Assembly: GCA_004431415.1 (NCBI GenBank) | Contig: QPMI01000514.1 | Location: forward strand, 434,001-498,000 | Length of the DNA stretch: 64,000 nt | Reading direction: 5' to 3' | Source of the DNA: Cyanophora paradoxa CCMP329 | Taxonomy: Eukaryota; Plantae; Glaucophyta | Shown here: positions 1 through 64,000 of the stretch, piece by piece | Numbering within the stretch: the first letter of the stretch is position 1 | How the letters are laid out: every line of letters starts with the position of its first letter | Made by a program: the position numbers and the translations under genes | The notes under the pieces: model-generated | Database searches by the model: none | What the model saw: only the letters and a program-made list of their open reading frames with translations | Told to the model about the DNA's origin: nothing

Positions 1-1
1 T

Positions 2-3000
2 GAAATCGATATATTAGAGCTTGATGATTACCAATTTGTCCCAGATGAGGAAGAGTTTTTACCTGACGGTTTCGACCCGCAAGAGTATGAGTATGATCAA
101 TACGACCCAAATGAGGAAGAGTATTTACCCGATGGTTTAGATCCACAAGAGTATGAGTATGAACAGAACTATGAACCCCATGAGGAATATTTAGCAGATG
201 GTCTCGAACCACCAGTTGTGGATTATGAGCAACCTTATGAACCCCATGAGGAGTTTTTACCAGATGGATTACAACCGGAGCTTTTTGAGTTCTTTCCAGA
301 TTGGGAACAGATCAACAACAAACCAGCAAGATATCCACCAGAGGATCACAACCATGATTGGGATGAGATCTTGGGTAAACCTGAAAAATATCCACCTGAA
401 GATCACAGGCATGATTGGGAAGATTTAGATAACATCCCTATTGAATTTCCACCAGAACACCATGAACATGTATGGCACGAAATTGTAGAGCAGCCAACTT
501 TTGCATCGGCAGGTGATCCAGTGACAGACTTCCCACATGGTGTTAGTCTCTATCAAAACATTGAAATACCAGAAAGATTACAATTAAACGATTATTATGT
601 GAATCGTCAGGGAATCGATGCAGGCACCACAATGGATGGCGAATTGTATATTAGACCACCCACAAGGGATGTAATATTACCACTTGGTGGTGGAATTGAA
701 ATTAAAAATACAAAACCAGGAATCTACTTAACAAACTACTACCCCGATGATGTCCCGATGACAGCAGGATTTATTTCTCTACCATCTGATCCAGCAAACT
801 ATGATAACAAAGATGCAACAATACAAATTAATGTTACGAATGTTAGCGATTTAGACGGATCAAGACCAAAACTTATATTCAGTCGTGAGCAACTCGCAGC
901 AGAAACACTTTTAGGAGATCGCGATGATTATAAACAATGTGAGGTAGCATGGATTAAAACAAATTATAATGGTGGAGTTCCTGAGGGTCTTTTAGAAATC
1001 AATCAGAGAGCCTCAGCGAAAAACATTCATAACGAAAATATTTCAAGAGTCGTAACAGAAGATTATTTTAGATGGGATAATATCCCTGACGCACCCGAAA
1101 AATTCCCACCCTCAGACCATGAACATGTTAAAGCCGATATTACAGATTTCGCACATGAACACGTCAAAGCCGATATTACAGATTTTGCCCACACTCACAC
1201 AAAAGATCAAATAACAGATTTCGCACATGAACACGTCAAAGCCGATATTACGGATTTCGCACATGAACACGTCAAAGCGGATATTACAGATTTCGCCCAT
1301 ACTCACACAAAAGCAGATATCTCAGACTTTGCCCATACTCATCTAAAAGCAGATATTACAGACTTTGCACATGCTCACACAAAAGCAGATATCACAGATT
1401 TTGCACACACCCACCTTAAAGCAGATATTACAGACTTTGCACATACTCACCTAAAAGCAGATATTACAGATTTTGCACATACCCACACAAAAGTGGATAT
1501 CTCAGATTTTGCACATAGGCACAATTGGGACGAAATAGACGAACAGCCAGTTTTTGCACAATTGAATGCAATCGGAAACGTTTTTAATGGAGTCACTCTT
1601 TACCAATCAAGTAATACACCTGAAAGATTGTATTTGAATGATCATTATGTTAGTCTCAATGGTTCATTTACAGGTGAAACAGGCACACCGATGGTGGGAA
1701 CTCTTGCAGTAAGATTACCCAGGGATCCAATCGTAAATGGAGTTTATGATGGTGATTTTAATGTAGGAGTAAATGATACTTTCCCCAGTATCTATGTTAC
1801 GAATTATCACCCAGGTGAAACAGGACAAGTAGCCGATTTTTCAGCAGCTATTCAAATAAACGTTACAGATCAAAGCGCATATGATGGAGCAAGACCTAAG
1901 ATAGTTTTCACAAGGGAGAAGGTTGTTAACTATCTTCCAGTTACAGGACAACCCACAGATGATCATGGGAAATGTGAGATGGCGTGGATTAAAACGACAA
2001 CAGGTGGCGCCTTAGAAGTCAATCAGAGAATGGCGGCGAAAAACTTACACAATACAACCCTTTCCGGTGTTGTTACAGATGATTACCTTACCAATAAAGG
2101 ATATCTTACGACCGCGGATTTAAGCAGTTATGCAACCGATGCAGAATTAGCGGCGGCACTTGCGAATTATCTACCTCTCACAGGTGGAACTGTAACAGGA
2201 ACTGTGAATGCTACCACTTTACAAATTGGTGGAACCACAATACCAAAAGGTTACGATTTTGACCAATTAGATGTGGTTTCGACAGATAGAAGCGCAAATA
2301 ATTGGACTGTCAATTGGAGTCCGAGAACCGGACAAACAGGATGTTATACAACACCACAAAATGATGAAGATTGTAGCGCTTGTTTTATGCGTTGGACAGT
2401 TCCAGAAGGTATGAAATCGTTTTACATCCAGCACATGCCGTGGTATAATTGTAGATACTTTGATATTTACGGGCAAACTGTGAATGGATATCAACATTTC
2501 TTAAAACGAGTTAATGATTATCAAGGAATCCAATCAGTTAATAATGATGGAACCAATAATACTATTTTGTTCACTTCTATCAATTGCGAATTTTACACAA
2601 AGATATATATATTCAAGGTCGAAAAGGTCGCATTCATCTTACGGGGGTTTTCGGTTGGAGTAGACAGAGAGCAACCGACAATGAATTGGGCATGATCTCT
2701 TGGGATAATATTTTTAGCAAACCATCATTTTACTCAGCCGCAGACCTTCCAGCAACAGCAAAATGGACAGTGGACAATTGGTTAAAATCAACAGACAATA
2801 TAGAAAGATTTTGGTTTGGAAATGGTAATACGACATATATTCGTGGTTATGGAAACTCTGATAATGTTTGTGTGGAGTTTCGCAATGGCTCCGATTTAGC
2901 ATTATTAAAATCATATAATAATGGTAATTTATGGGTTGGAGGAACTTTAAATGTTACTACAAGTGTAAGCGCACCATCAATTACAGGAACTACTATAAAT

Positions 3001-4590
3001 GCAACAACCATAGATGTCGCAACATTAAAAAGAAATGGTTATGACGTTCCGAAATGTTACGCTTTTGATGACACAGTAGCAGGTGGCGCTTATCAGTTAT
3101 CGAGTGGAACTTGGATAGTTGGTTATGGAACCGCTTGGGATCCAGGATATAATTATGGAAGTTATGCATACAACAGTGAATCCGATGATACAGCAGTTCC
3201 TACAACAACTTGGATTCAGTATACAATACCCACAGCAATGGTAAATGGGACAGCATTCCTTACACTTTTACCATGGTTTAATTGCCGTTATTTTGAGATT
3301 TGGGGAGTCCGTAGTAATGCAACAACTGTATTTATTACGAGAGTTAATAACTATCAGCCACATGACGGCAATAGCGACGGTTACCACAACGGGTTAAATA
3401 ATGTCCCTATCTTCCTTGCCGGTCGATTTACTCACATTCGTATTTATCCAAAAGTCGGAAGAGTTCACATTATGGGTATTGGTTTTACACACGATCGCGC
3501 ACATAGTAGTTCTTATGGTGGTTCAACCGGTTTTATTCATTGGAATAATGTTTATAGTAAACCTACTATTCCTACATCCTATCTGTCGTTAACAGATGTC
3601 ACTAATTCAATCGGAAACATTACCAGTTTTGATGTGGTTTCAGGATGGAATAGTGCAACTGTTTATTTTGTAGGATCTTGGGGAACAGGTTGGAAACCTA
3701 CAACAGACAATCCAGTAGAAGGATTTTATAGCAACATCGAAAATGATACCACAAGTGGTGACTACATGCAAATGGAAGTTCCCAGTGGAATGCGAACCTG
3801 TCATGTTCAATATTTCTGTTGGACAAATTGTAGATATTTCGATATTGGAGGATATCGAAATGGTAGATGGAATCACATAATGAGAGTAAATACGTATCAA
3901 AATATTTCAAATGTAGCGGATTCAAATTGGCATGATGGGTTAACATGGACATCCTTCTTTTGTGCGAATTTCTCACATATTCGATTTATTGCAAGAAAGG
4001 GGAGATGTCACATTGGGATGATTGGATGGACAAAAGAAGTAGGAAGAACCTCACCAGCTAACGGAATGATTTCATGGGATAACGTTTTTAGTAAACCAAA
4101 TTGCGCAACTTGGCCCGTTGATACTTGGATTACTTCAAGTGAAGGTAATGGGAGAGTTCATTTTGGTTCATCATCAACTACATACATTAAAGGTTATGGT
4201 TACGAAATGATCCATTTTAGAAATGGAGTTGATATAACAATGCAAGCTTTTTATAATGATGGTAACGCTTACTTTTGGGGATGGCTTACACAAGGAAGTG
4301 ATAGAAGATACAAAACCGACATTAAAAATATAACCGGCGCCCTTTCAGCAATCGAGAAATTACAGGGTGTGAGTTATAAAAAGATTGGAGATGAAAAACA
4401 AAAAGTTAATTTAGGTTTGATTGCGCAAGATGTCGAAAAAGTCATACCAGAAGTAGTAGGTAAAAATCACGAAAACTATCTAACCCTTGCATACACGGGT
4501 TTAATTCCTGTTCTCATTGAAGCAGTGAAGGAGTTATCCCAGAAATGCAAGGATCTACAAGATCAAATAGACCAATGGCGCAGTCGCTAG
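2..4590 (+). CDS. Fibre/spike protein copy 1 (5'-partial; one frameshift at ~2603-2612) with acidic repeats, HxH repeats, three 'WxNCRYF(D/E)I' beta-domains and a C-terminal peptidase S74-like intramolecular chaperone
   Basis: Frame is open from base 2 into ORF 218..2695. ORF 2584..4590 continues the same protein as copy 2 (EFYTKIY(I/V)QGRKGRIHL) once an extra AT in an (AT)n run is removed. The C-terminus SDRRYKTDI..LQGVSY..LGLIAQDVEKVIPEVV..YTGLIPVLIEAVKEL (from ~4297) is the S74 signature. Confidence 0.85.
1118..1513 (+). repeat. 11 x 36-nt coding tandem repeat (H-x-H-x-K-A-D-I-T-D-F-A)
   Basis: Counted directly in the translation. Resembles phage tail-repeat HxH motifs. Confidence 0.95.
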
Positions 4591-4636
4591 ACCCAGGCTG
4601 CTTAACTGCCGTAATAAAAATGTCACAGTATAATAA

Positions 4637-4945
4637 ATGGCGACCTATCCACTCGGTGGAACTCCTTCTACTTCTTCTGAGCCTGTCGCTCTTGCATTCG
4701 ATACTATCAAACTTGTAGCCGCACTACAAACTGTCGAAAAAACGATACAACAAACTAACAAACTGTCCCCAGTTGTTCATGAATATAAAAACCTCTTGGT
4801 TAATGTCCTTGCGCAATCGGCTTATGGTGATCCTGTTGCTAAATACTCTGAGTGCGATAGCAATATCAAAGCAATGACAGCCAATATTCAAGCTCTTTCT
4901 GTTGCTTACCAAGCCCTTGGAGCGAATCTAATCACTTTGGCTTGA
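4637..4945 (+). CDS. Hypothetical 102-aa helical protein (cassette gene 2, copy 1)
   Basis: Close paralog at 13798..14103 with many synonymous differences. Confidence 0.85.
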   Translation: MATYPLGGTPSTSSEPVALAFDTIKLVAALQTVEKTIQQTNKLSPVVHEYKNLLVNVLAQSAYGDPVAKYSECDSNIKAMTANIQALSVAYQALGANLITLA

Positions 4946-5001
4946 TGGTAGTTTGGCTTGTCTGCCGACTTTTTTTTCTTTCCTTCTTAGTAAAATAAGC
5001 A

Positions 5002-5856
5002 ATGGGCGAATATAATCGGGTTCAGTTACCTATCTATTCACTTGGATCCCCTGCAAATCATTTTCGCCAACACGAAGTCAATGATGAGGTTCGCGGTCTG
5101 GAATCCACTGAACGACCTAATTCGAATGGTAACTCTTTTGACAAAAACTCAATGATTCGAGTAAAAGAACTTCGAGCTGACAAGAACTCAGGTGTGGTTA
5201 AAACAACTCGACTACTCGTATCTAATGCCAACTTCTTCCAACCAACTAATGGTGGCCCTGATGCTTATGGTGTTGATCTGAAAGCCCTTGACTTCGATAA
5301 GAATTCTGCTGCTGTTACTGTGAGATCAGGAGGAGCTTTTATTGGCGGTGGCTGCAGAATTTCAGGTCAACTCTCTTCTTCGATTGCATACAATGATGTC
5401 CCGGATTCCCTTGAACAAAATGTTGAAAATCCACAACGAATTCGGTTCTATACACCAGTTGCACAGCAACCTTTTCTTCACTTCTATGTTGCATCATCTG
5501 TCACTCTTGAAAATTCAGAGTTGGTTTCCATTACAGGAACTGATCGTGTGAGAAGGAATATTCCTCTTCCCACAGCAATGCTTTCGATGTGCAGAGCAAA
5601 CAACAATCAACCAGGTCACAATTACCTTTTCTTTGTTCAAGCATCAAATCATTTCGGTCGGGGATATTGTGTATATAACAATTTGACATTTACTTATGAT
5701 CTGTTTGTCACTGATGTAGGAGTTTACAATACTATGATTATGGGACTCAGAACAGATATAGCAGCTGTTTCGGCACTTCGTGGTGTGAATATTGCTGATA
5801 TCTTTACAACCGGATTTTACCAGGAGCCAGATGTTATTGACGATCCTACTCCGTAA
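5002..5856 (+). CDS. Hypothetical virion/fibre-associated protein, 284 aa (cassette gene 3, copy 1)
   Basis: Paralog at 14143..14988. Also homologous to gene 4. Contains a fibre-like GGAFIGGG.RISG motif. Confidence 0.85.
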   Translation: MGEYNRVQLPIYSLGSPANHFRQHEVNDEVRGLESTERPNSNGNSFDKNSMIRVKELRADKNSGVVKTTRLLVSNANFFQPTNGGPDAYGVDLKALDFDKNSAAVTVRSGGAFIGGGCRISGQLSSSIAYNDVPDSLEQNVENPQRIRFYTPVAQQPFLHFYVASSVTLENSELVSITGTDRVRRNIPLPTAMLSMCRANNNQPGHNYLFFVQASNHFGRGYCVYNNLTFTYDLFVTDVGVYNTMIMGLRTDIAAVSALRGVNIADIFTTGFYQEPDVIDDPTP

Positions 5857-5879
5857 AATTTATATTACTTTAATGTAAA

Positions 5880-6704
5880 ATGGCTGAAATTGAACGCATC
5901 CTTACAGCTCAGCTCTCACTCGCCGCCCCAGCTACCCACGTTTTACAACACGCTACTTTTGACGATGTGGAAGGTCTACAATCAACAGAGGTTCAACCAA
6001 CCATGAATACCTTTGGATCTACACATAAACTTAGATTGCAGGAACTCCGGTGTGATAAAAATAATGGTATAGTTAAGACAACGAAACTTCTTGTCACAAA
6101 TGCAAATTTTAGCGCAAATTATGGCGATCCAGATAGTTATAGCTCCCCTATTTCGACTTATTCTTTCGAATCTAGGTCAGGAGCGATCAACTGCAAGACA
6201 GGGGGAGCATATATTGGTGATGGTTTGCGTGTTGGGGGAACAATCGGAGCTCCTCTCTTCGTGAACGACACGCCAAACCCGATCGACAATCTGACGCGGA
6301 TTCGCACCTATGTCCCCGGTATGAATGCCCCCTATATAATCAAGATATTCCCCATTGTTGTTAATGAGCAGACATCAGTAGTTGATTCTCTGGTTGAAAT
6401 TGGTGATCATTATAAGGTAGTAGTCGATATTCCACCAGATATTTATGCACTCTGCCAGGTTGAGGGTGGTACTCCGAATATTTCAGTTGTGATCACTCCA
6501 TATGATAATTTCGGGATCGCGTATCATGGTGTAAATTTCGGCCTTGAAGACTACCAGTTCTTGGTGAGAGCAACCAGGTTTGGTATCTACAAATGCATCC
6601 TTTATGCTGAAAGAACCGATGCTATTGCTAAACAGAACACATATGCAGAATATGTTGGTACAAACAGGTATTTTCCTATATTCGGCAGCGATACGGCTCC
6701 ATAG
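5880..6704 (+). CDS. Hypothetical virion/fibre-associated protein, 274 aa (cassette gene 4, copy 1)
   Basis: Paralog at 15012..15848. Shares ELR(A/C)DKNxGxVKTT(R/K)LLV(S/T)NANF with gene 3. Confidence 0.85.
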   Translation: MAEIERILTAQLSLAAPATHVLQHATFDDVEGLQSTEVQPTMNTFGSTHKLRLQELRCDKNNGIVKTTKLLVTNANFSANYGDPDSYSSPISTYSFESRSGAINCKTGGAYIGDGLRVGGTIGAPLFVNDTPNPIDNLTRIRTYVPGMNAPYIIKIFPIVVNEQTSVVDSLVEIGDHYKVVVDIPPDIYALCQVEGGTPNISVVITPYDNFGIAYHGVNFGLEDYQFLVRATRFGIYKCILYAERTDAIAKQNTYAEYVGTNRYFPIFGSDTAP

Positions 6705-6742
6705 CCGCATTCCTTTGTTTTTTTATATTTTTCCATTAATAG

Positions 6743-7051
6743 ATGGATTTGCTTCGAAAATTATTGGATATGTTCCATCTCAACGTCACCAGCAAATTGA
6801 ATTGTAGTTGCTGCGAGACGACCATTAACCTCGAAATATCGGACACTGAGGGCTCTCGCACCCCAGAAACTCAGGTATCGCCTATTAACACACCCGGGAC
6901 TTCTAGGTCCAATTCTCCATTTACTCGAACTGACTCACCTGTACCTTGGCTTGATGCTGAAGGCCGAAGATTGTCCTGGCCACCCCCAAAGCCGCTGAAA
7001 AGAAAGAAGTCGTTGCTATCAAGTTTCCGAAAGGAAAAGCAGCCAGATTAA
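6743..7051 (+). CDS. Hypothetical 102-aa protein (S/T/P-rich, basic C-terminus)
   Basis: ATG-initiated ORF co-directional with the cassette. No recognisable family. Confidence 0.55.
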   Translation: MDLLRKLLDMFHLNVTSKLNCSCCETTINLEISDTEGSRTPETQVSPINTPGTSRSNSPFTRTDSPVPWLDAEGRRLSWPPPKPLKRKKSLLSSFRKEKQPD

Positions 7052-7056
7052 GTGGA

Positions 7057-7508
7057 TGAGGCCGCACCAGAGCGCTCTTGGGACACGAAGTGCTTCAATG
7101 TACTCATCATTATCGCCTAGATAGAGCTAAACGCTTTTCCTCTGGTTGCTTCAATGTTCTCATCATTTCGCCTAAAATTAACCTAAACGTGCTTCCTCTG
7201 TTAGCTTCATCGTACTCATCTATATCGCCTAGACTATTCTTTCTCGTTGCTCTGCAGACCGCGCTCATGGGGGCAGCGCTCCTCTTCGTCTATTCTAGTT
7301 GTCTCCTCTGCCTTGTATAGTCGTCAGATATTGCTTGGCTTCGACCTAGGGAATCGGATAGTAGACGTAACAAGAGAGCGGGGTAGACGTAACGAGAGAG
7401 CGGGGTTGGAGTGATAGCGGGGTGGACGCTAGGGCTGGTGCAGCGAGAGAGGTGGTGGGCCATCTGGGTGGCGAAGAGGGGTGGGCCACCGCGGTGGGCT
7501 CTCTCTCA
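7057..7508 (-). mobile_element. Solo-LTR-like insert (452 bp) truncating the patatin gene
   Basis: GC-richer than flanks. Ends TGAG...CTCA. Internal ~56-nt (7092-7236) and ~22-nt (7361-7404) tandem repeats, TATA-like TATACAAG on the - strand. Flanks GTGGA/TTTTT do not form a target-site duplication. Confidence 0.5.
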
Positions 7509-7720
7509 TTTTTTGCTGTCAGTTTAGGTTCACCTGGTTTATCAGGATGCCTTATATTCAAACCTATTGCAATGATCCCACCAGTGGAAGTTCCACTCAC
7601 AAGATCCACAAGATCGATTATTCTCCTGCCAGTTCGATTTTCGATTTCTTTTAGCAGCCTGGTTATGATAATGCCCCTTGCACCTCCCCCTGATAAAGAC
7701 AGGCAGATTTTCAAGGGCAT
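7509..7720 (-). pseudogene. 5' fragment of a patatin-like phospholipase
   Basis: LSLSGGGARG oxyanion motif and SGTSTGG nucleophile motif. Homology ends at PKLTAK where the insert begins. The catalytic Asp half is not found beyond the insert. Confidence 0.85.
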
Positions 7721-7763
7721 CTTTTACTTATCAGGAATTTTATAAATCCATATAGTAAAAGCC

Positions 7764-10700
7764 ATGAGCTTCAATTACCCACCAAATCTAGAAACCATTC
7801 AAGATGATAATGCAAGCAGCACCAAGCATGTGAACTTTGATAATATTAAAGTAAAGGGTTCAGTTTCGATTGACCACAGTTCCGATAATTCATCCAAGAC
7901 TCAATCAAGGGAGCATGCTTTATCTGTGAATCAAACCGATCCAGATAAGGAGGAAGTTAGTGTTGCTTTTAGCTTGGGTAATGTGAAAGCAAACCAAGTG
8001 GCAGAGATCAAAGCAACAAGAAGGAGACCTAGGAAACTCAAAACCAGTGGCACTCACCCAGATATACCTTCTAGGTTTGATAGTGGTCGATTGATTTTCA
8101 ATGTTCAAGATGAGCAGGGCAAACAGAACACAGGTTTGCGAATTTACAATGAGGGCAGCACTGCAAAAGCTGAGGTCCCCAAGTATTGCAAGTGGGTCCC
8201 ATTGCCAACACAAATCAGGTCTCCTACACAAATGATGTCTACCCCAAGGATATTACATATGACTTTGCAAGGAATGAGCCTTTTGGGTTCTTTACTCCAA
8301 AAGATGTCCATCAAAAAAAGCCATCAATTACAATCAACAGTAGCCCCAGTCAACCAGTAGCAATCCATTTACATCCTGATCTTGTTGAAATGGATAGGCA
8401 CCTTTTGCCTTTGTATAGCAATGTGAAAGACCTTGGAATTCGAACCAGGCAATGGCGAAATATCCATGGCAGCAATGTGTATGCAAATGGTGAGAAGCTT
8501 GTAAGTGAGAAGACCATAAGAGAGATCTTTGAGTATTATGGACCTGTCCCAGTTCCCTTCCCTCTTCCATGGGATCCACCGGATTTAACACCGAAAAAGC
8601 AACCAGGCAGAGAGTACACAGCAACTGAAGATGTAGCCTTTGGGCAGCATATTGTGAGTTGGGAGCAAGTTCGCAATAAACCTATAATTGAACCCAGAAA
8701 GCAAATAGATGAGCAGTATTTACCTCCTGAAGTCGACATATTAGAGCTTGATGAATATCAATTCGTTCCAGATGAGGAAGAGTATTTACCAGATGGTTTT
8801 GACCCACAAGAATATGAATATGATCAGTTTGATCCCAATGAGGAGGAGATACTACCAGATGGCTTAGATCCACAAGAGTTTGAGTATGAGCAGAACTATG
8901 AACCTGATGAGGAGTATTTGCCAGATGGGCATGATCCACCAGCTGTTGATTATGAGCAACCTTATGAACCCCATGAGGAACTATTACCAGATGGATTTCG
9001 CCCAGAGATTTGGGAATTCTTCCCTGATTGGGAGCAGATCAACAATAAACCAGCCAGATATCCACCAGAGGATCACAACCATGACTGGGATGAGATATTA
9101 GGTAAACCAGAGAAATTCCCACCAGAGGATCACAGGCATGATTGGGGTGATCTGGATGGGATTCCAGATAAGTTTGCAGCAAGCAACCATGAACACACCT
9201 GGGATGAGATCAATGACCAACCAGAATTTGCAAAAGTTGAGCCTCTTGCTACTCTGGGAGTTTCTCTTTACCAGACTTGCAATGTCCCTGAAAGGATCTT
9301 TTTGAATCACCACTATGTTCATGTGAATGGGACACTTGCGAATTCAGCTATGAGAGGACCACTTCATATTAGGACATTACCAGGCTCTTATAATCCACCA
9401 CCTGAACCAGGAGCAACCATACCAAATATCTTTGTGTCAAGCTACATGGAGGCTGACATTCCCACAGATACATTCAGAGTCCCAACAGACCCAGCAACCT
9501 ACCAAAATTACAACTCTGCTATACAGGTTCATGTAGCAGATGTAAGCAGTCTAGATGGATCAAGACCAATGATAGTTTTCAGTCGAGATAAATATTCCTA
9601 TATTCCCATAGTGGGAACTGCAAATGATAACTATGGGAGGGCAGAGCTTGCATGGATCAAAACAGATTATGGTGGGGTTCTTGAAGCCAATCAAAGAATG
9701 GCTGCAAAAAACATACACAATGAGAGCATTTCGAGAGTAGTCACAGAGGATTACCTTACTGCAGTAATCCTTGTTAATTTTGTAACCCTTGCTATGCTTG
9801 ATCAATTTATTACAGAAGCTGAACTTGCAGCAGAACTATCCAATTATCTCCCTCTTGTGGGTGGGACAATCACAGGAAACCTCACAGTTAATAGTAATAT
9901 TTACAGCAGCAATATAGAGACCAGCAACCTAAAAGTAAATGGAATCCTCACAATTGGCTCTTGCAATTTCAATACCATGAATCAGGTTTACGAAGAATGG
10001 TATGATGTCCCACCAAGCTTTGATCCAGCATCAAATATCTCGAACTGCATTTTTGCTTGGAAGGCATCAGGAGTACCAGGTCAATCAGCAATGTATACAA
10101 CTATAGTAAGCAGAGTCCCGAATTCAGTTGTTCCAGACTTGTTTATCTCCGGAGCCAGTTCCTATTACACCAATCCCGAAATCAACAACCAAGTTAGTGT
10201 TTCAAGCCCAACAGGCACTTTTTATGCATATACCTCTGCTACAAGAACTATTGATTTCTCAAATGGGCTTACATTTTTCTTTGTGGGAAAATATCATCCA
10301 ACTGCCTCTTCTATGCAAGTTCACTTGAGACTTTACAGAAGCGCCTTTCCATCACGATATTGTTATTATGGGGCAACATCTTCTACTGCTATTGGAATGA
10401 ACCAGTTCACTATTAATGGAGCATCCCAAACCCGCCCAGTTATAACAGTTCCTTCTTTAATAAATACATGGTATTACACTGACCAAACAATTACTTCCAG
10501 CAGCTACACAGTCGGGTTAAATGGAGTAGATATTGAAACACTTGTAGGAACAAATTATCTACCAGATAATACTGTCAATCATTTCGGATTTGGTAATATT
10601 GTGAATGGTGGTATTTCCGAGTTGATTGTTTTCAATAGGGCTTTGACAACTTCTGAAAAGAATGCTGTGAGGTATTACATTCAACAAAAATATGGATTCA

Positions 10701-13700
10701 CTCATACCCAGACTCTGAATATTTACAGAGGATTAAAAATAACCTCACCTGATACTGTAATAGATTACCTTACAGTTACAAGCAATGCAAATTTACCACA
10801 TCATCCAACCTCTAATGTGGTTCAAGGTTGGATTCAAAATCACACTCACACAAAAGCCCAGATTACAGATTTTGACCACACCCATGCCTGGTCGAATATT
10901 GTAGATAAACCTTTGACCTTCCCTCCCAGTTCTCACAATCACTTATGGGAGCATATCACAGACAAGCCATTGACATTCCCTCCCAGTTCTCACAATCACT
11001 TATGGGAGCATATCACAGACAAGCCATTGACATTCCCTCCCAGTTCTCACAATCACTTATGGGAGCATATCACAGACAAGCCATTGACCTTTCCACCTGT
11101 TGCTCACACTCATGATTATTCCCAGATCACCAACAGTAACCACACTCATACTAAATCAGAGATCACAGATTTTGATCACACACATTTATGGGAGCATATC
11201 ACAGATAGACCACTAACATTCCCTCCTGATTCCCATACTCATGATTATTCCCAGATCACCAACAGTAACCACAGACACCCTTGGAGTGAAATCGACCAGC
11301 AGCCCAGGTTTTCATCAGCAGGCAATATTTTGACAGACTTTACAAATGGTGTGAGTCTCTACCAGAGTAATACCATACCTGAAAGGCTACAACTAAATGA
11401 TTATTATGTCAATCGAAAAGGCATTGATGGAGGGACCACAATGGAAGGTGAATTATACATCAAACAACCAACAAGAATCCAAATGATTTCAGCAGGTGGT
11501 GTTGGGGTGATTGATACCAAACCAGGCATCTTCTTAACAAGTTATTATAATGAGGACATCCCATTGACATCAGGATTACCACCTCTCCCATCTGATCCAG
11601 CAGCATATGATGACAAGGATGCCATTATGCAAGTAAATGTAACAGATGTCAGTGCAACTGATGGCTCCAGACCTAAAATAATATTCAGTCGATCCAAATT
11701 CAATTATGTCCCACTTGCGGGACAACCATCAGATAACTATGGGAAATGCGAAATGTCCTGGATTAAAACATTAGCAGGAGGAGCCTTAGAAGTCAATCAG
11801 AGGATGGCAGCAAAAAACTTACACAATGAGACCCTCTCTGGTGTTGTTACAGATGATTATTTAGAAAACAAAGATTATGTAACAAATACAGAATTACAAT
11901 TAGCTCTTACAGATGTTGTAACAGATACCGAATTAACAGCAGCTCTTGGGAATTATTTACCTCTTACAGGTGGAACTGTAACAGGAACTGTGAATGCTAC
12001 CACTTTACAAATTGGTGGAACCACAATACCAAAAGGTTACGATTTCGACCAATTAGATGTGGTTTCGACAGATAGAAGCGCAAATAATTGGAACTTAGGA
12101 TGGACACCAAGAACCGGACAAACAGGATGTTATACAACACCACAAAATGATGAAGATTGTAGCGCTTGTTGGATGAGGTGGAATGTCCCACAGGAATGAA
12201 AACGTTTTATATTCAAACCTTGTGTTGGTCTAATTGTAGATATTTTGACATCTATGGTCAAACAGCTAATGGTAATCAACATTTCCTTCGGCGTTTAAAT
12301 GTTTATCAAGGTATTCAAGCATCAGTACATGATGGAACACAATCCAGTATACTTTTCATCTCTATTAACTGTGAGTTTTACACAAAAATATATGTTCAAG
12401 GTCGAAAAGGTAGAATCCATCTTACAGGTGTTTTTGGGTGGAGTAGACAGAGGGCAACAGATAATGAGGTTGGGATGATCTCTTGGGATAATATATTTAG
12501 TAAACCATCATTTTACTCAGCCGCAGACCTTCCACAAACCGCAACATGGGCAACAAATGCATGGTTAAAATCAGTAGATGCAGTCGAGCGAATTTGGTTT
12601 GGAAATGGTCAAACTACATATATTCGAGGCTATGAAAATGGCGATGGTGTATCTGTCGAATTTAGAAACTCAGCGGATGCAGCAATCTTAAAATCATATG
12701 GTAACGGTAACTTTTGGGTGAATAATACTATTACAGCATCCACTATTAATGCTACTACCAAACTCCAAATAAACGGTAATGATGTCCCAAAGTTTCACAC
12801 AGCAGATAAAACAGTAGGAGGTATTGCATTTAATAGATGTTCTGAGGGTTGGACATGGGCATGGAGTACAGCATGGGATCCATATTATAATTATGGTTCA
12901 TATGTCCATAATAATCAATCTGATGACGAAACTTCTACCGCTTGGATTGACTTCGATATACCCGATGGATACCACACAGGAACAGCATTTTTAACCTATT
13001 TACCTTGGACTAACTCACGACTTTTTGAAATTTGGGGAGTTAATAGACAAGGGAATGAAGTTTTTATTACATCAGTGAATAGTTATCAACCATACGCCAC
13101 ATCGCCTGATGGTAACCACAGTGGTTTAAATAATGTTCCAATACATCTTGGAAATAGATTCCTCACTATTCGGATTAGACCAAAGATTGGAAGAGTTCAT
13201 ATTATGGGTATTAGTTACATGAAAATTTGGGTAGGAAATAGTTATGGTGGTCACACCGGCTATATTCATTGGAATAACGTTTATAGTAAACCAAATATCT
13301 TAACAGGATCTGTGGGGACTTGGTTTAGTTCAAGTGATGGATATAATCGTATCCATTTCGGTAACCAAACTTCTACATATTTGAAAGGAGGGGGAGATAT
13401 TCCCCTTGTATTCCGAAATGAACAAGATACTGATATTTGTTACATGTATCATGGAGGATGGATGTGGATTGGAGGTTATTTAACACAAGGAAGTGACATA
13501 AGATACAAAACCGATATTAAAAAGATATCCGGCGCTCTTTCAGCAATAGAGAAATTAGAGGGAGTGAGTTTTAAACGAATTGGAAGTGAAAAAGATGGAG
13601 TTAAATTAGGTTTAATTGCACAAGATGTTCAAAAGGTAATACCAGAGGTAGTTAATGTTAAAAAAGACGATGGCTACCTATCTCTTGAATACACAGGTTT

Positions 13701-13794
13701 AATTCCAGTTCTCATTGAAGCTGTGAAGGAGTTGTCCCAAAAATGCAAAGATCTACAGGATCAAATAGACCAAATTAAAAATGTCAAAGTATAA
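7764..13794 (+). CDS. Fibre/spike protein copy 2 (~2,000 aa when frameshifts at ~8177-8183 and ~12186-12191 are corrected) with acidic repeats, HxH repeats, a LamG/concanavalin-like domain, two 'WxNxRxF' domains and an S74-like chaperone
   Basis: Three overlapping ORFs (7764..8360, 8186..12199, 12166..13794) join by single-base additions in short runs. The second junction restores VPxGMK as in copy 1. GISELIVFNRALTTSEKNAVRYYIQQKYG is a typical LamG-like C-terminus. S74 motif from ~13492. Confidence 0.8.
10921..11091 (+). repeat. 3 near-identical 57-nt coding repeats (FPPSSHNHLWEHITDKPLT) within a longer HxH region (~10840-11290)
   Basis: Seen directly in DNA and protein. Confidence 0.95.
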
Positions 13795-13797
13795 TAA

Positions 13798-14103
13798 ATG
13801 GCGACCTATCCTCTTGGTGGAACCACCTATTCTACTGAGCCAGTTGCGCTTTCTTTTGATACAATCACCCTTGTAAACGCATTACAAACAGTTGAAAAAA
13901 CGATTCAGCAAACTAACAAGCTCTCACCAGTTGTAAATGAGTATAAAAACCTCTTGGTTAATGTCCTTGCTCAAGCTGCATATGGTGACCCTGTTGCTAA
14001 ATACAATGAGTGTGATAACAACATTAAAGCAATGACATCCAACCTGCAAGTTCTTTCAACTGTTTACCAATCCCTTGGATCGAATTTAATCACTTTGGCT
14101 TGA
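13798..14103 (+). CDS. Hypothetical 101-aa protein (cassette gene 2, copy 2)
   Basis: Paralog of 4637..4945. Confidence 0.85.
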   Translation: MATYPLGGTTYSTEPVALSFDTITLVNALQTVEKTIQQTNKLSPVVNEYKNLLVNVLAQAAYGDPVAKYNECDNNIKAMTSNLQVLSTVYQSLGSNLITLA

Positions 14104-14142
14104 TGGTAGTTTATTTTTCTTTCCTTCTTAGTAAAAGAAGCC

Positions 14143-14988
14143 ATGGGTGAATATAATCGAGTTCAACTTCCAATATATTCCCTTGGATCCCCTGCAATGC
14201 ATTTTCGCCAGCATGAAGTTAATGATGAGGTTCGTGGTTTAGAATCCACAGAGAGACCCAATTCCAATGGTAACTCCTTTGATAAGAATTCGATTATTCG
14301 AGTTAAAGAGCTGAGAGCTGATAAGAATTCTGGTGTGGTTAAAACAACTCGACTTCTTGTCACCAATGCTAACTTCTTCCAGCCTACAAATGGAGGTCCT
14401 GATGCTTACAGTGTTGCCCTGAAAGCCCTAGATTTCGACAAGAATACTGCTGCTGTTACTGTGAGATCAGGAGGAGCATTTATTGGGGGTGGTTGCAGAG
14501 TGTCAGGTCAACTCTCATCCTCCATTTCGTATAATGATGTCCCAGATACTCTAGAGCAAAATGTGGAAGACCCCCAACGAATTCGATTATATACTCCTGT
14601 CGCACAGCAGCCATTAATTCAATTTTACATTGGATATACTGTTACTCTTGAAAACTCGGAATTAATTGAAGGAACCAAAAGAGTACTGAGAGGTCTTGCG
14701 ATTCCATCTGCAATGCTTTCCCTTTGTAGAGCCAACAACAATCAAGTAGGTCATAAATACTATTTCAATGTTCAGGGATATAATCATTTCGGTTATGGCT
14801 ACTGTGTTTATAATAATAATTTCACCTTTGACTTGTTTGTTACAGATATTGGGTTATATACTATAACTCTTATCGGTTTGAGAACAGATATAGCCGCTGT
14901 ATCAGCTCTTAGAGGTGTAACTCCTGATACTCTTTCAGTTACAGGGTTTTACATGGAGCCAGATATTATTGATGACCCAACCCCATAA
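14143..14988 (+). CDS. Hypothetical 281-aa protein (cassette gene 3, copy 2)
   Basis: Paralog of 5002..5856. Confidence 0.85.
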   Translation: MGEYNRVQLPIYSLGSPAMHFRQHEVNDEVRGLESTERPNSNGNSFDKNSIIRVKELRADKNSGVVKTTRLLVTNANFFQPTNGGPDAYSVALKALDFDKNTAAVTVRSGGAFIGGGCRVSGQLSSSISYNDVPDTLEQNVEDPQRIRLYTPVAQQPLIQFYIGYTVTLENSELIEGTKRVLRGLAIPSAMLSLCRANNNQVGHKYYFNVQGYNHFGYGYCVYNNNFTFDLFVTDIGLYTITLIGLRTDIAAVSALRGVTPDTLSVTGFYMEPDIIDDPTP

Positions 14989-15011
14989 AAGATATATCCC
15001 TTTAATGTAAA

Positions 15012-15848
15012 ATGGCAGAGGCACCCACACCAATAGAGCGAATTATAACACCACAGCTATCATTAGCTGCCCCAGCAAACCATGTTCTGCAGCATGCTAC
15101 ATTTGATGATGTAGAGGGTCTCCCATCCACAGAGGTCCAACCTACAATGAACACCTTTGGTTCCACCCACAAACTGAGATTGCAGGAACTCAGATGTGAT
15201 AAAAATAATGGATTAGTTAAGACAACTAAGCTACTTGTTACCAATGCAAACTTTTCTGCTCATTATGGAGACCCAGATAGCTATGGAGATCCTCTGTCTA
15301 CTTATTCTTTTGAATCTAGGTCTGGAGCTATTAACTGCAAATCGGGGGGAGCTTATATTGGTGATGGTCTTAGGGTTGGTGGGGCTGTTGGAGCGCCTCT
15401 ATTTGTGAATGATCAACCCAATCCCATTGATCCTAACACAAGAATTCGAACCTATGTCCCCAGCATGAATGCCCCATACATTATAAAGATATTCCCCATT
15501 GTTGTAAATGAACAAACAGCAGTAGTAGACTCTCTTGTTGAAATTGGTGACCACTACAAGGTAGTTGTGGATATCCCACCAGATGTATATGCTGTATGTC
15601 AAGTAGAGGGTGGAACTCCTAATTTTGCAGTTGTGATCACCCCATATGATAATTTTGGTATTGCTTATCATGGAGTCAATTTCGGTTTGGAAGACTATCA
15701 GTTTCTGGTTAGAGCCACCAAGTTTGGTATCTACAAGTGTGTATTATATGCTGAGAGAACCGATTTTATTGCAAGGCAGAATACCTATGCTGAGTATTAT
15801 GGGACAAATCGATATTTCCCCATTTTTGGACAGGATACTGCTCCATAA
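15012..15848 (+). CDS. Hypothetical 278-aa protein (cassette gene 4, copy 2)
   Basis: Paralog of 5880..6704. Confidence 0.85.
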   Translation: MAEAPTPIERIITPQLSLAAPANHVLQHATFDDVEGLPSTEVQPTMNTFGSTHKLRLQELRCDKNNGLVKTTKLLVTNANFSAHYGDPDSYGDPLSTYSFESRSGAINCKSGGAYIGDGLRVGGAVGAPLFVNDQPNPIDPNTRIRTYVPSMNAPYIIKIFPIVVNEQTAVVDSLVEIGDHYKVVVDIPPDVYAVCQVEGGTPNFAVVITPYDNFGIAYHGVNFGLEDYQFLVRATKFGIYKCVLYAERTDFIARQNTYAEYYGTNRYFPIFGQDTAP

Positions 15849-15870
15849 GAATATTGGTTATATATAGAGT

Positions 15871-16143
15871 ATGGATAGTAAAACAAAAAAGTTTATTGAT
15901 GCTGCTATGACAGTTCATGGTAAAGATAAATTCGATTACAGTGAGACACATTACATCAAAGCTCAAGAGAAAGTATCTGTGAGATGTTTGCAGTGTAATA
16001 AGGTGATCCTTACCTATCCCTTTAATCATGTGAAGGGATCAGGTTGCAGGGACTGTAACAAAAGAAAGAGTCAAGCACACAGGAAAAGAGCTACTTCATC
16101 AATCAGAGTAGAGTATAGGGATATTTGCATTAGGTTTGACTAG
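15871..16143 (+). CDS. DUF723-like zinc-ribbon protein (stand-alone unit of the type found in viral homing endonucleases)
   Basis: KFIxxAxxVHGxDKFDYSxxxY...VxVRCxxC...PxNHxxGSGCxxC pattern. No nuclease domain follows. Confidence 0.7.
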   Translation: MDSKTKKFIDAAMTVHGKDKFDYSETHYIKAQEKVSVRCLQCNKVILTYPFNHVKGSGCRDCNKRKSQAHRKRATSSIRVEYRDICIRFD

Positions 16144-16166
16144 TTAATTTTTCTAAGGTATTCTTA

Positions 16167-16564
16167 ATGGAGACTAAATACAGAGGCTTTCATGTTATGC
16201 TTGATTACAAGGCTAAATCAGCTATAGCAACAGGTTATGAGCATGTTAGCTTCCTAGGTAATTGGATTATGGGAACCCTTGAACAAGCAGTATTGAGACA
16301 AGGTATTAGGATTGTTCATAAGCATTGTGAGATATTTGATGGCAAACTATCACCTCCTGGTTTTGCATTGGTTCTGCTATTAGATGAAAGCCATTGCACA
16401 GCTCATTGTTATTCCAATGAAGGCATGTTAGCAATTGATATATTCAGTTGTGGTAAAGAAGCTCAGCATAAAACACAAGCAGTTGCAGATGAGATCGATA
16501 AAACAATGAATTTTTAACATTTGAGAAGACTGAGAGACATAAACATGATAGATTCCCGTTTTGA
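16167..16564 (+). CDS. speD: S-adenosylmethionine decarboxylase proenzyme, prokaryotic (class 1B)-type; probable 1-nt frameshift at ~16511-16515
   Basis: LLLDESHCTAHCY..EG.LAIDIFSCG contains the E-S-H autocleavage/pyruvoyl site. Adding one T to the T5 run extends the ORF to ...HDRFPF* at 16564. Confidence 0.85.
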
Positions 16565-16839
16565 TGGGTTTCTATAATGATAAACAGGGTAATTTACCTT
16601 TTTTATTACAATGGCAATCGTTAAAAAAGGATATAATATATCCTTTCCTACAATAGCTTTCTACAATGATTTTCTTTCTACAGTAGCTTTTGTTACAATA
16701 GAATTCTACTGTATGATGTAGCCGAAATATGAATGCACCCTACATTAAGCAATGTCAAGTATTTCGAATACTATTCGATTTCCTTACAATAACACTCAGC
16801 ATCTCCCCTTGATTCCCCCTATTATATTATATTTATATT

Positions 16840-17295
16840 TAAGTGGACTCAAGGTTGACTCATATTAATCGTAAAAGTAGTAATAGTATATGGATTTTGT
16901 TACGAATTCAATGCAAGGGTTGACTAAGTGGGTTGAGTTGACTCAAATTTCACAGGAAATATTTGGGACCTAAAGTTTTCTAAAAAGGATTTCAAAAAAT
17001 GTGTCAACTCCCCCCACTTAGTCAACCCTGACCATAAACAGTAAGGATTTGAGCTAACATGTATCACAAAGTGAACATTTTGAGTCCACTTAGAAGATCC
17101 ACTTTTGAAATCAAAGTTGATTTTGCTTGAAATTTCAAAGTTGATCTAAAAGTGAGTCCACCCTGATTGATTATGGTAACAATGTTGACTAAGTTGACTA
17201 AGTTGAGTCATCTTAAGAAATTCAAGGAGACTAAGAGTTCAAAATGTTTATGAAAAGTGAGTCAACTTAGACCACTTATGGTAACAAAGTTAAAT
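16840..17295. repeat. Subterminal array of GTTGACT/AGTCAAC motifs including a ~30-bp imperfect inverted repeat (~16916-16945 vs ~17000-17029)
   Basis: AGGGTTGACTAAGTGGGTTGAGTTGACTCA versus TGTGTCAACTCCCCCCACTTAGTCAACCCT. TTATGGTAACAA occurs twice. Confidence 0.8.
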
Positions 17296-17329
17296 ATTTA
17301 ATTGATTTAATCGGAAAAGAACATGATTT

Positions 17330-17552
17330 AATCGAATTTATTGATATAATTCCGATTAGATTCATTTAGAATTCAATTAAGATCAATCGAAGTTATTGAT
17401 ATAATTCCGATTAACTACAATTAAGATACAATATCGATTAATCGAGTTTATCGATATAATATCGATTAAATTAATTGAAATTGCATATAAAAATATGCAA
17501 ATTCATGTGAAAATTCAAATAAATTAATCGATTTTATTGATATAACATCGAA
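17330..17552. repeat. Very AT-rich subterminal direct repeats (TTAT(T/C)GATATAA..CGA(T/A)T x4) and a small hairpin TTGCATAT-AAAA-ATATGCAA (17481-17500)
   Basis: Seen directly. Copies at ~17338, ~17393, ~17448 and ~17534. Confidence 0.8.
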
Positions 17553-17629
17553 TCACACATATGAATATTCATATTTTAATCCTGAGGCGGAACGCCGAGG
17601 GATTAAAATATGAATATTCATATGTGTGA
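17553..17629. repeat. Terminal hairpin: perfect 30-bp inverted repeat with a 17-nt GC-rich loop
   Basis: TCACACATATGAATATTCATATTTTAATCC (17553-17582) / GGATTAAAATATGAATATTCATATGTGTGA (17600-17629). The loop contains GGCG-GAA-CGCC. Confidence 0.95.
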
Positions 17630-19235
17630 CGTGCCGCCTGGACTACTTTTCAGTACTAGTGCATCGAGCTTGCACCGCATGCGCAGCACCGGCTGCGCAC
17701 GGCACCCGGCCAGCAGACCAGTTCGCGTGTTGCGCACGACGTGCCGCTTGTCTGCTCAGTCGGCGCCCCGCGTACGCCCTGCGTTGCGCCGCGTGCCTGC
17801 GCCCTTGCCGCCTGCCACCCGGCCAGCAGTCCAGCTAGGTTGCTGGGCACGGCGCTCCGCTGCACACCGCTTGCCGCTCGTGACGGATCAGGCTTCAGTT
17901 TGCGTTGTCGCCCTCTTCATGACCGGCGCCGCTGGCTGCCGCTCACCCCCATGGTCGACTTCCGCCCCGACCCCCTGCAGAAGGCCTGGATCGCCTATGT
18001 TTACGGCAAGCCCTCTGCAGACAGCACCATCATCTTTTAGCCAGCTGTTCAGGGTTAGCGGTAGGCCGTGCGAACACAGTTGATGCGCAGCGTTTTTTCG
18101 CTCAATCTTTCATATACAGTGCGCTCAATCTGGCCGTTCTTTCAGGATTTTCTTTATTCGGTTAGATCGCAGCCTCTGCATAACAGCCCTTTTCTACTCT
18201 TTACAATCATATATAATCTGTCTCTATCTTTACTACTTCAACCTGCCGCGCGCGCTGGGCCGGGGTCGATCTACATCTGCCCCGTGCATGTTCGTGCCAC
18301 TACTACTCTTTCATTAGATCCAGATTCCCCCCTTGCACCCCCGGCGCGCCAAGTCGAAGACGAAGATCAAGATAGAGCTAACAGCAGAACTAGCTATAGA
18401 AGACGTAGTCGCTGGAGGCAGAGGCGGCAGAACGGTAGGAGATGCGAAACGTAGGACACCACTAGAGGGGAGAGTCGAAGCTGGCGGAGTGTCTAAACGG
18501 AATCGAGATTGTAGAGTTGGTAAAACAATGGACGGCTGAAGACTAATCTGAGGAACTGGAGACGACACGAGGAAAGGGGCAGAACTCGGATTCAGACTCG
18601 GAATCGGCAGTATAAGAGGAGGGGCGAAACGCAAGCCAGTAGTGACAGGGAAGGCAGACGTCGACGATGGGGCTGAATTGAAGCCGCTGAACCAGGCAGG
18701 AGAGGCAAAAATAGCGAAGTAGAGAGAGAGAAGGGTACACACGAGGAACGTCACCATACACAAAATACTCGCTGCCAAAAATTATACGGTCTGACGGTCG
18801 CTGAAGATAAAGAGGCGGAACTGCCTGAGGACTAACAGTGAGAGATGGAGGAGGAAGAGGCAGAGCCAACGGCAAAGGGAACGGAATCAAAGGTACAGGA
18901 AAGGCATGGAATACACGAGGAACTGGAAGGTGGAGGGGGCCAGTGCTCCTAGCTAACATCGATGAAGCATCTGATGGAGGTGACGGCAAAACAACTGAGG
19001 GTAAACTAAGTTGAGGTGAAGCGAAGATTGATACAAGACTATCATGAATCAAAGGGGGCCATACAGGAACCGGCGGGCGAGGTGGATCTGGTGGGACAGC
19101 CAGCTGCAGTGGGGGAGCCGAAGGTACAGGAGAGGAAAGCCGCAGGCGCTGAGACACATGTACAGGGGACGGATCGGCATCGGGAGTCAAGGTTGCAATT
19201 GAATTCGACGGAGACCGGGGTGGCGGATTCGTGAT
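17630..19235. mobile_element. Possible degenerate retroelement remnant (TGA..TCA segment ~17627-18313 followed by purine-skewed sequence)
   Basis: Intermediate GC, no typical host introns, TATA-like CATATATAA at ~18208, strong strand skew. No gag/pol motif recognised. Confidence 0.25.
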
Positions 19236-22200
19236 CATGAAACGGAAGCATAATTATGCACAATACATGTACATGCGCGCGCAGCCGCAGGTCCGGGATC
19301 CGCAGCGCGGACCCGGGATATCGATATCGATCGCGATGTCGACGTCGATATCGATATTATAATTAAATATTGATCGGAGGTACTCGGAGCGCGTGCGCGC
19401 TCCGATCCGAATGTCGAGTTTATAATCTATATAGTGTGACCGATCGTGAGGCAGGCGGCGCGGACCCGCGGCCGGGATATCGATACCGATATCGATATCG
19501 ATCGGAGCTCGAGAGGTTTGAATTAAATATTTGGAGAGCGTACGCGCGCGTGCGCATGCACGCGTACCGTGCGGCGTACGTATACATGCATATGGCAGCA
19601 GCAGCCAGCCCTTGCAATTGGCCTGCGCCGCTGCGCGGCATCATCGCCGGCATGTGCATGCGCAGCGCCGCACAACGGCGCACATCATATGCATGCGGCA
19701 CATGTACATGTACATGCATGCGCATATGCCTGAATGAACCCTAGTGAATGAACGCTTCCCTTCAACTGCGATCGCGATCCTCGCGATTTCACCGAGTCAC
19801 TCGTCGTGACTCATGTGACATGCATATATGTGATCATGACTCGGCCCTTAATGGGAGTCGGGGACCGGGGTACAGCGAACGTGTCATTTCGAAGCCGGTT
19901 TCTTTTCGACGGCACCAAAGGCAGCCCTGGCCCGGCTGGCCGGGCTGGCCCCTGGGCCCTGGGGCCACGCCGCCGCGGGCTACATGCGCTTTCTTCGTGC
20001 AAACGCCGGCGCCACTGATCATCATGGCATGAGGCCCGTTGATGAGGGCCGCGATCGATGATCCGAGCTCCGATATCGATTCCGCTACGATACCGATCCG
20101 TGCCGGCCGCCGCCGGGTAGTTGGAGAAGTACCGTAGTACTACTGTAGTAGCCTAGTAGTTTCAAAGTCTTGGAGAGCGGCCGTTCTATAGTACTAGTGC
20201 CATCTAGATCTAAAGCTATCGCCGACCCGCGCGCGGCGCGCCAGCCTCCAGCTGCATCTAGCTATATAGACGCCGACTCGTCGACGAGCTCGCCGGCTCG
20301 AGCATCGCCCTGATCGTCGTCGAGCATCGCGCCTCCCAACTTGCCATTGCAATTGGCGGCAGCTGCAGCCCGCAGATCGCAACTGTAACCGAACCATCGG
20401 TGCGTGCATGCCACTCCATGGCAATGGGAGGCATTGGGAGCTCAAGCGCTAGCATCTATATAGTGGCCGTTTAAGTTCACGTTTAAGTACATATATCATA
20501 GTATGGCAGCTCATTAGTATGTCGCCCGATCAACGAGAGGCGTCGAGAGCCACCCTTAAGCTTGCGATTGGGGACCTCATGGTCAGGGCCATGGTGGCTG
20601 GATCGTGTAAAGTGTTTGCTGGGCCATGGCGCCTGGATCTTGTAAAGTTGACCCGTGCGCTTCCCTTCAGCCGCAGACCATGCATGTATGTTGCGGGATG
20701 GAAGACCTCCGGATCCATGCAGCTGTGCATGCAGATGGCCGTGGTCAGAACGTCTAGAGTCTGCAGCTGCTCGCACAATTGCAACCGCGGGGTACCTCAC
20801 ATGCATATGCCACAACATCGCCAGTTTATCTTTGCTGCTTCCTAGGTAACCCCGCGTGCAGGGCCACAGCGAAACATCCGTGCACGCGTTCGATTCGTGG
20901 TGAATCGAAAGCCTCAACGTCCTCGTCCATTTTCATTCGACAACAGTCGCGAGCTGGAGCGCGACATCCGATGATCGACAGGTAGCCACCGCGCCTTCGG
21001 TCACGGAGGCCTGCCTAGGCCGCCGGGCGCCCTATACCTACACCTAGCTCGAAGCATTATCGCCATCGCGATCGTGTTCCCTGACGATATCGATGTCGAT
21101 ATCGATGTCGACGGGGACAGGTCAAGTTGCAAGCAGCAGGCCTAGGCCCTCGAGCTCGCGCTGCGCGAAACCTGCACGGGCGTGCGTCCGCTCGCCTGTT
21201 CTCTGTTGTCAATTGCAATTTCTCATGTGCATCTCTCTTTTACACGCAGCTGCAGGTTGCCGAGCCTGCTTCAGCGATTGCGACTGCAGCTCGTTCGTAG
21301 CATCCGCAAGGGAGTGCGCCCGCTCGCCTTCAGCTTATGCAAGTGCCTGTCGGTGTCTCATGACCGTGACCATCTGCTTGTTCTCTCTTGCGCGCAGGTC
21401 GCTGCCCCTGCAACCGCGACCGCCGCTGCAGTTAACGTTGGTCCGCCGCGGCGCCTCTCATGATCAGCCGCTGTCTTACTTACGTTGGTACTGATTATCC
21501 GCTATCGCGCGCAGCTTGGAGAGCAGCGAAGCAAGAGATTGTGACGGCACCGGCGGATCTTGATCAGACCGGAGGCCTGATAATGAGGCATCGATATCCG
21601 GAGCAGAGCCCGCAATGGAGCGTCGACGTCTGAGCTGCGGTCTGCACGTACAGGTGCCCGTCCGCATCAAAAATAAATCCAATGATATCGATCAACGTTT
21701 AACAGTTATCGTTCACAACCTGCGGGCTGCTTTAGGCACCCTCGTCCGGATTTCCGGGATTCATTCGACTCACATGCACGTGCAGACACGACTTCGACGT
21801 CGACGGACGCGGCGATTACTGTTCTCCACGCATATGCAGGAGGGGGGCGTGTCAGAGCCGACGTCGCCGGTGCGTTCATACGACTCGCGGGCGTCGACGT
21901 TCGTGCCGAGATGCCCGCTCGAAATAGATGCATTAACGTTAACTATTATCTCATGCGGCGACAGTCTGACGGCCTGCCTCCTCTTTCCTTTTCGTCGCAG
22001 GGTGCCGGCACTCATCGCCCTGGCCGTGGCTTGGAGGACAAGAGGGAGAACAGTGGATCCAAGCGGCGTAAAAGGAATGTCAGCTTGCCGGAGGAGGCCG
22101 CCATGTCTTTGCCGCGATCGGGCGGGCGCCGGCACTATAGCGAGCTGCGGCCGCGGTGGCCATCCACAGCGGCGAGCGACGACGGGAGCTCGCGATTGGC

Positions 22201-24088
22201 TGCCGTGCCCTCGTCCGCCCCGGATTCGGCGCGCCAGTCCCCCGTGGCCACATCCAGCTGCAGCTTCTCGCGAACCCAATCGGCACGGGTGTCGATCAAT
22301 GCGCTCTGCGCGCCCGGCTCCCCGACAATGGACCCTCCGAATGTCCATGTCGATTCTGTACTTGAGACCAAGCGGCCTCCCGCAAAGGCGGCGGGTCTGG
22401 CGGCGTCCATCGCACAGCTTCCGCCCCCTTCCTTCGAATTCCTCGATATCGATCTCGCCTCACTGCAGCTGCCGCCCCCGGCGGCTGCCCCGGCCCCCCG
22501 GCCACGCACCTCCAGATCCCTCGCGGCACAGGCAGTCCCTAGGCCTGCCTTGCCGCCGTATCATCCAGTTTCCAATTCCTTTTCTTCTCCATCGGTACCC
22601 TGTTCGACATCTTCCACGTGCACTTCTCCTCCTCGAGTTCTCCCCACCTACCTCGTGGCCCCGCACCCTTCCGCGCGGGGCGCATTGCAGCATCCGCCGG
22701 CCGCGGGCGCCCCGGATGCGGAGCCGATCGCAACCGCGGCGCTGCAGCTGCCAGCTCCAGCCCGCGCGCTGTACCCGAGGCTGGCCACGTGCACGGGTCG
22801 CGAGCCGCCGCTGTCTCGGTGCGCGTTCAGCCCTGGCAGTGCCCGCGCGCCCCGGCCCTACTCCCGAATTAGTGGATCTCCAGATCCGCGCCTTCTCGCG
22901 ATCGCCCCTCCGCCGGCTCTGATTGCGTCTCGCTCCGTTACGCGCGCAGAGCCCACGATCATGATCAGCTGCAGCAGGAGGGGATCCGGATCCGGATCCG
23001 GGCGAAATCGATGGGGGGAGAGGCGCACGGAGCCCTAGGCCTGGAGCACGCGCCGTCGCTGGGGTCGCACACCCTGCAGCTCCGCAAAAAGCTGGCTCGA
23101 ATCCAGGAGGACTCCTTTCGCTTCGTCGCCGCCCTCGCTTCCGGCTCCGCCGCCGGCCCCCCGCCCCCGGGTTTCCCCACGGCAGCTGCAGAACTCGCCC
23201 CGCCCGGACCCGCGGCGCCAGCGCCCTTCTTTCAGCCTCAGCACGCGACCGGGCCGCCTCCTGCAGCTGCGGCCGCCCGGGTTCCTCTAAATTTTCCTCG
23301 AGCTCAGATTTCGGCGGGATCTGCAGGCTTTCCGCCGGCACTGCTGGGGCGGGCCCCGCACTCCCTGCCGCCGCCTCCTGTATACGTACCGCTCGTGCCT
23401 CTGCAGCTGGCGGCGCCGGCAGCATCAGGCCACAGATCCTGGTCAAGGGACCACGTCCACCGGTCGCCCCACGAACACCGGCCCCTCCAGCCCCGCGTGC
23501 ACAGCACCGCCGCCCGCGGCGACCCGACTCAGCCCGCGCCGCCCGCGGCCGTCCACGACCACGTCCTCCCCTCACCCCCCGCGCCTCCGGATCCCTATAC
23601 CTGAGCAGCCTCGCCGCTCGCGTTGCGGGCCGGCCCTAGGTCGCGCGTCGCGATCGGTCTGGCCCTTGCATAATTAGGGCCTGGCGGCCGCCGCAGCCAC
23701 CGACCCCGTTCTTCTGTCTCCCGTCCTCTAGATCTCCGGAGGGCCTCGCTTCCGAAGTTCGCAATCGAGCCGCCGCCACCCCGGCCTCGCGTGCGCGCGG
23801 GCCGGGGCGGCCAATCGATATCGCACCAACAGGCGCCCCGGCCCGCCCTCTCTGCCTCAGCCGCAATGGCCAGACAGGCGGCCATGATGATCAGTTTTTT
23901 GCAATCGATTCCGGGATCCCGTTTTTGATGATCATGATCATGATCGATATCATAGATTCAATAGGATAGGCTGCAGAATTTGAATTTAACGCTCTAAATT
24001 CTCCTTCTTTTTCTCGCACTAAGTGTACATGTGCGCATGCGTGCATGCGTTTCAATTTGCGTCTGATTTGGTTTCTGAGGAGTCTTCA

Positions 24089-25840
24089 CTACAAATTCAG
24101 ATGAGACTGCAGAAGAATCAGAGCGGCGAGGGCGGCAGTGTCTGCCTGCGGCGCGCGCGCGTGGCGGGGAGAGGGGGGGGGGGGGGGGGGGGGACGCAGA
24201 GTCAGGGCCGCAAGGAGAACATTCGATCTCGCACATTCGCAGTCAATGCAGAGATTTATGAGGCCGGGAACGGGGGGGGGGGGGGGGGGGGGGGGGGTGC
24301 GGACCTTTAAGACCTGTGAGCAGCCGTCGAGGGCGGTGGGGGGCCCGGCCGCCGCCTGCACGGGCGCCGCGGCGGTGCTTCAGTTACGGTGTCGAGTACA
24401 GAGCACACGCGATCGCAACAGCCCGCGGGGCTTGCGCTTAGAAGCTAGCCAGCGGTGCTAGACAAGCTCGCGGGGGGGCGCGCCTGCAGCTGCGCCCGCT
24501 CTGCGTCACTGAAGCCTCCCTCGGGCCCAATCACGAGCGCCACCTGAGCGGATCTGAGCCGATGCAGGGGGGGCGGGGCGCGCCGGCACCTCGGGAGCGC
24601 TCTTGAGGGCGGGGGCGGCTTCCTGCAGCCTCCGGGGCGCGCCGATGTCGAACCAGAGGCACGCGGGGCCGCCGCCGCCCGCCAGAGCCGAGAGGCCTGC
24701 GGTACTAATGAGCGCCCGGGGGCAAGAGCCGGGGGGGGGGGGGGGGGGGGGGGTACTGGGCCGACCAGGGGCCTCTTCCCTCAGCTCGAGCTCGTAGTAC
24801 CTCATCGACTGCGGCGAACGGGGCGGGGGCGGGGGACAGGGTCAGCTGGGACCAAGCGATGCGCCGTACCCGGGACGCGCCGGGGGGTACACGCACCTGC
24901 CGCTCGGCCTCGTCGCGGATGCGGCGGAGGCGGTCGAAGTCCACGCGCCCGGGGCTGAGGGGGTACGCGCACATCAGGCCGGGGGTACGACCGCGGGGGG
25001 GCGGGGGGTACGGCCGCACCGGGAGCGGTCGGCGCGGTAGAACTGCAGAGCGTCGAGCCCGAGCTCGGCGAGCTGCCAGCGGGGTCCGAGTCGGGCGGGG
25101 GTACGCCAGAGGCGGCCGGTGGGGGGGGGGTACGAGGCGACCTTCTCGACGGCCCACTCAAGGCGGTCCTTTCGGAGGAGCGGGAGCCACACGACCGTGC
25201 GCGGGACGCCGGCCGGCCGAGCCTCCGCATGCTCCTGAGACTCGCTGCGCGGCGCGTTCGTCGGCCGGCGCGCGGCGAGAGATGCAAAGCGGGCCGGCGC
25301 CGGCCCGGCGGCCGCGGGGGCGGACCCGGCGGGGACGAGGGAGACGCGCCGCATGCGCCGGTCGTCGGCGGCGAGCTCAAAGAGGCGCGACCGGCCGCGT
25401 CCGTCGAATCCCTCCACCGCGTCGCCCGCCGCGAGCCGCAGGACGCGCGTCAGGTACGTCTTCTGCTCCGCGTCCAGCTCCACCGCCGCCGTCGATTCCA
25501 GGCTCGCCGGCGGCAGCTTGATGCGCCGGAGCCGCCCTTGCCCGTCCTCCTCCTCGCCCAGACCCTCATCCGCCCCCCGCGCTCGCGCCTGCGCGGCGGG
25601 ACTGACGTGCAGCGGACGCCGCGCGAGGGCCCACCGCGACGGCGACCGGAGCGCCGATCCCGCGAAGCTAGCGACGCCACGCTGCATGCACGCCGTGGTG
25701 ACTATCGGCTTGTCCGCCCTGCAGAATCGGCTGTGCTGTACGGCGCGGAGCGAACGCGGCGCTGTGGGCCTACACGCTGCCAGCGCTGTCCAGATCGCGA
25801 AGAGAGCGGGCCGGTCGCACGGCGCTTGCAGAGGCCGCAT
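24089..25840 (-). CDS. rsmE: 16S rRNA m3U1498 methyltransferase RsmE family (multi-exon, probably organelle-targeted; true start may be the later MQRGVASF)
   Basis: Exons encode YLTRVLRLAAGDAVEGFDGRG, KDRLEWAVEK..ELG, RLRRIRDEAERQ, IGPEGGFSDAE (~24500-24531) and ADTAALAAL. Confidence 0.85.
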
Positions 25841-25848
25841 GGCTCAGG

Positions 25849-27711
25849 ATGGCAGAGGGGTACGCCGCGAATTCAATGGCCGAGGCCGGCGACGACTCCG
25901 GGAACCCGCCGGGCGATGAGGAGGACGGGATTTCCGCGGCGGCGCCGGCAGAGTTCGAGTATGACCCGCGCTACGACGAGGAGGCCGACGTCCCGACGAA
26001 CCGCCCCAAGTACCGCCGCGGCCGCCGCGAGACAGCCGTCAAGGTCTACACCATCGCGCTCGAGTCCAGGCGCGCTGATCGTCCTCGCGCGCCTCGCAGT
26101 CCGCCGAGCCGCTGTCCGCGCAGGTACTTGATCGTGCGCGACGTGCCCGCGTACGGCGTCGTACAAGACCTCATCAAGCTCTTCGCAATCTACGGGCCTA
26201 TCCAGGAGTGCGCGGCCGCCCGGCGCGCCCGGCGGCCAACATCCCAGAGCGAGCGAGCGGCGGGCGCCGGCGCAGGTACCGCCTGCTCGACGACGCGCCA
26301 TGCGAGCAGTTCACGGATGTCTACCGGATCAAATTCGCGACCATCGATGCCGCCCGGTGCGCTCTCGCCGCCGCGGCGCTTCCGGCGCCGCTGCCGCGCG
26401 CGCGCCTGCCACCGAACGGCCTCTCCCAGCGCCGCGAAGCGGAAGATGGACGGGCACAGCTTCTTCGGGAAGCAGCTGAAGGTCCGGTATGCGCCGGAGT
26501 ACGAGACGGTGGAGGAGACGCGCGAGAAGATCCTCGGGCACCGCGACTTCGTCGTCGCCCGCCTCGCCGCCCTCGGCCCGCCCCGCCCCCCCCCCCCGCC
26601 CTACCGCCAACTTTGCGCCGGCTGAACGCTGTCGCGCGTGCACCCCGCAGATCGGGAGGCGTCGCGCGGGCGCGGGGGCGCGGGCCCTTCGAACCAGCGC
26701 GGCGGCGGCTCCTCGTCCTCTTCCTCCGCAGGGGGCCGACCCCAGCAGAGCCTGCCCCGGGCGCCGGCCGCAAGCTCCTCCATGCCCCCTCCGCAGCGCG
26801 TCCGCCCGGAGCCGCCGCAGGCGCCGCCCCGCGCCCTCCCTGGCGTGCAGGCCCCGCCCCGCTCCGCCCTTGAGATGATCCCCCGGCCCACGGAGTGCGC
26901 CGTACCCCACGAGCCCGCCCGGAAAAACGCTCACCGACCGCCGCGCATGCGCAGGCGGAACGTTCGCGCGGCAGCCGCCGCCATAAGGGGCGGGCGGGGC
27001 CGCGGGGCCCCCGGCGCCGGTCTCTTCGGGAGCGTCACCGGACCTCCGGGGGTACAGCCGCGGGAAGAGACCCCGAAGGAGGAAATCGTCGACGTGCGCA
27101 CCCCTCCGCTCGGGCCGGGGTACCCTCCAACTTCGGCGCAGTATTTTCCAAGTGAAGAAATGAATCAGACGGTCCTCAGCATCCGACAGAAGCTCCGGCG
27201 GGTTCGCTTGTACCCCCCCGCTATCGCGGAGTCCCGTACCCCTCGGCGGCGCTGAAGTGCCCTCCGGCAGGTCGAAGGCGCCCCCCGGGGTGACGTCGGC
27301 GCCGGTCTGCCCCGTCAGCCAACCTCCAGCTCCTCCCCGGCCCCCGCCCCCGCCCCCACCCCGGTCTCCGCGTTCTCCCCCGAGCCTTCCCCCACCGGCT
27401 CCTCCTCCTCGTCCGCCCCGACCGCCCCGCCCCTGTACCCCAGCATGGCACCCGACCTGTTCGGCGCTCCCCTGCCCCCCTCTGCGGCCCCCTACGCCCG
27501 CCGCTTCGAGGCCGAGTACGACGTCGACGTACCCCTGCCGTCGTCCTCCCCGCACGCGTACCCCCCCGACTTCCACGCTTCCGCCCCCGCCCCGGCTCCT
27601 GCTCCTCCCCTCAGGCCTGCCTCCGACACGGCCGCCCGGCCCGGAGGAGCGGCGCCCCTACCCTCAGGGCCGCCCGTGCGGCGGGCGCCGGACGGGCGCA
27701 GGCGTATCTAA
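25849..27711 (+). CDS. RBM48: RNA-binding protein 48 (RRM; minor-spliceosome factor), multi-exon
   Basis: RPKYRRGRRETAVKVYTIALESR|YLIVRDVPA...YRLLDD.PCEQFTDVY.IKF..I.AAR.AKRKMD...FFG..L.V.YAPEYETVEETREK matches the RBM48 family signature. Confidence 0.9.
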
Positions 27712-27828
27712 TCATGACGCTGCTACTTTTCTTAAATGAATAACCTGCAGGCTAAGGAGAGTCCTAGATGGCTGCGCTGCACACTGCTAGGACTCCTAGG
27801 AGACGAGGCGATCGCCGCGGGAGGGCGG

Positions 27829-30800
27829 CTAAGCCCGCCAGCCCGAGGCGCGCTGGGCAAGCCCGTAGGTGGGGGTTGGGGAGGGCGAGGCGGAGGTGCT
27901 GCGCCGGTAAGGCGACGGCTGCCGCTTCATGTTCTGTCCCAGCGCCCTCGTGAACGTGCCCGACGCCGTCTGAGCGTACGGCGACGTGTACCCCGCCGCG
28001 TACACCGGCGAGCTCGGCTTGTTCAGCGCGGCGGCCGCGGCGGCAGCTGCGGCGGCGGCGGCCGCTGCCGAGGTCGTCGGTAGCGGGCCGGCGACGGTCG
28101 GGCCAGGGATGGTCCCCGCGGTGAGGGGCGTGTAGTTCCAGGGGGCCGGGCCCGGCACGACCCCGGGCGTCCCCGTGCTCCTCCGCAGCGCGTATGCAGC
28201 CTGGCCCATGCTCCCCACCAGCACAGGCGCCTGCCCGACGCACACGGTTAGCCGGAAACAAGGGGGGCGCTGCCGGCGGGCGGGCGGGCGGGCGCACGGA
28301 TTGGGAGCGGGCGACGTTGTCCTGGGGCGTGCCCGGCCGGTTGGCCTGGGAGGGCGAGGGCGGGCGCTGCTGCTGCTGGGCGCCGCTGCTGAAGGCGGGG
28401 GCGGAGCCCTGCCGGAGCATCGACTGGTAGGCGCTGGAGGGGGTCTGGGAGATGGGCGCGGAGGGCGGGCGGCGGGCGAGGGCGGCGGCGGGGGGCGCGG
28501 GGGTCGGGGCGGGCGCCGCCGCCGCGGACCAGGTCGCGGCGGAGGGGAGGGCCGGCGGGCGCCCGCGGAGCCGGGGGCGCCCCAGCGGAGTAGGACGGGG
28601 CGGGGAGAAGGCGGAGGCGTACGCCGGGGAGGCGGCCGCGGGGCTCGGGACGGCCGGCGCGGAGGAGCGGCGGGGGTGCCGGGGACGGCGAGGGCGGCCG
28701 CGGGCTCGTGCCCCTCGCGGGCGGAGCGGCGGCGGCGGCCGCCGCCGCTGCCGCCACCTCTGCGCGGTCGCGGGGCGGGCCGGCGGAGGCTGCGCGGGCG
28801 TCAGCGGCCAGCGGAGGGTGCGGGGGCGCGGGCGCGGGGCCGCACGCACCGGAGCGGACGGTGCGCTTCTTCTTCTTGGTGCGCATGCCGCGCGGGGGCG
28901 TCTGCGGGCGGCCCGACCCGGCCGACCCCGGCCGGTCGTCCGGGCCCCCGCCCAGCGGGATCAGCGTCCCGCTGTCGGTGCGCATCATGCCGCCGCGCCC
29001 GCCCTCGCTGGTGTCGAGGGGGCCGTTGGTGGAGGGGTACGTGGCGCCCAGCTCGCCGTCGTCGTCGGCGTCGGCGAGCACGACCGAGCCGCGCTCGCGG
29101 GCCGTCCCCGCCGACATCGGCCGCCCCGCCTGCCGCTCGCCCCCCGACGAGGGCCCCGCCGCCCCGTCCAGCCACGCCTCCGTCTTGCGGGGCGGGGCGC
29201 CCTTCGGCAGGACCCCGGCCCCGGAGTCCCGCAGCGGCCGGATCGTCCCGTTCTGCCCCGCAAGCCGCGCCGGTATCCTGTACTCCTCTTCGCTCGCCTC
29301 CTCGTCCTCCATGTCTCCCTGCGGGCGGCGCGCGTCAGGCGCGCTGCGCAGCGGCGGCCGCGCGCGGGCGAGGCGAGGGCCGCGCACGTCGTCGTCGTCC
29401 TCTTCCTCCTCCTCCTCGGCGGCGGCCGCGGCGACGGCGGCCGCGGCCGCGGGCGGAATGGCGGCGCGGGCGGCCGTCGCGGGGGCGTGCCGGGCCGCGA
29501 GCCAGTGCCCGTCGCCGGGACGCGGTACTCGGCCCCCGGGAGGCGTCCAGCACCACGGTCCGCTGCGCCGCCTGCGCCTGCGCCGCGGGGGCCGGCGGTG
29601 GGGCCGGGGCCGGCGGCGCCGCCTCGATGGCGCGGCGGCCGCCGCCGCCGTTCTCCACAAGCTCGGGCCGCATCTGGGCGAGCGGGACGTGGTTCCCGTT
29701 GGCGTCCAGTACGATGCGGATCACGGGGCGCTTGGGCCAGCGCGTGTTGATCTTCGCGGGCCTCGAGAGGCGCCGCCGGAAGCGCCGCGGGTAGTAGTCC
29801 TCGTAGTCCACCTCGCTGCTCGGGTCCGTCTCGGAGCCGCTCGCGGGGTCGTCCGCGTTGAACGGGCAGCTGGTGTAGTCCAGGCCCGGCGGCCGCACCG
29901 GCCGCTGCAGCCGCACGCCGGGCGCCGGCGTCCGCGCGTCGATCCACGTGAGCCGCACCCGCGCCGGCGGCAGGTGCGGCGAGCGCGCCGACCGCATCTG
30001 CTCCTCCGTCACGCAGTCCAGCGCCGAGAACGAGTTGTAGAACTGCGAGGGCGAGGAGAGGTCGCCGTCAGCGGGCGACGGGTGGCCGCTAACGCTCCTG
30101 CGGGAGGGCGGACCGTGTGTTCGAGGACAACAGTCTCGTTCATCTCCTCTTCCGCCCAGTCGGGATCCTTGAATTCGTCGTAGCTAACCTCGCCAGCCTG
30201 GATTCTGCGCGGCACGGGCGGCTCAGGCGGCGGCGGCCGCTCGCGCGATAATCCCCACGGTCCCGCACCGCCGCTCGAGGATCTTCAGCTGCCGCAGGAA
30301 AGCAGGCTTGAGCTGCATATCCGGCCGCTTGGCGCGCACGTAGTCCAGACTCCTCTGCAGGTCGCGGAAGAAGGTCTTCATGAGGTACGCAACGATCACG
30401 CAGCAGGAGCGCGCTGCAGACGAGCGAAGTTAGTTGTACGCGGTTAGATACAAGCTTAGCTAAGGACATACAGATGCCGTGGAGCGAGTGGATGAGGATG
30501 CTCTCGCCCATCTCCTGCGCCTCTTTTACGAAGGCGCAGACCTCGTTCAGAGTCTTGTCCTGCGTTGAAAAAGAACGTTTAGATACGTGCCTGCGCGACA
30601 TAAAGGAAACGCAAGGGACCTTGCTGTCGAGAACGACTGTGATGTCCGAGTCCGCCCAGCGGTAGGTCAGGTACTTGACGCCCAGGCTCTGGAAACGGTT
30701 CGCCACTTGATGCCCGGCGCAGTTTATGATATGGCTGATCTTGTTCGCCAGCACGAACGCCAGGTCTTGCGAGGACTCGCTCGTGCCCAGAAACAGCCCA

Positions 30801-31050
30801 TCTTTAATTTTGGCAGCGATGGCGGCCGCTGGAATGACAAGGAGAAAGCGAAACATGGTAAGCCGAGAGCGGGCACACGGTGGGGAGCCCATGGCAGCGC
30901 ACCGGGTGGCGGGGGCGGTGCCATGTACTGAGGCGGCGCAGGGGCGTAGGCTGGGGGCGCATATTGTGGAACCATAGCTGGCGGCGGCGTGAGGGCTCGC
31001 ATTGGAGGCGGCCTTCTCGCCGCCGGCGAGTTACTGCGGTAACCCCGCAT
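27829..31050 (-). CDS. Dual-specificity phosphatase-fold protein (Cys-to-Ser pseudophosphatase) with long low-complexity C-terminus, multi-exon
   Basis: KIKDGLFLG..ISHIINCAG..GVKYL..ILIHSLHGISRSCCVIVAYLMK..SLDYVRAKRP..LKPAFLRQL. The 3' end is approximate. Confidence 0.8.
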
Positions 31051-32242
31051 TGTCGGGCCGGAAAGCGTGCGTTTCGATCAGAGCTTGCTCATGAGCCTAT
31101 GCTCTCTGTGTGCTGAGAGCGGGCGAGGGCCCGCAGACGCGACCAATTTGGTCGGCCTGTTTCAGCCACGGCGGCACTACAGATTACGCGACGAAAGGTT
31201 CTGGGTCAAGCTGGGCAGGTCAGAGAACGATAAGAGAAGACCGGCCGCAGCTCCACCGAGAGCTGTGGTGAGCAGGGATACACTGCACGTTTGGCCCAGG
31301 GGGGGCAATCGCTGCAGCCGCTTTGGGGGTACGGTGCTAATGCAGGTCGACGTCTCTCGGCCCCGACCAGCTGCAGCGATCAGCCGTGCCGATCGAGATC
31401 TAGATCTCTAGCTTTGATTTCTCTTTGAGCTCGTTAAGCCCACTCTGATCTCTTTTGTTCATGGACCCTGGGCGCTAGCGCTGCTCATGCGTGGCCCGGC
31501 GCCGGCGCCGCGGCGCGCGCGCGCGCCCCCGCGTCGCCGAGTCGGGGGCCCGCGACCGCTCACCACGCGCACGCACGCGCAGCGTGCATGTGAGCCGCCG
31601 TTGCAATTGCCCGCCCTCTCCATGGCGGCCGTGACTACTAGGCTAGCGCTGAAGCTTCGAATTCGACTTCGCGAGCCCACCGGCGCCCCGGCGCCGGCCC
31701 GCGGCCGCGGCGCCCCCGGACGTCGAACACGGCCAGGCCTAAGTGGGCGGTGCCCCTCTCCTGCGCGGCCCATGCCGGCGCCTGAGTCGAAGGGGGTCCG
31801 TCTACAGCTGCGACGAACCAGGACATGTACAGGAGCAGCTGCAGCTGCAGCTGCAGGCGGTCAGCGCAGCCGACGGCCAGGGCACCGCGACGGGATATCG
31901 AGCTCGCCCCCCTCGATCGCCGGCGCCCTCCTTAATCGCAAGCAGCTGCAGGACCAATGGACCACTGGGCCATGCGCTCGCGTGCCCCGATCCGCCCCGT
32001 CCCGTGCGCCAGAGTCGAGTAAAAAAAAAGGCTGGCGCGGCCTGGTACTCAGCTCACTCGGATGTCATGATCTGCCTCTGCAGAACTCTAGATCCGATGA
32101 TCTGACCATAAGACTCGCGCGCGGCCGATGTGCGCGTCATGTCGCGAACGTTAACGCGAACGTTGACGCACGCTTGGTTTTCGCGAACTCAAACCGTGAC
32201 GCTATGAATTCACGTGCACGATCGCGAACGACTCCGGGCGCA

Positions 32243-35200
32243 TCAAAGTGATCGGGCCGAAGAGGGAGCGGCCGCCGCTACGCCCTGGAGGCCCGCCCGA
32301 CCTCGACACGCGCCCCGAGCGCCGACACGATGGGCTTGGGCGGCGGGCTCGGCTTGAGCACGCCCTGCGGCGCCGGAGGCTCGAAGGCGAACAAGGCCGG
32401 CCCGGAGGCAAAGGGGAAGCGAAGAAGGGGCCCAGGGCACCTGCACGGGGCTCTTCGCCAGGTTGCGCTTCGCGACCTGGGGCGAGCCAGTAAAAGGGGT
32501 CCCTTTTGCGTACTCCTTCTCTGAGAGCGGGGGGTAAGAAGAAAGAGACCGGGGCCGGGAGGATTCGAGCCGGGGGGAGGGCGGGCGCACGCATGTTGGC
32601 CTTCAGGTTGAAGACGACGCGCTTGTCGGCCCCCAGGGAGGAGCGCCGCTGCTCCGCCGGCGGGGGCGCCGGCGTCGCGGGGGCCTCCGCCGCCGCCTCC
32701 GCCGCCGACGCCGCTGGCGGCGCTTTCGCAGGCGTGCCCTTCGGCCGCTTCGCAGCGCCGTTCACAGGGGCGCCGTTCGCAGCGGCGCCGTTCGTCGCCG
32801 GAGCCGGAGCCGGCGCCTCCGGTCCCTTCCCCTTCTTCCTCCCCGCCGCCTGCTCCTGCGCCGGCGCCGGCGCCTCCGCCTGCGCCTTGGCGCCCGCCTT
32901 GGCCTCGGCCTGCTTCTTCTTCGGGCGCTTCGCCAGAGGGGCCGCCTCCTCCTCCTCGCCCCCGCTGCCGCCGCTGCCCTCGCCCCCCGAGTCGGGGCCC
33001 TCGCCGCCCTTCCACGGGGCCACCCACGCCTGCGCCCGGAGCTCAGCTCGGCGCAGCCGGCGCCAGGCGGCCTGCCCGCGCCTTCTTCTTCTCCCGGTTC
33101 GCCTTGCGCTCCTTCTTGCGCTCCGCCTTGCGCTCCGCCCCGAGGTCCCTGCCCACAGTCAGACGGGCCGGGCCCGCAGCCGGCGCCCCGCACGCCCGCC
33201 GGCCCCCCGCAGGCCCGGGGCGGCTCGCCTGCTGGCCTCGGCCTTGGCCGCCTCCTCGGCCGCCCGCGCCGCCTCGCGCGCCTCCGCACGCTTCGCCTTC
33301 TTCCTCGCCTTCGCCTCTGCGCCCGCGCGCGCCACGCCCGTCGGTTCCTCCCACGGTACCCCACGAACACACCACCCCAAGCGGCCGCGCACCGGCCTCG
33401 GCTTCTCGCCGCTTCCGCTTCCGCACCGCCTCCTGCGTGCCCCCGGCACAGGTTGGCGCGGGACCACTGGCGTACCCCCGTGGCGCGCACCTCGTTCTCC
33501 GGCTCCTCCCCGCCGTCCTCCTCCTCCTCTACCCCCACAAGCTTGTCCGCCTCCGCCGCCGCCTCGGGATCCACGTTTCGGATCGCCTGCATTCCCCGTC
33601 AGATGCGGCGTACCCCCTCGTCCGAGCCGGACGGTACGGCACCTTCACGAGGCCCTTCCGGACCTTGTGTATGTCTGCCCGGTACCCCTCCCGAGTCCGC
33701 CTGCGTCCACCGCCGGGGGTCGGGAGGGGAGGGAAAGGGGGGTACACGCGCTCACGGACCTCGCAGCGGCGAGCCTGAAGAGAGCCTGGGCGAGGGACAC
33801 GGGATCGATGGACTTCGCGACCCGCGCGGCTGCCGACGGCTCCTTCGGGCCCTTCTCCTACGGGCGCCGGCCTCGGCCGGGGTACGGCGCCGCGCCGCAA
33901 GTGGGGGGAGGCGGCCACCTTCTTCTCGCCCTCCTCGTCCTCCTCGTCGTCCTCGTCCGACTCGGGCGGCCCGTGGTTCTGCGCCCCGCACGACGCCATC
34001 AGCCCCCACCCGGGGACGGAATGCGGTACCCCGGCGCTGCTTCCGCACCTCGCGGTACCCGTCCACGATCGCCTCGAAGATCGAGTCGCGTACCCGCCCG
34101 AACATGCGCCTAGGCGAATCACGCGTGAGGCGCCACCCGCGATCGGGGGTTGGGCGGGAGGGGGAGGGGATAGGGGAGGGGGCGGGGGGGAGGGGGGGTA
34201 CGCGCACTTGTCGGCGGCACGGGCCAGGAGGCCCAGATAGGGCTCGAGGAGCGCCGAGAGGGCATCCCGCGGAGGCTGCGCCTGGATTCGAACCCGCGCA
34301 CTTGGAGGGGGGGGCACGGCGCCGGCGCACGTCGCTGGGCCCGAGGCTGGGCAGGAAGACTTCGGAGACGTGCAGGGCGAGCCCGATCGGCGAGGCCTGC
34401 GCGCGGGGTACGGGCTCGAGGGGGGTGCGGGGTAGTTGGGGGGAGAAGGCTAGCCTGGCCGGTGGGGTCGAGGACGGTGGAGGCCAGTACCCCCGCGATG
34501 CAGCCGACGACCTCGGCGTCCCAGTCCCGCTTCGCGGCGTACGCGAACCCCGCCTCGAGGAACTTGCGAACGAGGGCGTAGTACTTCTCGATGCTGAGGG
34601 GCGGGCGGCGGGTCAGCCGGGGCCGCGGGCGGGGGGCGGGGGGCGGTCAAGCCGCGTGGGGCGGGTGGGCGGGCGCACCGGAGGCGGTCGATGCGCTCCC
34701 ACTCGCGGCACATCGTCTCGAAGAACGTCTTGTAGTACAGCAGGCCCCTGTCGCCCGGGAAGACGTGAATCATGGACGCCAGGCGCTCAGCCAGCTCCAT
34801 CTGCACGATCGGCCTGCCCGCCCCCAGCCCCGCCGGCGCCGTGAGCGGCGTCCCGAGCGGCGCTAGCGGTGACCGCCGGCGCGCACTTGTCCGAGTGCCA
34901 CATGCAGTAGAACAGGCCCTTCCATATCTTGATCAGGTCCGCCTCGCCTATGTGCTGCTGCTTCGAGAACCACTTGGAGAGGACCTTGACCGTCTTGTCG
35001 CGCACCGCTTTGTCTGCGCATGCCAGCTAGATCAGCTTCGGCTTCCTCGGCGCCCCGGATGCCGCCGCGGGCACTCCCGATCGGCCCTAGCGTGCGGAGC
35101 GCCGGCGGACGGCGCGCGGTGCGACGCGTCGACCACGAGGGCTTAGGAGCGTCCGTACGTGCCACATACGCCCCGGGGCAAGCCCGCGGCCCCCGCGCGC

Positions 35201-35324
35201 GTCCGTCCGCTAGCTAGAAGTTTCGTGGCGCGATCGCATGCCGGCGGGGCCACGCACCAGAGGCGGCGAGTCTGCGCCCGAACCGCACGTCCCGCTTTGC
35301 AGGCTGATCCTCTCCGTCGCTCAT
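32243..35324 (-). CDS. RRP1: Ribosomal RNA processing protein 1 / Nop52, multi-exon
   Basis: FGRRLAAS..RDKTVK.L.KW..LIKIWKGLFYCMWHSDK..VQMELAERLA..FFETMCREWERIDRLR..KYYALVRKF, plus a C-terminal KRVVFNL motif. The 3' end is approximate. Confidence 0.9.
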
Positions 35325-35435
35325 CGCAAGGCGCGCTCTAACTTCGAAGCTGATCGGTGTTGGGGGGGTACAAGTGCAAGAACACGTGCACAAGAATTGT
35401 GGGGAGCACGGCCTAGTGGCGAGCGTGGAGGGTGC

Positions 35436-36430
35436 ATGAACAGTTAATGGTGAGCCCGCAACAGAGCTAGCCGCATCCGCACCCCTGTTCCAACCGCTGT
35501 CGGCAGGGGTGCAAGGGCTCCAAGAGCGAGAAGTCGCACAGTCCGACATCAGGCGTGCATCCTGCATTCATCACCAACCCTTGATTCTGACCGGGGAGCA
35601 GAGAGGACACCGGCTGGCTCGCAGTCGCATGCTATCAAGACGCCGCCTTCCTGGAAATCGGATACGCCGCTCTCCAGGCTTCGGCTGAAACGGTACCATG
35701 ACACCGTCGCAATTCTGCTCCTGCCCGAACCGGCACCGCTGACTCCAATTGTCGTGCTCAGAATGCGCGAGGAATTCTGGTCCGCGTGCTCTCTTTTGGC
35801 TTTGTGATAGCTGCAGCTAAACATTCTCGCTTCCGCCCCCTCGTCTCTTGCCTCTGTGACAGGGACACGGTCTGCACAGCCTCCCGCGCCCCTGAGCCGT
35901 TTCCTGACTTCCGCACGCGGCCGCAGCGCGTCGAGGGTCACAAAGAGACTTGGGACACGCTCAAGGGGTTCGCGGCAAGCGATCCGGGCGCGGCTTTTCG
36001 GATCCTTACGCGGGCCGCCGCAGGATCGTGGAGTTTGTACAGGCGAAAGACCTCGAGGTGCGTGCGCGCCGCGCTCGCTGGCGCGCGCGCGTGCGCCGCC
36101 GAACCTCTCCGCACGCAGATGGCGAACGTGGCGGCTCAGAGCGCAGGCGCGAACCGCCGGCTCAGCCCCGCGCCGCGCCGCGCTGGCCGCACGCTGAGGC
36201 GCCGCAGGCATCGTGGTGCCGCCCTCGGGGACGCTCAACGAAGTGTACGACGCGCTGGGAGTGAGCTACAAGCTCCCCCCGTTCGTCATCAGCGACCCGT
36301 CGAACGTGCGCGCCGCGCCCCGCGCTCTGGGCCCCGGGGGGCCCGTTGGCACCTCACCCTCCCCCGCCAGATCGCGCCGGACACTCTGGACGACGGGACG
36401 ACGCGCGATGACATGAAGCGGAGGTGCGCG
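35436..36430 (+). CDS. UBTD1/2 (DC-UbP)-family ubiquitin-binding domain protein, multi-exon
   Basis: Exons encode WKSDTPLS..L.RMREEFWDT.RVEGHKETWDTLK and GIVVPPSGTLNEVYDALGVSYKLPPFVISDPSN. Both ends uncertain. Confidence 0.75.
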
Positions 36431-37139
36431 ACCCGACGCGTCGCGGCGCCCCCGCCCCTCGAGCTCGGCCCCATCCTGATGCGGCGCCGCCAGCGCCATG
36501 GTCTGAGCGTGTCTCCCTCTCTTTCTCTCTCTCTCTCCCTCTCTCGGCAAAGCGCTCTCCTCGCCCCCCCTGCGGCGGCGGTGGCGCGCATCGCCCTCCT
36601 GCGCCTCCCTCCATGCAGCTGGGCCCCTCCTGCCCGAAGCTGCCCTCTAGTGACCCGCACCTGTGAGAGTGCTTATTTCTCGCTGCTCGTAGTGACATTT
36701 CAGAGCATTTCCAGTTTCTTCTTGAGTTCAGCTGTTTGTTAACTTATCATAGCAACTATGACAGCATCTAGCTGTGTGTAGCCTAGGTAATCTCTGGAGA
36801 CGACTAGATGAGCATGTCGACAACATGCAAATAAGCCTGCAAAAATGCAGCTAACGCCATCCAAAATATCGCTGTATGCGAGTACCGTTAAGTTAGCAGA
36901 AGGGTGGAAGGGTGTCTGGGCGGTGCAGCGTGGGTCCGGGGTCAATGGCTCCGGCGGGCAGGGAGCGGGAGGGGAGGGGCTGCGAGGGCCGCACGCGGAA
37001 GCGAGCGGCGTGGGCCGCCGAGGGGCCGCCTGCACTTAAAAGTGACCGCCCGAGAAGCGATGCGTGAGGGGGTAGAGCAGGCTCTGCGGGGCAAGTCGAG
37101 GGGGCCTCGGGGGCGCCCTCCGGGGCGCTCGCTGGCCGG

Positions 37140-38000
37140 CTAGCGGAGGAGGGCGAGGATCTCGACGCGGGCCGAGGCGAGCGCCGCGTCGTCCACCGCC
37201 GGCTCCGCCGCGTTGAACCGCTCCTCCGCCGCCCCCTCCGCCGCCCCTGCCTCGGCCTGCGTCGCCGGGTCGGGCGGCTCGGCCGGCGGCTCGGCCGGCG
37301 GCTGCGGCTTGAGGCTCTCCGTCCGCCGCGCTGGCGGCGGCGGTGGCGGCGGCGGTGGCGCGTCGGGCGGGGCGGCGGGCGGCAGGGGCGGGGCGGGGCC
37401 CTCCCCTGGCGCCTCGCGCGGCCGGGTGTCCGGCTCGCCCTGCTCCAGGGCCGGCGCCGAGGGCCGGTCGGGCTTCGGCGGCTCGCCCGGCTCCGCGGGG
37501 ACGGCGCGCGGCCCGTAGGGCCGCGCCGTCCCGAAACGCCGCTGGCGGCCGCCGTGCCCCATCTCGAGCGCCTGCCGCCCGCGCTTCCAGTTGAACAGTG
37601 CGCGCCGGTTGTCGCTGGCGCCATTGCGATCTGTGAGCGGGTACGGCGTTTGGGTCTTGCTGGGGTTCGCCTCACCCAAGGTGGGGGAAGATGGCAAGAA
37701 GGCGCTCCCTGGGGAGGGACCGCAGATACTCATTCACTGCCCTGTACCCCCCCGGCGGTGAGAGGGGGCAAAGATTTAGAGGTACGGGGTACCCCGGGGC
37801 GCACTGGAGGGGGATACGCAGCACGCGGCAGTCCGTTGATGCGTTGACGTTAAAGTGGTTCCACGGCTGCGGAGGGCGCGACACCAAATCAGCCCCCAAC
37901 AGCGCACAACTTGCGGGGTGCAGCCGACGGGGCGGGGTACGCGCCTGGCGCCTGTGGGCAGGGGCTGGGTTCCCGTGCTCATCTCGTTGCTCCTGCTCCC
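37140..38000 (-). CDS. Hypothetical proline-rich protein (may be a separate gene or a 3' extension of the ABC gene)
   Basis: Coding-like exons NEYLRSLPRERLLAIFPHLGE and EERFNAAEPAVDDAALASARVEILALLR*. Confidence 0.35.
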
Positions 38001-38041
38001 GGGCGCGAATGAGCACGCGACGGCGGAGCGGGCTAGATTGA

Positions 38042-41000
38042 TTAGAAGATGGGCGATTCAAAGGCTAAGCGAGAGGATGCGATTTGAAACGAGGATCGGG
38101 GGCGGGCGGGGTGCGCGGGGTGCGCGAGGTGGAAGCGGGGGGCGTTGCGGGGCGGGGCGGGGCGCACGGCCGGGGCCTGGCCGATGGCGGCGGCGAGGGC
38201 GGCGATCATGGGCGCCTCCTCCTCCGACTGCAGCAGCAGGTTCGCCTCGTCCGTGTGCTCCCCCTGCGCCCCCCCCCCTCGCTCCCCCGCCCCCGCCACG
38301 CGGCGCGCCCGCAGCTCGAGCTACGTCCGGGGCGGCCGCGCGCCTGCTTGATGGTGCCCAGAGGCTCCCGCCGCCCGTCGGGGCAGACGCGCTCCTGCGG
38401 GGGCGTGAGGGGGGGAAGAAGAGGGGGCGGGGGACGGGGGCGGGGGGGCGGGCCTTGGCGAGGACGCCGCTGATGACGAGGTCGAGGCGGGTGGCCGGGG
38501 TCTCCTGCGAGCTCACCCGGTCCCCCGCCTTGTACATCTCTACCGTCGCTGCTCCGCCCCCGTCGGCCACGCCGGCGCACTCGCTGGGGCGGGGCGGGGC
38601 GGGGCGGGCGCACAGCACTTGGCGAGGGCCTCGATGGAGGCCGCGTCGCCCTCGCGGAAGGGGCGGAACTTGCAGATCGCCGCCGCCAGCTGCCCGCCCC
38701 GTCGGTCGGGGGCGCAGGGGGAGGAGGAAAGCAGGAAGGGGCGGATAGATGCGCGCCTGCTCGAGGGTGCGGGCGGGGCCGATCGGCTCCTCGAACTCGT
38801 CCTCCTGGGGCCCGGCGTCGGGGGCGGGGAGCGGGGCGGGGTACAAGACGGGGGCGGGCGGACGTGGGCGAGGAGGCGGGCGAAGGCGCCCCCGGCCTTG
38901 GCCAGCTCCTCGTACTTCCCTGCGACGCGTCGGGGGCGCCGGGGCGCGCCGGGCGGGGCGGCGCGGGGCGGACCGCGCTCGACGATGCGGCCCTTGTCGA
39001 GAACGATGACCTCGTCGCACTTCTCCGCCGCCGCCAGCCTGCCGCACCCGCGCGCGCGCGCGCGGTCACACCGGGTGAAAGGAAGCGAAGCGGGGGCGGG
39101 GGCGGGTGCGGGGGCGGGGGCGCGCCTGTGGGTGACCTGGATGACGGTCATGCGCTTGGAGGCCTCCTCGATCATCGCGTTGATGCGCCGCTCCGTCTCC
39201 GCGTCCAGCGCCGACGTGCACTGCCCGCCCCGCTCACATCAGGCCCGATCTGATCCCTCCTCGCATCGGATCGGATCCGATCTGATCTGACCTCGTCGAG
39301 GATGAGGATCTTGGGGTCGCTGATGAGGGCCCGCGCGATCGAGATGCGCTGCTTCTGCCCCCCCGACAGCGACTTCATGCTGCCGGCGTGCACGGGGTTG
39401 GAGGGGGGTACAGGGTTGGGCGGCGGGGGAGGCACCTGATCTGCGTGTCGTAGCCCTCGGGCAGCTCCTGGATGACGTCGTGGACCTGGAAGGACGGGGC
39501 GGAGGTTGGGGGGAGGAAAAAGGGCGGGGGCGGGGCGGGGGCGGGCGCCTGGGCGAGCTGGGCGGCGCGGACGACCTCCTCCTCGCTGGCGCCGGGCCGC
39601 CCGATTGCGATGTTCGTCCGCACGCTGTCCGCGAAGATGAACGCCGACTGCGCAAGAGGCGTCGGGTGGTACAAGAGAACGGGGGGGACGAGGGCGGGGG
39701 GTACAGCGCGGGCCGACCTGCTGGACGACCCGGACGTGGCGCTTCCAGGCCGCCCGCGGGATCTCGTGCAGCCTCAGGCCCCCGTACGCGATCTGCTCCG
39801 CCCCGCGGCGCTCGGTCGGTCGGTGCCGGCGGCGGCGGCGCCGAGAGGGAGTGGGGCGGGGCGCGCGTGGCCGCGGGTGGGGCGGTAGTTGCGCATGAGG
39901 ATGCCGAGGAGGGTGGACTTGCCGCAGCCGGAGCCGCCCACGATGCACACCGAGGTGCGCGGCCGGATCGTCAGCGAGAGGTGGTGTACCACCTGCCGGC
40001 CCCCGCCCCCGTCCCGCCCCCGCCGCCGCGCGGGAAAGCGGAATTGTATGCGGACCAGGCGGGAATCGAAGGAGCGGTACGCGAATCCCACGTCGCTGCG
40101 GGGGGTACGGGTTCGAGGCTGAATAAAGATGGAACTAGTAAAAAGCCGGCACCTGCACTCGATTGGCTGGACCTCCTCAGCAGCGCCCAGTACCCCCGGG
40201 ACCTCCGTCACCTCGGCCTGGCGGGGGCGTGGGGCGGATGGGAGGGAGAGGCGGGCCTCGGGGAAGCATCCACCCGGCCCTACCTTGGCCTCGCCCCTCG
40301 CGCCGCGCCCCTTGAGGTACCCCGTGATCGTTCTGCCGGCCACGCCGACCCCGTCAGGCCCAGAGGCGCCCAGATAGAAGCTCGAGCCACAGAGAGCAAG
40401 CACCGGGGCGGGGCGCGCTCCTCGCCCGGCCCGAGCAGCGGGTCGTTGGCCGGGCCGACGTCGACGCCCTCCCCCGCCCCCGCCCCCGCCCCCGGCGCCG
40501 CCCTCGCGCCCCGCCCCGAGTCGCCGGCCTCGACGGGCCCGTCCTTGCGGCGGCTCGCGCGCATCTGCTTCTCCTTGAAGAAGTGGTCGAGCGCCGACTG
40601 GCGCTCCACCTGGGAGGGTGAGCGGGTGAGGCGGGGGGCGGGGCGCGGGAAAGAAAGGGCGGCGCGGGGCGCGCCTGGACGATCTCCTCGTCCTCGGGGA
40701 TCATCATGAAGGCGCAGATGCGCTGCCCCCGCGCCCCCGGCGGGGTCGGGGCGAGCTCGAGCCGCGGGCGCGGGGGCGGGGGCGGGGGGGGACCTGGAGG
40801 GGGCCGGAGCCCTTGGTGATGTCGGGCACCATGTTCACGATCGTCGCCGACGCCGAGCCCACTGCGCGCCCCGTGAGCCCCGGGGGCGGCCGTCGGCCCC
40901 GCCGCCGCTCCGCCCGCCGAGCGCACGGGTGGTGACGTTGAGGTAGATGGCGGAGACTTGCCCCTTCGAGATCGAGTCCTGCGGGTGCGCGCGCAGCTCA

Positions 41001-44000
41001 GGCCGGCGACGCCTGAGCGAGCTGCGCGGGCGGGGGGCGGGGCGGGCGTTGAGGGCGAGGTATCCGAGGACGGAGAGGGTCGCCCCCTGCAGGCACTGGT
41101 TGAAGCAGATGATCGCCGTCACTGCCGCCCCGCCCGCCTCGTCGCCGCGTGCAAGGCTCGCTCGCTCGCGGCGGCGGCGGCGCCGGGCGACGGGGCGGCG
41201 GCCGGGCGGACCGTAGAGCATGGAGTGCATGCGGAGGCGGAAGTTGGCCTCCGTGCTCGCCGTCAGCGACTCCTCGAACTGCTTCACCTGCGCGGGCCCC
41301 GCCCGGCGGCGTCGGGGGCGACGAGGGCGGGCCGCGCGTGCGGTCGGGGTGAAGAGCGCACCGCCTTGTCGGCCATGCCGTAGTCCCGGATGACGGTCAC
41401 GCCCAGCACGACCTCCTGCGCGGGGTGAGGGGCGGGGGGGGGGGGGGGGGGGGGCGCGGGCCTTGACGACGGACATGACGCCCGAGAGGCTCTTCTGCTT
41501 GTCCCCCGACGCCTTCGCCACCCCCAGGTTGTGCGCCCGCTGCGACACGATGATCGCGAACTGCGCCGGCCGGCATCAGCCGCCCCGCGGCCCGTCTGCC
41601 TGCGCCGGCGCCGGGGGCTCGCGCCTGGATGACGATGACGACGGGGGCGATCTTGGGGTCGAGGGAGAACATGAGGGCGACCTGGAGGGGGGTCACGGGG
41701 GAAAGCGGTGGGAGACGGGAGCGGGGGGGCGAGGGGGCGGGCCTGGAGTGCGAAGGTGGCGGAGGCCTGGACGACGCGGAAGACGGAGGCGAGCGTCGGC
41801 TCCAGCGCGTTGATGTCTGCCGGAGGCCGCGCCCCCGCACCACGCGTCAGAGGCGGCGGCGGGCGGCGGCGCGGCGCGGGCGGCGGCGGGCGGGGCGGGG
41901 CGGGGCGGGGCGGGCACCGTTGGCGAAGTAGGAGAGGAGGGAGCCCTCGTCGGCGTCCCGCAGGTACGAGTCCGGCATCGCCAGCAGGTGCCGCATCATC
42001 GTCACCTGCCCCGCCGCCTCAGGCGCGCTCTCAGAGCCCCCCCGGCGCTGCCCCGCGCCGCTCGCCTGGAGGTCCCGCAGCGTGTTCGTGACGACGCTGC
42101 TCTGAATGTACGCTGCCGCCGGCGGTCGGAGGCGAAGGAGGGGGAGGAGGACGGGGCGGAGGAGGCGGGGTCGCTTGGACCTCGCTCCGCGCACCGTAGC
42201 AGTGGGAGCCGATGACGGAGGCGAGGCCGAAGACGGCGAGCAGGATGACGTACTTGCGCAGCTCGCCCTCCTTCTCTGCGCCCCCGGCGGTGAGCGGCGG
42301 GGGCGGGGGCGGGGGCGGGGGCGGGGGCGGGGCGCGCTCTCGAGGGCGGCGTCGACGACGCGGGCGAAGGAGAGGATGAGCAGCGCCTGCATCGCCAGCT
42401 GGCACGCCAGCCCCGCGAACGAGAGCTGCCGCCCCAGCAGGCGTCCGTCCGTAGGCCCCGCGGCCCCGAGGGGCGGAGGGGGGGTACGGCACCGCGATCT
42501 TGCCGGGGTAGGCGCCCATGAGGCGGAAGGCGTGGGAGAAGACCCACGCGATGCCGCGCGTGCGCCCGTCCACGCGGCCCTCGACCCACTGCCGCCACTC
42601 CCTGCCCCGCCCCGCCCCGCCCCGCCGCCGGCGTCGGACGCCGAGGTGGCGGAACAGGGGGGTACTCGCACCGCTCCAGCTCGGGCAGCGCGGTCCGCTT
42701 CTTGTTGGGCACCAACCGGCCCACGCTCTGCCAGTACTCCCGGTCCCTCTTCGGCTTCTGCGGGGGAGGGGGAGGAAGGATTGACGGGTACGGAATCGGT
42801 GAGGAGAGGGGTACAGCAGGGTCGGGAGCGCACTTCGACGCCCCCGATCTGGCTGTGGGCGTGCTTAAGGACCTCGAGGGGGAAGATCTTCGGGTGCCTG
42901 TGGTGGGGGTACGCGGGCGTCAGGGACAGGGGTACAGTGCGCCGGGTGGTGGGGTACGGCGCGCATGGCGGCGAGGAAGGAGACGAAGGAGGTGGTGAAC
43001 ATTCGGTAGTTGGCGCGGTTCTTCGGCGACGGCCCCGCCAGGATCGAGTGCAGCGGGCTCTGCGCCGCCTCCTGCGCCTGTACCCCCGCCTCGTGCCGCG
43101 CCGCGGGCCGCGCGCGGGGGGAGGGACGGGGGGCACCTTCTTCTGTGCCTTTGCCTGCCCCTGTTTGCTCGCGCCGTGGTGCGTGGGGTTTCGAGAGTCG
43201 CTCCCGGCGTTGACGTGTCCCAGCACCCCGCTGCTGGCCCTGCCGGCCCTGCCGGGGGACAGCGGCGGGCCCGCCCCGCCGTCCGTCGGCGCCGCCGCCC
43301 GCCCCGAGACTCCGGCGGTGACGCTCGGCGCCCGGCCGGCGCGGCTGGCGCCGGCCTCGTGCGCCTTGGGCGACGACGGCTCCCCGGCGCCCGCCTCGCC
43401 CGCGCCCCACCGCGGGAGGATCTTCCGCATCGAAGCGGCCTGCGCGCCGCCGCCTCAGCTTCCTCTCGCAGCCGCGCGCAGGGAGGGCGGGGCGCACCCC
43501 GATGCTCGCCGCCCTGTCCAGGAGGCCGCCGCCGGGGGCGCCTCGCGCCGAGGGGGCGACGCTGAGGCCGCCCCGCGGGGCCGACGGGCCCCCGGGGGCG
43601 CCCCGCGCTTCGCTCTTGATCGCCGCCGCCGTCGAGGCGTTCATCTGGAACTGGTCGACCTGCGCGCCCCGCCGCCGCCGTCGGCCCGTAAGAGGAAGAA
43701 GAGGAGGAGGGCGCAGGGGCGGTGCGGGGGCGGGGGAGGAGGAGGAGGGCGCCGCTGCAGGGGGGGCGGGCCTTGGTCATGTTGGCGGCGATGACGGAGC
43801 CGAGGAGGCCGTCGACGAGCCAGGCCCACTGCGGCGGCGGCTCGCTGCACCCCAGCACCATCGTGCTCGCCACCGCTGCCGGGCCCCCCCGCAGCCCCGC
43901 CCCGCCCCCTCAGCGCTCCGCCGGGCGGCGGGCGCCAGCGGGCGGGCGGGCGGGGCGGCACCGCGGTCCAGGAGCTCGAAGTCCCGGTCGAAGTCCAGCG

Positions 44001-44502
44001 TGAAGGAAAGGATCGAGGCCTTGCTGCCCGCCGCCTGCCGCCGCCCTCGCCGGTCGCGCGCGGCGCTCGGGGCGCGGCGCGCGGTCCCACCTCGTTGTAC
44101 GCGGCGCGGCCGCCGAGGATGCGGACCGTGAGCGGGAACGTGCACGCCGGCTGGATCTTCATGTCCGCGAGCCCCGCGCGGATCTTCGTGAACCGCTGCC
44201 CGATCTTCTCGACGACGGCGGCCGGCAGCGGTCCGTCGTCGCTGGCCAGGCTGCGGCCGCGCTCGGCACGCGCGCTAGCTCTCTGAGGCGCGCGGGCGCA
44301 CCGGAATTCCCCATCTTTCCCGAGCGCGATGTACTCCAGGCCCGCCTGCTCGCCGGCCAGCACGGTGACCTGCGCCGCAGTAGGGCGGCGTGTCACCGGC
44401 GGCAGCAAACGAGCGGCGAGCTCGAGCGGCGCCGGTGTCGGAGACCTTGATCGTGTCCGGATCGGCGGCCAGCGACGGCCCGCGGATCGAGGCCAAGGAC
44501 AT
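38042..44502 (-). CDS. ABCB-type half transporter (TMD+NBD) with unknown N-terminal domain and C-terminal cNMP-binding-like domain, many exons
   Basis: Walker A IVGGSGCGKSTL (~39910-39945), signature LSGGQKQRISIARAL, Walker B ILILDE, TSALD, VTHRL and hydrophobic TM exons (41000-42430). After the NBD: FRPFREGD..IEALAK..VEMYKAGDRV..QETPATRLDLVISG. Confidence 0.85.
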
Positions 44503-45074
44503 GGTTGCGGCGACTGCGTCTGTGCGCTGTGCTTAAACACTTCTACAATGCTATGCTCTGCAATCTTGATATAGAGAGCGGCCGGATCCAGGCCGATGGC
44601 GCCGTGCGAAGCTCCACGCGGGCGCGTCAGGGTCTAGCTTCCCTACTCCGGCTAGCGATCGAGCTTGAGCTTGCGCAGCCGCGTAGGTCCATCGCCGCCT
44701 CGCGCGCTGCGGTGGGTGACCGCGCGGCTGGGCCGGGCTGGCGTCAGAGGGGGTACAGTTACAATTCGGATTTGATCAGCCGGTCCACCTTCGAATTCAC
44801 TGCATGCACAGCTAGCGCTATTCCTCCAGCTAGGAGTCTAGGCTCCGACGCTAGCGCTCCGGATCCCTGCGGCCGGCATCGCGGCCGCGCATTCGGCCCG
44901 ACGCGCCTATAGCGCTAGCTAGGCCTCCGCCTGTTCGCTCTGCGCATGCGCGCGCGCGCAGGCATGCGCATGGCGTCGTACGCGTCGTCGTCGGAGCTGT
45001 GCGGCCACGGCCACGCGCGCGCGTGCGAGCTCGAGGCCGGTAGCTGCAGCTGTAGCTTCACTGAGTCATACGAA

Positions 45075-45940
45075 GTACGCGGAGACGAAGTACGAAGGCG
45101 GATCGGTGTGCTGGAATCGAAGACGGGGCTCTCCCACATGTACAGAGAATCCGAAGGCGCGCCGCACAGCGCGCGCAGGCGTTTGTTCGCGAGGGCAACC
45201 GGAACCAAGGTTCGCGCGGCGTCCTTTGCCAAGATCGCCAAGATCGCAACGAGAACATCGTCTGCAGCTGCGAGCGGCGAAGGTCATGATCAGCTGCAGA
45301 GCAAATTTAAAGCGCTAGCGCTCAAAGCCCATGGCCATGGCCAGGCGGCGCTCCCCCGCCCCCGGCTCCGCGCAAACCACGCGAAGGTCTAGAGATAATA
45401 TTAATCTATAACCGCATTCGCATTGCTGCGGCCGCCCGGCCGTGGGCCGGGCCCACGGCCCACGGCCCGCTGTAAGCGTACGCGTGCACGTGCGCATGCA
45501 CAAGCGTACGGCATGCGCAAGGGCGCAGCCGGCGCCCGGCCGCGCCGTGGCCATGGGCCGGCCGCGGCCGCGGGAGCTCGAGGGCGCAAACTGGCCATGG
45601 AGTAAAGAGCTCGAGGTGTGCCTGGCCATGGAGCCGATGAATGCGCATGCATATGCGGTCGGCTGCGGCCGCGCGCCCTAGGCCTAGGCCTGCATATGCA
45701 TGTGCATGCGCATATGCATATATGCATGCGCAGCAGGCCATGCAGAGGAGAGGCCGACATGCTGTGAAGAGACAAGCGCGCCGCCGCAGGGCGCGGAGAA
45801 GCGATCTACGCTGCTTCTAGAACGCGACAGCTCCCCCGCGCCGCCTCTCCGGGATCCCGCCCGGACTCGCGCTGAGTGTTCACCTGGGAGGGAGTCGAGC
45901 AGCACCGCGTCGGGCGGCGCCCCAGATGCGTGCGTCTCCG
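45075..45940 (-). pseudogene. Decayed inverted copy of the 5' end (exon 1, intron 1, F-box exon) of the gene at 59504
   Basis: THASGAPPDAVLLDSLP and LAKDAARTLVPVALANKRLRALCG match 59504-60090. Start codon lost, indels present, rest of gene absent. Confidence 0.85.
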
Positions 45941-46305
45941 ATATAAGACGAAGCAACGTCGAATTCGAAGCTGTCGGAAGCAGCCGGGAAGCTCGCTCCA
46001 GGGGTACGTGGTTGGCCTGGGGCTTCATGTCTGGCCCTCTTTAGCTACCAAGGCGCAATCCGCAAAATGGAGGAGAGCGGCACGCCGCGGCTGCCGCCGC
46101 TGGCGACGCCGCGCTCAGCCGGGCTCTCCCCAGCCACCACGCCCCGCAAGCACACGGGTGCGGAGCAACAGGAAAGCGCGATCCTACGTAGAGCCGCATG
46201 CGCTGCCTCAGCGGATCGACTAATTGCCCACCGCCGGCCGAGCCCGCAACTCTAAGCGGCCCCGCTTAGCTGGAGCCTTCTGGGGCATCTCTGCCTGCCT
46301 TAGCT

Positions 46306-49300
46306 ATGAGCAGGACTTCGCCCGCCACCTTGCAACCACCGCGCCGACATATCTTACGCAGGCACCACGCCCCCGCCCAATCTACTCCTCACGTCGACGG
46401 AATGGGGCAAAGCGGTCCGCCGCCCCCTGCTTCTTGCGCTGCCAGCCGCCCGACGCCACCCGACGACGGCGCCAGACGGACCCGCGGACGACGCACGAGC
46501 TGGCGATGCGGCTGCGGCAGTCGGAGGCGGCGCTCCTGCAGGCCAAGGCCGCGAAGACGCAGGTCGTGAACAAGATGGCGGTGCTCATGGAAATGCTCGC
46601 TTCCGCGAACGCCGACCGCGGCGCCCTGCTGCACCGCGTCGAGGAGCTCGAGGCCGGGGTTCGCTGAACGGTTCGCGCGCGCCGCCGCCGCCGCGCCGTG
46701 CTGAGGCGCCCGCCGCTCGCAGCGGTCGGACGCGGCGCATGTCGACGAGGAGACGCTGCGGCGGGTCGTGGTAGAGCGGGACCGCCTGCAGGCGCGCCCG
46801 CGCCGCCGCCCCCGCGGATTCGAGCCGAGGCGCCCCCTCTGACGTGACGAGGCGCGCGCAGGCCACCGTGGCTCTCATGGAGGGAGAGCTTAAGGCGGCG
46901 CGGCAGGCCCTGCACGACGCGCTCGGAGGTGCGCGGGGCCGGCCGGCCGCGCCGGCCGCGCCGGCCGCCCCGAACGAGCGGGCCGGGGGCTGGCGCAGGC
47001 GGGCCGGACCCGGCGGCGCTGAACGGGGAGCTGGCGGCGATGCGGGGGCGGGTGCGGGAGGCGGAGGAGCGGGCGCTGGAGGCGCAGCACCGGGCCGGCG
47101 GGGCGGAGGAGGCGCGGCGGCGCGCGGCGCTCGCCGACGCGCGCCTCGCCGAGGCCCGCGCCGAGAGCAAGGCGCCCGCCTCCCTTCCGGCCCCCTCGTG
47201 TTCCCGCGCCGAGGCTCCGCAGGCGCTGGCGGAGCGGGTCGCGGCGCTGGAGCGGCTCAACGACGCGGCGGCGCGGGCGGCGGCGGGGACGGCCTCCGGC
47301 TCGGGCCCCGGGGCCGCCCCCGCCGTGGTGGGCGAGGCGGACCAGGCGCGCCCCACGCTGCCCCCCCGCCCCGGGCCTCTCCCGAGGGCGCTCGCCTGAG
47401 GGGGTGCGGGCAGGCGCTGGCGGCGGAGCTCCTGGCGCGCTACCGGAGCATCCGCGCCTGCGCGGCGGTGCGCGCCCCCCGCCGCCCCCGCCCCTTTCTA
47501 TTTCGCCTCGCTAGCTAGCTCTCTCTCTCTTTCTCTTTAAGCTGCGGCATTCTAACTCGGCTCTAAACTAACCTGCGCCCGTTCACAGGACTCGCCGGCG
47601 TTCCGGGAGGAGATGCGGGGGCGGACGCGGCGGCCCAGCGCCTCGACGCCGCCTCGGAGGCCGCCCGCCGCGCCGCCGCCGCCGCCGCCGCCGCCCTCCA
47701 GGCCAGCCCCCCGCCCCGCCGCGCCCCACCCCGCCCCGTCTCCCCCTTGCCTCACCTGAGCCAAGGGGTCGGGGCTGCAGGCGGCGCACGCGGAGGCGGC
47801 GGGGGCGGGGCGGGAGGTCGATGGCGCCCTCTCTGCCGCTGTGCGATCAAACCCCGTCCTTTCCGCCCGTCCCGCCCCCGCCCCGGCCCGACTCTCGTCC
47901 TCTTCGTCAGGTGCGGGAGGTGGCGGGGGCGGTGGATTCGGCCGACGGGGCCCGCGCCGCCCTCACAGCCGCCTTCCGGTGCCCGCCCTTGCCCCAGCCC
48001 CGCCCCTCCCTTGGCGCCACAGCGCTTGAGCCGGACGCCGTGAACCGGACGAGTCTCCGTGCCCAGGGCCTGACGCGCCGCCGCAGGGACGTGCGGATGG
48101 GGCTGGAGGTGCTGCTGCGGGAGCGGGACGAGGCGCGGGGGCAGACGGAGAGCACGCGCACCCTCCTCGCCCGCCAGGTCCGGACCTGCCGGCCGCTGCG
48201 CATCTGCCTCCGCGTCTCGCTGGGCGGAAGCGAGAGGGGCGGGGCACGCGCGGCACGGCTAGCTTGCGCCCCCGCCGCAGCTCCGGGGCGACGCGGGCCG
48301 GGGCGCAGGTGGTCGACCTCGAGATGGAGCTCGCCCGCGTGCGCGGGGGCGCCCCGCCCGCGGCCCCGCCCCCGTCGGCGGGGGAGGGGGCGGGGGCGGG
48401 GGGCGCGGGGGCGGGGGACTACGCGGCGCGCGTAGCGGAGGTCGAGGCGGACCGGGTGAGCGAGCGCGCCGGCGGCGGCGGCGCGCCGGTCGCGAGCCGG
48501 GCTGAACGACGGGCGCAGGACGCGTGGCGGGCCCGCTTCCAGGACCTCGCCCAGCGCCTCGAATCCGTGCGGGGCCCTTTTTCCTTTCTCCCCCCCCCTC
48601 CCCCCTCCCTCCCCCTGCCGAGGCGGGCGCCGCGAGCGGCGCAGATCGAGGCGGGGGGGTCGGAGCGGACGCGGGGCGAGATCGAGAAGGACCGCCTCAT
48701 CGGCATGCTCTCCACGGTGCGGAGGGGGCGCTCGGCTGAAGAGCTTGGCGGGGTGTGAGCGTACGGGCGGGCGGTGCAGGAGCTGCGGCGGCGGGAGGAG
48801 GCGGGGGCGGTGCCGCTGGAGGCCTTCCGGTCCCTCCAGATGGTCAAGCGCGGCCTCGAGGACCACATCCGCGTGCCCGCCACGCCTCCCCGCGCGAGCC
48901 GCCCCCCGCAGCGCCTCGCTCAGCGCCTCCGCCTCAGCTGCAGGAGGACCGCGTGGCGCGGCTCGAGGTGCAGTGCGGCCAGCAGCAGCGCCGCATCGAC
49001 GAGCTCGAGGTGCCCCGTACCCCCCTCTCTTTCCCCCCCCCCCCCCCCCCCCCCCCCCGCTTCTTCGGCTAACCCGCAGCCCCGCCAGGCGGGCGCGGGC
49101 CGGATGCGGAAGCTCGAGGAGGAGATCGCGGACAAGAACACGTGCGCCCGTACCCCTTTCGCGCCTTTCTCTCCGACGCCGTACCCTCCCAGCGCGATCA
49201 AATCGGTCGAGCGCGAGCTCTCGGACTTCAAGCGGCGGTACGGCGACGTCGTCCAGGTCCGACTCGTGCCCCCCACCCCGCCGCCTCTCGATTGCCGCAC

Positions 49301-50829
49301 CCCATCGACCCCCGGGCCTTCGCGGCAGGCGCGGCAGTCGTCCGCGCAGGCACTCTTCGAGGAGGCGGTCGCCCAGGTGCGGCGCCCCCCGCCCCCTCCC
49401 GCCCAAGTGCCCCCGACCCTCCTCCCAGCGCGCCGTCTTCACCCGCGACGGCCCCGAGTTCCAGGCCATCATCGATCACGCGAAGCGCGCCCCCGTACCC
49501 CCCTTCTTGCTTTCCCGTACCCCGGACTGATCCCAGCCCCTTCCAGGCACCTCGGGATCGACCCCGTGGAGGAGCCGCACCTGCTCTGGGTCGCCGAGGT
49601 TCGTGTACCCGTGCATTCAGGGGGGTACCTGTCCGAGTCTTTCGCCGCAGGAGTCGCTGGCGGCGCCTCTGCCCGACGGATGGGTAGAGCACTCGGCGGA
49701 AGGCGGCGATATATTCTTTGTCGACGGTGCGCGGGGGTGTACCCCCTACCGCCCGCGCGCCCCCGGAGACCGTGGTGCGCAGAGGTGACGGGTACCACGA
49801 CATGGACGCACCCCTTGGACGACTACTTCCGGTTCCTGTACGCTCAGGTGAGCAGGGATACCATGATTCGGGGGCGTCCGAGGAGGGTACGGAGCCGCGC
49901 CTTCTCCTCGCAGGTCCGGGAGCGCATGCGCGCGAAGGGGCCGGTCGTCCCGGGTACCGTCACGCAACGAGCCCTCCGCCTCGTCGACGTGCGCACCGCA
50001 CCTCTCTCCCGCCTTCGCTGCGCCGGGGGTACGTTGTTTCCGACTTGGCGCGCAGGAGGCGAGGGCGCGGTCGCAGGCGAGCAGTGCGGCGGGGTTCGCG
50101 GTGAGCGCGCCCCACGAGAGCGGCCCCGAGCGGCGCCGAACCCGGTGCAGGCCCAAGTGGGACGGCCTCTCAGCAACGCGGCGCCGGCCTCCGCCGGCCC
50201 GCCCCCGGGCAGCGGCGGCAGCGGCGCCCCGGCGCCGCCGCCCGCCGACGCCGCCACGTACAAGTGCGTACCCCTCGCCGCTCGCTCGTCTCCTCCGCCT
50301 CACTTGACATCTGGTCCAGGCGGCCGCGGTCGGCGACGGCGACCAAGATCGAGGGGCCGCCGGCCGGCTTCAGCGGCCCGCTCTTCGCCCCGCGGGCAGA
50401 CCTGCAGGAGTGGCCGGCTCAGGTGACTCCGGCGGCCTGTTCGGGGGGGGCGCGCAGCCAGCCCCCTCCTCACTCGTTCCTCCGCAGACTCCCAAGCCTC
50501 TCAAGCCTTCCGCGCAGTGGAGCAAGGGTTGGGCCCCCACTCCAGTCCTGCAGGCGCGCCCGTTGCCCTGCGATCCCCGTACCCCCCGCCGATGCAGTTT
50601 TCGGCGCAGCCGGTCCTGGAGCAACCGGCGAACTACAGCCTCCAGCAGCAGCAGGCGGGTACCCCCCGGGCCGCCGTTGCGCCGCCCACGCCCAAGCTGC
50701 ACGCGGTGAGCCGGCGGCTGCTCTGCGAAGTGCTCGTGCTAGTGCTCGATACTCCCGATCCACCCTCACAGCCGTGCAGGACGAAGAGGAAGCGAGGCTG
50801 TACCCCAACGTACTGCGGAGACTTCCTTA
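46306..50829 (+). CDS. Long coiled-coil protein with CEP164-like WW domain, multi-exon
   Basis: Heptad-rich exons, then IIDHAK.HLGIDPVEEPHLLWVAE.SLAAPLPDGWVEH..GDIFFVD..TGTTTWTHPLDDYFR (49460-49850). Ends approximate; could be two genes. Confidence 0.65.
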
Positions 50830-51614
50830 GCTTCATAGTCATTTCCTGAACCCGTGAGCATGCCTGGCTGTAGGCTGTAGCAGTAGGCCTCTAGCAGCGC
50901 CCTTCTTCTCGCTCCAGATCCGTCGATGTCGATATCGATGCATATGAAGTTTCGTTTTGCACACGTGCACTGCGCATGCGGCACGTGGGCGGCGGGTCAT
51001 CGGCGGCGCGTGCTGGGCATCAGAGGTTCGAATTAATATTAATATCCGATAGTACTTCCGATAAGCAAGGTTGCTACGATGCTACTAGAAGCGCTACTAC
51101 TAGTACTGCTGCGCTAGCAAGGTCTCGAATAAGGCCTACAGTAAGAAGGAAACGCGCTCACCGCGCAAAACTCCGTAAAATCAAAGAGCTAGCACATGTA
51201 CTCTAGATCTGCTGGTAGCCTATAGCTACACTTGCAAGGGGCAACGTCAACACTGATTTTCCTATGACTGTCTACACGTGCATTCTCACACAGACGCAAC
51301 TTAAGTTCGCGAATATTAATTCGGATGATCACGTATGTCATTCTTAAGAAAAGAACGATATCGACTTCTACAACAACGCTAAATTGAGGCAGCTGAGAAA
51401 TGAACGCTTCCAGAGTTAATTCGAGGTTTGGAAAGAGTGAATTTGCAAGTATCAAATGTCGACGCAGTCAAGTCCCGAAAGAAAATCTTTGAACAATCAA
51501 AAACTACTTCAAAGAAAGGACGGCAGGGAGGCCGGTCATCGGGTGGCGCTGAGCTTGATGTGATGACAGATATTGTAGAAAGTGGCAAGCCTGATCGAGA
51601 AACGACGCCGAAAG

Positions 51615-54600
51615 TCAGATGCGGGAATCGATCCACAGATTCGAAAAAAATCTCTCAGACCAGTTGTTCGAGGCCTTGTTGATGAGACTCTTGAAGAACT
51701 CGTCGACCTGGCGAACCCGAGTGAGTTAGGTCGAAGAGCGAGGGACTTGGGGCTCGCGGGGGAGGCAGATCGTGGGGCACCTCCTCGGGGGTCTTGAGGT
51801 CGAGGGCGAGGCGGGCCTTCGTGTTCGCCGTCGCTTCGGGCCCGTGCAGCTGCCCCGCCCGCCGCTCGCCCCCGCGAGGCCGGAGGGGGCGGGGGGTGGC
51901 GTGGGTGGGGTGCGCACGAGCATGCAGAGGTGGAGGAGGAGGTTGGCGTTCCTGCGGAGGATGGCGAACGCCTTGCAGCAGAGCGTCACGAACCTGCGCG
52001 GCGGTGGGAGCCGTCGTGAGGCGCCCGCCGGGGACCTCGGAGGGAAGGGGGGAAGGGGGAAGGGGGGGGGGAAGGGGCGGGGGGGGGAAGGGGGCGGGGG
52101 GGGGGGGGGGGGGGGGGCGGGGCGCACAGCTCGATGAGGGGCTCCCCTCGCTCTCCTCGAGGACGTGCCTGCGGCGGGGGCGGGCGGGGCGGCCGCCTCG
52201 GCCTCGGCGCGGGGCGCGGGGGCGGGGCGGGGGCGGGGCGGACTTGTACTCGGCGGTGAAGAGGAAGGGGGCGGTCTCCTTGGGGATGAAGCCCAGGATC
52301 TTCGTCACGTGCCTGCCCCGCCCCCCGCCCCCCTCAGCCCTCCCCCGAGACCCCGAGCCGCCCCCCCTCGCCGCCACGCACCCCAGGTACCGCCCGAAGT
52401 CGATGTCTGCCGCCGCCCCCGCGGTCCCGGCCCCGTCAGGCGCACGGCCGAGCGGGCGGGCGGGTGGCGGGGAAGCGGGCGCACGGAACATGCGGCCGTC
52501 ATCGAAGAGCATGACGTTGTCGCTGTGGCGGTCGCAGAGGCCCATCACGTACGTCCTGCCCCGCCCCGCCGCCTCAGAGGAGGAGGAGGAGGGTGCGGGC
52601 GGGGCGGGGAGGCGGCGCACGCGACGCAGTAGCCGGCGCATGACGTGGCGAACTTCTTGCGCGCCTTCTGGTAGTCCTCCTCTGCGCGCCCCGCTCCGCC
52701 TCAGCCTCGTCGTCGTCCGCTCGATTCGGCGAGCGAGCGACGGGGCACGCAGCCCAGCGCGCGCGCACGCACCTGTCGCGCTCCTCTTGCGCAGCCAGTT
52801 GGCGATGTTCTGTTCCCAGCGTGCGCGGCGCGCGTCAGCTGGAGGCCACGGCTAACGGGCGGAGCGCGCGAACTAAATTGGAGCAAAGCGGCCGTGGGCA
52901 CCTTCTCGCCGACCGCGGCCGCTATGACCGAGCCGTCGCTTGCCGCCGCTTGGATATCGCCCTGCGCGATTCGGAGAATCGAATCACACGGGAGGACGAA
53001 AAACGCGCGAACTGCATTTCTGGGCGCTGCAGCTGCTCTCGTGCCCTTCTCTTCTTTGGGGCGCGGGCGTCGGGGGCGCGCACGATGGTGGTGGCCCCCT
53101 TGACGACCTCGATGACGCCGGCGCCGCGGCCCGTCGAGATGCACTGCAGCTCCGAGCTCAGCGGTCCCGCCGACATCCGCGGAGGGGGGTTCGGACGGGG
53201 AGCACCTTGTAGGGGGTCAGCATGAGGTTCAGATCCTCTGCCTTCCACAGCTGTTCGGCGGCGCGTCGGCGTCAGGCGAGAAGGGGCGGGAGGGTGCCAC
53301 TCGCATCCCCCCGGGGCGGGGCGGGGCGGGGCGGGGCGGGGGCGGACCCTGTCCATGACGCAGAGCATCTTGAGGAAGAGCTCGTCGGCCCGCAGGTCCT
53401 ACCCGAGGGTTTCAGCACCAGGCGAGGGCGTCCAGTTGACGTTCACGTCTTTGGTGTTTGGGAAAGCGGACCTGGCCGGCCTTGAAGATGGCGCGGATGT
53501 TCGCCTCGCCCTTGGTCTCGTCGCGGAACGTCTTCTGGTTCTTGAGCTGCAGCGCGGGCCGGCGTCACTCGGAGCGGCGCGCCGCGAACTCGCGCGGCGC
53601 GTGCGCGCGTGCCTTGGCGAGCCACCGCGACACGGTCGAGAGGGTCTCGAAGCCCATCTGCGGGGCCCCCTCCGCCCCGGGCCCCGCCTCAGCCCCCGCC
53701 CCCGCCGCCTCGCCGCCGGCAGCCGGCGAGATCGTCGGCGCCGCGTGCGCGCCCGCCTTGGCCTCCGCGACGCGCTTCCCCGAGAACGTGAGCTCGTACG
53801 GGTGCTGCGCCCCCGCGTCGACGCCGCGCCGCCGCCCGCGCGAGCTCGCAGCAGAGCAGACCTTGCCCGAGCTGTACACCTTGAAGGTCTTCCCGGGCTG
53901 CGAGAGGTCAATGCCGCTGATCTGGCGGCGCGAGAAGCTCTCAGAGGGCGCCGAGCGCGGCGCCGCGCACAACAAAGCCCAGCGGTCTTGGGCGCCCGGC
54001 CACGCACCTCGAAGTGCGGATCGACGGGGACGGTGAACGCGGGCGGGACGCGGCCGCGCGCGATCGCCTCCTCGAGCAGCGCCTTCAGCTTCTGCGAGTA
54101 GAGATCCGAGTTCTTGTCCTTCGGCTTCAAGACTATGATCCTGCATCCCGACGTTGAGCGGAGAATCGAGAACGAAGCGTAAGGTTCAAGGTATTAGGAG
54201 GAGGCTCTGGCCTGAGCCAAAGCGTAAGAAAACGCAGGAGGCGACGCACTTCTTCGCGACGTCGGCGGCCAGCTCCACGAACGCGACCTGCGCACAAATT
54301 TCAACGCGCGTTTCTACGTTGCGCGATGAGCCAACACGTCTCGCTGAAATCAAACCCCATTTCTTTCTAAGCCATTTCTTCCTTCGATGCCGGGGAGCGC
54401 TCGCGCCCGGGGCAGCACCCCAGGCGGACCTGGTCGTCGAGGAACGAGTGCCCGGCTGACCGGCAGCACGCCTGGAACTGCTCCAGCAACACCTGTGCAC
54501 GCGCCGGCGAGCGCGCGAGATCGTTCGGGCTCGTCTCGAGCTCTGGCTCGCCGGGGGCGGGGGCGGGGCGGGGGTGCCCCGGCAGGCGGGCGGACCTTGC

Positions 54601-57600
54601 AGCGGTGGCCCCAGCTCGTCTCCTCGCCCTCGGCCCACTGCCGCGCGCGCTCCGCGTCGGTGTGGCTCGGAGGGGCAGCGCGCGGGGGGCGGGCGGGGCG
54701 GGCGGGGGCACCTTGAGGGCCCAGAAGACGGAGATGCCGACGAGGCGCGGGTTGCGGAGGCCGCGCCAGAAGAGGAGCCGCGCCAGGGGCCCGTCCAGGT
54801 ACGCCGTGTGCCGCATCCCCTGCGCCGGCCCCCGCCCCAGACTCAGACGGCCGCGAAGAACTCGCGAAGTCGCGCTTATGACGGCGACTTCTCGGTGCTC
54901 GGCGCATGCCCGAGGCTTGGGGAAGGCGCGCCTGGACGAGCTGGAGCATGTACTCGGCGAGCTCCTCGTCCGGCAGGTCGGCGATCCGCTCCGCCGCGTA
55001 CCTGCCCCCGCCTCAGGTTCCTCTGTGAAGAGGGAGGCCTGCTCGGCGGGGGCGCACCGGCGGACGCGGAGGTCGGGGTACTTGTTGTCCAGGAGCTGCA
55101 GGGCGTCCCGGGGGTTGAGGGGCGACCAGTGCTGGATCGCCCTGCGAGAGGCCGCCTCGCGATCGGGGGCGCCGGCGCGGGCGGCGGGGAGGGGGGCGGG
55201 GCGGGGCGCACTTGTCGAGGAAGACGCAGTCCTCGGTGCGGCAGTAGTCTGCGGCGTGCGCCCCGCGCGGTCAGCGGGGGACAGAAGAACGAAGGAAAGA
55301 AAGAAAGAACGACTGCGCTGCATCGGACAGAGCGCACCCAGGCACTCGACCATCTTGCCGAAGGCGATCCTGCGGCGGAGGCAGATGAGGGCGGCTGGCA
55401 GGCAGGAGGCGGGTCGGGGGAAGCTTTGAGGGGGCGCACGGGACGTCGACGAAGAGGTTGGCGTAGCTGCGCATGAGGGCCTTGTCCTTCTCGTCGGGCG
55501 TCCAGTACGGGTCGTTCCCCTTGGCGATGAAGTCGTGCACTGCGGGGGCCGCGCGTGGGGGGAGGGAGACGGCGCCGAGGCACGGGGCGCGGGCGCGCGC
55601 ACGCTTCTGGGCGTCCGTCTTCGGAGGGGGCGGGCCCTTCCGCGAGCCGTGCCGGAGCCTGCGCGAGGCGGGCGGGCGCGCGGCGGGCGGGGGCTCGGGC
55701 CAGCGGGGCGGGCGACGAGGGGCGGGGCGGGGCAGGCGCACAGGGTGGAGAAGCCGGACATGACGCCCATGAAGGCCTTGCTGGTCTTGCGCCCCAGGCC
55801 CCGATGCCCGCCCGACCCCCGCGATCGCCGTCCCCAGCGCCTCGATCGCCGTCTCCCCCTCGTCGACCGGGGGCGCCCGCCTTGGCTGCGCGCGCGGGCC
55901 GCGGGTGAGCCCTGGCTGCGCGCGCCCGCGGGGCGGGCGGCGCCGTCCCGGCGACCCCGCCCACCTCTCAGACCAGGAGGAGGCGGTCCCGTTCGAGGCG
56001 GCGTGGCCGAGGGAGTGGCCGGAGTGCGTGCGCGCCTCGGAGGCGAGCGGCATGACGTGCTCGTCCTCCTCCAGCACCGAGTGCTCCGAGTCGCTGTCGG
56101 CGTCCGTCCCCGTCCCCGCCGAGAGGCTCGAGGGCGAGGGCGCGCAGGGCGGCCGCAGCAGGTTGCTCCGGGAGAGGTTGTGCGGCGACAGGCGGCTCGG
56201 CGCCTCGAACTTGGCCGAGCTGTGCCGCCTCAGCGCCTCCGCGAAGGGCCGCATCTCCTTGCTCTGCGCGTCGCGTCAGCGCCGGCGCGCGACGCGGGGC
56301 GAGGCGGGCGGCGGCGGCGGGCGCTGCTACCTCGAGGTCTAGGCCGGGCGACGACGCCTCGGACGCCTGCGCTGCGGGGTCAGCACAAAGCCCGTCACGC
56401 CGCCCCCCGGCCGCGGCGCGGGGCGCGCGCGCACCCCGTCGGTCTCGGCAAGGCCGTTGAACGAGCCGGCGGTCTCGAACGCGGCCAGGACCTGGGGCGG
56501 GGTACGCGGTCAGGGGGGCGGCGGGGGGGAAGCGCCGGCGGGAAGCGGGCCTTCGGGTTGTAGGCGAAGAAGACCGGGGGGCGCGGGGCGGCGTGGGGCG
56601 GGTCCACGCGGAGCAGGATGGAGCCCCAGTGCCGCACCGCCTCCGCCGCCGCCGCGTCGCCGTTGCCGTACCCGTCCACGAGCGGCCCGGGGCCCTTCGC
56701 GCCGGGGCGCGGCTTCGTTCGCATGCGCGCTGCAGGCGGGCTCAGCCGAGCCGGAGAGGAGGAAGGGGGGGGGGGGGGGGGGGAAGGGGGAAGGGGGTAG
56801 GGGGAAGGGGGGAGGGGTAAACGGCGGGTGCGCACCCGTGGGCAGGCGCGTCGCGCTGTGGCCCTTCATGCCCGGCTGCTCGTGGATCTCCTGTACCCGG
56901 GGCGTCAGCCGTCCGTCTTCGAAGAGGCGCAAAAGAAAGAAGCGTGCACACGTCGTCGCAGTCGTCGCAGAGCTTCCGATGCTGCGGGGGGCGTCCGCTC
57001 AGCGGAGACGGGACGCGGAGAGATAGGTTGGTGGGCGGATCCGAGCGCACCTCCTTCACGCAGTCGTCGCACTGGACAGTCTGTTCCTGCTCCTTGCATT
57101 TCTCGCAGTTGTCTGCGCCCGTCTCAGATTGGTCCCGAGGAAAGGAACCGGGGGAGGGAACCCTGGTACTTGTAGTCCACGGTGGGGCGCTGGCGCCTGC
57201 GGGTGCGGGGGTGAGGAAGGGCGGGGCGCCTGCGGGGGCGGGGGCGGGGGCGGGGGACGGAAGGGGCGGCAGCCGCCGGGCGACAGGGTCGCACCAGAGG
57301 TCCAGCTTGAAGAAGCCGTCCCTGAGCACGCCGTCCGCGTCGAAGACCTGCCCGGGGCGGGGCGCCTCAGAGCCCAAAGCGGGCCTGCGGAGGGCCGACC
57401 CCGGACCTGCAGGGAGGCCCAGGCGACCAGGACGGCCGGCCCGCCCTCCGGGCTCTTGCCGACCACGGGGGCCTGCTCCTCGTCCAGGCCGCGCCCGTCG
57501 CAGGCCTTGCCCTTCGTGTCCCCGTCCGCCTTCTTGTCCGGCGCCCGCCTGCAGTACACGCACACCACGATCTCCGCCTCCTGCGCGGGGGGTTACCGCC

Positions 57601-58970
57601 CTCAGCGACGGGGTGCGGGATGGAAGGCGGGGCGGGGGGGCGGGCCTTGGGGATGCGGCTGCACTCGATGGGCTCGGACTTGGTGCCCTGCATGAACTCG
57701 GAGCGCTCCGCGAAGGCCCCCTCGATGTCCGGCGTCTCCGCGTTCGCCTCCATCGGCTCGTGCAGCCCGAGCGCCGCCGGCCCGCCTCCCAGCGCCTCCT
57801 CCGCCCGCGCCAGCTCGTGCCGCCCGTGCATCCTGCGCGGCGCGGCGGCGTGAGGCCGCGCGGCTGCGGCTGGGCGGGGCGCGCACAGGAAGACCCGCGC
57901 GAAGTGCCCGCTGCAGATCTGAAGGTGCGCGCCCTGCGCTCCCGGGGCGAGATCACGCAAGCAGCGGGGAAGGGCTGGCGATGGGGTACAAACCTCCTCG
58001 AACTCCGCGGGGCGCACGTCGACGATGGCGACCTGGGAGAGCGAGCGTTCGTCCGCTGAGCTGGACACGCGGGCGCGGGGGAGGGGGCCGACCTGCAGGG
58101 GACCCGTGACCTCGTACAGGGGTACGCCGTCCGCGGGCTGGTGCGCGGGGCGGGCAAGCAGATCGCTCGGGACTCGGGGGGGATGCGGGCCGGCCGCCTT
58201 CAGCGCATCGACGAGGGAGGCTGCCGGAGGCTTGAGGCTTGAGGGGGGTACGCGGTTTCACGGACGCGGAGGTACGCGCACCGGCCTGGCGCGTGAAGTC
58301 CTTCTCCTCCTCCCCGGCGGGGTCCCGCACCGCCGACGGCTCCGGCGTCCAGTCGGGGTCGGGCTCGAAGGACAGCTGCATCCCCCGGGTCGGCCGGATG
58401 CGGTACCCCGGGGCGGGGAGTACGCCCACCTCGACGTCGACGAAGCCGGCGGCGTTCCCCTGGTCGTCGCGCAGCTTCAGCTGCTTCGACCTGGGGGCCG
58501 CCTGGAGGGGGGGTACGCCGCCGGTCTCGGGCGGCCAGAGCAGGCCGTCGAGCTGCAGGGCGCAGCGGCCGATGAAGTCGTGCTGCTTGATCGTCTCCTC
58601 ATCGTACAGCTCCAGGGTCAGCTCCGCTAGCTTCCCGTTCGTTACGCGTCTGAGCGCGCGCGCCGACGCCGTCAGCTTAGCGAGGGCGCGCACAGTACTA
58701 GTGAGGGTTTGCCGCACAGCCGAGCGAGGCTGGTTCCTTCTGATTTCGAGAAATCGGGCTCCGTGCCTCCCCCGTGCACCGTGCCGAGCTTCGTCGGAGC
58801 CTCGCCCTTCAACGCCAAGGTCGCGAACACCTGCTCGCGCAGTGAGCGGGTGACGCGGCGCTCGCGACCTCCATCTAGCGGCGTCTAGCCTCTCAGATAC
58901 GCCACAGAGATGCTTCTGAAAGAGCGCGAGCGCTCGTCTTCGACGCGGTCGCTCGGACGCGCACCTTCAT
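51615..58970 (-). CDS. Phosphatidylinositol 3-kinase (C2 domain, B-box-like zinc finger, PIK helical and kinase domains), many exons
   Basis: C2 LELYDEETIKQHDFIGR; helical ALQLLDNKYPD.RVR..YMLQLVQ..LARLL..GISVFWALK; kinase DLRADE, SCAGYCVA.YVMGLCDRHSDNVM, IDFGRYLG, ETAPF. Both ends approximate. Confidence 0.88.
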
Positions 58971-59503
58971 CTTCCCTGCGCAGTCGTGAGCGTCAGCCTA
59001 CGCGATCTCCGGCCATAATTCGAGGCAAGCGAAGGTGCTCTAGCTTCTAGAACGCGTTCAGAGGCGGCTAGAGGGCGCTCGCGGGCGACGTCAGCCTATT
59101 CATTGTCCGCCTGAGCCCTCGAATAGGACGGAAATTGGAATGAAACCCACCGAAAAGCTCGTGGTTGGCAAGCTGCGAGCCTCGCAGCACTGCGCGAAGC
59201 AGAACGTGAGACTCGGGGATGGGCAGGAGACACGAAAGTTCGGGCGTGGCTGTGTGCACGCACGGCGGACAACGAGAGTCCCGCACGGCATTCTCTAGAG
59301 CTCGCGCTGCTGATGATAGTGATGCTGTACCGGCGCCGCGGCCCGCGGCCCCTGCAAGGCTGCAACGCCGGGCTGGGTACCGGCTCAGTGAAGCCGGCAA
59401 TCAAGCCGTCGAGGCCACGAATGTACCCCTACAGCTGAGCTTTAGAGCTTCAGCTTCCGCCGCAGCCTCGCTCCATCAGCAGAGCAGCAGGAGTGGAGCG
59501 CGC

Positions 59504-62500
59504 ATGTCGACGACGCACGCATCTGGGGCGCCGCCCGACGCGGTGCTGGTCGACTCCCTGCCAGGTGAACGCGCCGCGCGATGTGCGGGCGGGAGAGGCG
59601 GCGCGGGGGAGCTGTCGTGTTCTAGTATCTGCGGAGATCGCTTCTTCGCGTCCTGCTGCGGCGCGCTTGTCTCTTGGCGTCGTGTCGGCCTCTCCTCTGC
59701 TTGGGCAGGCCGCCGACCGCATGCAGAGTTTAGGCTCCTGGCGTACACCTCTTTACGCCCGATTGCGCCCTCCCCCGCTGCACCCTTGCCGCGAACCGCG
59801 CGGCAATGCGAATGCGGTTCTCTCTAGATCTAGATGACGTTTGCGTGGAGCGGGGGACGGGGGAACGCCGCCTCCGTTTTCAAATGGGCGTTAAGCGCTT
59901 CTCTCTTACCTTCGCCGCCCGCTCGCAGACGATGTCCTCGTTGCGATCTTGGCGAGCTTGGCGAAGGACGCCGCGCGAACCTTGGTTCCGGTTGCCCTCG
60001 CGAACAAGCGCCTGCGCGCGCTGTGCGGCGTGCCTTCTCTGTGGGAGAGCCCCGTCTTCCAGCACACCGATCCGCCGGCGTACTTCGTCTCCGCGTGCAA
60101 GCAGCACGGGCGGCACTTCCGGCGCCTCTGCATCTCTGGACTCGCGCAGCTGTCGGGGCCGGACGCATCCAAGGGCCTCTCTTACTGCGTCAACCTGACT
60201 CATCTCAACATCTCGAGCTTCTTCGGAAAGCAGGCTCGCTTGGATCGAGTCTCCGTACGCGCGTGCCGTGCTGACTGTTGCTGCATTTCCTTCGCAGAAG
60301 CCGGGCCGGATCAGCGGTCGCGGGCCGATTCATGTCGAGAACAGGCCTACCCCACGGCCTTACGTGTGGAAGCGACTTCCTCGCATGACCGTGCGCCTCC
60401 TGCAGCTTATCCGTCTGAGCGCCCGAGCAAGGGACCGCGGCCTTCCGCCTTCAGGCTTGACTTGCTCGTCCGCGCAGAACCTGGTCCACTTGAACGCGTC
60501 GGATGTCGCCATCACGGCCGGCTGCCTCTCTTTGGTGCTCAAGTCCTGCGGCGAGAAGCTCACGAAGCTCTACCTCAGGCGCGCCGGTCCCCAAACGCGC
60601 TGGCGCTCGCCGCCGGCGCCGGCGCTCAACTTCGTCGCAGCCACACGTTCATCGTTCCGGAGGAGTCCGCGCGGACGGGGCGCTCTGGCACCGTCGTCTC
60701 CTCCTCCATGTCGCTCGAGGAGGGCCTGGATCCCGATTTCGACGGGTTCAGCTCGAGCGACGAGCCGGACGGGCCTGCGGCGGCAGCGCCCGCCGGCCCG
60801 GCCGGGGCCTCGGGGGCGAATGCGGCTTCCGCCTCGTCGTCCTCGGGTGCCGCGCGGGCCCTCCACGCCACCAGTGTCCTGCGCGCCTTCACGGACGGCG
60901 TCGAGTGCGTGAAATCAAATTTCATTCTCATCAACGCTATATATAGCTAGCGCGCGCTCTCTGCGCCCTCGGACATGAACCGGCCGGCCCGGGCAGGCTG
61001 CCCCGGCTCCGGGAGCTGGACCTCTCGCGCACCGTCTGCGACGAGCGGAACCTCTCGGGGCTCCTCGCGCGCCTCCCCTCCCTCGCGGAGCTCTTCCTCG
61101 TGCGCTCTCCTTCTCGCCGGGGCTCGGGATCGAGCGACGCGCGCGCAGGTGAAGCCCAAGCAGCAGCCGCCCAGCATGGTGGAGGCGCTCAGCTGGGAGG
61201 ACTGGACCGAGCTCGGCCACTGGTGCGGGTATTCACTCCTCGCGCCGGCCTTCCACTCGTTCACCATCAGCTGTCGCGGCACGGGCGGGCGCGCAGGAGC
61301 GGCAAGCGGCTCGCGGCGGCGCTGCAGGCCAACGGCATCTCGGTCGTCCGGAAGGACTTCCTGAAGCTGGTGCGCCGCGCCGCGCCACGCTCTAGATCTC
61401 CGAATCGCGCTTGGAAGCCCGAGGCCGGCGCCGCGCATCGCAGATCAAGCGCGCGATCTTCTGCTCCAACCAGGGCACCCCGTTCGTCCAGGAGACCTAC
61501 GCAAAGGTCCGCGCCCTCGCGATCGCCCTTCCTCGCGCGATCCCCCCCAGTTGCGATATTAGTAATAATCCACTTCGCAGGCCCTGGAGTTGATGCCCGT
61601 CGTTCGGCGCTGCGCGGGCGTCGACGCTCGCCTCAGCAACGGGTCGACGCTCTTCCTCGTCGCCATGAATACAGGGGTACATGCGTTTTACGCTCCTCAG
61701 AAGGCGAGCCCGCGGCCGCCCACGCGGATTGAAATCGCGTGCGGCAGCACTTCGTCGCGGCGAAGCGCCTCGTGGAGGAGTTCGGGGCCAGCCCGCTTGC
61801 GCGGTGCCGCCCGGGCGTCTTTCGGGCGCAGGATGATCCCTGGGTGCGGTTCCTCCTTCCGCCTCGCGCCGGCCTCGCTCGAGCCCGCTCCGCCCTCTCA
61901 ATTCTATTTGGACCGCGGCGCAGACCCCGCCGTACCCGCGCGTGGGGGGCTCTGAGGTCTTTGACGGACAGGAGTTCCGATACGGTACCCCAGGCTATTG
62001 TCTGGGCGCTTCCTCTCCCCTAGCGTGACGCGCCCTGCCCCCGACAGGCGCCCCACTCTTCTCACACGCGCCGGGTTCTACGCTCCTGCATCTCTTCGCC
62101 AACACGTCGTCCGCTGCCCCCCTCTCGCCCTCTGCTTGCATGCGGCGCCCCACGCCGGTGACGGTCCGTGGCCTCAGGTTCATAACGAGCGCGGCCGACC
62201 GGGCGCTTATCAACGACCTCCCCGACGCAAGCGCCCCCCGACTTTGCGCGCTCCGGCTGCTCCCCCAACCGCCCGCGCAGCTGTTCCGGGACTGGGGCGC
62301 GGCCGGCATCGCGAACGAGCCGACCTGGGACGCCCGCCGCCTCCGCCCCCTCCACGCCTGCATCGAGGCCGCGTCCGCCCCTTTTTCGCTCTCGTCCCTC
62401 CTCCGGCGCGCCCCTCGCCGTGCGGCGGATGACCTCGCGCAAGGTCCTACATGACGGCGCCCCTCGCGCTCCCCCTCGCCGCGCTCCTCGGCCTGGGCGC

Positions 62501-64000
62501 CGACCCCTCCCTCACCGACGCCCGCGGCTGGACCGCTCTGCACGCCGCCGCCTCGGCCGGCCGGCCCGACGACGTCCGCGCGATCCTCGCCGCCCGCCCC
62601 GACATCGTCAACGCCCGAGGCGCGCCCTCTATCTCGATCCGGATCCGCGCGCAAATTAGAAGCCCTCTGAGTCCTCCCCGGGTTCGAGCAGAAGAAAGCG
62701 GCTGCACGGCCCTCCTCCTCGCCGTTCGCCGCATCGGATCCGAGCGTGTGCCCCCGTCGCTCCTCCCCGTCCCTCGCGCTTCGGAACTCGGCCGCCCGCA
62801 CCGCAGATCCACGCGGCTACGGGGAGATGACCGTTCAGGCGCGCCCGTCGCTCTGAATGCTGAGCTTAAGCTTGTCCTCTCGCTCACCGGCGCCTTGTAG
62901 TTCCTGGACTGCATCCGGGCCCTCCTGGAGCAGGAGGAGCCCCGCGCCGACGCCGCCGCCGCCGACGCGCGCGGCTTCTCGCCCCTTCACGCCGCCGCCG
63001 GCCGGGCCCCGAGCGCCAACCGGGACTCCGGTCCGTCCCTGCCCGCCCGCCCCTCCACCGCTTCCCCTTCCGCCTTCCCGAGGCGCCGCCGGCGGTCACG
63101 CCAGGCACGTACGGGTGGAAGCCGTTCTCGGCCGCCTCTGCGGTCGCGCGGGCGGACGTCGTCAGGCTCCTCCTCGGTTCGTTCCTCGCCTCAGAGCCGC
63201 CCAGCGCGTCGGCGCGCCGCTCACGCGCGCTCCCCGCGGCCGCAGCGCGCCCCGAGGTCGACGTGAACGCGAGGGACGAGGAGGGGCGCACCGCCCTCTA
63301 CGCCGCAGCCTTCTCCAACTGCGCCGAGACAGCCCTGGTGCTTGCTCCCTTCGCTCGCCGCCCGCGCCGTGAGGCCGATCTCATTCACCGTCGGGCGGCG
63401 AACGCGCAGGCGCTGCTCGCGGCGCCGGGCGTCGACGTGAACGCCGGCCGCCGCGGCGCGACGCCGCTCTACGGCGCCTGCATGCTCCATAACGTCGCGG
63501 CCATTCGGATGTGAGCACGCAGCAGCGGCGGAGCCCCCGGCCGGCCTCTACATCCTCGTCTCCTGAGCGTGCGCGCACGTGCGCTCAGGCTGCTGGAGGC
63601 GGGGGCGGACCCGTCAACCAGGCCGCCGGGCCACGCCTCGCCCATCATGTGCCTACTGAAGGAGGTGGGCGAGTCGGCGCCTCTTCACTTGCAGTCGATT
63701 GATGACGGCGCCCGCCGCCGCGGCTGTCCGCTCGAGCAGTTGACGACGGAGCGGGCGAGCGCCGAGGTGGACGATGGTTATCCGATCCCGTACGCCCTCG
63801 CCCGCAACGCCGCCGCTCTCCCAGCCTCCGTCCAGGCCCGCCCGCGCCCGCGTCCTCCGCCTACGACAGCTTGCGCCCACGGCTTCCGGCGCTGATCTCC
63901 GGGCGTCGCAGACGGAGCTGCGGCGGCTCTTCGAGTCCAAGGGGGCCCTTCTCGAGCGCGTCGGTGCGCCCCGCTCACCAGCCCCCGGCCCCTCGCGATC
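59504..64000 (+). CDS. F-box + LRR-like + ankyrin-repeat protein (3'-partial; possibly two adjacent genes)
   Basis: Spliced F-box VDSLP|DDVLVAILASL..LVPVALANKRLRAL..SLW; LRR-like NLTHLNIS, LVHLNAS, LTKLYL; ankyrins GADPSLTDARGWTALHAAA, DVNARDEEGRTALYAAA, GATPLYGAC..LLEAGADP. Confidence 0.75.

Follow-up and report, generated by a model that had tools for sequence, protein, structure and literature searches.

The viral element at the left of the analysed window (the whole 64-kb stretch of Cyanophora paradoxa DNA) ends at position 17627 in a hairpin-forming palindrome, and the recurrence of this last base beside different host flanks well supports the hairpin as a programmed viral end. Palindrome-tipped ends of this kind were described in a 2026 preprint on Halocafeteria seosinensis (10.64898/2026.07.28.741278), and the end reported here is another instance. 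As in that host, the palindrome lies at the extreme end of the element and directly against host DNA, with one odd junction at 17592. The hairpin is quite probably a terminus of the PLV type.

A perfect inverted repeat of 30 bp with a 17-nt loop spans positions 17553-17629 and cannot be extended outwards. The runner-up among the perfect stems in the 64 kb (loop of up to 40 nt) has 13 bp, and the longest stem in base shuffles (n = 100) of the 1.1-kb AT-rich tail of the element has 12 bp. The DNA fold of the 201 bases from 17480 to 17680 has an energy of -49.8 kcal/mol (z -9.3), which was equalled by 0 of 200 shuffles. Both arms contain a 16-bp palindrome (17559-17574 and 17608-17623), for which exactly two matches were found in the 64-kb window with up to two mismatches allowed, compared to 0 expected from 100 shuffles. 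The loop contains the motif GGCG-GAA-CGCC at 17586-17596. The perfect AT-rich stem with its 17-nt loop, the palindrome in each arm and the loop motif had been described in an earlier note made from the sequence alone, and all of them were borne out by the inverted-repeat search and the fold.

Judged by the end common to the copies, the element's own hairpin comprises 73 bases (28 + 17 + 28; 17555-17627). It is composed of an inner arm of 28 bp (17555-17582, containing the first 16-bp palindrome), the asymmetric 17-nt loop with the GGCG-GAA-CGCC mini-hairpin (17583-17599) and an outer arm (17600-17627), the last base of which was identified as the terminus from contig ends, contig divergence and a depth model. 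The two bases at 17628-17629, which lengthen the stem to 30 bp here, are probably host bases with which the target site begins, paired by chance or owing to target bias; a virus-free paralogue in sequencing run X4 aligns from 17628, and another junction differs at this base. The earlier placement of the hairpin at the very end of the element is therefore retained, with the end at 17627 and not at 17629. The G + C content per 50 bases rises from 18-40% before the junction to 62-76% after it. GC-rich DNA thus starts right after the hairpin as had been noted, but the adjoining 17628-19250 is multi-copy DNA with 56% GC and not plain single-copy host DNA, compared to 72% GC at 22001-64000. A search of 16400-20000 against Rfam resulted in no match, and a 22-base pattern of the arm had no match in IMG/VR.

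The stretch is present in 20 of the 24 public sequencing runs listed, all of which derive from one organism and consist of assembled contigs. Five runs (X1, X2, X4, X15 and X16) were aligned to the window, of which X15 and X16 are contig sets of low depth. The element is present in tens of copies. Relative to the single-copy contig at 19362-20000, the depth of single viral contigs is 28-43-fold in X1 and 28-38-fold in X4, which gives only a rough copy number owing to GC bias and possible free viral DNA. Across 17626-17633 the summed depth falls from 11531 to 95 in X2 (about 120-fold) and from 30878 to 786 in X4 (about 40-fold), and the depth model over the candidate last bases 17626-17629 gave the best fit for 17627 in both runs. 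In X16, 17627 is the last base of the viral contig and the starting point of two contigs whose flanks differ, and in X15 the junction is bridged by one contig (contig 13) with 558 viral and 807 flank letters. In total, the same hairpin is joined to at least five clear host flanks besides that of the window, with one more possible, and no copy continuing into further viral sequence past the hairpin was found among the contigs of the aligned runs.

The proposal that other copies end at the same base beside different flanks was thereby confirmed. The earlier note had also named, in advance, viral sequence beyond the hairpin and a chimeric assembly as the two findings that would overturn its reading; no such sequence was seen, and a chimeric assembly is ruled out, as independent runs show the same end beside other flanks. 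A single X2 contig (17602-17760, no differences) covers the junction of the window itself; with only 26 viral letters, it falls short of the 31 letters applied as the rule for bridging. No contig lies over this junction in X4; contig sets of this kind may lose short connections between deep nodes. In both X2 and X4, one contig passes into non-viral DNA at 17592, within the tri-loop. It may come from a remnant, from an insertion in the loop or from an inverted copy that was cut at its tip. That a genome was nicked about 30 bp from its tip and joined to the chromosome, as the note supposed, is still the simplest route, but the cut lies 28 bp from the loop and, because it does so identically among the copies, looks programmed and not like a chance nick.

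The insertion was received by a low-copy GC-rich host repeat (17628-17900). Virus-free paralogues of this flank were detected in three of four runs (X15, X2 and X4, not X16), where they align from 17628-17630 and continue leftward into non-viral DNA. A separate high-copy repeat outside the virus follows at about 17900-19220 (ends approximate), represented by single contigs at 54-113 times the single-copy depth; it is purine-skewed and has no Pfam or Rfam match. In the paralogue that aligns from 17628, a single sequence taken here in place of the true empty site, the base before the junction differs from the element's last base, and for this reason no recombination core is common to element and target.

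This result bears on the possibility that a tyrosine recombinase integrated a circular virus, as in the Ectocarpus phaeoviruses, and left an attR site in which the inverted repeat is the arm bound by the recombinase. In the phaeoviral attP, a 2-base core is accompanied by AT-rich inverted repeats (PMC13236599), and several flanks open with the same two to four bases as that of the window. Flanks like the window's are over-sampled, however, since only pieces of about 30 or more aligned letters were counted. For two further flanks with four bases in common, 0.2-0.9 are expected among 30-120 junctions (P 0.02-0.22), which is not clearly above chance, and the excess of flanks starting like the window's is largely explained by selection through alignment length. 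In addition to the paralogue without the element's last base, one fully bridged junction differs from the window at the first flank base, 17628. Among 156 glaucophyte elements, an rve integrase is recorded for 85 and a tyrosine recombinase for none in Table S6 of PMC12220804. An att site is thus very unlikely.

Length differences of exactly 6 bases between copies were observed at 16143, 17652, 17675, 18102, 18391, 18657, 19101 and 19193. Several of them form short palindromes, in which the region 19250-22000 is likewise rich, and they may have been left by 6-bp target-site duplications or by excisions. Short GC-rich introns are present in the host part, and together with its 72% GC this is circumstantially consistent with the Cyanophora genome, which is described as intron-dense with 67.6% GC (PMC6704402). 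At 45077-45944 and 59504-60096, about 14 kb apart, three to four inverted arms of 40-113 bp with 88-96% complementarity were found, which may belong to an inverted duplication or a dispersed element. Host genes within 24977-26900, 30143-31030 and 62433-62897 show an RsmE-type PUA domain, a weak match to dual-specificity phosphatases and ankyrin repeats. The intron-rich gene beside the RsmE-type PUA gene resembles that of an RNA-binding protein.

The orientation of the asymmetric loop separates the models of how the end is formed: an integrase nick 3′ of the hairpin leaves the loop one way round, whereas resolution of the pox/parvovirus type leads to a 50:50 mixture. Compared with the loop of the window, an inverted one would be changed at 9 of 17 positions, among them the two bases adjoining the outer arm. 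Two X16 records (3 and 4) begin at 17598 with 1 and 0 differences and both have the orientation of the window. All three readable junctions (the window and the two of X16) are consequently oriented alike, which has a chance of 0.25 under a 50:50 mixture. The same orientation is present in the internal-side path of X16 (record 2), and no loop variants are listed in any of the four runs X2, X4, X15 and X16, where contigs can drop or merge variants. Contig 13 of X15, with 11 differences and the same flank as record 4 of X16, was left out of the count. The single orientation speaks weakly against the flip-flop of pox- and parvoviruses.

Telomeres maintained by resolution, as in pox- and parvoviruses, yield two loop isomers. 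A hairpin telomere of this type would account for a perfect AT-rich stem with an imperfect loop that lies flush with the junction, and the contig at 17592 in X2 and X4, if read on the other strand, could then stem from a copy with inverted loop that was cut at the tip. In a protist giant virus, the terminal hairpins of the two ends are reported to be slightly different (PMC12747079). Against such a telomere stand the uniform orientation in the readable junctions and in the internal-side path, the lack of loop variants in the four runs and a gene set that fits elements of PLV size; a remnant or an insertion into the loop would account for the 17592 contig just as well. We regard this explanation as rather unlikely, and the likeness to the telomeres of pox-, asfar- and chloroviruses drawn in the earlier note is not supported by the genes and the loop orientation. 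A protelomerase target of the N15 telRL type is a perfect palindrome without spacer that lies internally in the integrated genome; this candidate is ruled out by the 17-nt asymmetric loop and the terminal position.

The viral part of the window (1-17627) has 39% GC, is intron-free and gene-dense. It contains two fibre blocks on the forward strand, about 9.1 kb apart, of which block 1 (1-6704) is open at the left edge of the window and 72-82% identical to block 2 (8390-15848). Each block consists of a long fibre ending in Peptidase_S74, an ORF of 101-102 aa and two paralogous ORFs of about 280 aa. In block 2 these are a repeat-rich fibre (ORFs of 1269 and 532 aa) with a C-terminal Peptidase_S74 identified by Pfam, an ORF of 101 aa and two paralogues of 281 and 278 aa. 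Tail-fibre repeats were found in the fibre ORFs with PHROGs, and both fibre genes are split in two ORFs (near 2690 and near 12195). The doubled block may result from a tandem duplication in one large element or from two nested copies. A truncated patatin-like phospholipase is encoded on the reverse strand at 7346-7720 (Pfam E 4e-11). In place of its 3′ part a short GC-richer, repeat-containing stretch was observed (7080-7240 and 7346-7500), which is possibly an insertion in the virus. Further to the right, the forward strand encodes a zinc-ribbon piece of 90 aa as in HNH-type homing endonucleases (15871-16143; PHROGs 681/559, E 3e-9 and 3e-8) and, as the last viral gene, an S-adenosylmethionine decarboxylase (AdoMetDC, PF02675; 16167-16517; Pfam E 5.9e-11), which in this copy is shorter than its relatives of 130-200 aa.

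The gene is followed by a tail of 1.1 kb (16518-17627) with 30% GC and no ATG ORF of 50 aa, which is a candidate terminal inverted repeat. It contains a second inverted repeat (16916-16950 / 16995-17029) and four degenerate AT-rich direct repeats of about 52 bp with a spacing of 55, 55 and 86 (17327-17574; repeat family D1), which likely serve as an origin or a protein-binding array. An X15 contig aligns from 16798 and has unrelated sequence before this position, and X1, X2 and X4 show a joint at 16669-16800; the two may mark the inner boundary of a terminal inverted repeat or a subtype difference. Doubled depth is predicted for a repeat present at both ends but was not found: the depth was 2128 at 17144-17486 compared to 3238 at 16291-16478 in X1 and 3574 compared to 3947 in X4, a comparison that is blurred by AT bias and subtype mixtures.

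In the 17.6 kb within the window, no major (double jelly-roll) or minor capsid protein, A32 packaging ATPase, polymerase or integrase was detected (15 ORFs searched against Pfam and 11 against PHROGs). The element has the traits of endogenous PLVs in being AT-rich (39% vs. 72% GC), intron-free, gene-dense and present in many copies and in containing S74 twice. S74 fibres are described as ubiquitous in PLVs and patatin is mentioned for glaucophyte PLVs in PMC12220804. According to Table S6 of the same source, AdoMetDC is present in 66, lipase in 89 and S74 in 37 of the 156 glaucophyte elements, and replication genes are represented by pPolB (49), D5-type primase-helicase (40) and SF1 helicase (34). 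Outside the glaucophytes, only three cryptophytes among the 19 host groups of the table have AdoMetDC, and these have 0, 0 and 1 lipases. The gene set of two S74 fibres, patatin and AdoMetDC fits glaucophyte PLVs and not a genome of pox- or chlorovirus size, and by gene content the element likely belongs to the glaucophyte PLV group of PMC12220804. It may be larger than a usual PLV or consist of two nested copies, because 17.6 kb with fibre genes is much for a PLV of 15-30 kb.

Protein searches revealed two relatives of the 278-aa protein (on short contigs), eight of AdoMetDC and five of the 281-aa protein; for an ORF of 198 aa no relative was obtained. In IMG/VR, searches with the 281-aa and 278-aa proteins and with their alignment found no relative, and the AdoMetDC relatives (11 loci) have in common with the element only AdoMetDC itself, plus the zinc ribbon in one case. 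Two candidates were rejected: metagenome locus L001 is a chance match in a bacterial gene, and the 22-bp inverted repeat of locus L005 lies internally in a giant-virus bin. Viral clusters were retrieved from the ESM Atlas at 0.93 with a low recognition score and serve as a lead only. A tblastn search of the S74 fibre against phages returned 1345 records, all below 60% identity and none covering 80%, which gives no sign of a prophage identity.

The standard PLV capsid profile is matched by only 2 of the 156 glaucophyte elements (PMC12220804, Table S6), and insertions related to mriyaviruses (Mriyaviricetes) are reported from a glaucophyte assembly (10.1101/2025.04.19.649669). For these two reasons the element may be one of the NCLDV-like PLVs, among which genomes with rve and HUH together are known (10.64898/2026.06.19.733378). 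In a Mriyavirus-like PLV, the stem-loop could be an origin or terminator that is cut by an HUH endonuclease, with the end of the strand captured in the chromosome. Besides the rarity of capsid matches and the glaucophyte insertions, this is favoured by the Zora-group genomes, of which about half encode HUH and 57% rve (10.64898/2026.06.19.733378). However, no HUH gene is found in the part of the element within the window, the end lies at the stem base and not in the loop, and no CTRR end of the Helitron type follows the hairpin at a distance of 10-12 bases. In rolling-circle origins the nick is usually in the loop, and Helitron 3′ ends have a short GC-rich hairpin 10-12 bases upstream of the CTRR terminus. 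An HUH signal is quite unlikely; a Helitron 3′ end is ruled out, as the hairpin extends right up to the end (TGTGT).

The mechanism that we favour, and consider reasonably probable as a whole, is that of a terminal palindrome of an endogenous PLV which would fold back when free and be joined to the chromosome by an rve integrase. It combines the model of the Halocafeteria preprint with that of the earlier note. Beyond the palindrome as a fixed terminus, we infer each of the steps. The element would be a PLV whose genes for capsid, packaging ATPase and rve integrase lie left of the window. Once a single strand has been displaced or excised, its 3′ arm (the last 28 bases) would pair with the inner arm and thereby provide a 3′-OH primer, from which a non-protein-primed polymerase or primase-helicase would copy the genome, leaving a closed hairpin end. 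The integrase would nick the strand exactly at the stem base, after 17627, and the 3′-OH would be transferred to host DNA with a staggered cut, after which host repair would unfold and copy the 73 bases. A nick at the stem base would keep the loop in a single orientation, whereas in parvovirus-type resolution the nick is on the other side of the hairpin and the loop is inverted in each round. An end fixed to the base, the lack of a core shared with the target and a single loop orientation are predicted by this mechanism and agree with the observations. The route through the telomere itself, which the earlier note presented as new, has precedents in the terminal palindromes beside TSDs that are already known from rve-integrase virophages and PLVs (10.64898/2026.07.28.741278).

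As an alternative, the Halocafeteria authors put forward that such a palindrome is a frozen accident, made by one ancestral fold-back repair and since copied passively in the terminal inverted repeat without any folding (10.64898/2026.07.28.741278). The single loop orientation is compatible with simple copying. On the other hand, the stem stays perfect, with at most one difference over 17490-17627 in X16, while the copies differ at many places in the genes, and similar ends are reported from unrelated virus groups (10.64898/2026.07.28.741278), which makes passive copying highly improbable.

More tentatively, and with considerable doubt, the element can be seen as a mid-size protist virus with closed hairpin ends, the rve integrase of which acts on the closed telomere, so that integration itself would resolve the telomere. 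The nick would be set at the base of the 28-bp stem and the 3′ end joined to the host with the loop orientation kept, and the unfolded palindrome would later serve as excision point and primer. If true, this model would be directly testable via the tens of copies in a culturable alga, with the asymmetric loop recording the orientation. For the integration of a PLV by its terminal palindrome, the value of the locus likewise lies in the combination of many copies with an asymmetric loop, by which a model of replication and integration becomes countable.

The copying of Polinton ends is explained by a protein-primed polymerase, which is missing from most PLVs and virophages, and how these replicate and integrate is an open question. 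AT-rich fold-back ends with subterminal direct repeats, which prime or close a linear genome, are known from the telomeres of poxviruses, asfarviruses and chloroviruses and from the palindromes of parvoviruses. To our knowledge, these ends occur as two loop isomers and are not subject to integrase-mediated integration. The end described here is similar in its predicted AT-rich fold-back structure with subterminal direct repeats, but differs by the one orientation in three of three junctions and by being a precise integrated end in many copies. The endogenous phaeoviruses of Ectocarpus are likewise integrated algal DNA viruses with inverted repeats at the junction, for which hairpin telomeres were proposed in the free form (PMC13236599). 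Their telRL palindrome, however, is internal and a tyrosine recombinase acts at a CC core (PMC13236599), whereas here the palindrome is terminal, the loop asymmetric and no core is in common.

With the PLV-like elements of glaucophytes, i.e., Cyanophora paradoxa, the element shares AdoMetDC, lipase/patatin, S74 fibres and HNH-type genes as well as the AT-rich composition within a GC-rich, intron-dense host (PMC12220804). The words "hairpin" and "palindrom" do not occur in the main text of PMC12220804, and its supplementary tables hold no per-element TIR/TSD rows for the glaucophyte host. Palindromic ends are not discussed in the main texts of PMC10120064 and PMC11161782 either. A search for Cyanophora paradoxa together with endogenous viruses by name gave no match, and no description of hairpin ends of glaucophyte elements was found in the literature covered, which was mostly open-access, with preprint supplements outside its scope.

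The closest counterpart is provided by the virophage subtypes 1, 2, 5 and 6 and the PLV subtype 4 of Halocafeteria seosinensis, which have palindromes in their TIRs beside TSDs (10.64898/2026.07.28.741278). In the preprint these palindromes are tied to non-pPolB replication and to particular rve integrases, and hairpin priming of viral DNA replication is proposed, not shown (10.64898/2026.07.28.741278). In both systems a palindrome forms the tip of an AT-rich integrated small DNA virus, against host DNA and in many copies. The Halocafeteria palindromes (52 nt in subtype 5, gap limit 10) are known from both TIRs, together with the TSD and the rve and non-pPolB genes, whereas the end described here has 28-bp arms and a 17-nt asymmetric loop with a GAA mini-hairpin and is known from the right end only. 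Beyond the preprint, it adds a likely new host lineage, an end that is exact to the base across copies and an asymmetric loop whose orientation can be scored.
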